Positions 1 to 32,000 of a stretch of DNA of 32,000 nucleotides are shown here, in pieces. The notes under the pieces were generated by a model. It was not told where the DNA came from. It saw only the letters and a list, made by a program, of their open reading frames with translations, and did no database searches. The position numbers and the translations under genes were made by a program. The first letter of the stretch is position 1. The number at the start of each line of letters is the position of its first letter. This stretch comes from Candidatus Saccharimonadota bacterium (lineage in GTDB: Bacteria > Patescibacteriota > Saccharimonadia > Saccharimonadales > Saccharimonadaceae): contig JBAQRV010000001.1 in the NCBI GenBank assembly GCA_049296095.1, positions 510,001 through 542,000 of the forward strand. Direction: 5' to 3'.

Positions 1-1
1 T

Positions 2-238
2 TACTCCCCCGCTTCCGTCGTCATCGCCGGCGGTGTCGCTGCCAATCAAGAACTTCGCCGACAATTATCAGAGCGCTTGCCTCTCTCTATCGAGTACGCC
101 CCAATGAGTCTCTGTACAGATAATGCTGCGATGATCGCAACTCTTGGCTATTTCTACGCTCAAAAGAAAAGGCCAATCTCCCCACTCGATCTCGAGGTTA
201 TCCCTAGCCTTTCGATGACAAAGACAGCCTGGGCTTGA
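2..238 (+). CDS. tsaD: tRNA N6-adenosine threonylcarbamoyltransferase TsaD (Kae1/Gcp family), C-terminal fragment running off the left edge
   Basis: Frame-2 translation [56 protein letters not shown]... carries the conserved GGVAAN and C-x-DNAAMIA C-terminal motifs. Stop TGA at 236-238. Too short and edge-truncated to appear in the ORF track. Confidence 0.8.
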
Positions 239-252
239 GCTTAGCCCACCTC

Positions 253-281
253 TTGACATTTGATCGTGGTTATGCTATATT
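253..281 (+). promoter_or_regulatory. Sigma70-type promoter: TTGACA, 17 nt spacer, TGcTATATT
   Basis: TTGACA at 253-258 and TATATT at 276-281 preceded by TG at 273-274. It lies about 40 nt upstream of the 321..734 ORF. Confidence 0.5.
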
Positions 282-320
282 TAAGGCAGAACCTACACTA
301 AACAAACAGGATCATAAACA

Positions 321-734
321 GTGGTAGAAGCACCTCACATGGCACCCGAACAGCATGAATTGAGCAGTCGTAAAAAAGCTATCAATCAAATTATTTATGA
401 TGTTGAGACCGAGAACGCAAACCTCCCCTGGAATGAACAACTTCCCGTCTCTGACCGACGCATTGAGACCAAGCGACGTCTCATTAATCAGTTTGGTGAG
501 CTTATTATCGAACAATTCCGTGTTGGAGAAGGGACCGATCCTGAACTTGACGATGCAATCAAACATGTCAGTAAACTTCTCGATAAATACGAACTAGTAG
601 ACGAATCTACTCAGACAAAGCAAGAAGTCACATCAGCACTAGATGACTTAGCACTAAAAGAACAATCAGAGATCGCTCAGCGTATGATTGCCGATTTCAA
701 AAACAAGAACCACACAGAGACAACCGACGCCTAA
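321..734 (+). CDS. hypothetical acidic, probably helical protein (137 aa; an alternative start is the ATG at 339)
   Basis: Longest ORF in the gap, with a consensus promoter upstream. The antisense ORF 312..566 is shorter and low-complexity. No recognisable motif. Confidence 0.55.
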   Translation: MVEAPHMAPEQHELSSRKKAINQIIYDVETENANLPWNEQLPVSDRRIETKRRLINQFGELIIEQFRVGEGTDPELDDAIKHVSKLLDKYELVDESTQTKQEVTSALDDLALKEQSEIAQRMIADFKNKNHTETTDA

Positions 735-1705
735 CGTCGTAACTTCTGCAAAATAGCCTTAGCCGTTGGTAGCCCTTTACTCCAAAGAGAATAAGTAGGG
801 GACAGCGGCTTATCAAATGTGCCCGCAAAGACAGTTTCTTCTTCGCTCCACCCCTGTTTAAAGACTGAAACACCGCCAACCACGAGGCCACCAAAGTCAT
901 ACTGCGTAATACCCCATTCTTTCACCTTACGGATCGCAAACCACTTGAGGGCGTAGTTAGCTCGCAGACGCTGACCATCCTCATTCATACCCCCGTAGAG
1001 TTCGTATGCCGTGTCGGCACTGATCGCTAACCACAGGAATGCAATCGGCTTGCCCTCTAGGTAGGCGGCAAAAATAGGGGAGTGATCGCCCATCAGATTA
1101 AAGACATCGAGGTAGTACTGATTCTGATGTAAATTAAAGCCCGCCCGCTGCGCTGTTTGATGATAAATGTGCAAACACGCCTCCAGATCCTCCTTAGAGC
1201 GCACCTGGCGGATCGTGATGCCCTCAGCGGCCGATTTACGGATATATTGACGAGTTTTCTTTGCCATTACCGCCAGGAGGTCACTTTCGCTCTTTTGAAG
1301 GTCCAGTAGTATCGTTTCAGCAGACAATACCTTGTTATTCGAGCGCTGCCACCCCTCAGGCTTTTCAAACTCAAAACTATTCGGCTCAATCGAGAGAGCG
1401 ACCGAACGATAGTCGCGTTTTACCATCGCAGCAATTGCATTTAAGAATTCATCCTTATGGCTGTTCTCAACGAGAGGTCCCCGAGGAATATAGGCAAACG
1501 AGCGAAAGGGAAGTGGTAGCTTACGGATTAATACCTGAGCGGCTCCAACAATCTTGTCATCGTCATAAGCAAAGACACGTTCTGCCGTCCAGCCATGCCC
1601 AGCCTTTACCTGACCCCAGCCCCAAAGCTGAAGTGGATGTCCACCGTTCTCTAGTACATACTCATCCCACTGCTCTTTGTCGCTGCACTTTTGAATCTCA
1701 ATCAT
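731..1705 (-). CDS. FemAB-family peptidoglycan interpeptide-bridge aminoacyltransferase (FemX/MurM-like)
   Basis: MIEIQKCSDKEQWDEYV...HPLQLWGWGQVK..GW...FAYIPRGP is the typical FemAB N-terminal pattern, and the length fits the two-lobed GNAT-like family. The ORF track starts at a TTG (1720). I prefer the ATG at 1705, which sits 6 nt after a minus-strand TATAAT (1712-1717). Confidence 0.8.
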   Translation of the reverse strand: MIEIQKCSDKEQWDEYVLENGGHPLQLWGWGQVKAGHGWTAERVFAYDDDKIVGAAQVLIRKLPLPFRSFAYIPRGPLVENSHKDEFLNAIAAMVKRDYRSVALSIEPNSFEFEKPEGWQRSNNKVLSAETILLDLQKSESDLLAVMAKKTRQYIRKSAAEGITIRQVRSKEDLEACLHIYHQTAQRAGFNLHQNQYYLDVFNLMGDHSPIFAAYLEGKPIAFLWLAISADTAYELYGGMNEDGQRLRANYALKWFAIRKVKEWGITQYDFGGLVVGGVSVFKQGWSEEETVFAGTFDKPLSPTYSLWSKGLPTAKAILQKLRR

Positions 1706-1729
1706 ACCCCCATTATACAACGGGGGTTA

Positions 1730-1738
1730 TGCTATAAT
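1730..1738 (+). promoter_or_regulatory. Extended -10 promoter element TGcTATAAT upstream of valS
   Basis: Exact TGnTATAAT at 1730-1738, with a weak -35. The same GGTTATGCTATA string occurs at 267-278. Confidence 0.4.
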
Positions 1739-1813
1739 ACAAAACAAGAATAAAAGCGTGAATTATTACAAAATTATTAAATATTTCACGTGCATTAACG
1801 CAGAGACTTTCGT

Positions 1814-4363
1814 GTGAAACTAGCTAAAGCTTACGATCCTAATCAGTACGAACCAAACATCTACGCTCTATGGGAACAGAGTGGCGCTTTCAAGCCATCT
1901 GGAGAGGGCGAGCCTTTCAGTACGGTTATGCCACCGCCAAATGCAAATGGAAATCTCCATATTGGCCATGGGCTTGATGCTGCAATTAAAGACATCGTTG
2001 TACGTTACAAGCGAATGAAAAGTTTCGATACCATCTATATCCCCGGTGCTGACCACGCCGGCTTTGAGACCTGGGTCGTCTACGAAAAAGAGTTACAGAA
2101 AAAAGGCCTCAATCGCTTCGATTTCAGCCGAGAGCAGCTCTACACTCAGGTCTGGGATTTTGTTGAAAAGCAACGCGGCAACATGGAGCTTCAGCTCAGA
2201 GCACTGGGTGTCAGCGCCGACTGGGAACATCTCGTCTTTACCCTTGATCAAAAGGTGGTTAAGACCGTCTATCAAACCTTCAAAAAGCTTTGGGACGAAG
2301 GCCTCATTTACAGAGGTGAGCGTATCGTTAACTACAGCACAAAGTATCAAACAAGTTACGCAGATATCGAAGTTGACCACCGACTCGAAAAAGGAACTTT
2401 GTGGCACATTGCCTACCCATTGCTCGATAAGATTGGCGAGATTGTCATCGCGACCTCACGACCCGAAACACTCTTCGGTGATGTCGCTGTCGCCGTTCAT
2501 CCAGACGATCCTCGTTACAAAGACCTTATCGGTTCACGCGTCCAACTTCCCCTAACCGACAGAGAAATCACCATCATCGCCGATGACTATGTTGATCCAA
2601 CCTTCGGAACCGGCGCCGTCAAGATTACGCCTGCGCACGATCCAAACGATTTCGAAGTGGGGAAGCGTCACAATCTTACCCCTATCCAGGTGATCGACTT
2701 TGATGGCACGATGATAAACGTCCCCTCACAATTTATGGGACTTGAGGTAGATACCGCTCGTAAACGAACATTAGCCGCCCTCCAAGCCGAAGAGCTCATC
2801 CGCAAAGAAGAGCCCTACGAACACACTGTCGGCTATGACTACAAGAGTGGCCTGCCAATTCAACCCCTCATCAAAGACCAGTGGTTCCTCAAGATTGAGC
2901 CGCTCGCCAAGAAAGCTCTAGAAGCAATCGAAAACGATGAGATTACTTTCTATCCGGCTAGCAAAAAGAATATTCTTATCCAGTATCTGAAATCTGTCCA
3001 TGATTGGAACCTCTCACGTCAGATCCCATGGGGTATTCCGATCCCAGCCTTTCAAAATGTGAGTGATCCGAGCGATTGGATCTTCGACGAAAGAGTAGAC
3101 GAGAAGAGTATTGTTGTAAATGGTGCAACATATACACGCGAGGAAGACACCTTTGATACCTGGTTTAGTAGTGGTCAGTGGCCATTCATTACGACCGACG
3201 CGCTCGAAGGTGGTGACCTGTCACGCTTTTATCCAACCAGTCTCATGGAAACAGGGACCGACCTTCTCGACCGATGGATCGCCCGTATGATCATGCTCGG
3301 CCTCTACACAACGGGGAAGATTCCTTTCAAGGACGTCTACCTACACGGTATGGTCCTTGATGAGCACAGCCAAAAAATGAGCAAGAGCAAAGGCAACGTT
3401 ATCAACCCTATGGACTCAATCGCCGAATATGGCTCTGACGCGCTTCGTCTCGGCTTGATTACTAGTCGCAGTCCAGGCCAAAACCAAGCCTTCAGCACCG
3501 ATCGAATCGTGGCTGGGCGCAACTTCTGCAATAAACTCTGGAACATCGCCCGCTTTGCCGAGCACAAACTAGGGGACAACTTCCAGCCGCAAGCACCTGT
3601 TGCTACCTCATTAGCCGATCACTGGATTATCAGTGAACTCTCTACCGCAAAGGACACAATAGCTAAAGCTATCGAAGGCTACCGCTTGTCCGAGGCCAAT
3701 GAAACCCTCTACCACGCCATCTGGGACAGCGTCGCCGACTGGTATATCGAGGCATCAAAGGACCAAGATAACCCCGACCTCCTTGCTTGGGTGCTCGACA
3801 CCAGCTTAAAGCTGGCCCATCCTTTCGCCCCATTCGTCACCGAGACGATCTGGCAGACACTACCATGGCATGACGGGCTCCTGATTAACGAACAGTGGCC
3901 AGAGATGATCGCCTTTGACGAGATCGCCGCCGGTGAGTTCTCGCGCGTCCAGCAATTGGTGAATGAGGCCCGCTTTGTTATCACCGCTTTGCCTGGAAAT
4001 GAAAAATACAGCCTCCTCTACCGTGCTGATGCCCTGATTGAGGACAACAAAAGCCTCATCAAGCGTCTCGCCAAACTCAAAGATATTACGCTCATCGATC
4101 AAGCCAAGGGTCTCAAACTTGCCACCAGTGGTCGTGAAGCCTGGCTTGATGTCTCCGAGGAAACGCTCAGTGAACACCAATCGAACCTCGAAGCCCGACT
4201 AGCAATTGCTCACGCTGATATCAAAGCCCTCGAAGCCCGTCTAGCTAACAAGAGCTACGTCGAAAAAGCGCCAGCTGTCCTCGTCGAAGAGACTCAAAAA
4301 CAACTGGTAGAAAAACAAGCCCTGGCGACAAGGCTTGTCTCAGAACTCGAAATTTTACACTAA
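1814..4363 (+). CDS. valS: valine--tRNA ligase
   Basis: 849 aa with a GTG start. HIGH-type motif NLHIGH, KMSKS motif, an editing-domain-sized insert and a C-terminal coiled coil. Confidence 0.97.
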   Translation: MKLAKAYDPNQYEPNIYALWEQSGAFKPSGEGEPFSTVMPPPNANGNLHIGHGLDAAIKDIVVRYKRMKSFDTIYIPGADHAGFETWVVYEKELQKKGLNRFDFSREQLYTQVWDFVEKQRGNMELQLRALGVSADWEHLVFTLDQKVVKTVYQTFKKLWDEGLIYRGERIVNYSTKYQTSYADIEVDHRLEKGTLWHIAYPLLDKIGEIVIATSRPETLFGDVAVAVHPDDPRYKDLIGSRVQLPLTDREITIIADDYVDPTFGTGAVKITPAHDPNDFEVGKRHNLTPIQVIDFDGTMINVPSQFMGLEVDTARKRTLAALQAEELIRKEEPYEHTVGYDYKSGLPIQPLIKDQWFLKIEPLAKKALEAIENDEITFYPASKKNILIQYLKSVHDWNLSRQIPWGIPIPAFQNVSDPSDWIFDERVDEKSIVVNGATYTREEDTFDTWFSSGQWPFITTDALEGGDLSRFYPTSLMETGTDLLDRWIARMIMLGLYTTGKIPFKDVYLHGMVLDEHSQKMSKSKGNVINPMDSIAEYGSDALRLGLITSRSPGQNQAFSTDRIVAGRNFCNKLWNIARFAEHKLGDNFQPQAPVATSLADHWIISELSTAKDTIAKAIEGYRLSEANETLYHAIWDSVADWYIEASKDQDNPDLLAWVLDTSLKLAHPFAPFVTETIWQTLPWHDGLLINEQWPEMIAFDEIAAGEFSRVQQLVNEARFVITALPGNEKYSLLYRADALIEDNKSLIKRLAKLKDITLIDQAKGLKLATSGREAWLDVSEETLSEHQSNLEARLAIAHADIKALEARLANKSYVEKAPAVLVEETQKQLVEKQALATRLVSELEILH

Positions 4364-4686
4364 ACCGACGGCCACAAATAGCTCGAACCAGCCGTTCCTA
4401 AATACACCTTCTTTGACTGAATATAACGACGATCATCATCACGTGGTTGCACACGAGGAACAGTCGATCGCAAGGTCGCCAGTGTATTTGGCCCATGCAC
4501 ACGCTCAACGTGGACGTGGCTTTCGCCAGACTTAAGAACTGAGTCAATCGCGGCAAAACTAGCAAAAGACACCGGAACAACCGCAGCCAAAGCGGCGCGG
4601 TCTAACTGGGTATCATGCACCAAGACACCAAAGGTGGTGGTGACAGTGAATAGTAGGGCGAGGGGGTTAATAATAATTGGAAACAT
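4360..4686 (-). CDS. hypothetical small protein (108 aa), coding status uncertain
   Basis: Longest of three similar-sized ORFs in the 380-nt valS-rlmH gap, and the one starting closest downstream of a near-consensus minus-strand promoter at 4713-4741. No clear Shine-Dalgarno and no recognisable motif. Confidence 0.35.
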   Translation of the reverse strand: MFPIIINPLALLFTVTTTFGVLVHDTQLDRAALAAVVPVSFASFAAIDSVLKSGESHVHVERVHGPNTLATLRSTVPRVQPRDDDRRYIQSKKVYLGTAGSSYLWPSV

Positions 4687-4712
4687 GTTTGTTTTATTCG
4701 CTTACAGATTGA

Positions 4713-4741
4713 ATTGTAGCATAAGCTTGATGTTTTGTCAA
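4713..4741 (-). promoter_or_regulatory. Near-consensus sigma70 promoter on the minus strand: TTGACA, 17 nt spacer, TGcTACAAT
   Basis: The reverse complement of 4736-4741 is TTGACA. The reverse complement of 4713-4721 is TGCTACAAT. The spacer is exactly 17 nt. Confidence 0.55.
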
Positions 4742-4744
4742 TTA

Positions 4745-5203
4745 CTATTCGTGGTGGTAAGAGCCGCCAACCGCGATCTGCTGAACCCTGTATAGCTGCT
4801 CGATTAAGATAAGCCTTACCAACTGATGTGGGAATACGAGAGGCGACAAAGACCAAACCAGATCAGCCCTGGTTCGTAACTCATCCGTTACTCCATACGC
4901 ACCCCCGATAACGATGGCTATCTTCTCGGACCGATCCAGCCGACCTTTCAATAACTCCGAAAGGGTAGGTGAATCAAAGCTTTTCCCTCGTTCATCCAGT
5001 AAGATAATGTAATCATAAGCATCAAGCCGTGAAAGGAGCCGTTCTGACTCTTCCTGGCGCGCTCTGACGCCCTCGAGGCTCGAATGTGCCATCAATACCC
5101 ATTCGGTGAGAAATGGGCTTTTCAGGCGCTTCTGGTAGCGTTCGATTCCCCCAGCGACCCAGTCTTCGTGTTTTTTACCAATTGCAAAGACGGTGAGTGA
5201 CAT
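4745..5203 (-). CDS. rlmH: 23S rRNA (pseudouridine1915-N3)-methyltransferase RlmH (SPOUT family)
   Basis: 152 aa. IAIVIGGAYGV...LSLS.LVFPHQLVRLILIEQLYR matches the RlmH C-terminal knot region. Confidence 0.9.
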   Translation of the reverse strand: MSLTVFAIGKKHEDWVAGGIERYQKRLKSPFLTEWVLMAHSSLEGVRARQEESERLLSRLDAYDYIILLDERGKSFDSPTLSELLKGRLDRSEKIAIVIGGAYGVTDELRTRADLVWSLSPLVFPHQLVRLILIEQLYRVQQIAVGGSYHHE

Positions 5204-5598
5204 CAGAACTTCAGTTTCTCGGCCATAGCTGCCAGTGCCGCGTGATCTGGTTCGGCTTCTGCATCCTTTGGGCCGCGATTATATTCTCCTGACCTATTAA
5301 ACGGAATGAGATGGATATGAGCATGGGGCACATCGGTACCGACCACCTTCTCGCCAACATACGAAACTGGAAGTACCTCACGTAGATGAAGGGCAATCTT
5401 TCGAACGGCCATGGTCAGCTTTTGATAATCTTCGGCCTCCAGGTCCCAGATAAATTCAACCTGCTTTTTCGGAACAACAAGGGTGTGCCCGGGGACGATT
5501 GGGTGAATGTCGAGAAAGGCGAGAACATCCTCATCTTCATAAATCTTATGAGCCGGGATCTCCCCTTTAATAATCTTTGTAAAAATCGAATCTTCCAT
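5203..5598 (-). CDS. HIT-family (histidine triad) nucleotide hydrolase
   Basis: SIFTKIIKGEIPA..IYEDE..LAFLDI.P..PGHTLVVPK plus the HAHIHLIP histidine-triad motif. The start is taken at MEDSIF (5598), because the longer ORF-track start at 5625 overlaps the divergent promoter. Confidence 0.9.
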   Translation of the reverse strand: MEDSIFTKIIKGEIPAHKIYEDEDVLAFLDIHPIVPGHTLVVPKKQVEFIWDLEAEDYQKLTMAVRKIALHLREVLPVSYVGEKVVGTDVPHAHIHLIPFNRSGEYNRGPKDAEAEPDHAALAAMAEKLKF

Positions 5599-5606
5599 GC
5601 CCTCTA

Positions 5607-5634
5607 TTGTAACGTACCAAAGCAATGCTATACT
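5607..5634 (+). promoter_or_regulatory. Promoter: TTGTAA, 16 nt spacer, TGcTATACT
   Basis: TTGTAA at 5607-5612 and TGCTATACT at 5626-5634. The AAGGAG ribosome-binding site and the ATG at 5663 lie downstream. Confidence 0.45.
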
Positions 5635-5662
5635 GGCCTCAAGAATTTAATAAGGAGTTACC

Positions 5663-5950
5663 ATGGCTCAAACCCAACCAACCCCCGCACCAACTGATAG
5701 TCAAGCCTTCGGCGTGACATCACTCGTCACCGGTATTCTCAGCCTAGTACTAGTCTGGGTTCCTGTTATCAACTTTATTCTCAGTGTCGTTGCAGTTATC
5801 TTCGGCATCTTAGGCATTCGCAAGCCAGCTAGCAAGGGTATGTCAATCGCTGGACTCGCCACAGGTGGTGTCGCACTCATTATCACCTTTGTTATGGGTC
5901 TCTTTTGGATTATTGTCTTCCTCAGCGCTGCAAGCACCTCGACCTACTAG
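5663..5950 (+). CDS. small membrane protein, DUF4190-like
   Basis: 95 aa with two or three hydrophobic helices. The core GMSIAGLATGG is shared with the N-terminus of the 6181..6966 product. Good ribosome-binding site. Confidence 0.75.
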   Translation: MAQTQPTPAPTDSQAFGVTSLVTGILSLVLVWVPVINFILSVVAVIFGILGIRKPASKGMSIAGLATGGVALIITFVMGLFWIIVFLSAASTSTY

Positions 5951-5970
5951 TATCTGAATAAAAAATAAAC

Positions 5971-5997
5971 ACCGCTCCAAAGGGGCGGTATTTATTT
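5971..5997 (+). terminator. Rho-independent terminator
   Basis: 8-bp stem ACCGCTCC/GGGGCGGT containing one G-U pair, a 3-nt loop, then ATTTATTTT. Confidence 0.6.
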
Positions 5998-6085
5998 TGG
6001 CGGAGAGGGAGGGATTCGAACCCTCGGAACCTTGCGGCTCACCGCTTTTCGAGAGCGGCCAGTTCAACCACTCCTGCACCTCTCC
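5998..6085 (-). tRNA. tRNA-Ser(CGA), class II, CCA encoded
   Basis: The reverse complement is GGAGAGGTGCAGGAGTGGTTGAACTGGCCGCTCTCGAAAAGCGG...GAGGGTTCGAATCCCTCCCTCTCCGCCA. The anticodon loop is CTCGAAA, and a long variable arm and GTTCGAATC T-loop are present. Confidence 0.9.
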
Positions 6086-6180
6086 AATTATCCTATTGTA
6101 ACAGATGAGAAGAAGATAAAGATTGGGCTAGAAATAACCAAAAGGAGTATACTCAAAATATCAAAATAGGAGGAAGTTCT

Positions 6181-6966
6181 ATGGCCGAAACAAAGCCAAC
6201 CACAAAGAAGCCAGTTACAGCGGCACCACAACAACCAAATGGACTAGCGATTGCCGCGCTCGTCGTGGGTATCATTGCAATTTTAAGTGGCTGGGTGCCG
6301 TTCTGGGGATTCCTTGCGGGAGCAGCAGCTGTTGTCTTAGGAATTATTGCGCTCAAGAAATCCGCGAATATGAAAGGGATGTCGATTGCCGGTATCATTA
6401 CCGGTGGAGTCGGTGCCCTGTGGAGCCTAGTTATCACCATCTTCTTCTTCCTCGCATTCTTGACAATAGGTATTGGGGGGAGTGCCCTCAACGAAGCGGT
6501 GAATGAAGCCAATAGCTCGCTCGCTCAATACAACGAAGAAACCAAGGCCTTAATCAATGCCAAGAAGACCTTTTCAAAGGGTGAAACAGCCGTATTTGGC
6601 AAGTTTGAAGTAAAGATCAACTCAGTACAACGTAACTACACCCCGGAGGAAAGCTACTTAACCCCTGAAGACGGCAAGGAGTACATCGTGCTAAATATTA
6701 CTGTCACAAATAAGGGTTCGGAATCTGAGTACATCAGTAGTTACGACTACAAGATTAACGATGATGGACTCGCTAGCTCTGCATCATTCTTTGACGTCGC
6801 ACCAGCCTTCGAATCAGGCGACCTGTCACCAGGCGCCTCTCAGACCGGAAACATCATGTATGAAGTAACGAAGGGTTCAGACAAGCTCAAACTACAGTAT
6901 GAGACTAGCGCATACGATTTGAACAATTCTGACTTTAAGGAATTGACGTTTACACTCGATATTTAG
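6181..6966 (+). CDS. membrane protein with an N-terminal DUF4190-like module and a C-terminal DUF4352-like beta-sandwich domain
   Basis: 261 aa with ribosome-binding site AGGAGG. The N-terminus is paralogous to 5663..5950. The C-terminal F.V.I..V......GKEYIVLNITVTNKG pattern is typical of DUF4352. Confidence 0.8.
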   Translation: MAETKPTTKKPVTAAPQQPNGLAIAALVVGIIAILSGWVPFWGFLAGAAAVVLGIIALKKSANMKGMSIAGIITGGVGALWSLVITIFFFLAFLTIGIGGSALNEAVNEANSSLAQYNEETKALINAKKTFSKGETAVFGKFEVKINSVQRNYTPEESYLTPEDGKEYIVLNITVTNKGSESEYISSYDYKINDDGLASSASFFDVAPAFESGDLSPGASQTGNIMYEVTKGSDKLKLQYETSAYDLNNSDFKELTFTLDI

Positions 6967-6971
6967 GTTTG

Positions 6972-7015
6972 ATAATTTTGTACAGCGTAGTAGAGGAAGT
7001 CAGAACAATACTAAC
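6972..7015. repeat. Repeat B copy 1: diverged tRNA-3'-half-like sequence
   Basis: ATAATTTTGTACAGCGTAGTAGAGGAAGTCAGAACAATACTAA aligns with 7485-7532. The core GTACAGCGTAGTnnAGGAAGTCAGAACAAT is 30/32 identical. Confidence 0.7.
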
Positions 7016-7024
7016 CCAATAAAA

Positions 7025-7062
7025 GCAAACGAGCTCCACGATTCAACGCAGAGCTCGTTTGC
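7025..7062 (-). terminator. Rho-independent terminator of the RHH gene
   Basis: Perfect 12-bp stem GCAAACGAGCTC/GAGCTCGTTTGC, followed on the minus strand by TTTTATT. Confidence 0.65.
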
Positions 7063-7088
7063 TCGATGCGTTTCGTGGAGCATGAGGC

Positions 7089-7316
7089 TCAGATCGCACG
7101 CGGCTGGCCCGCAGTCTCCATGAGGAGCTGGATGGACTCGCCGGTGTTCAGATCACGAACCATAATGACGTCTCCTGCGGCCTGACGGTCCGACAGGTAC
7201 TTCATCAGCAGTACCGCTCGACGAATGGTCTCTGCGCGGGTGATCCGACGACGACGCGCGAGTCCGTTGAGGATGCGCTTCATCTGACGACTCACCCACA
7301 GATGCATGATGATCAT
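7089..7316 (-). CDS. ribbon-helix-helix (CopG/MetJ-like) protein, possibly an orphan antitoxin or small repressor
   Basis: 75 aa: MIIMHLWVSRQMKRILNGLARRRRITRAETIRRAVLLMKYL..., which reads as beta-strand, helix (..RITRAE.IRRAV..), helix. The region is about 59% GC by hand count, clearly above its flanks. The first 40 aa of the ORF-track version (to 7436) overlap a repeat block and are rejected. Confidence 0.6.
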   Translation of the reverse strand: MIIMHLWVSRQMKRILNGLARRRRITRAETIRRAVLLMKYLSDRQAAGDVIMVRDLNTGESIQLLMETAGQPRAI

Positions 7317-7390
7317 ATTAAGCCCTTCACACCTCGGGAGGATAGGTATTATCCAGACAGCCAAGGCCATAGACTTATTAAACAAATAAT

Positions 7391-7532
7391 TGCCCGTTAG
7401 AGCAAGCACAAGAGGTAATTGTCCAAATCCCATCAACCCTCAATCAAAAACAAAAACGACCTCCTATCACAGAGGTCGCTTCGACATAATTTCTTGGTAC
7501 AGCGTAGTGCAGGAAGTCAGAACAATTTTAGT
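7391..7532. repeat. Repeat unit copy 1, consisting of a tRNA-like 3' part, a terminator hairpin and a pseudo tRNA 3' half
   Basis: 7391-7501 aligns with 9362-9466. The right half ACCTCCT..CAGAGGTCG.TT.GACATAATTTCTTGGTACA is nearly identical and the left half is roughly 70%. 7485-7532 aligns with 6972-7015. Confidence 0.75.
7445..7478 (-). terminator. Duplicated copy of the tRNA-Arg downstream terminator
   Basis: Stem CGACCTC/GAGGTCG at 7457-7463 and 7472-7478, followed on the minus strand by TTTTTGTTTTTG. Confidence 0.5.
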
Positions 7533-7551
7533 CGAGTAGGAGTAGTCCGTA

Positions 7552-7580
7552 TTGACTTTTATGCACATATATGATAATGT
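7552..7580 (+). promoter_or_regulatory. Candidate promoter: TTGACT, 17 nt spacer, TGaTAATGT
   Basis: TTGACT at 7552-7557 and TG at 7572-7573. The 13-nt string GTATTGACTTTTA is shared with the promoter at 14541-14553. Confidence 0.4.
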
Positions 7581-7615
7581 TTCCCTATACTTATAAACAT
7601 TGCATAGAAGCATAA

Positions 7616-9112
7616 ATGACACAAAAAAATCCTATATTCAAAATCAATCCGACTAATCAGTCCCCGGGTGATCACGAAGAGAGCGCTTTCTATCAGAAGA
7701 CTCTAAAAGCCTTTGAAGACTTAGATTATTTTAAATCTCGACTTATCGGTCAAAGTCGTTTTTTACGTATAAACCCGGATCTGAAAAACGACATCTCTAA
7801 AGCGCTTGAATCAGACAATGATCAGGATATTGAGAACGTTCTTGAGCTTATTAATATTTCTCGCCATATTGACTCACCACAAAATGAAACTCCCTTTAAT
7901 AAAATTCTGGCGGCAATGAACCTCCAAGGTGAAATACTTTCCTTGTCACAAGAGGTGAAAGGAGTCGATGGTGATACAATGACGGTGGTTACGCTGGCAG
8001 ACTCCCTTTTTGAACGTATGAGTACCGAGCCAGATACAGAAGAACTTGAGAACTATTTTGATTCAGCGGTATTTATTTACAATCAGGTAAGACGAGTATC
8101 CGAAGATCTTAAGCAGACTGGTCGAGCGGGTGCAGATCAGATGACAAAATATGACTATATGAATAATCGTCTTATGGTTTACCTCACGGCGCTCAAGGAG
8201 CGTTTAGACATGAACGATTATCTTGGCTCTCTGCCAGAGAAAGACCCAGAGCCTATCACTCCTGAACAGGTTGCGTCTGATGACTTAGAGATTAAAGAGC
8301 TTTTTCAACAGGCTCGTGCAGCACAATCATATGGTGTAAAGCTGGGATACAAAGAGCAACTTTTCCGCCAAGGAAGCCTCTTATTCTTTCCTCCAAACAT
8401 AGGTATTGAAATGCTACAAAGCGCGACCGGTGAAATAATCGACGAATCTAACTCGCACAATCGTCGCATACATAAGGCAGCAAATCGCAGTCTCGCTGCT
8501 GTCATCGACTCGCCTAAGAAGTCCTATCACAAAGGAATTACTATGAAGGCGACGGTAAGTGACGATAACGATCTTAGCCTACAAACCAACGTCATTGAAC
8601 GCGCATCTTTCGAAATTCAGTCCGACGGTACATTAGCATCGGCGTATGGCGGACGCAATCTTGCTTTTGACGCGGCCAAACAAGGGAGCTATGGCTCTTT
8701 TCGAAAACTCCAGGCAGAAATACTCGCTAATTATATCGACCTTGTTTCGCCTCTAGAAATAACTAACACTCTCAATGGGGTCGAAGGCGCACCCGTATTG
8801 AATGGGGCACAAAGCGTAGAGACCAAAGACCCTGTAGACATTGTTCGTCAAATGCTAATTCGACGTATTAAGACGGCGAAAGAAATACCTTCAACAGACG
8901 AAAGTAGTGACGCCATACGAGAGGTGCGTCTTCACGGTGTAGTATGGCATATTCGCCAATTACCAAACGGCTGGAGTGCGTCACCTGATGCGCAAACTCT
9001 TGCCTATCAGGCGGGTATAGTGCTTCAACCAGGGGAAACGTTTGTCAGACCCCATAAGCGTGGATCGAAAAGGCTCGGTGAAGTAGTGGGTCATCAGCTA
9101 ATTAGTCGTTAA
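7616..9112 (+). CDS. hypothetical cytoplasmic protein, 498 aa, no recognisable domain
   Basis: Long uninterrupted ORF with a promoter-like element upstream. No signal peptide or transmembrane segment. Lower GC than its neighbours. Confidence 0.7.
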   Translation: MTQKNPIFKINPTNQSPGDHEESAFYQKTLKAFEDLDYFKSRLIGQSRFLRINPDLKNDISKALESDNDQDIENVLELINISRHIDSPQNETPFNKILAAMNLQGEILSLSQEVKGVDGDTMTVVTLADSLFERMSTEPDTEELENYFDSAVFIYNQVRRVSEDLKQTGRAGADQMTKYDYMNNRLMVYLTALKERLDMNDYLGSLPEKDPEPITPEQVASDDLEIKELFQQARAAQSYGVKLGYKEQLFRQGSLLFFPPNIGIEMLQSATGEIIDESNSHNRRIHKAANRSLAAVIDSPKKSYHKGITMKATVSDDNDLSLQTNVIERASFEIQSDGTLASAYGGRNLAFDAAKQGSYGSFRKLQAEILANYIDLVSPLEITNTLNGVEGAPVLNGAQSVETKDPVDIVRQMLIRRIKTAKEIPSTDESSDAIREVRLHGVVWHIRQLPNGWSASPDAQTLAYQAGIVLQPGETFVRPHKRGSKRLGEVVGHQLISR

Positions 9113-9327
9113 AAGCAGAAGGCTTGTGGCACCACCGAGCTTTTGCTCGACGAAGGACATGAGGCAAATAACTCCTCAGATCTGAATTGTCCCTGCACCA
9201 CAGTCATTGCATCCGCCCATGGCATCTGAGTATAGGCTCGCGAACCACACTCGTAACAGCGACCCGTCCTTCGTCTGTCTAGTTCTTTGACAGTTCTGTC
9301 GCTCGGAAAATAGGTACGATTTGCCAT
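9109..9327 (-). CDS. questionable 72-aa ORF
   Basis: ORF only, with no ribosome-binding site. It contains a single C-x-x-C. It overlaps the convergent stop of the 498-aa gene by 4 nt. Confidence 0.2.
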   Translation of the reverse strand: MANRTYFPSDRTVKELDRRRTGRCYECGSRAYTQMPWADAMTVVQGQFRSEELFASCPSSSKSSVVPQAFCF

Positions 9328-9332
9328 TTTGT

Positions 9333-9412
9333 GGGGTTAACGCACATGATCACTCTTAGTATGCGTTCTTGCAGGCACAAGGGATAACCGTTCGAATCCC
9401 GCCAACCCCCCA
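9333..9412 (+). other. tRNA-like element, probably a degenerate or chimeric tRNA
   Basis: GGGGTTA...CCGTTCGAATCCCGCCAACCCCCCA has a T-loop consensus, a 3' CCA and 6 of 7 acceptor pairs. The T-stem 5' strand, D-arm and 7-nt anticodon loop cannot be formed. Confidence 0.3.
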
Positions 9413-9466
9413 ATCAAGAAACAACCTCCTGTTACAGAGGTCGTTTTGACATAATTTCTTGGTACA
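9362..9466. repeat. Repeat unit copy 2, consisting of the tRNA-like 3' part, a bidirectional terminator and the last 7 nt of tRNA-Arg
   Basis: Aligns with 7391-7501 (see that entry). The hairpin ACCTC/GAGGT at 9424-9441 is followed by TTTT. Confidence 0.75.
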
Positions 9467-9536
9467 CCTGGCAGGATTCGAACCTACGACCTTCGGCTCC
9501 GCAAGCCGACGCTCTATCCAGCTGAGCTACAGGTGC
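9460..9536 (-). tRNA. tRNA-Arg(GCG), CCA encoded
   Basis: The reverse complement is GCACCTGTAGCTCAGCTGGATAGAGCGTCGGCTTGCGGAGCCGAAGGTCGTAGGTTCGAATCCTGCCAGGTGTACCA. It folds as a cloverleaf with anticodon loop TTGCGGA. Confidence 0.9.
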
Positions 9537-9547
9537 ATACGATATAA

Positions 9548-9570
9548 CCCGTTGTCTTAAGAACAACGGG
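9548..9570 (-). terminator. Hairpin between the membrane-protein gene and tRNA-Arg
   Basis: 8-bp stem CCCGTTGT/ACAACGGG with a 7-nt loop. The T-run is weak, so function is uncertain. Confidence 0.35.
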
Positions 9571-9657
9571 CGATATCTTTGTAACTAGAAGGTGCTTTCA
9601 TCTGTTTTGCAGACGAACAAAGGTCATTTTACCACAAGAGAGGCAGGAGTACCACTC

Positions 9658-10215
9658 CTAGAGGCGAAGCTTACGTACCACCACGTCAATGACATCAAGT
9701 TTGAGATCTTCCATCGGAAGGCGCTGACCAAGGATATCAACAATCTGCTCGCCGACTTCAGCAGGGAAGTAGACCGACACACCAGGTGCAAATCGTTTTA
9801 CAGGGATCAGCATGATCGAGTTATGATCGCCGTCTTTAATCAAACCAAAGGCCTTAAAATCATCAAAATGATAGAGTCTCTCACCAACATAAAGCCCTTG
9901 CTGACCACTCAGTGCATAGGTGAGGGTGCGAGGCGGGCGACGCGTATAGATGATCACCGCAACTGCCATCACAACAACCAATGCCGAGAAGGTCCATGAT
10001 TGCAGGAAAAATACATCTACCGATATCAACCCCAGTACGACAATCGCAAAAAGGACAAACCAGATCGGGCTTTTATCGAGATGGACGTATTCTTGGGCCG
10101 TCCAAGTAACCGGCTTATCCGCATTTTTTGCTGCAGACATATCAATAGCAGGAGCCGTATCATCTAACTCCTCGTGTTGATCTTGCCATTTATTCTGCTG
10201 CTGCTCGGGGTTCAT
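9658..10215 (-). CDS. hypothetical membrane protein with two transmembrane helices and a C-terminal soluble domain
   Basis: 185 aa from MNPEQQQ. Two adjacent hydrophobic helices (IWFVLFAIVVLGLISVDVFFL and FSALVVVMAVAVIIY). The longer ORF-track start at 10266 would include the promoter element. Confidence 0.7.
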   Translation of the reverse strand: MNPEQQQNKWQDQHEELDDTAPAIDMSAAKNADKPVTWTAQEYVHLDKSPIWFVLFAIVVLGLISVDVFFLQSWTFSALVVVMAVAVIIYTRRPPRTLTYALSGQQGLYVGERLYHFDDFKAFGLIKDGDHNSIMLIPVKRFAPGVSVYFPAEVGEQIVDILGQRLPMEDLKLDVIDVVVRKLRL

Positions 10216-10225
10216 AGGTAATTTC

Positions 10226-10234
10226 AGTATAGCA
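10226..10234 (-). promoter_or_regulatory. Extended -10 element TGcTATACT on the minus strand
   Basis: The reverse complement of 10226-10234 is TGCTATACT. It ends 10 nt before the ATG at 10215, implying a very short leader. Confidence 0.4.
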
Positions 10235-10261
10235 TGAGCACGACGAACATAAACTCGAGGA

Positions 10262-10293
10262 AACAAAATACGCGACCCTGTTAGAGAGTCGCG
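10262..10293 (-). terminator. Terminator downstream of tRNA-Ser(GCU)
   Basis: Stem CGCGAC/GTCGCG, followed on the minus strand by TATTTTGTTT. Confidence 0.55.
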
Positions 10294-10302
10294 AACTTTA
10301 CT

Positions 10303-10395
10303 TGGCGGAGGAGGAGAGATTCGAACTCTCGCTCCAGGTTTCCCCAGACTAATGATTTAGCAAACCATCCCCTTCAGCCACTTGGGTACTCCTCC
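10303..10395 (-). tRNA. tRNA-Ser(GCU), class II, CCA encoded
   Basis: The reverse complement is GGAGGAGTACCCAAGTGGCTGAAGGGGATGGTTTGCTAAATCAT...GAGAGTTCGAATCTCTCCTCCTCCGCCA. Anticodon loop TTGCTAA and a long variable arm. Confidence 0.9.
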
Positions 10396-10480
10396 GTGTA
10401 TTTTTTGCTCTTTACGGGCAAACGGCTTTGGCAATTGTAGCATAAAACAGATACAGCGACTAGCTTCTGGGTCATAAATT

Positions 10481-10489
10481 TGCTACAAT
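10481..10489 (+). promoter_or_regulatory. Extended -10 element TGcTACAAT
   Basis: Exact TGnTAnAAT about 35 nt upstream of the pilin-like gene. Ribosome-binding site GGAGAAGG. Confidence 0.4.
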
Positions 10490-10523
10490 AGTCATATAAT
10501 TATCTAATACTTTTGGAGAAGGT

Positions 10524-10934
10524 ATGAGAGAGGTAATCAAGCGCATACAACCAGCACTTTTCGCACTTCTAGTCATCGTGCTTGCTTCGGTTGCTTTAAG
10601 TGTTGATGCTTCAGCCTTCAGTATTCAAGAGGGTGTCAACGCTGCTCGTGGCACCAACCAGCCCGCTGACTTGTTTGGCGCGGGCGGGGTCATCACCATC
10701 CTTACCAATACGTTGCTATTTATTGTCGGTGCCCTTAGCGTTGTTATGATCATCATTGGTGGGTTACGGTACGTCGTATCCGGCGGCAACTCAACAGCGG
10801 TTACAGCAGCTAAGAATACAATCCTCTATGCCGTCGTTGGTCTCGTGATTGCCTTCCTCGCTTTTGCTGCCATTAACTTCGTTATGAACACTATCGCCCC
10901 TGGAACCGGGGGTGCGGGCTACACCAACGTATAA
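10524..10934 (+). CDS. VirB2/TrbC-like T4SS pilin-family protein (paralog 1 of 6)
   Basis: 136 aa with a signal peptide (..VDASA), a variable segment, then TM1, the loop IIGGLRYVVSGGNSTAVTAAKNTILYAVVGLV, and TM2. The core is shared with five minus-strand paralogs. Confidence 0.8.
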   Translation: MREVIKRIQPALFALLVIVLASVALSVDASAFSIQEGVNAARGTNQPADLFGAGGVITILTNTLLFIVGALSVVMIIIGGLRYVVSGGNSTAVTAAKNTILYAVVGLVIAFLAFAAINFVMNTIAPGTGGAGYTNV

Positions 10935-10935
10935 C

Positions 10936-10960
10936 AAAACCCCTCAGAACGAGGGGTTTT
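10936..10960. terminator. Bidirectional terminator
   Basis: Perfect 10-bp stem AAAACCCCTC/GAGGGGTTTT with a 5-nt loop. It serves the pilin gene on the plus strand and tRNA-Ser(UGA) on the minus strand. Confidence 0.7.
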
Positions 10961-10970
10961 ATAATTTCTA

Positions 10971-11058
10971 TGGCGGAGGGGGAGAGATTCGAACTCTCGG
11001 TGAGTTGCCCCACTCCGGTTTTCAAGACCGGTGCACTAAACCACTATGCGACCCCTCC
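10971..11058 (-). tRNA. tRNA-Ser(UGA), class II, CCA encoded
   Basis: The reverse complement is GGAGGGGTCGCATAGTGGTTTAGTGCACCGGTCTTGAAAACCGG...GAGAGTTCGAATCTCTCCCCCTCCGCCA. Anticodon loop CTTGAAA. Confidence 0.9.
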
Positions 11059-11098
11059 AAGGGATGTGGCTTGGGCTATTTTAACAGATGTAAGGCAT

Positions 11099-11785
11099 TC
11101 AGTCGAGAGGCTGACGCGCTAAAGCGGCTACCAAAATACGTTTTGCACCCGCCCGGGAAAGAAGCTGCGCAACCGCTTCAATCGTCGAACCCGTCGTCAC
11201 AACGTCATCAACAATCAAATAGATAGCCGTCGGATTAATACTCCCTTCGAGCCGAAAGGCAGATACTGCCTGTGCGAGCCGAACCGTACGTGTTGCCGAA
11301 TGCTGGGTTTTGCTATGGCGACGCTCCACTAAATGATGATCTACCCGAAGACGACGTCTATACCCAAGATGCTGCGCAATCAAGAGCGTATGATCATAGC
11401 CTCGCTCGCGTATATGCGACGGTGAGGTGGGTACTGGAATGATAATAATTCGGTCCGAGAGGGGAGGCAGGCGCGCATCGAGCAACTCTGCCAAGATGGA
11501 CGCGGAAGCCTTCATATTCTGGAACTTGTATCCTCCGATTAAACGTTGTAATACACCTTGACGTAAACCCACTATCCAGGTCTGAATATAGGCCGTCTGG
11601 TGACCAGGACAAATCCCTGCCTCTGAGGCCCTTTTGCACAGCAAACAACCATAAAATGGCTGGCTAATGATGTTGTATTTACAATCATCGCACAAAAGGC
11701 TACCAATTTTACCGCATCCTGAACAGAGGTGTGGAGCTACCACCGCTAGTACTGTGTCTATTATTGTGTTTTTTACGTTTCGCAT
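11099..11785 (-). CDS. comF: ComF-family protein (ComFC-like, phosphoribosyltransferase fold)
   Basis: 228 aa. N-terminal Cys4 zinc-finger pattern (CSGCG...CDDC...CLLC) and the PRT motif IYLIVDDVVTTGSTIE. Confidence 0.85.
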   Translation of the reverse strand: MRNVKNTIIDTVLAVVAPHLCSGCGKIGSLLCDDCKYNIISQPFYGCLLCKRASEAGICPGHQTAYIQTWIVGLRQGVLQRLIGGYKFQNMKASASILAELLDARLPPLSDRIIIIPVPTSPSHIRERGYDHTLLIAQHLGYRRRLRVDHHLVERRHSKTQHSATRTVRLAQAVSAFRLEGSINPTAIYLIVDDVVTTGSTIEAVAQLLSRAGAKRILVAALARQPLD

Positions 11786-11795
11786 GGTGAATCAG

Positions 11796-11824
11796 TTGCG
11801 CATACTGCATATGCCCGTTATAAT
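11796..11824 (+). promoter_or_regulatory. Promoter: TTGCGC, 17 nt spacer, TATAAT
   Basis: TTGCGC at 11796-11801 and TATAAT at 11819-11824, upstream of the hsp20 gene. Confidence 0.5.
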
Positions 11825-11870
11825 ACGAAAGACTATTTGTCAAATGAGCCTAGAGAAAGTGGAGGATATC

Positions 11871-12335
11871 ATGGCCCGCAAACAAAACGAAGATCTACTA
11901 ATTGAAGATGAGTTAGCTGCCGCTTTTTTGAGCGACGACGACCTATCAACGACTGACGCTCCGGCGCCAGCTGCGAATGACGACAACTGGGACGACAGTG
12001 AAGAAGAATTCCCTGGCCAACTAGCCGTTGATGTCTACGAAACTGACGACAAGTTAGTGGTGAAGGCACGTACAGCAGGCGTGAACAAGGAAGAACTAGA
12101 CGTTAGCATCAGCGACGGCATTCTTACTATCAGCGGTACCCTAAACAGCGGTGACGATACTGCTGCGACCAACTGGCACATCCAAGAATGTTATTGGGGT
12201 GAATTTAGCCGAACCCTCGCGTTGCCTGTCAGCGTGAAAGAGGATGAGGTTGAAGCCGTTCTAAAAGATGGCGTTCTAACCGTTACCTTCAACAAGATCA
12301 AACAAGAGCAAGCAAAGAAGATCCAAGTTCAATAA
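11871..12335 (+). CDS. Hsp20/alpha-crystallin small heat-shock protein
   Basis: 154 aa from MARKQNE, with ribosome-binding site GGAGGA 5 nt upstream. The alpha-crystallin domain reads DVYETDDKLVVKARTAGV.KEELDVSI.DGILTISG......F.R...LP..V....V.A.LKDGVLTV. The ORF-track start at 11667 is an upstream read-through. Confidence 0.9.
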   Translation: MARKQNEDLLIEDELAAAFLSDDDLSTTDAPAPAANDDNWDDSEEEFPGQLAVDVYETDDKLVVKARTAGVNKEELDVSISDGILTISGTLNSGDDTAATNWHIQECYWGEFSRTLALPVSVKEDEVEAVLKDGVLTVTFNKIKQEQAKKIQVQ

Positions 12336-12361
12336 TAGAACTTCTTTCTTATATAAAGATT

Positions 12362-12386
12362 ACCTCCCGAAAGGGAGGTTTTTCTT
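12362..12386 (+). terminator. Rho-independent terminator of hsp20
   Basis: ACCTCCC GAAA GGGAGGT followed by TTTTCTT. Confidence 0.7.
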
Positions 12387-12406
12387 AGCCAGTATATTTA
12401 CGCATT

Positions 12407-12438
12407 AAAAAATCCCGGCACGATGTCCGGGATTTTTT
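12407..12438. terminator. Bidirectional terminator at the end of the pilin array
   Basis: 12-bp stem AAAAAATCCCGG/CCGGGATTTTTT with an 8-nt loop. Confidence 0.7.
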
Positions 12439-12454
12439 ATATAGAATTGTCTTA

Positions 12455-12865
12455 TCAGGCAGGAGTGATCGCGCCAAGTACCCAGTTGACGATCGCAAAG
12501 GCCAAGAAGGCAACCACGAGACCGATCAAGGCATACATAATTGTGTTCTTTGCCGCAGTCACGTTACCACTGTCACCAGCAGACGTCGTGTAGCGAATAC
12601 CGCCGATGATCAACATGATCACGCTAATCGCACCGATGACGAACAGGAGCACGTTCACGATAGTGGTAAAGATTGAACCTTCACCAAACAATGTCTGTGG
12701 TGTGTTCCCTGTATTACTACAGTCAATACCGCCCTGGACACCAGCACTTGGGTCACATGTTTGGGCAGAAACGCTCGACGCAACAAGCGGACTAAAGACA
12801 GCCGCAAGCGCAAAAACAGATCCGAGAATCACATTTTTGAGCGCACTTTTTGTTAATTTATTCAT
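12455..12865 (-). CDS. VirB2/TrbC-like pilin-family protein (paralog 2)
   Basis: 136 aa. Signal peptide ..SSVSAQ, a Cys pair (TCDPSAGVQGGIDC), and the core IIGGIRYTTSAGDSGNVTAAKNTIMYALIGLVVAFLAF. Confidence 0.8.
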   Translation of the reverse strand: MNKLTKSALKNVILGSVFALAAVFSPLVASSVSAQTCDPSAGVQGGIDCSNTGNTPQTLFGEGSIFTTIVNVLLFVIGAISVIMLIIGGIRYTTSAGDSGNVTAAKNTIMYALIGLVVAFLAFAIVNWVLGAITPA

Positions 12866-12896
12866 TTATTATTTCCTTTCTTAGAATCTACCGTTA

Positions 12897-12905
12897 GTTA
12901 TAGCA
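12897..12905 (-). promoter_or_regulatory. Internal extended -10-like element TGcTATAAC
   Basis: The reverse complement of 12897-12905 lies in the 73-nt gap between pilin paralogs 3 and 2. Ribosome-binding site AAAGGAAA. Confidence 0.35.
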
Positions 12906-12938
12906 GATTAGCTGATATTTGTTAAGAGGTTATTCGCT

Positions 12939-13313
12939 TTACAAGAGGGTACCAACCACCCAGTTGACGATCGCAAAGGCCAAGAAGGCAACCACCAAGC
13001 CAATCACCGCATACAGAATTGTATTCTTTGCTTTCGTAACCGCCCCAGAATCTCCTGCTGACGTAGCGTACATGATGCCGCCGATAATAATCATGACGAC
13101 CGAGATGATACCAACGACGAATAATAAGACGTTGATAACATTGGTAATGAGGCTATCGACCGTTTCGTTCTGGTTCTGACAGATCGTTGAGTCTTGGTTT
13201 TGACACGACTCCTCAATAGGGTTAACTGCACCCACAGATGCCACGGGTACCAATAGAACACCCACGCCCACAACGAGCGCGAGTGACATAATAATTTGCT
13301 TTAATCGTTTCAT
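12939..13313 (-). CDS. VirB2/TrbC-like pilin-family protein (paralog 3)
   Basis: 124 aa. Signal peptide ..ASVGA, a Cys pair (ESCQNQDSTIC), and the core IIGGIMYATSAGDSGAVTKAKNTILYAVIGLVVAFLAF. Confidence 0.8.
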   Translation of the reverse strand: MKRLKQIIMSLALVVGVGVLLVPVASVGAVNPIEESCQNQDSTICQNQNETVDSLITNVINVLLFVVGIISVVMIIIGGIMYATSAGDSGAVTKAKNTILYAVIGLVVAFLAFAIVNWVVGTLL

Positions 13314-13316
13314 TGT

Positions 13317-13607
13317 TTAAAACCTCCCAATGACAAAATTCGTAATAACAAAGGCCGAGAAAATAACTACTAAACCGACAATAGAGTAGAGGATCATGTT
13401 TTTTGCCTTCGTCACAGCACCGCTCTCTCCGCTCGATGTTGCGTACATGATACCTGCCACGATAATCACAATTACCGCAATGATGCCTGCGACGAAGTAG
13501 GCGAGATTGAGACCATTTTGGAGAAGCTCATCGCCAGTAAGGGTGGGGATGTTAACGTCCGTTCCGGGCGTTAGCTTTTGTGCAAACTGTAAAAGGTAAT
13601 ACATCAT
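13317..13607 (-). CDS. pilin-family paralog 4, lacking an N-terminal signal peptide
   Basis: 96 aa with the core VAGIMYATSSGESGAVTKAKNMILYSIVGLVVIF. No hydrophobic or basic leader. It is tightly packed, with 4-nt and 3-nt gaps to its neighbours. Confidence 0.7.
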   Translation of the reverse strand: MMYYLLQFAQKLTPGTDVNIPTLTGDELLQNGLNLAYFVAGIIAVIVIIVAGIMYATSSGESGAVTKAKNMILYSIVGLVVIFSAFVITNFVIGRF

Positions 13608-13611
13608 AGCT

Positions 13612-14070
13612 CTATCCTAATACCCTAAAGATCAAATTCAAAATCCCAATCGAGCCAAGCGCAATCGCAAGTCCGATGGTCGAGTTAATGATAGTTGTCC
13701 GTGCCTTCTCGATAACACTTGGGTTACTGCCATTTGTTAGGAAGAGAAAACCACCATACAAGATAAAGAACAGCGCCACATATCCCGCAATAATCATGCC
13801 CATTTCGATCACATTGAGGGCGATTTTCCAGATGAAGGCCGCCAGGCCACCCTCAACGTCCGCAGGAGATACAACCGCACAATTACCCGCACCATCCTTA
13901 ATGGCGAGACCACGAAACCAGACAGGCAGACCAAGAAGGGCGCGACTCTCACAATCAGGGGCAGGGGTGAATGCCGCATAAGTCGAGGCTGGTGTCGCAA
14001 TAACAGTAATAGGCGCGGCGGCAAAAACAGCAAAGGCGAGTGCGGTGAATAAAGTCTTTAATCGTTTCAT
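13612..14070 (-). CDS. divergent pilin-family paralog 5
   Basis: 152 aa. Signal peptide ..ASTYA, a Cys pair (PDC...GNC), and the core LYGGFLFLTNGSNPSVIEKARTTIINSTIGLAIAL. Confidence 0.7.
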   Translation of the reverse strand: MKRLKTLFTALAFAVFAAAPITVIATPASTYAAFTPAPDCESRALLGLPVWFRGLAIKDGAGNCAVVSPADVEGGLAAFIWKIALNVIEMGMIIAGYVALFFILYGGFLFLTNGSNPSVIEKARTTIINSTIGLAIALGSIGILNLIFRVLG

Positions 14071-14078
14071 ATCATTCC

Positions 14079-14474
14079 TTAGTTAAAGAGGCCACCCGGG
14101 ACCAAAAAGTTAAGTAGCGCATACATCCCGGCATAAGCGATGATACCGATGACGATATTCATGATAATACCCATGGCCTTCTTGACTTGCTCTGGGCTAC
14201 CCCCAGCCGAGATATACATAATAGATGCATAGACAATGCCACCGAGGGCGACAACCCCAATACCAGCGGTAAGGATATTGATCGCGAGAAGAAGGATGCC
14301 CCAAGCGCCAGTGTTTTCTACACCGCCGCCTTCGCCTGTCTGATCACAACTAATGATACTCGTTGTCACGCCACCACATTCAGCAGCAGAGGTAGAAGGA
14401 GCGACAAAGCCTATCAGTCCGACAACAAGCAATAGTCCGACGAAAAATAATTTTACTGTTTGTTTTAATCGCAT
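14079..14474 (-). CDS. divergent pilin-family paralog 6, the first gene of the minus-strand array
   Basis: 131 aa. Signal peptide ..STSAA, a Cys pair (ECGGVTTSIISC), and the core LGGIVYASIMYISAGGSPEQVKKAMGIIMNIVIGII. Confidence 0.7.
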   Translation of the reverse strand: MRLKQTVKLFFVGLLLVVGLIGFVAPSTSAAECGGVTTSIISCDQTGEGGGVENTGAWGILLLAINILTAGIGVVALGGIVYASIMYISAGGSPEQVKKAMGIIMNIVIGIIAYAGMYALLNFLVPGGLFN

Positions 14475-14542
14475 AGTTATCTATAAGATACGACAAAGTG
14501 GACGGTTGAGCAAGTTTTTCTGCATGGATAAGCACGAGGGTA

Positions 14543-14571
14543 TTGACTTTTAACGCTTCATAGTGTATAAA
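14543..14571 (+). promoter_or_regulatory. Candidate promoter of the T4SS-like operon: TTGACT, 17 nt spacer, TATAAA
   Basis: TTGACT at 14543-14548 and TATAAA at 14566-14571, in the divergent region between the pilin array and the 14632 gene. Confidence 0.45.
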
Positions 14572-14631
14572 TAAGCGTAAGTTAAAGATTCACGTAATTA
14601 TCCACATAAGTATAAGGAAACAGAATCACAT

Positions 14632-15477
14632 ATGAGTACTATCGATCGAGATCCAAAGGCAAATCAACCTCCAATCCAGGAAAGCCAGCTGCCTGATATC
14701 AACAACGTCTTACCGGAAGCCCCTGAAACACTCCAGACAACTCGTCGTGAAGTGAAAGAAGCTGGATCTAAAGAGAAGAAGAAATTTCCTTTAGGCGCTA
14801 AGATAACTGCTGGTATTGCAGGCCTCGCACTCATTGGTGGTGGTGTTGCATTAGTAGCCAATCAAGCACCTAAACAAGAACCAGTGGCAGAAGCGCCTGC
14901 AGACCCATCAAATCCAGATACGCCAGGCACTGGTGAACAAGGCGAGCTACTTCCAAATGAGATGGAGCTTGAGATTCCTGTCGGCTTAAGTGCCGAGCAG
15001 TTAGGTGAGACCTTTATTGATCGAGAGAATGCCTGGCTAAATGCGGGAACAGACAACCAAAAAATTCTTGATGATAGAACCGAAGCTGGATTAAACAATG
15101 TTTCTATGGGCGAGTTTGTAACTGACCTGGCAACAGAGTTTGCGCCATCATTCGCTAACGCCCTCTACGTTGACGATTGGCAGTCTCGATCTGATATCGT
15201 TGATCATCACTATAAGCCATTCATCGAACTTAATGCTGCTACCCTCGAACGCAACCTAAAGACTGGAGACTCAGCTTTTAGCGACGGCAAGGAGGCCTAC
15301 CACTATACACGCACCGTAGATGCTGTGCGTGAGATCTCGGCAGATGGTACCACCCGTGTTATTGAGATCGACCTAACTGACTCGAATGGTGTATCTGGAG
15401 TCTACACACTGACTTTCGTAAATATAGATGGAACCGAACGTATCGCAGCACTGAGTGTTACGATTGAATCACAGTGA
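14632..15477 (+). CDS. bitopic membrane protein, a VirB8-like candidate by topology only
   Basis: 281 aa: a charged N-terminal tail of about 55 aa, one transmembrane helix (ITAGIAGLALIGGGVALVA), a Pro-rich linker and a C-terminal globular domain of about 170 aa. Confidence 0.7.
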   Translation: MSTIDRDPKANQPPIQESQLPDINNVLPEAPETLQTTRREVKEAGSKEKKKFPLGAKITAGIAGLALIGGGVALVANQAPKQEPVAEAPADPSNPDTPGTGEQGELLPNEMELEIPVGLSAEQLGETFIDRENAWLNAGTDNQKILDDRTEAGLNNVSMGEFVTDLATEFAPSFANALYVDDWQSRSDIVDHHYKPFIELNAATLERNLKTGDSAFSDGKEAYHYTRTVDAVREISADGTTRVIEIDLTDSNGVSGVYTLTFVNIDGTERIAALSVTIESQ

Positions 15478-15593
15478 CTATAGGTGATCCGTTGATATAT
15501 AGCACCTTTGAGTAGTTTTGTGCACATCACTCGAAATCGAGACATACGCTCAAGAGGCGATTACTCTTCTAAATCCATGTCGCTTGTGCTTCA

Positions 15594-18419
15594 ATGGAAG
15601 CAGGCATGCAGTATCGCCATAATTTCAAACCAAAGCTTTCGAAAGTGTTATTGATATCACTAAAGGCACGTCTGTTCAGGACCTGCTTTTCCCTGTTTCG
15701 CAAGCCAATTAAGCTAGTCGCACTCCTAGCACTAGTCGTGTCACTGGTTATTAGCCTTACTCCATTAGCCGTAAGTGCTCAGAAGGCAGTAGGTGGTGGC
15801 ACAAAGGGAGCTATAAAGACTTCATCATTACAACCGTCCGAACAAGCATCGGCGTTTGCTTATTTTAAAGCTCTTCGTTCTTGCATGACGCGCGAGTTCT
15901 CATACCAGAACGCTGGTGGCCTGGCGGCGCAAAACTCGATGAGCCAGCAGAACGCCATTAATTTTGAATGGTTTGATGGACTATGGTGGCAGGTAGGAGG
16001 CCAAATACCGACCACCCCAAATGCTGTTAATATCGGTGCTTTCAACGACCCACGAGGGCTAAACGGTGACGGCTCACAAAACTGCGGTGACAGCGAGGGT
16101 AAGGCCTGGATTGCGAAGGCGGCGGGCCTGTGGGGGTATGATGGCGTTACACTACTATGTGCTTTAGGGTTCACTCGTCAGAGTACCAGCACACCCTGTA
16201 CGGATACAACCGCAGGGGTTACTAATGATTTCTATGCACCGCCTGGACGAGCAGCTGCATTAGACGCACTATGGCAAAGTCCCTCCGGATTTGATAATTC
16301 TTCGCTGGGTATCGCAAGCATTACAGATACTGGGGGAGCTTACCGATTATACTTAGGTAATTTCATGACACAGTGTCGCCCATCCATAGGTGGTAATGCT
16401 TATACGATTCGTGAATATGACCAGACAAAAAAGGAGTGGTCAGATGTAAGGTATGGTGCGCCCGATCGTGATCGTGGAACAGGCTATAGCGTAACGGTCT
16501 GGGATCAACAGCAGATGACTTGTGCCGAACTCGCAGCGGCTATTGACAAAAATGATGATCCAGCGGTTCAAGGATACCAAGCATGGCTAGATAATAACAA
16601 TGGTGAAGAAACGGGCACTCCTGAATTTTGCGCCCAAAACCCGAGCGCTTGTCCAGACGACAACAACACAACCACGTGTGGCGTTGAGGGTATCGGCTGG
16701 ATCATTTGCCCCGTCTTTAATTTCCTGTCAGGCGTGGCCGATGGGACTTATGGTCTCATTGAGGGCTTTTTAGTTACCGACATTAGGGTCGTAGACACAA
16801 GTAGCGGCACCTACACTGCTTGGCAAGCTATGCGAAACTTTGCAAACGTTGGCTTTGTCATTATTTTCTTGATTATTGTATTCTCACAGCTAACAGGGGC
16901 GGGTATAACAAATTACGGGGTCAAAAAAATGCTTCCTCGACTAGTTGTCGCCGCAATTCTCGTCAATGTTTCATTCTTTATTACTCAGCTTGCAGTTGAT
17001 TTGTCTAACATCCTCGGGGGTAGTTTGAGAGATGCACTTGATTTGCCAGTGTTCGATACATTTGATGGTGGATTGGGCCAGGTGCTAGGACAGGGCAATA
17101 CGTTCACTGATGTTGCGAATGGTGTATTAGCAGCTCAGTTGGGGGCCGGGGCGGTCGCTGGAGCAGCTGTAGCGATCTACTTTGGTGGGATTGGATTACT
17201 TATACCAGTTATCTTAGCGGCTGTTGTTGCGGTTATTATGACACTGTTAATCCTTATTGCACGCCAAGCAATAGTTATTTTATTAATAGTCGTATCGCCA
17301 CTCGCATTCCTAGCAATGTTACTACCAAACACCGAAAATCTCTTCAAACAGTGGCGCAAGATTCTTGTTTCTATGCTCATACTGTATCCAGCTGTCGCAC
17401 TTCTGTTTGCCGGTTCACAGCTTGCAGCGGCAATTCTCATACAGTCACTCGCTGATGATAACGTGGTTGGTAAGCTCTCTGCACTTGCGGTGATGATACT
17501 TCCTCTTTTTGCGCTTCCTGCGATACTAAAGGGCTCTCTTAATGCAGTTCCAGCAATCGGTGGACTTGCTCAAAAATTGGCAAATGGCGCTATATCTGGT
17601 ACTCGCAAGGGAAGCGCACAGGCAACGAAAGCACTTGGTCAAAGAGCAGCAGCGGGTAATAGCAAGTTTGCACAATTTGCATCGCGCAGCTTATATGGTC
17701 GTAGTCGCGAGGGTCGAAACCGACAATCATCAGCACGACGCGCTTACGAAGAACCGAGGATTAAGGATATTCAAGATCGCTGGGCAGATCAGAAAATTCT
17801 CAATGACGCAGACGCGTTGATGGGAGTGGTGCAGGCAAAAGGTGCCAGCTCTATTGAAGGTAAGGCAGCCATTGGCCGACTTGCACAAATGGGCAGCACC
17901 GACCAACTTGTCAAGATTAGACGAAGTCATTTGAAAAACGCTACCGATGAAGCTTCTTACGATCGTGCAACTCGTGATTACTTCTCAACCCTAAAAGCAA
18001 AAGATATGCGCGCAGTATACCCATCATCAGCTCTATTCAGTAAAGACCCTGTTACAGGAAAAGAAAAGGGTAAGTGGTCTGAGGTTAAAGGAGTTGACCT
18101 GCACAATATGAGCGACGCAGCAATTGATGAAGGCTGGGCATCTGGAAGTAATAATTTCCGTTCAACACTGATGGAGGTTTTAACGGATCCTGAGCAATCA
18201 AAAAATATCAACAAGTCAATTCGAGAAAAATACGCACAGTACATGACGGTTGTAGGTGAACAGGCTCAATCCTCTTCTACCCAAGGAGGTAGTGCTACGC
18301 CGAATTCACCAGCATCTCCATTAGTACCCCCACCCGGAGCCGGTTCTGGCCCTGGTGGCCTTGTCGTTCCACACGACGATCCTAATAACCCTTTCTTTAG
18401 TGGAAGTCGTAAACCTTAA
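15594..18419 (+). CDS. polytopic membrane protein, VirB6/TrbL/PrgH-like T4SS channel subunit with a large ectodomain
   Basis: 941 aa: a signal-anchor, a Cys-rich ectodomain of about 300 aa, at least 6 transmembrane helices (AWQAMRNFANVGFVIIFLIIVF..., LVVAAILVNVSFFITQLAVD...) and a hydrophilic tail of about 290 aa. The start could be 15594 or 15606. Confidence 0.7.
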   Translation: MEAGMQYRHNFKPKLSKVLLISLKARLFRTCFSLFRKPIKLVALLALVVSLVISLTPLAVSAQKAVGGGTKGAIKTSSLQPSEQASAFAYFKALRSCMTREFSYQNAGGLAAQNSMSQQNAINFEWFDGLWWQVGGQIPTTPNAVNIGAFNDPRGLNGDGSQNCGDSEGKAWIAKAAGLWGYDGVTLLCALGFTRQSTSTPCTDTTAGVTNDFYAPPGRAAALDALWQSPSGFDNSSLGIASITDTGGAYRLYLGNFMTQCRPSIGGNAYTIREYDQTKKEWSDVRYGAPDRDRGTGYSVTVWDQQQMTCAELAAAIDKNDDPAVQGYQAWLDNNNGEETGTPEFCAQNPSACPDDNNTTTCGVEGIGWIICPVFNFLSGVADGTYGLIEGFLVTDIRVVDTSSGTYTAWQAMRNFANVGFVIIFLIIVFSQLTGAGITNYGVKKMLPRLVVAAILVNVSFFITQLAVDLSNILGGSLRDALDLPVFDTFDGGLGQVLGQGNTFTDVANGVLAAQLGAGAVAGAAVAIYFGGIGLLIPVILAAVVAVIMTLLILIARQAIVILLIVVSPLAFLAMLLPNTENLFKQWRKILVSMLILYPAVALLFAGSQLAAAILIQSLADDNVVGKLSALAVMILPLFALPAILKGSLNAVPAIGGLAQKLANGAISGTRKGSAQATKALGQRAAAGNSKFAQFASRSLYGRSREGRNRQSSARRAYEEPRIKDIQDRWADQKILNDADALMGVVQAKGASSIEGKAAIGRLAQMGSTDQLVKIRRSHLKNATDEASYDRATRDYFSTLKAKDMRAVYPSSALFSKDPVTGKEKGKWSEVKGVDLHNMSDAAIDEGWASGSNNFRSTLMEVLTDPEQSKNINKSIREKYAQYMTVVGEQAQSSSTQGGSATPNSPASPLVPPPGAGSGPGGLVVPHDDPNNPFFSGSRKP

Positions 18420-18439
18420 ACTGATATACTATAACCACA

Positions 18440-19357
18440 ATGGCAACCTATAAAGTACCCCAAGACGTCGAGGCGGATGACAAGCTCATTGGTCCGTTTA
18501 GCTTTCGGCAATTCATTTATTTGATTATTGTTGCTTTGGCGGGGGCGTTAGCTTGGGGGTTGGCACAGGTGTTTATTGGGCTGGCGATTATTCCTTTGCC
18601 AATCATCCTTTTGTTTGGGGCGTTGGCATTGCCACTGCGCAAGGATCAGCCGATGGAGATTTACTTGGCGGCGATTGTGTCGTTTTACCTTAAGCCGCGT
18701 AAGCGCCTTTGGGATTCAGATGGTATCGAATCACTTATTGAAATTACTGTGCCGAAAACCGTTGAGGTGAAGCGGACGAAGGACATTACTCAGGCGGATG
18801 CCGAGCAGCGCTTTAGTTACCTGGCAAATATTGTCGATAGTCAAGGGTGGGCGATTCGCGGAGCAGGCATGCAGAGTCCTAATATTGCTATGAATAGTGA
18901 TGTTATTTTAGAAGCGCAAAGCGCACAGGATGTTCTGGATACTAGTAGTTCAGTCGGGCAAACATTCAATGCCATGATCGACAAAGAGGCCGAGCGGATG
19001 CGCCAGCAGGCGATTGATCGCATGCGCCAACCAGCTCCAACTCCTGCGCCAGCACCAATGGCAGCACCGGTCACACCTGATCCTGCCAATCCGTATAGCG
19101 CCTTTTCTTCGACACCATCGTACAACCCATATCCGACAGATATTCAGCAGGCGATGGTGCAACCAGTTAACGATCCGTCTCACCAATTTACTCCGCCCGC
19201 ACAAACAGCGCCAACCACTAGCGATAAACCGCTGTCAGCTGATATAATGAACCTTGCAAACAATGCTGATTTGTCTATTGAGACAATTGCCCATGAAGCT
19301 CATCGTCTTCAAGATAAAGAAGACATGAACGAAGAAGTGGTAATATCACTGCGATAA
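18440..19357 (+). CDS. PrgI-family / VirB3-like membrane protein with a Pro-rich C-terminal extension
   Basis: 305 aa. The N-terminus VPQDVEADDKLIGPFSFRQFIYLIIVALAGALAW plus a second transmembrane helix is the PrgI/TcpE/VirB3-type hairpin. The C-terminus is low-complexity and rich in Pro and Ala. Confidence 0.65.
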   Translation: MATYKVPQDVEADDKLIGPFSFRQFIYLIIVALAGALAWGLAQVFIGLAIIPLPIILLFGALALPLRKDQPMEIYLAAIVSFYLKPRKRLWDSDGIESLIEITVPKTVEVKRTKDITQADAEQRFSYLANIVDSQGWAIRGAGMQSPNIAMNSDVILEAQSAQDVLDTSSSVGQTFNAMIDKEAERMRQQAIDRMRQPAPTPAPAPMAAPVTPDPANPYSAFSSTPSYNPYPTDIQQAMVQPVNDPSHQFTPPAQTAPTTSDKPLSADIMNLANNADLSIETIAHEAHRLQDKEDMNEEVVISLR

Positions 19358-19387
19358 TCAGCAATAACCAGGAGTGGGAAGTAGGGT

Positions 19388-20257
19388 ATGCCGCCAAATA
19401 ATTCATTCTTCAGTCCACCCACACCTAGTGGGTCTCCCGTCCCTGCACCGGTCGCCCCGAATCCAGGGCTTACTCCTGTTGCCCCTACACCAGCGGCAGC
19501 GCCAACTATAGGATCAGGAAATGCACCAGCTCGGCCGACACCAAAAAATCCAAACTCTACTCAGAGTACTCTTCAGCTATCTGAAGTTCGCGACAATATG
19601 GTGATTATGATCGATGGTTCGTTCCGTGCGGTGATTTCATGTAAATCAATTAACTTCGACCTGATGAGCGACCGTGAGAGGGAAGGAGTTGAGTATAGCT
19701 ACCAGAACTTCCTCAACTCCCTTAACTTCCCTGTGCAGATCCTGGTACGTTCTCAGCGGGTTGATATTGGCCCGTATATCGACAAGCTTCTCGATCTGCG
19801 TCGGTCACAGGACAATATGCTCTTGGGGGTTCTCATGGATGATTACATCAACTTCATCGACTCGCTGTCCCAAGAGGCGAATATTATGGAGAAGTCTTTC
19901 TATATCGTCGTACCGTTCTTCCCACAAGGGGATGGTGCCAGTTTAGTTGAGCAGGGTAAAGGCTTCTTTGGCAAGCTATTTGCTCGGCCAAAAAATACGA
20001 TTACACGTATCGACACCGCCGCATACCAAAAAGCGAAAGAAGAAATTAAGAATCGAGTTGATGCAGTGATGGCGGGTATGTTCCAGATCGGTGTGCAGAG
20101 TGTCCAGCTCGACACAAAATCATTAGGTGAGCTGTATTACAACTTCTATAACCCAGACACAGCCGTCCGCCAGCCGCTCGGTGATTTTGAGAATACGACT
20201 GGTACATATGTAAAAAAGGCGCCAGCTGGAACGCAAGCGCCTGGAGGAGTGCTGTAA
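19388..20257 (+). CDS. soluble T4SS-associated protein, possibly a detached VirB4 N-terminal-like domain
   Basis: 289 aa: a Pro-rich N-terminus of about 60 aa, then MVIMIDGSFRAVISCKSINFDLMSDREREGVEYSYQNFLNSLNFPVQILV. The stop overlaps the VirB4 start (TAATG at 20254-20259). Confidence 0.6.
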   Translation: MPPNNSFFSPPTPSGSPVPAPVAPNPGLTPVAPTPAAAPTIGSGNAPARPTPKNPNSTQSTLQLSEVRDNMVIMIDGSFRAVISCKSINFDLMSDREREGVEYSYQNFLNSLNFPVQILVRSQRVDIGPYIDKLLDLRRSQDNMLLGVLMDDYINFIDSLSQEANIMEKSFYIVVPFFPQGDGASLVEQGKGFFGKLFARPKNTITRIDTAAYQKAKEEIKNRVDAVMAGMFQIGVQSVQLDTKSLGELYYNFYNPDTAVRQPLGDFENTTGTYVKKAPAGTQAPGGVL

Positions 20258-22116
20258 TGGCTCGTCAATCTGCCGTTGATGTCGCCGCTCAGCAACGAGC
20301 GCGCGAACAGGCTGAGGTTGAACAGGCCTTCTTAAAGGGCGTTTCGACACTTCGTGATCTGATTGCACCGAGTAGCATCGAGATTCATTCATCATATTTC
20401 CGTCTAGGTACAAAGTATGGTCGCACCCTCTACGTTTATGGGTATCCTCGTCAGATTTACACTGGTTGGCTCAGCTCACTGATTAATATTGATGAGGTGC
20501 TCGACGTCAGTATGTATGTCTACCCAGTCGATAGCCAGGTTGTCCTGACGAACTTGCGCAAAAAAGTGACTCAGCTCGAAGCGAGCACGTCGATCAATAA
20601 CGAAAAGGGGAAGACGCGTGACCCAGCACTCGAGGCGGCGATTAATGACGCTGAGGAACTGCGCGACCAACTACAACTCGGGGCTGAGCGATTCTTCCGT
20701 TTTGGTTTGTACGTGACTTTGTATGCGGACAGCCTCGATGAGCTCAACTTTGTGCAACACAAGATTGAAACGCTGTTTGGTCAGCAGTTGATTTTCAGCA
20801 AGGTAGCTTCATCCCAACAGGAACAGGGACTGAATAGTTCAATTCCTCAAATGACCGACCAATTGCAGATTCGTCGTAATATGAACACCGGCGCAATTAG
20901 CACCAGCTTCCCGTTCACTAGCGCTGACCTGACAGATAACTCCGGAATTCTCTATGGCATCAACATGCATAATAATGGTCTGGTTATTTTTGACCGTTTC
21001 AAACTTGAAAATGCCAACTTGGTTGTCTTTGCAAAATCAGGAGCAGGTAAGTCGTTTACAGTGAAGCTCGAGGCACTCCGTTCAATGATGCTGGGAAGTG
21101 AGATTATTATTATCGACCCAGAGAACGAGTATCAAAAGCTATCTGATGCGGTCGGTGGAAGTTATATTCGTCTCAGCCTCAACTCGAGTACCCGTATTAA
21201 TCCGTTTGATTTGCCGCGGGTGATTGATAGCGACGAGGCTGAGGATGCTCTGCGGGCAAACCTTGTGACATTACATGGTCTTTTCCGCCTGATGCTCGGC
21301 GGTACCCAGGTGGGTACAAATGGCGTCCCGATCTCTGCTTTAACTCCTGTTGAAGAGGCCGATCTCGACCAGGCGCTGATCGATACCTACGCCCGTGTTG
21401 GTATTACCAGTGACCCACTGACACACAACTCGCCACCGCCAACGATTAGTGACCTGTACGACACACTACTTCACATGGGTAATACTGGGCCACAGTTGGC
21501 ACAGCGTCTGCGCAAGTACACAACGGGTACTTTCGCTGGCATCTTTAGTCAGCAATCGAATATCGATATTAATAACCCGATGGTGGTGTTTAATATTCGT
21601 GACCTCGAAGATGAGCTTCGTCCAGTGGCGATGTATATTGTCCTGTCGCACATTTGGAATATCACAAGGTCACAACAAAAGAAGCGTATGTTAATTGTTG
21701 ATGAGGCCTGGCAATTGATGAAATACGATGACTCAGCTAACTTCTTGTTTAGCCTGGCCAAGCGGGCCCGTAAGTACGCCCTTGGATTGACGACTATCAC
21801 TCAAGACGTCGAAGACTTTATGAGTAGCAAGATGGGCCGCGCGATTGTTGCCAACAGTTCGATGCAATTGCTTTTGAAGCAATCTGCTAGTGCGGTTGAC
21901 GTTCTGTCAGACGTCTTCAAGCTCACCGAAGAAGAGAAAAAGCGTCTCGCTAATTTCCCAATTGGGCAGGGTCTCTTCTTTGCTGGGCAAAGTCACGTTC
22001 ATATTCAGATTCAAGCCAGCCCAACTGAACAGCAACTTATTACAACCAACCCGCAGTCGGCGATTCAGGCCGCACAGGCCGCCGAGCAGGCAGGCAACCC
22101 TCTTAATGGGGTATAA
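20257..22116 (+). CDS. virB4: VirB4-family T4SS ATPase (TrsE/PrgJ/TcpF-like)
   Basis: 619 aa. Walker A FAKSGAGKSF, Walker B MLIVDEAWQLM, and the Gram-positive VirB4 N-terminal pattern YGRTLYVYGYPRQIYTGWLSSL. Ribosome-binding site GGAGGAG. Confidence 0.92.
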   Translation: MARQSAVDVAAQQRAREQAEVEQAFLKGVSTLRDLIAPSSIEIHSSYFRLGTKYGRTLYVYGYPRQIYTGWLSSLINIDEVLDVSMYVYPVDSQVVLTNLRKKVTQLEASTSINNEKGKTRDPALEAAINDAEELRDQLQLGAERFFRFGLYVTLYADSLDELNFVQHKIETLFGQQLIFSKVASSQQEQGLNSSIPQMTDQLQIRRNMNTGAISTSFPFTSADLTDNSGILYGINMHNNGLVIFDRFKLENANLVVFAKSGAGKSFTVKLEALRSMMLGSEIIIIDPENEYQKLSDAVGGSYIRLSLNSSTRINPFDLPRVIDSDEAEDALRANLVTLHGLFRLMLGGTQVGTNGVPISALTPVEEADLDQALIDTYARVGITSDPLTHNSPPPTISDLYDTLLHMGNTGPQLAQRLRKYTTGTFAGIFSQQSNIDINNPMVVFNIRDLEDELRPVAMYIVLSHIWNITRSQQKKRMLIVDEAWQLMKYDDSANFLFSLAKRARKYALGLTTITQDVEDFMSSKMGRAIVANSSMQLLLKQSASAVDVLSDVFKLTEEEKKRLANFPIGQGLFFAGQSHVHIQIQASPTEQQLITTNPQSAIQAAQAAEQAGNPLNGV

Positions 22117-22127
22117 TAGGGGTAATT

Positions 22128-24818
22128 ATGCCGACAAGTACTCTTCCTGATAGCGACCAGGACAAAGACAAGCTGATTAGCAAGAATGAATCAGACGAGC
22201 TATTCAACCGTGTCTATGGAGACGATGTTGCACGTGGACTTAAGCAGGCGGAAGAGACAGGCTCTGCTCCAACAACAGACGAATCGGCCCGAGACGCCGA
22301 GAATAGCGGAGAGGGAATCCCCTCGACCTACGCCAATAAAGTAACTGGTAACCCAAGCAGATCAAACAATTCAAAGCTAGAAAGAGCTCTCTCGTTTGCT
22401 CGGAAGCGCGGCGGCATTATTGGATTGATTGGATTACTTAGTGTTGGTGGCGGATTAATGGCAGCTTTGTTTGCACCCACAGGCATGCTGATTAACCTTA
22501 TGGAAAATTTTTCGCTGTCGAATGATACCTCTTCGACCGCACTCGAACGACGATTTATGAAAGCGTTTGGCTTCTCAACCCAAGACGGTTCAGTAGTGTG
22601 TACAGGAAGTAAAATCAAATGTGACAAGATGGATAGGATATCGAACAAGGGGCTATATCAGCTGCAAAAAAAGTCTGGTATAGTTGCTGTCTTTGGTGAC
22701 ACCGTTTATGACGGCACGCGAACTGGATATCCTGCCACTCAACCAACACATTTTGATTTAGATCTTGGTGATGGAAAGGGGATTCAGCGAATACCAGCAG
22801 GTAGCCTCTCTCAAACTCTTGTTGATAACCCTCGGTTGGCCGCAAAAGTACTTGGCACAGGTGGCGCTGTCAACTTACGCGTCAAGTCCTGGATGGGGAA
22901 ACATATCACCAACAAATTCTACAAAAAGTTCGACATAAAGAGAAACGGAGGGTTGGCAGATGGCACCAATAACACTGGGACTTCTGCAGAGCGACGTAGC
23001 GCACTCCTTAAAAAGTTAGTAGCAAGTATTCCAGACGCTTCAGATATTTCTGGTGTCACTAGCAATATAGAAGCAAAAGTTAGTAGTCAGCTTGGAAAAG
23101 CAAAGAAGGGTGGGGCAGGATATGTCGTCGCGGTTGCGAGTTGTATTGGGGTGAAAGCGCCAATGTATGTTGCGGCAGGTGTTGCTGCCGTTCAGCTCGC
23201 CCAAATACTACCAGTGGTGATGGACGTCGTGTTGTCGCCGGGTGCAAAGGCAAAGTCCGTCGCGATTGGAAGCGGATTTACAGCCGATGATATGGAAGGT
23301 ATTGGAACACTACTCACAGAAGAAACATTGGATCCAAACACGGGCGAATATAGTTCGGCGCTTGACTCGCCGATACTCCAATCGGCGGCAGGAATAAACA
23401 CAGGAAGACCCGAGCTTTCGTCATCCCTTACACCAGGCCTCGCATATCTTACTTCACCTCTCATCATTGCATCCTTTAATGCCAGTAAGGTGACAGAGCC
23501 TGCCTGTAACGCCATCATGAGCCCGGTTGCTATGTATACCGCAATGGCAGTTGACGCTGCGGTTACCGTCGCCGCATCGGCAACAATTATAGGTGGTATT
23601 GTCAAAATAGCAGGCTCTCTCGTTATATCGGAGGTTGCCGCAGAGGTCGTCGGACCAATCCTCGCCAATGCAGCAGGGCCGACATTGGTAGAATTAGCAA
23701 AAAACGATGCAATACCCAATGCGAGGGGGGAGGCCCTCGGTGATCTTCTTGGTATTAGCGCAACCGGATTCTTTTCTGCTGGTGGTATGTCGCGACATCT
23801 TCCTGTTCTCACAGAATCTCAGGTCGCCGATTTCGCGGTAGTAAAGCAAGAAAATGATGACTTTAATAAAGAGATGGAAATCGCATCGCTCAGTCCATTT
23901 GATGTCTCTAGTCGCAATACTTTCCTAGGAAGTATTGTCTATAATCTGCAAATGGGTGTTATGTCTAGTCCAAACTATACGGGTGGGGTTTCATCAATTT
24001 TATCAAGCATTCTGAATCTCCCTGCCTTTACACTCTCGTCAAAAACAAGTGCAGCAACTGGCACCACACCGAATGATTGTAGTTATGCAAAGGACTTCGG
24101 TCTCGATACCGGCGACCCAACAACGACCCCGGCAATCAACCTTTCCGGCTTACCTTGTCCCGGTATCACGTCCGAACAGGCGAATATGCCAACTGGGCAA
24201 GCGCTTGATCTTATTGCGGACCAGGGGTGGTTTGATGAAGAGAAGGATATTAGCGACGATGCAACAATTGAAGATCTGGTCTCGAGCGGATATATCAGAG
24301 AGGAAACGCCTTTGTATGATTATATTCAGGATTGTAGTAACCCAGAGACGGGTGATTATATTTATAACTCTCCTGGGTGCACCATTAACACTGAGCCGGG
24401 TACAAAGACTGTCGCTGAACTTAATGGATCGGTAGATAACGTCCCTATCTGTGAAGGTAATGGGGAAGATATAACCTGTACTCCTGATTCTAATCAAAGC
24501 ATCGCGGTGAATCCTGATGCACTCACAGCAATACCCGTATTCTTACTTGATTACCAAGTTCACCAGATATTCAATGGTGAGGATGACAATAGTACCCAGA
24601 CCAGCGAAACTGCTACGGCCGCAGAAGAGGCGCTCGTCACAGAGGTCGAGGCTCCAATAAAATCAAATAGTGTTGCTTCTGACCAGCCCGTATATAACAG
24701 TTCACTTCTTACATACAATCCATCTTCACTAGATTGTTTTATAGACTCTAGAAACACCCTTGATAGGTGCTTACGTGATGTACAACACCTTCCTTACCAA
24801 ATACTGGGGATTGCGTGA
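22128..24818 (+). CDS. large orphan membrane protein of the T4SS-like operon
   Basis: 896 aa: a charged N-terminal tail, a transmembrane helix (IIGLIGLLSVGGGLMAALFA), Ala/Gly/Val-rich hydrophobic stretches mid-protein, and a C-terminal region of about 250 aa with 10 Cys. No recognisable domain. Confidence 0.75.
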   Translation: MPTSTLPDSDQDKDKLISKNESDELFNRVYGDDVARGLKQAEETGSAPTTDESARDAENSGEGIPSTYANKVTGNPSRSNNSKLERALSFARKRGGIIGLIGLLSVGGGLMAALFAPTGMLINLMENFSLSNDTSSTALERRFMKAFGFSTQDGSVVCTGSKIKCDKMDRISNKGLYQLQKKSGIVAVFGDTVYDGTRTGYPATQPTHFDLDLGDGKGIQRIPAGSLSQTLVDNPRLAAKVLGTGGAVNLRVKSWMGKHITNKFYKKFDIKRNGGLADGTNNTGTSAERRSALLKKLVASIPDASDISGVTSNIEAKVSSQLGKAKKGGAGYVVAVASCIGVKAPMYVAAGVAAVQLAQILPVVMDVVLSPGAKAKSVAIGSGFTADDMEGIGTLLTEETLDPNTGEYSSALDSPILQSAAGINTGRPELSSSLTPGLAYLTSPLIIASFNASKVTEPACNAIMSPVAMYTAMAVDAAVTVAASATIIGGIVKIAGSLVISEVAAEVVGPILANAAGPTLVELAKNDAIPNARGEALGDLLGISATGFFSAGGMSRHLPVLTESQVADFAVVKQENDDFNKEMEIASLSPFDVSSRNTFLGSIVYNLQMGVMSSPNYTGGVSSILSSILNLPAFTLSSKTSAATGTTPNDCSYAKDFGLDTGDPTTTPAINLSGLPCPGITSEQANMPTGQALDLIADQGWFDEEKDISDDATIEDLVSSGYIREETPLYDYIQDCSNPETGDYIYNSPGCTINTEPGTKTVAELNGSVDNVPICEGNGEDITCTPDSNQSIAVNPDALTAIPVFLLDYQVHQIFNGEDDNSTQTSETATAAEEALVTEVEAPIKSNSVASDQPVYNSSLLTYNPSSLDCFIDSRNTLDRCLRDVQHLPYQILGIA

Positions 24819-26098
24819 TGAATATCGCTAAAAGACTATCATTAGTATTTACAGGATTTATTTTCGCAATTGCGACACTGACTACTATTGGGGCTCCTGT
24901 TCGTGCGGTTGAGGTACTTTGTGATTATGACTTCTTTGACTCGAATGATATTCAGTTCTGGGATCCATGTGAATCAACGAGTTGTTCAGGATTTGATCCA
25001 GGGCAATTATCAGCAGCCTCAAACCTTGATTATAAAAAGAAGCAGATATTGAACCAGGCACAGATGGCAACGTTAGAGAAAAATCTCCCTTTCTATAAAA
25101 AGGCTGCTACGTCATCAAAAATTCCTTGGCAAATCCTTGCGACACTTCATATTGTTGAAACGGGTCTTTTGAAAGCTGGTCCAGCCAACGGTCATGGGCC
25201 GTATCAAGTGCCATCTGAAACTTATAAAATAGGTGCTTATGAAGATGCCGACTTCGAAGACGCTTCTACAAAAGCGGCGGCATATATTAAACAATTGGCC
25301 GAGGGGCGAGACCTATCAGAACAAGATAGTGTCAAATATGTTTTATTTAAACATAGCGGTGCGCAAGCGGTGTATGTACAACAGGCTAAGGATCTCGGTT
25401 TTACTGATGGGCAAGCGGCGATTGGCGAGGGGTCACCTTATGTTATGAATATTGCCGATACACAACGAGATCCAACACTTAAAAGCGTCAAGGACGGTAA
25501 GACGTGGGGTGAATTAAAGACCAGCACCGCAACCACTCTGACATATCCTGCTAAACCGTATTATGGGGCCTATGTCATTTATGCATCAATTGCCGGCATT
25601 AAACTGTCTGGTGGGTGTAATGGTGGCCTGATCTCTGGTGGCATGGATTTAGAGGAGGCAAAGGCCTTTATGCGTACCTATATAGATAGTCCTGATAGTG
25701 TTAATTATCTTGGTGGAGCCTGGTCAGATCCAGTTTTTGGACCACTAGCTAACTGTGTTAGCTTCTCGAATTATTTTGTAAATAAATACACAACCCTACG
25801 ATCAACATCAGGAATGGGTGCGACCCTGGCAGGAAATTTCCTGAGCGCACATCCTGAGGTACCAAATGGCACAGAGCCGCAGCCCTACTCTCTATTTAGC
25901 ACCCCCGGCCCAACCAGTGATGGACACACAGGTATTATTCTCGGTGTGAACGAAGAGACAGGAACAATGATCGTCGGTGACCAGGCTTGGGGGCATGCAT
26001 TACGTCTTCCGAGAGAAATGGCGATCGCAGATTTTAATCGACAGTATGGTCAACCAACGTACGCTTATCTGTCTGATTTTCTTAAGGAGGATTTGTGA
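24815..26098 (+). CDS. secreted bifunctional peptidoglycan hydrolase (lytic transglycosylase-like plus CHAP/NlpC-P60-like), PrgK/VirB1 analogue
   Basis: 427 aa with a signal peptide. SLT-like IPWQILATLHIVETG...GHGPYQV. The C-terminus has ANCVSFSNYFV...DGHTGIILGV...GDQAW, which fits a Cys-His papain-fold amidase. The start overlaps the upstream stop (GTGATG). Confidence 0.75.
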   Translation: MMNIAKRLSLVFTGFIFAIATLTTIGAPVRAVEVLCDYDFFDSNDIQFWDPCESTSCSGFDPGQLSAASNLDYKKKQILNQAQMATLEKNLPFYKKAATSSKIPWQILATLHIVETGLLKAGPANGHGPYQVPSETYKIGAYEDADFEDASTKAAAYIKQLAEGRDLSEQDSVKYVLFKHSGAQAVYVQQAKDLGFTDGQAAIGEGSPYVMNIADTQRDPTLKSVKDGKTWGELKTSTATTLTYPAKPYYGAYVIYASIAGIKLSGGCNGGLISGGMDLEEAKAFMRTYIDSPDSVNYLGGAWSDPVFGPLANCVSFSNYFVNKYTTLRSTSGMGATLAGNFLSAHPEVPNGTEPQPYSLFSTPGPTSDGHTGIILGVNEETGTMIVGDQAWGHALRLPREMAIADFNRQYGQPTYAYLSDFLKEDL

Positions 26099-26808
26099 AT
26101 TTAAGTTTTGAAGCAAGACGAAGACTCTTTATTACTGCTATTATTTTCTTTCTTGTTCTCGTCGTAACTGTAGTGTTCTTTTATGCTTTCCGTGGTAATC
26201 CGTATGGCGACGAAGTTATTATTAAGAATTATCGAGAGACAGTTAAAAACCTCTCAGGCGATTATGAGAACCTTATTATGAGTTCCTTGTATCACACGAT
26301 TGATTTAAATATGGATAATGTCCCAGAGATACAAGATGCAACAATTAGAAATGATAGTGCAACACAAACCTATGAAAAGACTGATAATGTCTATCGTGGT
26401 AGTTTTATTGTTGATATGGAAAGTATTAAACAGTCTTATTTTGTTGAATATTCATACTCGCCAGACCCTAATAGTTCAGCTATAGGTGGTTATGCAATTA
26501 TTGTTTCGTGTCTCCCCGTTGATGACTTGATCTATGGCGATTTTAACTGCAAAGATTCTCTTACTATCGAATCGGGAGATACTGATCCAATCGTTGGTGT
26601 CCTTCCTCATTCAACTCTCACTTATGAAATTAAAGCTATCGCTAATGAGGATAGCTCTGTGCGTCTTGTTATTACCTTATTACTTACTCGTGTTGATTAT
26701 AATACCCGCGAAGCAGAGGCGGTCGAGCAGTATAAACAAGAGGCTCTCAGCTGGCTCCGTACACAAGGGTATAACCCTGACAACTATTCTATTGAATATA
26801 TTTATTAA
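26095..26808 (+). CDS. bitopic membrane protein in the PrgL/VirB8 position
   Basis: 237 aa with a GTG start overlapping the upstream stop and ribosome-binding site AAGGAGG. One N-terminal transmembrane helix (LFITAIIFFLVLVVTVVFFYAF) and an ectodomain of about 200 aa. Confidence 0.7.
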   Translation: MNLSFEARRRLFITAIIFFLVLVVTVVFFYAFRGNPYGDEVIIKNYRETVKNLSGDYENLIMSSLYHTIDLNMDNVPEIQDATIRNDSATQTYEKTDNVYRGSFIVDMESIKQSYFVEYSYSPDPNSSAIGGYAIIVSCLPVDDLIYGDFNCKDSLTIESGDTDPIVGVLPHSTLTYEIKAIANEDSSVRLVITLLLTRVDYNTREAEAVEQYKQEALSWLRTQGYNPDNYSIEYIY

Positions 26809-27851
26809 TCCAACTGCACATGGTGAAAAGTATCACCCCTCGATAAAGTGTGTGTACTGGTAATCACAATCTGATGCGTTCGAATAGTATCACTTAGGGC
26901 TTTTTGGCGGCTAAGGTCGAGTTCGGAGAAGACGTCGTCTAAGAGGATGAGGGGCTTGTTGCCCGAGAGCTGCTCAATGATATCAACTTCTAGGAACTTG
27001 AGCGCTAGGACGATCGTACGGGCTTCTCCACGGGATGCAACGGCTAGGGCGGGGGAGTTGTTGAATTGAAAAATGACATCATGGCGGTGTGGTCCGACAG
27101 AAGTGTTGCCGACGAGGCGATCGCGGTCGCCGTGGGCTTGAAGTTCGGCCAGGAGTTTTTGTTTTATATCACCCACGAAAGTGTGGGAATAATGAATTGA
27201 GACGGCGTCATTTGTCTGGGCAATGTCGTGGTAGGCTTCGTTCAGACGACTATTAAGTTGTTCAATAAACGCGATGCGCTGTTCAATTAAATAAGCACCG
27301 TGATCACTAAGGGCTATATCCCAAGCAAACAACTGATCGGATGGGGTATTAAATCGTTTCAAAAGATTGTTACGCTGGCGAAGGGCGCGTTCATATTTTC
27401 TCAGAGCGACTCCATAGAGTGGATTAAGTTGCGAGATGAATCGATCAATAAACTGTCGGCGGCGAGCTGGAGAGCCGTGAAGGAGGCGGAGATCTTCTGG
27501 TTCAAATAGAACAACTGGGTATTTATGTTTTGGGGCGAGCCGGGCGGTTGTTTTTGTATCGATCACAAACTGTTTGCGAGCCGAGGGGCGAGCCGGGTCA
27601 TATTTGATGGTGCGTTTTTCTTCACCGTCGAGAATAATATCTATCTTCCACCAGGGTTGATCGGCTTGAAGAATGTCGCTATCACTACCTTTAAATGATG
27701 AGCCCTGAAGGGCTATATATAAAGATTCGAGAAGGGTTGTTTTTCCACTTCCGTTCGGGCCAGTAATAACCGTCACGCCGCTCGCCAGATCAATCTCGTA
27801 CTGACGGTGTGAGCGAACGTTTTGAACGGCTAATTTACTGACCGTTGCCAT
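26805..27851 (-). CDS. recF: DNA replication and repair protein RecF
   Basis: 348 aa. Walker A GPNGSGKTTLLESL and a C-terminal LLLDDVFSELD signature. Confidence 0.93.
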   Translation of the reverse strand: MATVSKLAVQNVRSHRQYEIDLASGVTVITGPNGSGKTTLLESLYIALQGSSFKGSDSDILQADQPWWKIDIILDGEEKRTIKYDPARPSARKQFVIDTKTTARLAPKHKYPVVLFEPEDLRLLHGSPARRRQFIDRFISQLNPLYGVALRKYERALRQRNNLLKRFNTPSDQLFAWDIALSDHGAYLIEQRIAFIEQLNSRLNEAYHDIAQTNDAVSIHYSHTFVGDIKQKLLAELQAHGDRDRLVGNTSVGPHRHDVIFQFNNSPALAVASRGEARTIVLALKFLEVDIIEQLSGNKPLILLDDVFSELDLSRQKALSDTIRTHQIVITSTHTLSRGDTFHHVQLD

Positions 27852-27855
27852 AGCT

Positions 27856-28956
27856 TTAGCTCTTTAGGGGCATAATGACGTGGTAATAATTCGTGTCTTT
27901 GAGGGTTGATTTCAAGATACATGGAGAAAGTTTACCACTAAAGCCTATTTCGATCGTGTCATCAGTTAAAACTGATAGTGCTTCAGCCAAGTAACGGGAA
28001 TTAAGGGTGATCTGACCACTCTCGTTGACGGTTGCGCTCAACTCAGAAGTGTTTTCTCCCATCTCGGAGGCAATTGAGTGGAGTGAGACAGTTTTCTTAT
28101 CCTTGTCGACAGTTAAAGTGACACTACCGCCAGATTCACGGGCGAATAGACCAGCTATTTTTGTGACACGGACAAATTCTTGCTTATCAATCACGGCGGT
28201 GATGTCTGATTTATTAGGAATCAGTTGGCGATAGTCAGGGAAATTACCATCAACTAGGCGACTAATGATCTCGGCTTCGTTAATGCGGAAACGAACCTGG
28301 GTTTCATCAAACAAAATATCAACCGTATCCGAATCTTCTACGATTGTGCGAAGTACCTCTTGAAGGGTTTGAACGGGTATAATGGCCGATACCTCACTCG
28401 TTGTTTCAACTAGGCGACGCTCAGATAAACGGTAGCCGTCAGTAGCAGCCAGGTAGAGTTGCCCCTCATGAGAGTGCCAATATACCCCTGTTAAAACTGG
28501 TCGAGTCGAGTCGGAGCTGGCGGTAATAATGGTTTGAGACACCGCTTGTTTGAAATCTTCAATATTAATTGAGTAACTGACCGATGATGACTCGTTGATA
28601 GTGGGAAGTTCTGGGAAGTCATCAGCAATAACACCATTAATGATCGAGGTGTAGTTACCTGATTTAAGATGAATATTATTGTTCACAACTTTCAATTCAA
28701 TTGAGTCCTTAGGGAGACTACTAACAAATTCTGAAATGAGACGAGCGGGGACGGTGATTGCCCCCGGCTTTGTGATCTTTGCGCCAATATATTGGGTTGT
28801 GGCAACTTCTAAGTTGGTTGCAGCGACAAGTAAACGATTACCGTCAGTTCTGAGAAGTATATTACTCAGAATAGGAAGCTGCGTTTTTGTACTGGCAACT
28901 CGTCCGACAGCTGACAATGCTCGAGCAAAATTTTCTTGTGTGACAATGAGCTCCAT
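27856..28956 (-). CDS. dnaN: DNA polymerase III beta sliding clamp
   Basis: 366 aa. The N-terminus L..AL..V.R......LPILSNILL matches, and the gene sits in dnaA-dnaN-recF synteny. Confidence 0.95.
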   Translation of the reverse strand: MELIVTQENFARALSAVGRVASTKTQLPILSNILLRTDGNRLLVAATNLEVATTQYIGAKITKPGAITVPARLISEFVSSLPKDSIELKVVNNNIHLKSGNYTSIINGVIADDFPELPTINESSSVSYSINIEDFKQAVSQTIITASSDSTRPVLTGVYWHSHEGQLYLAATDGYRLSERRLVETTSEVSAIIPVQTLQEVLRTIVEDSDTVDILFDETQVRFRINEAEIISRLVDGNFPDYRQLIPNKSDITAVIDKQEFVRVTKIAGLFARESGGSVTLTVDKDKKTVSLHSIASEMGENTSELSATVNESGQITLNSRYLAEALSVLTDDTIEIGFSGKLSPCILKSTLKDTNYYHVIMPLKS

Positions 28957-29003
28957 GTGTTATTCCTTTCTTATATTTCCTTAGTTCTCTTAATAGTAGG
29001 TAC

Positions 29004-29099
29004 TGTGGATTGGGTGTATAAGTGACCCATTAACGGGGGTAAATGTGCAAAAAAATGAGTGGATAATTGGGTATAAAAGGCGGGGATAAGTAGGGGTAA
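29004..29099. promoter_or_regulatory. DnaA-box cluster in the dnaA-dnaN spacer, the candidate downstream half of oriC
   Basis: AGTGGATAA at 29058-29066 (reverse complement TTATCCACT), CGGGGATAA at 29091-29099 and TGTGGATTG at 29004-29012. The consensus is TTATCCACA. Confidence 0.5.
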
Positions 29100-29232
29100 A
29101 AGTGACGGGTTATAGACAGCTGGTTGTGGGGATGTACTTTTTTGTAAAACGTCTGTGTATAAAGATCCACCGGTTGTACTACGAGCTTTTCGCAAGCTGT
29201 ACACATTTTTTACCCAGGCAGGGGATAGGGTA

Positions 29233-30606
29233 TTAGGCATAGAGTTTCTCCCGTATAGCAGCAACTTGTTCGCGAATCACAAAATCAAGCTTGATAGCTT
29301 TTTCAATCTTTTCAACCGAGTGGATCGCAGTGGTATGATCTTTTCGACCTAATTCACCAGCGATCTTAGGGAAACTTAAATGTAACTCACTACGAAGGAG
29401 ATACATGGCGATTTGACGAGGGGTAACGATGTGTTTATCTCTCTTTTCACTACACATCTCTTCTGTTTGAAGCTGGAAGTGCTTGGCTGTTCGGTCGATA
29501 ATTTGTTTGCTCGTAAGGTGTTGAGGCCTTGAGTGACGAACGTTTCCTAATAACCCTTCAGCGGTAGTGATATCTGGTTCAATATTATGAAGATCAGCAT
29601 AAGCAAGGAGTTGATTTAAAGCACCCTCAAGTTCACGAACATTAGTTTTTATGTTTGTAGCCAGAAACTCAACGGTCTCTTGATTAAGCTCGACACCTGA
29701 GAGAGATGCTTTGGCGGTAAGGATGGCACAGCGGGTTTCAAAATCAGGCATTTGAACATCAATTGCCATACCCATTTCAAAACGACTCCGTAAACGTTCT
29801 GTGAGCGTTGGGATACTGCGCGGCGGTTTATCACTACTGATAATAATCTGTTTATTATTTTGGTGAAGGAAGTTGAAGGTGTGGAAGAACTCTTCCTGGG
29901 TTTTTTCTTTATTAGCAATAAATTGCATATCATCAACAATCAAGACGTCGACGTTACGGTATTTATCAGAAAAGCCTTTTTTCTTGAATCGGATGTAATC
30001 GAGGAACTCGTTCACAAACGTTTCAGAACTCACATACAATACCTGTGCATTTGGATTCTTTTTAATAATTTCATTCCCGATCGCCTGCATGAGGTGGGTC
30101 TTACCCAACCCCACCCCACCGTAGAGATAGATAGGATTATATTTTACCCCCGGGTTGTCGGCGACGGCCTGAGAAGCGGTGTAGGCAAGATCGTTACTCG
30201 AGCCGACAATAAAGTTATCAAATGTGTAGCGGGGATTAAGGTTTCCATAACTCGACTGGCTCTGGGCCGGTGGTGCAAAAGAAAGAACGGGGGAGTTGGG
30301 CGTGCTTGTTTGAACAGGCGCGCTGCTTTGAAGGGTTGTCTCTCGATTGATCCGCGTTTTTTTACCAGCGACAATAATAGTGTAGGTTATTTGCTTTGGA
30401 GTCACCCCGTTAGAAGCTAAGACTTTTTTAATCTGTTCGTTAAACTTTACTTCGAATTGTTTCTTGGCAAAGATGTTAGGAACAGAGATAACCACCTCGT
30501 CCTCGTTCTGGCTAATGAGTTCGGTATTCTTGTACCACGTTGTGAAAGTGGCATGAGAAACCGTGAGTTCGATTTCCCCCAAGACACTTTGCCATAACGC
30601 GTTCAT
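29233..30606 (-). CDS. dnaA: chromosomal replication initiator DnaA
   Basis: AAA+ Walker A GGVGLGKTHL and the C-terminal DNA-binding helix-turn-helix region. The start is taken at MNALWQ (30606), which has GGGGAGAG upstream. The ORF-track start is 30657. Confidence 0.96.
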   Translation of the reverse strand: MNALWQSVLGEIELTVSHATFTTWYKNTELISQNEDEVVISVPNIFAKKQFEVKFNEQIKKVLASNGVTPKQITYTIIVAGKKTRINRETTLQSSAPVQTSTPNSPVLSFAPPAQSQSSYGNLNPRYTFDNFIVGSSNDLAYTASQAVADNPGVKYNPIYLYGGVGLGKTHLMQAIGNEIIKKNPNAQVLYVSSETFVNEFLDYIRFKKKGFSDKYRNVDVLIVDDMQFIANKEKTQEEFFHTFNFLHQNNKQIIISSDKPPRSIPTLTERLRSRFEMGMAIDVQMPDFETRCAILTAKASLSGVELNQETVEFLATNIKTNVRELEGALNQLLAYADLHNIEPDITTAEGLLGNVRHSRPQHLTSKQIIDRTAKHFQLQTEEMCSEKRDKHIVTPRQIAMYLLRSELHLSFPKIAGELGRKDHTTAIHSVEKIEKAIKLDFVIREQVAAIREKLYA

Positions 30607-30675
30607 CCCTAAAACTCTCCCCGGATATCTGTTACCTGAACTTTTATTACTTCTCACTATAGCGTAGGGCAGGGG

Positions 30676-30850
30676 TTTTCCACAACCATAAATGAATTAG
30701 AAAAAGGAGAGGCTGTATAGGGGTTCGAGTTGTACACAGTTATGGCCCACATCTGTTAAATATGTGGAAAAAGGGGACAATAGTGGGGATAAGTTTTATA
30801 TACTAATTCATTGTTTTGAAAAAAAGCAAATGGCAGACTTGAATAATAGG
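30676..30850. promoter_or_regulatory. Candidate oriC upstream half: DnaA boxes plus an AT-rich stretch
   Basis: TTTTCCACA at 30676-30684 with its inverted copy TGTGGAAAA at 30763-30771, TTGTACACA at 30730-30738 and TGGGGATAA at 30784-30792. An AT-rich run lies at about 30790-30850. Confidence 0.6.
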
Positions 30851-30876
30851 GGTGAATGGGGTAAAATGGTCAGGAT

Positions 30877-31014
30877 ATGCCAAAACGAACCCACCAACCA
30901 CACACGCGTCACCGCGCTCGGACACACGGGTTTCGTGCTCGAATTGCTTCAAAGGCCGGACGCCTCGTTTTGAAACGACGCCGCCTAAAGGGCCGCGCGA
31001 AACTTTCAGTCTAA
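30877..31014 (+). CDS. rpmH: 50S ribosomal protein L34
   Basis: 45 aa: [45 protein letters not shown]. It is below the ORF-track size cut-off. TTGAAT, 17 nt spacer, TAAAAT ends 9 nt before the ATG. Confidence 0.95.
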
Positions 31015-31018
31015 ATAA

Positions 31019-31049
31019 ATATCCCGCACATTTTCAGCGGGATATTTTT
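31019..31049 (+). terminator. Rho-independent terminator between rpmH and rnpA
   Basis: 9-bp stem ATATCCCGC/GCGGGATAT with a 9-nt loop, followed by TTTT. Confidence 0.65.
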
Positions 31050-31068
31050 ATGCCCTATAATAAATGAC

Positions 31069-31422
31069 ATGATCCCTGCCCTATTTCGTTTTCATGGTCA
31101 CAACAGTTTGCGCTACGTCTATGCCAACGGTAAGGCGGTTCGATCGCAGGCCCTGACACTGAAATGGGTCAAGAACACCCATCGACACAATCCACGCTTT
31201 TCTGTGGTGGTGAGTAAGAAAGTAATCAAGGGAGCGGTTGGGCGAAATCGGATTCGCCGCCGCCTGTATGAATACCTACGTCTCAATCTCCCCCGTCTGA
31301 ACGGTACTTACGATATTGTCCTTATTTGTACGTCAGCCGAGCTTCGGGCGATGCCAGCCTCGGAACTCTCGACGCTCCTTGAAGAGCTCTTCCTCAAGGC
31401 AGATCTGTATAAAACCTCATAA
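31069..31422 (+). CDS. rnpA: ribonuclease P protein component
   Basis: 117 aa. RFSVVVSKKV.KGAVGRNRIRRRLYE is the RNR-motif region, and the gene sits in rpmH-rnpA-yidC synteny. TATAAT at 31056-31061 ends 7 nt before the ATG. Confidence 0.92.
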   Translation: MIPALFRFHGHNSLRYVYANGKAVRSQALTLKWVKNTHRHNPRFSVVVSKKVIKGAVGRNRIRRRLYEYLRLNLPRLNGTYDIVLICTSAELRAMPASELSTLLEELFLKADLYKTS

Positions 31423-31464
31423 AACTGATATAATTTTACAGATAACTACGAGAGAGGCTCACCT

Positions 31465-32000
31465 GTGAACATTTTTGAACTGATTATTGTCCAACCTATC
31501 TTTAACCTGCTACTGGGTATTTATAGTGTGCTTCCTGGTCATGACTTTGGTATTGCCCTGATCATCTTCACGATCATTATTCGTTTTGCCCTGTGGCCGC
31601 TGGTTGTTCGTCAGCTGCACCAGGTCAAGCAAATGCGAAAACTGCAACCAGAGCTAGCGAAAATTAAGAAGGCTACTAAGGGTAATCGTCAGCTTGAGAG
31701 CGTGCAGATGCTCGAGCTCTATAAAAAACACGACGTCAAACCATTCCGATCAATTCTGACGCTGTTGATCCAGCTTCCTATCTTTATCGCCCTTTATCAG
31801 GTGATTCAGATCTTTACGTTGCACCGTGACCAGATCGAAAAGTTCACCTATAACTTTGTCGAAAATATTGCTCCGATTAAGGAACTGATTGCACACCCAG
31901 AGCTGTTTAATGAAAAACTCCTTGGATTGGTTGATTTGACCGCCCACGCTATTAGCCCAACTGGCGTGAATATCTTCTTGATTATCTTGGCGCTGGTAGC
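31465..32000 (+). CDS. yidC: membrane protein insertase YidC, N-terminal part running off the right edge
   Basis: GTG start, then NIFELIIVQPIFNLLLGIY...FGIALIIFTIIIRFALWPL..RQ....KQMRKLQPELAKIKK....NRQ....ML.LYKKH.V.PF. The frame is open to the window end, which is why it is absent from the ORF track. Confidence 0.9.
   Translation, partial: MNIFELIIVQPIFNLLLGIYSVLPGHDFGIALIIFTIIIRFALWPLVVRQLHQVKQMRKLQPELAKIKKATKGNRQLESVQMLELYKKHDVKPFRSILTLLIQLPIFIALYQVIQIFTLHRDQIEKFTYNFVENIAPIKELIAHPELFNEKLLGLVDLTAHAISPTGVNIFLIILALV

Follow-up and report, generated by a model that had tools for sequence, protein, structure and literature searches.

[quoted passage not shown]

Closest described systems

Tandem arrays of type IV secretion system (T4SS) pilin genes have already been published for Saccharibacteria, and the locus that we describe here is a typical example of this published kind. 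The accessible text of Quinonero-Coronel 2025 (Microb Genom; PMC12102498) reports 441 arrays, with 2-11 pilins each, from 383 assemblies. In that text, the arrays of Patescibacteria consist of PF18895 or PF04956 genes near virB4 with a mean within-array identity of ~25%; VirB2 arrays are common in Saccharimonadia; the authors regard the copies as variable paralogs that may give versatility towards host strains; and the VirB2 paralogs of Bartonella and Anaplasma are cited as precedent for tandem copies. For TM7x, the accessible text of McLean 2020 (PMC7427843) describes a 'Sec-secreted array' of 4-6 small proteins with signal peptides, which were read as effectors. According to a preprint on the TM7x transcriptome, expression of the three distal genes of the array increases in stable symbiosis, together with that of the solitary virB2. 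In Southlakia epibionticum ML1, SEML1_0014-0019 were scored as essential by Tn-seq and the solitary SEML1_0024 as non-essential (Wang 2023, Cell; PMC10633639). The essentiality of the upstream array genes could reflect polar effects on downstream genes. In the literature that we searched, no VirB2-type filament was reported on any Patescibacterium, and the thin filaments imaged on Mycosynbacter are unrelated Pam pili.

Surface variation or a range of host receptors has been suggested as the role of the VirB2 paralogs in Bartonella and Anaplasma. These belong to diderm MPF-T systems of intracellular animal pathogens, in which a single gene was amplified within the lineage. Like Bartonella (TrwL of the Trw system) and Anaplasma phagocytophilum, the window (the whole stretch of 32,000 nt that we analysed) has several co-resident VirB2 genes per T4SS locus whose exposed parts have diverged, but its copies appear to be ancient, ordered classes that are conserved across a bacterial class. 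PrgF from Enterococcus pCF10 is a VirB2-like protein that is essential in a Gram-positive T4SS and works with a VirB6-like pentamer; its VirB2-like role is supported so far by modelling and labelling. Both PrgF and the window belong to monoderm T4SSs of the MPF-FATA type with a small two-helix VirB2-like protein. However, pCF10 has one described VirB2-like gene and is a conjugative element that also encodes a relaxase and a coupling protein, whereas the window has six genes and a chromosomal system that is reported to lack a relaxase. The pilin-like Mbov_0395 proteins of Mycoplasma ICEs have a family model (NF045849) that weakly matches the window's proteins. In type IV pili and T2SS pseudopili, one abundant subunit, expressed from a signal of its own, is combined with co-transcribed, low-abundance, non-redundant subunits for priming or capping. 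The resemblance to the window is a functional analogy only: the fold and the assembly machine are different, and no homology is implied.

The locus and its neighbours

The initial annotation described five tandem pilin genes (12455-14474) and a sixth (10524-10934), and we find all six there as full-length ORFs with start codons. We number the tandem genes as slots:

14079..14474, minus strand: slot 1, pilin-like gene, ORF of 131 aa
13612..14070, minus strand: slot 2, pilin-like gene, ORF of 152 aa
13317..13607, minus strand: slot 3, short pilin-like gene, ORF of 96 aa
12939..13313, minus strand: slot 4, pilin gene, ORF of 124 aa
12455..12865, minus strand: slot 5, pilin gene, ORF of 136 aa, candidate major subunit
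10524..10934, plus strand: solitary sixth pilin gene, ORF of 136 aa

The gaps between slots 1-2, 2-3, 3-4, and 4-5 are 8, 4, 3, and 73 nt, and each of slots 2-5 is preceded by a Shine-Dalgarno sequence of the AGGA/GGAGG type. Pairwise identity among the six copies is 21-51%. When we scanned every ORF of 45 aa or more in the window with an HMM, no seventh copy emerged, and an Rfam scan of the region found two tRNAs and nothing else. As had been noted before, tRNA-Ser, a ComF-like gene and hsp20 stand between the array and the sixth copy on the opposite strand.

The array is head-to-head with a T4SS of the monoderm type (VirB6-like, PrgI/VirB3, TrsD-like, VirB4, and a CHAP hydrolase), and the whole locus lies near recF/dnaN/dnaA. 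The VirB4, VirB6-like and VirB3-like genes are all encoded with the pilin genes within 8 kb:

14632..15477, plus strand: 281-aa protein, no Pfam match; corresponds to SEML1_0012 (278 aa) by position and size
15594..18419, plus strand: VirB6-like polytopic membrane protein of 941 aa; many homologs carry PF19590 (which we take to be TrbL_3) or PF04610 TrbL
18440..19357, plus strand: PrgI/VirB3-like protein (PF12666, 49.9 bits)
19388..20257, plus strand: TrsD/TraC-like protein of 289 aa (PF26593; weak match to NCBIfam TrsD)
20257..22116, plus strand: VirB4-type ATPase (PF19044 TraG P-loop, 99 bits; AAA_10; DUF87)
22128..26098, plus strand: two cluster genes, with products of 896 aa (nothing matched in Pfam) and 427 aa (weak CHAP domain)

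The VirB6-like protein, presumed to be the assembly platform, has no Pfam match of its own. The 427-aa protein is likely a VirB1-like cell-wall hydrolase, judging from its weak CHAP domain. By structure, the S. epibionticum counterparts of the last two genes (SEML1_0006/0007) are similar to lysozymes and peptidases, and SEML1_0012, which is non-essential, is NTF2-like (PMC10633639).

The window and ML1 both belong to class Saccharimonadia and have the T4SS cluster close to oriC. The order is the same: VirB4, PrgI, VirB6-like, the ~280-aa protein, and the tandem PF18895 genes, and beyond the array both have hsp20, a comF-like gene, tRNA-Ser, and a solitary pilin gene that is read from the other strand. 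The array proteins have 132/185/103/126/127/138 aa in ML1 and 131/152/96/124/136 aa in the window, with a short third gene in both (103 and 96 aa). ML1 differs in having six tandem genes instead of five, the additional one being of the slot 4/5 class; another VirB6-like gene (0013), which separates the array from the 0012 homolog; and a glycosyltransferase (0023) beside the solitary copy. We considered the 498-aa neighbour (7616-9112) as a counterpart of this glycosyltransferase, but it is a soluble, unrelated protein. As in the published arrays of Patescibacteria, the PF18895 genes of the window are in tandem (five copies plus one), have low identity, are near virB4 and are syntenic with ML1; in those arrays too the T4SS is often near dnaA. 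The initial annotation had taken it that canonical T4SSs encode a single VirB2. Exceptions are already published, including arrays of exactly this kind in Patescibacteria, so the novelty of the array was overestimated.

Family membership and fold

All six products match PF18895 (T4SS_pilin) in a Pfam profile search, and four exceed its curated gathering cut-off of 26.6 bits: slot 5 (46.7 bits), slot 4 (44.4), slot 3 (44.0) and the solitary copy (31.7). Slots 2 and 1 are below the cut-off (20.7 and 20.5 bits), and in profile-profile comparisons with hhalign their ortholog profiles match the slot 5 family with probabilities of 99.3% and 98.2%, respectively. Six matches to one family inside 4 kb rule out chance. 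Pfam, hhalign, and gene context bear out the proposal that these are VirB2-like (PF18895) paralogs adjoining a T4SS; an unrelated family of small membrane proteins was what would have spoken against it, and profile searches gave the pilin family instead. A search with slot 5 returned 2555 homologs, and among the matches listed, 120/120 carry PF18895. Slot 4 is the sole copy that also exceeds the cut-off of Pfam TrbC/VirB2 (PF04956; 28.5 vs. 27.9 bits), as compared to 26.7 bits for slot 3 and 19.9 for slot 5; slots 1, 2 and the solitary copy have no PF04956 match at E ≤ 0.1. NF045849 (NCBIfam, Mbov_0395 family) matches all six proteins weakly, with slot 4 at 40.6 bits against a cut-off of 40.

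The six-protein alignment has the same layout throughout, with two hydrophobic helices joined by a K-rich loop. In the AF2 model of slot 5 these are helices 65-94 and 99-133 (pLDDT of at least 90), preceded by a leader helix (2-29). The idea of one shared architecture thus stands for the two-helix core, but slot 3 lacks a signal peptide (signal peptides were called by a crude hydropathy rule alone). Similarly, the proposed loop motif GG(I/L)xY..S.G(D/N/E)S..V..AKN is strict in three or four of the six copies, but slots 1 and 2 diverge from it. Five columns are invariant across all six proteins.

Structural comparison did not lead further. Foldseek with the AF2 model of slot 5 gave no PDB match at E ≤ 0.001, and its best matches were helical hairpins of a general kind, chemoreceptors and ATP synthase subunit c among them; because a two-helix hairpin is a very simple fold, Foldseek discriminates poorly here. 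Sequence profile searches of PDB, with the slot 5 orthologs or with a 53-sequence alignment of mixed slots, gave no match to VirB2, TraA, or TrbC. When we compared 53 Saccharimonadia pilins with 8 annotated alphaproteobacterial VirB2 proteins by hhalign, helix 1, the loop, and helix 2 were in register, and the probability was 10% (E 0.003), so we claim no homology to the solved T-pilins beyond the Pfam evidence. (The eight VirB2 sequences come from plasmids.) A tblastn search with slot 4 against 72,556 plasmids gave no match.

Each slot is conserved across species

We compared the window to 47 other species-level loci of the same layout (48 loci in all). In the other loci, each window paralog finds its best match in the corresponding slot (46/47 loci for slot 1 and likewise for slot 2), and the order 1-2-3-4-5 is retained almost everywhere. 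The orthologs of slots 1, 2 and 3 are positional and single-copy, and each slot keeps conserved N-terminal motifs of its own. Expansions are confined to the end formed by slots 4, 5 and the solitary copy, so that the tandem copy number varies from 3 to 7, and short gene-conversion tracts occur in this same class. A solitary copy on the strand opposite to the array is present in 22 of the 47 other loci. Four high-GC loci labelled as Actinobacteria (L002, L003, L045, and L056) with homologs of the VirB6-like protein were set aside: they have no pilin match by HMM, and the small ORFs of L045 have none in Pfam.

Cys pairs, motifs, and signal-peptide status are also specific to the slot and conserved. 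The four Cys pairs in the initial annotation (TCD..IDC, ESC..TIC, ECG..ISC, PDC..GNC) are all present. Slot 1 has a signal peptide, a conserved Cys-pair motif (CGGV.TSII.C), two hydrophobic helices, and a conserved C-terminal PGG.F. Slot 2 also has a signal peptide; its N-terminal segment is longer and carries the conserved motif C...FLGFP.WYRGL......C, and 34/37 orthologs have exactly 2 Cys. Slot 3 has neither a signal peptide nor Cys; a signal-peptide-like N-terminus is missing from 33/38 orthologs, and Cys from 38/38. In 10/48 loci, slots 2 and 3 are one in-frame ORF with two domains, and these fusions are scattered among relatives with unfused genes. Slot 4 has a signal peptide and a C-x7-C pair. 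Slot 5 has a hypervariable loop with indels, bounded by Cys, at the mature N-terminus, and the solitary copy has no Cys pair. These patterns favour the view that the paralogs are ancient, ordered, and distinct subunit classes rather than interchangeable variants. In the accessible text of the literature that we searched, we did not find positional orthology, an internal promoter of slot 5, or the 2+3 fusion described.

Conserved promoter-like sites

Cross-species comparison identified conserved promoter-like sites around the array; two hairpins are also given here:

14475..14513, minus strand: promoter-like region before slot 1 (TTGCTC, 17 nt, TATCTT, then ATAGATAACT-ATG)
12897..12925, minus strand: promoter-like motif before slot 5 (TTAACA, 17 nt, TGCTATAAC; -35 and extended -10)
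12407..12432, minus strand: hairpin TCCCGG/CCGGGA with an 8-nt loop and then six T, found by eye just past the slot 5 stop
10936-10960: terminator-like hairpin of the solitary copy, downstream of 10524..10934 (plus strand)
14543..14572, plus strand: divergent promoter-like site for the T4SS genes (TTGACT, 17 nt, TATAAA, TG before)

The slot 5 motif is followed by a conserved Shine-Dalgarno sequence (AAGAAAGGAA) and is the single match in the 32-kb window, with 0.05 expected. TTAACA-N17-TGnTATAAC lies ahead of 33/47 slot 5 genes and 0/186 slot 1-4 genes, with 43 matches in 2.64 Mb overall, and this conservation suggests that it is a promoter. The slot 1 pattern (cTTGCnn-N17-TAT(T/C)TT-ATAGATAG..ATG) was found again in most of the loci listed, and this region is a putative promoter too; since slot 1 has no Shine-Dalgarno sequence, a leaderless or near-leaderless mRNA is implied. 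The solitary copy has its own conserved extended -10 (TGCTACAAT upstream). The reverse complement of the divergent site, AAAAGTCAATA, was found again in many of the loci compared, and we infer a promoter for the plus-strand T4SS genes. The hairpin past slot 5 is the probable intrinsic terminator of the array, although it was not among the hits of our generic scan. The conserved sites, too, escaped that scan for promoters and terminators, as the last letter of their -10 hexamers is C or A.

The median gaps across loci are -1 nt (slots 1-2), +1 (2-3) and 0 (3-4), versus 73 nt for slots 4-5. Given this overlapping or abutting arrangement, co-production of slots 1-4 is probable.

Selection and N-terminal variation

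The initial annotation pointed to a conserved two-helix core with variable N-terminal segments, and the ortholog identities agree: mature N-terminal segments are 22-42% identical, as compared to 50-67% for the cores, and vary in length. The segments evolve 2-10 times faster than the cores in 5/6 copies, so some surface diversification is real. Even within these segments, pN is below pS in comparison with the closest relative. The core of slot 5 is the most conserved: it is 93% identical to that of the closest relative, with dN of 0.034 and the lowest pS. None of the copies is decaying, as pN is well below pS in all six, and all six are under purifying selection. In the five copies with estimable dS, dN/dS is ~0.09-0.19 (for slot 2, dS is saturated), and because dS is near or beyond saturation relative to the closest available relative, only purifying selection can be stated.

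A major subunit and a minor set?

We propose, with a probability of roughly 0.6, that the six genes encode VirB2-family subunits of the T4SS of this Candidatus Microsaccharimonas, with slot 5 as the major subunit and slots 1-4 as a fixed minor set. Of the options raised in the initial annotation, major and minor pilins fit best with the conserved slots and with the motif and the constraint of slot 5; the promoter motifs and the constraint favour this assignment of roles. All subunits except for slot 3 would be exported by Sec and signal peptidase, and slot 3 would insert without a leader. In the membrane, each would form a hairpin of two helices, its basic loop on the cytoplasmic side and its N-terminal segment facing out, the latter usually stapled by one disulfide. 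The VirB4, VirB6-like and VirB3-like machinery would then pull subunits from the membrane and polymerise a pilus-like conduit. Slot 5, with its own putative strong promoter, the most constrained core, and the hypervariable Cys-bounded surface loop, would be the major polymerising subunit. Slots 1-4 would be co-made through overlapping or abutting ORFs from the upstream, apparently leaderless transcript, as a minor-subunit module of fixed stoichiometry (priming, tip, or base) in which slots 2 and 3 operate as a single unit. The solitary copy may be an accessory variant similar to slot 5. Since the literature reports no recognisable relaxase, the structure is probably for contact or exchange with the epibiont's host, not for conjugation. 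A stricter version, in which the VirB2-type structure is obligately heteromeric with slot 5 as the major subunit, slots 1-4 as the minor module, and slots 2+3 as a four-helix unit, is one that we hold only tentatively and with some doubt.

It is unlikely that the six proteins are only membrane-resident parts of a channel, either a translocon or a short conduit across the cell wall, with no extended pilus. This would account for the lack of observed VirB2-type filaments in the Patescibacteria literature searched and for slot 3, which has no signal peptide and can join slot 2 in one four-helix membrane protein; the Gram-positive PrgF is also backed so far by modelling and labelling only. But the separate, strong promoter-like motif of slot 5 and its codon-level constraint suggest a polymer subunit of high abundance, and the variable extracytoplasmic segments, with their predicted disulfide staples, suggest exposure to the outside. 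This alternative overlaps our preferred explanation and differs from it mainly in the length of the structure.

Another idea, offered in the initial annotation and also as a speculation in the accessible text of Quinonero-Coronel 2025 (PMC12102498), is that the copies are alternative major pilins, redundant variants that give a mixed or switchable filament surface and so affect host range or evasion. The length variation and low identity of the N-terminal segments, the Cys loop of slot 5, the duplications and gene conversion in the slot 4/5/solitary class, and the precedent of Bartonella and Anaplasma would all fit. Against this, slots 1, 2 and 3 hold single-copy orthologs in the same order, with their own N-terminal motifs, over 47 species; slots 1-4 are packed tightly and are probably made together; pN is below pS in the N-terminal segments; and all six array genes of ML1 were scored as essential. 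Nor did we find long or inverted repeats, an invertible element, an invertase, or a silent-cassette structure. A search for switching repeats gave similarity at the level of paralogy only (199 nt at 71% and, inverted, 82 nt at 74%), the copies share no exact match longer than 38 nt, and we found no recombinase among the neighbouring genes. We consider switching quite improbable for the array; it may apply at most to the slot 4/5/solitary subfamily.

That the array encodes Sec-secreted effectors or toxin subunits exported via the T4SS, ptx/ptl-like (McLean 2020; TM7x transcriptome preprint), is very unlikely: 5/6 copies have signal peptides and the accessible text of the sources names them 'putative effector genes' (PMC7427843; TM7x preprint), but a pair of long hydrophobic helices follows the N-terminus in every copy, all copies match a pilin family, conservation is highest in the membrane hairpin rather than in the soluble segment, and the soluble segments have just ~24-46 aa.

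Implications for Saccharibacteria

This T4SS is conserved across Saccharibacteria and is essential in the one species tested, and the pilin array is its oddest feature. If slot 5 is the major subunit and slots 1-4 the minor set, then our analysis constrains models of the system: the pilins would fall into fixed, ordered classes that are not equivalent, one of them the likely major subunit, and would not serve as a cassette for variation. The slots, the putative promoter of slot 5, the Cys pairs, and the 2+3 fusion are targets for the genetic systems of S. epibionticum and TM7x. If the heteromeric reading is true, dedicated minor pilins would here be described for the first time in a T4SS pilus or conduit, one that belongs to a monoderm and is essential for epibiotic growth.

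Six pilin-like genes beside a T4SS

The initial annotation reported five tandem VirB2-like pilin genes plus a sixth copy, and the ORFs and matches to PF18895 bear this out with small corrections. We refer to the tandem genes as slots 1-5, in order of transcription, and to the sixth as the solitary copy:

14474-14079, minus strand, slot 1, ORF of 131 amino acids
14070-13612, minus strand, slot 2, ORF of 152 amino acids
13607-13317, minus strand, slot 3, ORF of 96 amino acids
13313-12939, minus strand, slot 4, ORF of 124 amino acids
12865-12455, minus strand, slot 5, ORF of 136 amino acids
10524-10934, plus strand, solitary pilin gene, the sixth ORF

The gaps from slot 1 to slot 5 are 8, 4, 3, and 73 nt, and reading the sequence by eye, slot 5 is followed by a hairpin and then six T residues. 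As annotated, the solitary copy is on the opposite strand and is set apart by tRNA-Ser(tga), a gene for a ComF-like phosphoribosyltransferase, and hsp20. The longest ComF-like ORF (11099-11785, minus strand; 228 amino acids, with a four-cysteine zinc-finger-like motif at its N-terminus) overlaps the longest hsp20 ORF (11667-12335, plus strand). In the public record, both genes are called shorter (157 amino acids for the ComF-like protein and 163 for hsp20, at 11844-12335), so the ComF start may be under-called there.

In an alignment of the six proteins, all have two helices joined by a short K-rich loop. Just five columns are invariant, and the solitary copy is 22% to 48% identical to the others. 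The loop motif that had been attributed to all six is strict in three or four of them, and the four cysteine pairs are exactly where they had been placed. The claim of one architecture for all six fails for slot 3, which has no signal peptide by our crude rule.

All six proteins match PF18895 (T4SS_pilin), and four exceed Pfam's curated cut-off of 26.6 bits. Slots 1 and 2 score below it (20.5 and 20.7 bits); aligned with the slot 5 profile, their ortholog profiles give probabilities of 98.2% and 99.3%. VirB2-like identity is thus supported at the family level: profile search, which could have assigned another family of small membrane proteins, returned this pilin family for all six.

The AF2 model of slot 5 has a leader helix, a short helix within the cysteine loop, and a two-helix hairpin with pLDDT of at least 90. 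With this model, Foldseek found no significant match to solved VirB2-type pilins, and sequence profile searches of the PDB with pilins of this type returned nothing relevant. Aligning profiles with eight genuine VirB2 proteins (hhalign) gave a weak result (10% probability), with the helices nonetheless in register. Only slot 4 reached Pfam's TrbC/VirB2 cut-off (28.5 versus 27.9 bits), and all six weakly matched an NCBIfam family of Mycoplasma ICE pilin-like proteins. Because these tests against solved pilins are weak or uninformative, we file the six proteins under PF18895 and the pilin-array type of Patescibacteria. They are VirB2-like by architecture and context, and we regard their homology to solved pilins of the T or F type as unproven. 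A recent preprint describes PrgF as VirB2-like and essential in a Gram-positive T4SS, which makes a monoderm origin plausible.

The genes that are divergent from the array encode:

a 281-amino-acid protein, family not recognised
a VirB6-like membrane protein of 941 amino acids, whose homologs have PF19590 or PF04610
PrgI/VirB3
a TrsD/TraC-like protein
the VirB4 ATPase
an 896-amino-acid protein
a protein with a weak CHAP domain

Beyond these are recF, dnaN, dnaA, and rnpA. Given the divergent VirB6-like, PrgI, and VirB4 genes and then recF-dnaN-dnaA-rnpA, the array is part of the chromosomal, origin-proximal, monoderm-type T4SS that is typical of Saccharimonadia. The VirB6-like protein is identical to one labelled Candidatus Microsaccharimonas sp., a genus in this class (Patescibacteria/CPR), and the slot 4 protein is also encoded by contig JBAQET010000001.1 (NCBI assembly GCA_049286885.1).

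The best matches of the VirB6-like protein include genomes labelled as Actinobacteria (Rhodoglobus, Leucobacter, Arthrobacter, and Microbacterium), with 33-47% identity in the best segment. These are comparison loci L002, L003, L045, and L056 (GC 57-62%) and protein P0018, on a 4.6-Mb contig of Arthrobacter sp. CJ23. We detected no pilin genes beside these homologs. Actinobacteria is the phylum that supplies the known hosts of Saccharibacteria. The matches could reflect mis-binning, or an exchange of genes between the lineages of host and epibiont.

Such arrays are already in the literature, and this locus adds another example. Quinonero-Coronel et al. 2025 (PMC12102498) describe 441 arrays of 2-11 pilin genes from 383 Patescibacteria assemblies, with a mean within-array identity of 25%, and a 2025 FEMS review highlights the pilin array. 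In Southlakia epibionticum ML1, Wang et al. 2023 (PMC10633639) studied six PF18895 genes (SEML1_0014-0019; 132, 185, 103, 126, 127, and 138 amino acids) and classed each as essential, and they found the solitary opposite-strand pilin (SEML1_0024) to be non-essential. Polarity is a possible cause of Tn-seq essentiality for the upstream genes. As in the window, hsp20 comes next after the ML1 array, then a comF-like gene, tRNA-Ser, and the solitary pilin.

Each array position has its own orthologs

With an alignment of VirB6-like homologs as the anchor, we took 80 loci from the species representatives in GTDB. We then searched them with an HMM of the pilin cores in the window (ORF starts followed the longest-ORF rule). 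This identified 267 pilin ORFs in 47 of the loci, with 3-7 tandem genes per array. Slot 1 was most similar to slot 1 in 46 of the 47 loci, as was slot 2 to slot 2. Slot 3 had its best match at slot 3 in 32 loci and at position 2 in 12, including fused two-domain ORFs. The best matches of slot 4 likewise followed position; those of slot 5 were the last gene of the array in 39/47 loci, and those of the solitary copy were solitary plus-strand copies in 21. The commonest architecture is 1-2-3-4-5, with or without the solitary copy, and extra copies are confined to the 4/5/solitary class.

Most slots also have features of their own. Slot 1 orthologs have A..CGGV.TSII.C and a C-terminal PGG.F; slot 2 orthologs have C...FLGFP.WYRGL......C, with exactly two cysteines in 34 of 37; slot 3 orthologs never have cysteine and usually lack a leader; and slot 4 orthologs have C-x7-C. 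In slot 5 and the solitary copy, a cysteine pair is present in some species only. Judging from these comparisons, the paralogs are ordered, non-equivalent classes. Orthologs of one slot are 50-67% identical over the core, which hardly varies in length, and 22-42% over the mature N-terminal segment, where lengths differ; among 50 close homologs of slot 5, variation is concentrated in the cysteine-bounded loop.

Slots 4 (12959-12996) and 5 (12480-12517) share an exact 38-nt identity (12 codons, VVAFLAFAIVNW), although synonymous sites are saturated outside it; the shared stretch resembles a short tract of gene conversion. Tracts like it, 41-200 nt long, are present in L019, L017, L069, L079, and L012, in the 4/5/solitary class only.

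Slots 2 and 3 are fused in some genomes

In 10 of 48 loci (the window and the 47 others), slots 2 and 3 form a single in-frame ORF of about 230-255 amino acids with two pilin domains, corresponding to 13317-14070 of the window. The fused ORFs, by comparison locus, are:

L004 7424-8173, minus strand
L005 6453-7169, minus strand
L016 3069-3779, minus strand
L023 6800-7507, minus strand
L046 5945-6634, minus strand
L048 7186-7917, minus strand
L050 2613-3338, minus strand
L051 3648-4352, minus strand
L052 8734-9504, minus strand
L074 3250-3975, minus strand

Because unfused relatives are interspersed with these loci, the fusion probably arose repeatedly, and it may account for the missing signal peptide of slot 3. 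In-frame fusion is also an argument that, in the working structure, slot 2 would have its C-terminus close to the N-terminus of slot 3 and on the same side.

Slot 5 has a putative promoter of its own

Across the loci, median intergenic distances are -1 (slots 1-2), +1 (2-3), 0 (3-4), and 73 nt (4-5). The 4-5 spacer contains CTTAACAAA-N11-13-CTGnTATAA(C/A), also written TTAACA-N17-TGnTATAA(C/A), which reads as a -35 element separated by 17 nt from an extended -10, with a conserved Shine-Dalgarno sequence (AAGAAAGGAA) 3' of it. This motif is upstream of 33/47 slot 5 genes, 0/186 slot 1-4 genes, and 5/14 solitary-type genes that lie within arrays. In 2.64 Mb it occurs just 43 times, about 38 of them in front of pilin genes. 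In the window, where 0.05 matches are expected, it has a single match (12898-12925, minus strand, within the conserved site at 12897-12925), and the equivalent spacer carries it in 32 other loci.

Upstream of slot 1, in the window (14475-14513, minus strand) and in most other loci, we found TTGCnn-N17-TAT(T/C)TT-ATAGATAG..ATG. The start codon is about 10 nt past the -10 and there is no Shine-Dalgarno sequence, which suggests a leaderless or near-leaderless transcript. The literature that we searched contained no discussion of leaderless mRNA in Patescibacteria. For the solitary gene, a separate element is conserved, TGCTA(T/C)AAT. Upstream of this gene, tRNA-Ser(gct) (10303-10440) has an extended -10, TGCTACAAT (minus strand), that recurs in many loci; together, these two suggest that in this lineage promoters normally have an extended -10. 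We infer all of these promoters from conserved motifs. Published RNA-seq of TM7x, in which the distal three array genes and the solitary virB2 go up together in stable symbiosis, fits with more than one transcription unit and with several copies being expressed at once.

All six copies are under constraint

Compared to the nearest available relative, a JGI contig with an identical layout, pN is far below pS in all six genes, so no copy is decaying and the decay of all but one is not seen. By the Nei-Gojobori method, dN/dS is about 0.09-0.19 in five copies, and dS is saturated for slot 2; with dS near saturation, this comparison speaks to purifying selection only. Apart from the solitary copy, in which the order is reversed (N-terminal segment 0.10, core 0.15), dN is 0.24-0.70 in N-terminal segments and 0.03-0.17 in cores.

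Constraint is strongest on the core of slot 5 (93% identity, dN of 0.034, and the lowest pS), which would suit an abundant polymer subunit. Its pS is 0.39 (12455-12865 versus 6221-6631 of locus L090), compared to 0.67-0.86 for the other pilins, and its synonymous divergence is also far under that of neighbouring genes. Homogenisation could account for this, as could constraint on codon usage if the gene is highly expressed.

A proposed role for the array

We propose, with a probability of about 0.6, that the T4SS assembles a pilus or conduit from pilin-like subunits, which these genes supply as a fixed set. Slot 5 would be the major subunit; slots 1-4 would be a co-produced module of minor subunits, within which slots 2 and 3 would act together; and the solitary copy would be a slot-5-like accessory variant. 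We infer the topology, the disulfides, and the polymerisation.

It seems unlikely that the proteins are membrane-resident parts of a channel with no extended filament, even though no filament of this type has been seen and the thin filaments of Mycosynbacter turned out to be unrelated Pam pili. We consider switchable or redundant surface variants to be quite improbable. The initial annotation suggested a switchable filament surface, and Quinonero-Coronel et al. 2025 had already offered the same antigenic or host-range speculation, but across the 47 loci the copies are ordered positional orthologs. Given the duplications and short conversion tracts in the 4/5/solitary class, this idea is at most plausible for that class. 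Secreted effectors, as McLean et al. 2020 (PMC7427843) interpreted array genes, are very unlikely.

The value that remains is in the orthology of the slots, the putative promoter of slot 5, and the fusion of slots 2 and 3, which make the major/minor-pilin model directly testable in cultivable relatives.

Follow-up and report, generated by a model that had tools for sequence, protein, structure and literature searches.

What purpose does a Gram-positive-type T4SS serve when it is encoded beside the chromosomal origin and no conjugation genes accompany it? The question is raised by an operon in the 32,000-nt stretch of DNA analysed here (the window), whose source genome is a Candidatus Microsaccharimonas MAG (GCA_049286885.1). 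We consider it very probable that the locus is the core chromosomal T4SS of Saccharibacteria, descended from MPF-FATA systems, uncoupled from DNA-processing genes, and serving epibiosis, not conjugation. Loci of this type have been published (McLean 2020, PMC7427843; Wang 2023, PMC10633639; Quinonero-Coronel 2025, PMC12102498; a 2025 FEMS review, PMC12857230), and the locus is essential in a cultured relative; the identification is therefore right, but not new.

The layout of the locus is two divergent units: VirB2-like pilin genes and a tightly coupled eight-gene operon. The initial annotation had described eight co-directional ORFs with tiny gaps or overlapping stop and start codons at 14632–26808, and their coordinates, + strand, and junctions were verified. 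The stop codon of D289 and the start codon of E619 have one base in common (TAATG, 20255–20259). In GTGATG (24815–24820), the GTG start of G427 at 24815 overlaps the TGA stop of F896 (24816–24818); the source annotation starts G427 at the ATG at 24818 instead. G427 and H237 overlap by 4 nt (GTGA, 26095–26098), and the remaining intergenic gaps within the operon are 116, 20, 30, and 11 nt. The region between the pilin array and the operon (14475–14631, no strand) includes a sigma-70-like match (TTGACT at 14543, 17 nt, TATAAA at 14566) that was read directly and is absent from the consensus-scan list; it may be a promoter. The same region contains TTATCCACA at 14598, the sole perfect copy in the window, which is not conserved among relatives. 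At the other end, the stop codons of H237 and recF overlap in TTAA. The genes recF (26805–27851), dnaN (27856–28956), and dnaA (29233–30657; start at 30606 in the source annotation), identified by Pfam and source gene calls, lie on the - strand, convergent with the operon, and DnaA-box-like 9-mers cluster at 29058, 29154, 30676, 30763, and 30784. They are followed on the + strand by two customary neighbours of the origin region, rpmH (30877–31014; L34 by translation) and rnpA (31069–31422; Pfam Ribonuclease_P), both also in the source gene calls.

Two of the channel subunits could be predicted firmly. E619 (20257–22116, + strand), the C-terminal two-thirds of a full VirB4 as judged from profile matches, scored above the cut-off of the NCBIfam conju_CD1110 equivalog (3.2e-114, 382.8 bits, cut-off 325) and also matched P-loop_TraG, AAA_10, and DUF87 in Pfam and VirB4 4ag5 in the PDB (1.5e-52). 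The Walker motifs noted earlier were located at residues 259 (Walker A, AKSGAGKS) and 478 (Walker B, MLIVDE). The identity of this protein across 80 Saccharibacteria loci is 82–94%. C305 (18440–19357, + strand) is firmly predicted to be PrgI/VirB3, with a C-terminal extension of ~215 aa: its residues 5–90 matched Pfam PrgI (PF12666; 4.8e-13, 49.9 bits, cut-off 27), and it has a TM hairpin at residues 16–68. The description of the system as a Gram-positive-type T4SS holds. The 289-aa ORF D289 (19388–20257, + strand) is no extra gene but the VirB4 N-terminal domain encoded as a protein of its own (TrsD/TraC-like), and VirB4 is therefore split. D289 matched NCBIfam TrsD (8.9e-5) and carries a precomputed match to TraC-like PF26593; its residues 58–174 align to positions 1–118 of the CD1110 VirB4 model, and E619 resumes at position 174. 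A counterpart of D289 is a separate ORF in 79 of the 80 related loci. Hydropathy indicated no TM segment in either half of VirB4.

The VirB6 assignment proposed alongside VirB4 and PrgI was recovered only through homologues. B941 (15594–18419, + strand) itself matched no Pfam or NCBIfam family and its family profile gave no PDB sequence match, but 13 of 39 aligned homologues matched TrbL/VirB6 (PF04610; best 3.2e-6). The protein consists of an N-terminal Cys-rich ectodomain, a TM bundle (residues 411–652), and a C-terminal hydrophilic domain; hydropathy gave one hydrophobic segment at the N-terminus and six or more others at residues 411–652. The TM core is highly conserved, and two paralogues of B941 occur in 25 related loci. 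These homologues, together with the topology, suggest an extended VirB6-like polytopic membrane protein.

A281 (14632–15477, + strand) is only a candidate for a VirB8-like bitopic subunit, although it fits this role better than H237 does. It has one TM segment by hydropathy (residues 56–77), a Pro-rich linker, and a C-terminal alpha+beta domain, and was linked by iterative HMM to ~300-aa positional homologues (26 ORFs of related loci). Its family profile had no match in the PDB. In a low-confidence AF2 model (pLDDT 44), four helices precede four strands; nearly all Foldseek matches of this model were NTF2-like folds (E = 0.004–0.2, none at E ≤ 0.001), and VirB8-like OrfG (6zgn) was among them (E = 0.058). 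Surveys report no structural homologue of VirB8 from Southlakia epibionticum, yet SEML1_0012, the positional homologue of A281, is listed as NTF2-like (e4ec6D1) in Table S2 of Wang 2023, where it is also non-essential (PMC12102498, PMC10633639). H237 (26095–26808, + strand), the product of the last operon gene, is a bitopic protein with one TM segment by hydropathy (residues 6–36) and an extracytoplasmic domain. Its family comprises 59 ORFs of related loci, often with at least two copies per locus, and had no PDB sequence match; in profile comparison it did not resemble the A281 family.

G427 (24815–26098, + strand) is predicted from its family alignment and profile matches to be a two-domain cell-wall hydrolase, secreted or anchored, of the VirB1-like type. 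It had been read as an SLT+CHAP hydrolase: the CHAP-type C-domain stands, and the N-domain is a member of the 'phage tail lysozyme' family (phi29 gp13), not a demonstrated SLT. The lysozyme-like N-domain carries HIVETG at residue 112, and the CHAP/NlpC-P60-type C-domain carries Cys314 and His371; the Cys and His are nearly invariant in the family. G427 itself matched Pfam CHAP below the cut-off (3.4e-4). Of 47 family members, 42 carry Phage_lysozyme2 and many carry CHAP/NlpC-P60/C39; the family profile matched phi29 gp13 lysozyme (3csr; 1.1e-24) and, weakly, amidases of the NlpC/P60 or Tse1 type.

Divergent from the operon, five VirB2-like pilin genes occupy 12455–14474 on the - strand (12455–12865, 12939–13313, 13317–13607, 13612–14070, and 14079–14474). 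Their scores against Pfam T4SS_pilin (PF18895, cut-off 26.6 bits) were 46.7, 44.4, and 44.0 bits for the first three and, below the cut-off, 20.7 and 20.5 bits for the last two. A solitary sixth gene (10524–10934, + strand, 136 aa) between two tRNA-Ser genes scored 31.7 bits, bringing those above the gathering score to four; hydropathy of its product gave a signal peptide and two hydrophobic helices. This order of signal peptide and helices is the VirB2-like layout of the pilins, and TrbC/VirB2 was a secondary match for several of them. The pilin array upstream of the operon is kept in related loci. An absence of VirB2-type pilins is an MPF-FATA trait that the six T4SS_pilin genes contradict, and their presence is a known departure of Patescibacteria systems (PMC12102498, PMC12857230).

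The initial annotation counted two orphan giants. Only F896 (22128–24818, + strand) remains an orphan, because the other, B941, is probably the VirB6-like subunit. F896 appears, from its AF2 model (pTM 0.75) and hydropathy, to be a family-specific, membrane-anchored helical scaffold. It has hydrophobic segments at residues 95–118, 333–370, and 473–512 and ends in a junction motif (FLLDYQ..NGEDD, residues 805–820) and a 75-aa tail. It had no Pfam or NCBIfam match, and its model had no match in PDB or BFVD at E ≤ 0.001, so that this confidently modelled fold is possibly new. Most relatives carry a C-terminal cell-wall peptidase where the window copy has no enzymatic tail. The C-terminal domains are M23, VanY, C39-like, NlpC/P60, other peptidases or Exo_endo_phos, and the peptidase tails are swapped as cassettes even between 99%-identical scaffolds, which is a second, possibly new side result. 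The positional homologue SEML1_0007 is essential by Tn-seq (PMC10633639); neither the post-VirB4 giant as a family nor its swapped peptidases are described in two surveys (PMC12102498, PMC7427843).

Compared with the MPF-FATA conjugation channels known from Gram-positive plasmids and integrated conjugative elements (pCF10 PrgH-I-J-K-L, pIP501 Tra, pGO1 Trs, and the CTn2 CD1110 family), the locus shares the CD1110-family VirB4, the PrgI-type VirB3, a probable polytopic VirB6-like protein, a two-domain lysozyme+CHAP hydrolase, and the order VirB6-VirB3-VirB4-hydrolase; with pGO1 it also shares a separate TrsD-like protein. It differs in that the locus is without a relaxase, T4CP, or oriT partner, in its conserved chromosomal position, in its VirB2-like pilins, which Gram-positive systems lack (PMC12102498, PMC12857230), in the extra giant of ~900–1000 aa between VirB4 and the hydrolase, and in the absence of a PrgB-type adhesin. 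The VirB4 proteins of Patescibacteria form a clade sister to MPF-FATA, a placement adopted here from the literature (PMC12102498), and the review classes the system as a monoderm T4SS, with pili possible (PMC12857230).

The composition had been called unexplained by known models, a view we cannot uphold: the same gene set is found in Southlakia epibionticum ML1, in TM7x, and across Patescibacteria. The published clusters contain six pilins, one or two VirB6-like giants, a post-VirB4 giant, and hydrolases, have no relaxase or T4CP inside, and adjoin dnaA (PMC10633639, PMC7427843, PMC12102498, PMC12857230). Comparison with the SEML1_0001–0020 table and 80 related loci showed the window locus to be collinear with this set. 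As in ML1, dnaA-dnaN-recF converge with genes for small bitopic proteins, a hydrolase, a giant, VirB4, a ~290-aa TrsD-like protein, PrgI, a VirB6-like giant, and a ~280-aa protein annotated as NTF2-like in ML1; beyond these lie six arrayed pilin genes and hsp20, in divergent orientation. In both, the cluster has no relaxase or T4CP, and there is a 4-nt overlap between recF and the final T4SS gene. ML1 differs in having two VirB6-like genes (SEML1_0011, 0013) and two terminal bitopic genes where the window has one of each. SEML1_0007 (1113 aa) has a C-terminal Hedgehog/DD-peptidase domain absent from F896 (896 aa), SEML1_0006 (643 aa) combines a pair of lysozyme-like domains with a Cys protease and is longer than G427 (427 aa), and one pilin gene of the window is displaced between tRNA genes. 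The systems of the Patescibacteria survey (PMC12102498) and TM7x (PMC7427843) are likewise chromosomal and relaxase-less, with TrsD, PrgI/VirB3, VirB6, and VirB2 arrays close to dnaA/dnaN/rnpA/rpmH, and differ in nothing essential. The survey places TrsD, PrgI, VirB6, and pilin arrays in the neighbourhood of virB4, mostly without relaxases, and the cluster itself near dnaA; T4CP homologues are distant from virB4 in many Patescibacteria, and that of S. epibionticum is non-essential (PMC12102498). A coupling ATPase could likewise be encoded elsewhere in this genome. SEML1_0004–0019 are collinear with the locus and, by Tn-seq, all essential at T1 and T2 for growth on the Actinomyces host, except for the A281 counterpart SEML1_0012 (PMC10633639).

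The role of the Saccharibacteria T4SS was called 'completely unknown' in a 2024 perspective. In the mechanism we propose, VirB4 and its detached N-domain would dock at the membrane, where PrgI and the VirB6-like protein receive them, and would power assembly; G427, and in relatives also the peptidase end of the F protein, would open the cell wall; and pilins would be drawn out of the membrane into a pilus or conduit reaching the host cell. The machine would then work in the epibiotic interaction, in protein export, molecule uptake, or attachment, and not in conjugation. One version of this reading concerns the direction of the cargo: a ComB-like or conduit-like T4SS may import DNA, nucleotides, or other host molecules, which we hold to be possible, if not the likeliest outcome. 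Saccharibacteria cannot synthesise nucleotides, amino acids, or lipids; S. epibionticum can do without comEC but not without its T4SS, which calls for some other route of uptake; Helicobacter pylori ComB is a precedent for T4SS import; and the locus has no T4CP, which DNA export normally needs. However, no ComB-specific family was matched, and essentiality could equally mean export or attachment.

A device for breaching the host wall or killing the host, akin to X-T4SS antagonism and with the F and G proteins as effectors, seems unlikely. It would account for the swapped peptidase ends of the F family, for the Exo_endo_phos, GH43, GH3, and GDSL domains that some F and G relatives add and that own-wall remodelling does not need, and for the weak likeness of the G profile to the T6SS amidase effector Tse1. 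F896, however, has no enzymatic tail; the F protein, anchored by an N-terminal TM segment and carrying additional hydrophobic helices, has the look of a fixed part of the machine and not of a substrate that it secretes; and two-domain hydrolases are the standard self-wall openers of Gram-positive T4SSs. By analogy alone, the F family resembles polymorphic toxin systems (CdiA, Rhs, LXG) in its long conserved N-part, short junction motif, and swapped enzymatic C-ends, and phage tape-measure/tail proteins in its helical make-up, its hydrophobic helices, and the M23 or lysozyme-type domain at its end. The family shows neither sequence similarity nor significant structural similarity to either group. 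Its swapped domains are wall peptidases (Exo_endo_phos in some), not nucleases or pore-formers as in those toxins, and no immunity-like gene was recognised.

Far less probable is a Ptl-like toxin exporter, first proposed for TM7x, in which the small signal-peptide proteins upstream would be secreted effector subunits. McLean 2020 likened four to six Sec-signal proteins and the T4SS genes to the Bordetella pertussis ptx/ptl locus, but the similarity to pertussis toxin S1 amounted to no more than 11% identity (PMC7427843); all six proteins match T4SS_pilin with the VirB2 layout, several also TrbC/VirB2, and later papers class them as VirB2-like pilins. Ptl and ComB resemble the window locus in being non-conjugative and in working without a coupling ATPase encoded in their clusters; as diderm MPF-T systems, they have outer-membrane cores of VirB7/9/10, and their cargo is known (pertussis toxin export and DNA import, respectively), and no homology to them was found beyond the VirB4, VirB3, VirB6, and VirB2 families.

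The epibiotic T4SS occupies a core chromosomal position. No window ORF scanned matched Pfam relaxase, T4CP/FtsK, integrase, or partition families, NCBIfam likewise gave no relaxase or coupling ATPase, and no relaxase, coupling ATPase, integrase, or partition gene was found among the called genes 10 kb beyond each window edge; the absence of conjugation genes first seen in the window thus extends over ~52 kb in total. Only housekeeping functions are encoded in these flanks, with tsaD, Mur ligase, FemAB, pgi, and an ABC transporter at one end and yidC, jag, glycosyltransferases, and sucCD-like genes at the other. The order pilins, operon, (recF)-dnaN-dnaA is common to 80 Saccharibacteria loci, including Nanosynbacter TM7-053. 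Across genera, dnaN or dnaA lies 5–9.2 kb downstream of virB4 in 55 of the 57 loci with enough flank, and the locus is therefore not an integrated conjugative element (ICE), in agreement with the initial annotation. GC content is 0.42–0.51, with no step at the locus borders. Four tRNA genes, typical ICE targets, lie 4–9 kb upstream. An ICE or its remnant, with relaxase, coupling protein, and integrase just outside the window, can practically be dismissed: the channel genes do descend from conjugation systems, but the flanking gene content refutes it within 52 kb, the conserved order, even composition, and high VirB4 conservation oppose it, and a relaxase near virB4 is reported in only 15 cases (PMC12102498). 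VirB4 is under strong constraint and more conserved than DnaA, its identity exceeding that of DnaA in all 42 paired loci and that of DnaN in all 56; this possibly new side result is consistent with essentiality for epibiotic growth.

All eight ORFs attributed to the T4SS-like operon were found on the + strand of the window, in the order A281 (bitopic, 14632–15477), B941 (VirB6-like, 15594–18419), C305 (PrgI/VirB3, 18440–19357), D289 (VirB4 N-domain, 19388–20257), E619 (VirB4 ATPase, 20257–22116), F896 (a giant protein, 22128–24818), G427 (hydrolase, 24815–26098) and H237 (bitopic, 26095–26808), with the numbers in the names denoting length in amino acids. The overlapping junctions reported between some of them were read in the sequence as TAATG (20255–20259), GTGATG (24815–24820) and GTGA (26095–26098); the other gaps measured 116, 20, 30 and 11 nt. 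Hydropathy agreed with the topologies proposed in the initial annotation, giving one TM segment each for A281 and H237 and a polytopic B941, and further indicated a TM hairpin in C305 and soluble D289 and E619. The six upstream genes were VirB2-like (pilins). In the source record, G427 starts at the ATG at 24818 and has 426 aa.

At the downstream border, H237 (+) and recF (-) end in stop codons that share TTAA at 26805–26808, a 4-nt overlap, so that the two convergent units have neither intergenic space nor a terminator between them. An identical 4-nt overlap is present in Southlakia epibionticum, where recF (2737–3741) meets SEML1_0004 (3738–4487) (PMC10633639). Beyond recF in the window were dnaN (27856–28956), dnaA and then rpmH and rnpA on the opposite strand. 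The longest dnaA ORF (29233–30657) has a GTG start and 474 aa, compared to 457 aa in the source record, where the start lies 51 nt downstream.

The Walker motifs claimed for VirB4 are present in E619 (A at residue 259, B at residue 478). This protein matched the NCBIfam model of CD1110-family VirB4 at 382.8 bits (curated cut-off 325) over model positions 174–735, and the solved VirB4 domain 4ag5 at 1.5e-52. Residues 58–174 of D289 corresponded to positions 1–118 of the same CD1110-family model; its TrsD match was weak, and the precomputed Pfam assignment in the source was TraC-like PF26593. Since D289 and E619 cover separate stretches of one VirB4 model, VirB4 is split here into two translationally coupled genes. 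C305 belonged to the PrgI family, VirB3 (49.9 bits, cut-off 27). TrbL/VirB6 matches were obtained for 13 of the 39 aligned positional homologues of B941 and not for B941 itself; the TM core of the family was strongly conserved, and its profile gave only low-complexity or chance matches in PDB.

A protein identical to the window's VirB4 is encoded on contig JBAQET010000001.1 (275,692 bp) of GCA_049286885.1, from which the flanking sequence was taken. Relatives were sought by a VirB4 scan using one genome per species, which returned 436 loci. The best 80, used hereafter, were nearly all from Saccharibacteria MAGs and included Nanosynbacter TM7-053; the NCBI product names for F896 and A281 were hypothetical proteins of Candidatus Microsaccharimonas sp. 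The VirB4 split was kept in 79 of the 80 loci. With the window proteins as reference, VirB4 identity was 82–94% (median 85%) and exceeded that of DnaA from the same locus in all 42 paired loci (mean +14 points) and that of DnaN in all 56 pairs (+20 points). Judged from these identities, VirB4 is under stronger constraint than DnaA among Saccharibacteria. The remaining components diverged fast, with median identities of 65% (D289), 52% (C305), 39% (B941), 37% (F896), 35% (H237) and 33% (G427), and A281 was detectable by tblastn in three related loci only. Two B941-like paralogues of 730–1020 aa were present in 25 of 57 related loci (e.g., L024, L029, L054, L042 and L074), often flanking an A281-like gene of ~300 aa, an arrangement also present in S. 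epibionticum; a single VirB6-like gene was found in the window and in its closest relatives.

An integrative and conjugative element (ICE) was the weakest of the explanations considered and was ruled out, within about 52 kb, by the flanks and by synteny. The initial annotation had reported the absence of conjugation genes, and indeed no relaxase, T4CP/FtsK, integrase or partition family was found among the scanned window ORFs. The 10 kb beyond each window edge likewise contained no mobility genes and only housekeeping genes: tsaD, a GDSL protein, Mur ligase, FemAB, pgi and a MacB-type ABC transporter on the left, and yidC, jag, glycosyltransferases, sucCD-like genes, an ABC transporter and a GHMP kinase on the right. 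Synteny at dnaA was conserved: the pilin array, the operon and (recF)-dnaN-dnaA-rpmH-rnpA followed one another in this order throughout the 80 loci, and of the 57 loci extending far enough, 55 had dnaN or dnaA 5.0–9.2 kb downstream of virB4. GC content showed no step at the locus borders.

The identification of a T4SS was right, and the system has already been described. A VirB4/VirB6/VirB2 region with an array of small secreted proteins was reported in TM7x and across Saccharibacteria by McLean et al. 2020 (PMC7427843). Wang et al. 2023 annotated SEML1_0006–0019 of S. epibionticum, a locus collinear with the window, as an unusual Gram-positive-like T4SS with an essential pilin array and lacking coupling and relaxase proteins; in their Tn-seq table, SEML1_0004 to 0019 are all essential at T1 and T2, except SEML1_0012 (PMC10633639). 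In their survey of Patescibacteria, Quinonero-Coronel et al. 2025 described a VirB4 clade with affinity to MPF-FATA, together with abundant TrsD, PrgI/VirB3, VirB6, VirB2 arrays of 2–11 genes, few relaxases, and a cluster close to dnaA, dnaN, rnpA and rpmH (PMC12102498). The claim that the composition is not explained by known models is therefore out of date: this is the already described Saccharibacterial T4SS, and to present it as a discovery repeats published work. A 2025 review counted them as the first T4SS to be essential and, among monoderm T4SSs, as the sole ones that may have pili (PMC12857230). The parts list, the gene coupling and the chromosomal fixity are shown by the sequences, and the essentiality of orthologues, in one species, by Tn-seq in S. 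epibionticum.

Few machines are known on which the epibiotic life of candidate-phyla-radiation bacteria depends; the Saccharibacterial T4SS is one of them, and the window adds a well-assembled example from the environmental genus Microsaccharimonas. The value of the finding lies in its side observations, which concern the F family, a VirB4 both split and hyper-conserved, and the minimal layout in this genus; with a single VirB6-like gene, a giant that is head-less and just one bitopic gene at the end, this layout helps define the core parts. Experimental handles are offered by a split VirB4 more constrained, by identity, than DnaA, by a candidate VirB8-like protein, and by a giant of apparently new fold with a C-terminal wall peptidase that is exchanged from strain to strain.

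This giant, F896, had no family match in Pfam or NCBIfam, and a single-sequence search of PDB gave nothing useful. An AlphaFold model built with 73 homologues (pTM 0.75) was mostly helical and confident at residues ~120–470 and 510–760. Foldseek searches of PDB and BFVD returned no match at E<=0.001; the top fold matches, the SmhA pore-forming toxin and tape-measure proteins, were not significant. The idea that F896 is a diverged VirB6 paralogue was rejected upon comparison of its family with the B941 family (hhalign probability 0.2%). An exhaustive profile search returned 226 representative clusters at E<=1e-30.

The C-termini of this family carried diverse domains. In the C-terminal parts of 43 positional homologues taken from the related loci, Pfam matches were to Peptidase_M23 (14), VanY (10), Exo_endo_phos (9), CHAP (3), and GH43, C39-like and C70 (one each); the best 120 database homologues of F896 had a matching pattern. 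When 143 full-length members were cut after the scaffold and the tails clustered, the classes were VanY (56), M23 (43), short, acidic and non-homologous tails (20, the window copy included), LAS-like tails with no Pfam match (11), C39-like (8), M15_3 (2) and NlpC/P60 (1), with two unclassified singletons. The more the scaffolds diverged, the less often two members agreed in tail class: 93% of pairs did so at >90% scaffold identity and 25–28% below 60%, the latter being approximately the chance level predicted from class frequencies. In one pair that displays the exchange itself, family members P0110 (M23) and P0114 (VanY) were 99% identical over residues 1–849 and unrelated beyond, the break falling directly after a conserved NGEDD motif; their DNA was 99.0% identical over 2977 bp, after which similarity was gone (L087:2761-5850 vs L089:431-3520). 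The M23 form was present on two independent contigs with full T4SS context, and the VanY form on one short contig ending 22 bp past the gene, so the latter, in that single case, may be an assembly chimera. The window copy kept the junction motif (residues 805–820), followed by a 75-aa tail without a domain.

Tentatively, and with rather less than even confidence, the F family may be read as a carrier, anchored to the T4SS, of envelope-degrading heads that can be exchanged and that tune the machine to the wall of its particular host, by analogy with polymorphic toxins or phage tail lysins. The F protein would consist of a conserved membrane scaffold of novel fold, the junction motif FLLDYQ..Q.NGEDD and a C-terminal peptidase. 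The heads (M23, VanY/M15, C39-like or NlpC/P60, sometimes with Exo_endo_phos) would be exchanged through recombination, also where two genes are otherwise 99% identical, and head-less variants such as that of the window would rely on the separate hydrolase G427. Such a reading of the giant encoded after VirB4 was not mentioned in the papers that we searched.

Phage_lysozyme2 was matched by 42 of 47 members of the G427 family, whose profile matched the phi29 gp13 lysozyme at 1.1e-24; a single-sequence search of PDB with G427 gave nothing useful. A cysteine peptidase of CHAP/NlpC-P60 type makes up the C-terminal half, and G427 retains the nearly invariant Cys314 and His371. Some homologues (alignment A6) carried extra domains: GH43, GH3, GDSL lipase and Exo_endo_phos (two each), Amidase_3 (five), M23 (four) and glucosaminidase (one). 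Several of these are atypical for enzymes remodelling the cell's own wall.

The bitopic A281 was tied by iterative HMM search to ~300-aa genes at the same position in relatives. Its structure model, built from only eight sequences, was of low confidence (pLDDT 44) and showed four helices followed by four strands; nearly all fold matches were NTF2-like, including the VirB8-like OrfG, and none was significant. For SEML1_0012, which occupies this position in S. epibionticum, the published listing is NTF2-like (ECOD e4ec6D1, 278 aa, Tat signal, non-essential; PMC10633639 Table S2). This listing is at odds with the 2025 survey, which detected no structural VirB8 homologue in S. epibionticum (PMC12102498). 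We regard A281 as a candidate VirB8-like protein. The H237 family comprised small bitopic proteins, of which a locus often encoded two or more, and H237 had no recognisable relative. In PDB, the A281 and H237 family profiles both gave low-complexity or chance matches only. The two proteins were rejected as paralogues (hhalign probability 0.9%).

By analogy with VirB/Prg systems, VirB4 would bind VirB3 and VirB6 at the membrane, power assembly and dislocate pilin from the membrane, VirB8-like proteins would nucleate assembly, and two-domain hydrolases would open the wall locally. A 2024 perspective called the role "completely unknown" and mentioned effector delivery or nucleotide uptake. We rank a host-contact conduit, for export or import, well above conjugation. 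Breaching of the host wall by the F and G enzymes would be a plausible added role, suggested by the domain diversity in relatives.

Control of the operon by DnaA was also considered. The lone perfect DnaA box of the window lies at 14598, in the pilin/T4SS intergenic region; ~0.24 perfect boxes would be expected per window by chance (arithmetic). It was not kept in relatives: 33 related intergenic regions contained no perfect box, and only one contained a one-mismatch box; DnaA control was thus rejected. GC skew and third-position GC skew, computed on a stitched 50.7 kb (L085, the window and L083), switched sign near the pilin/T4SS divergence (~12300–15600), with a cumulative minimum at ~14.7 kb. 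This minimum lies ~15 kb from dnaA, where DnaA-box-like 9-mers were clustered (29058, 29154, 30676, 30763 and 30784). One of the two units, the 12-kb T4SS operon or dnaA-dnaN-recF, would be head-on to replication, according to which of these sites is oriC.

Further upstream, three tRNA-Ser genes (cga, gct and tga) and one tRNA-Arg gene (gcg) were located within 5998–11058, all on the - strand. Between two of the tRNA-Ser genes, away from the main array, lies the sixth pilin gene on its own (10524–10934, +). A 498-aa protein encoded at 7616–9112 (+) had no Pfam match and no tblastn match in the 80 related loci. It is adjoined by a small ORF (7089–7436, -) that looked ribbon-helix-helix-like by eye, and the two may form a strain-specific insertion between conserved genes.
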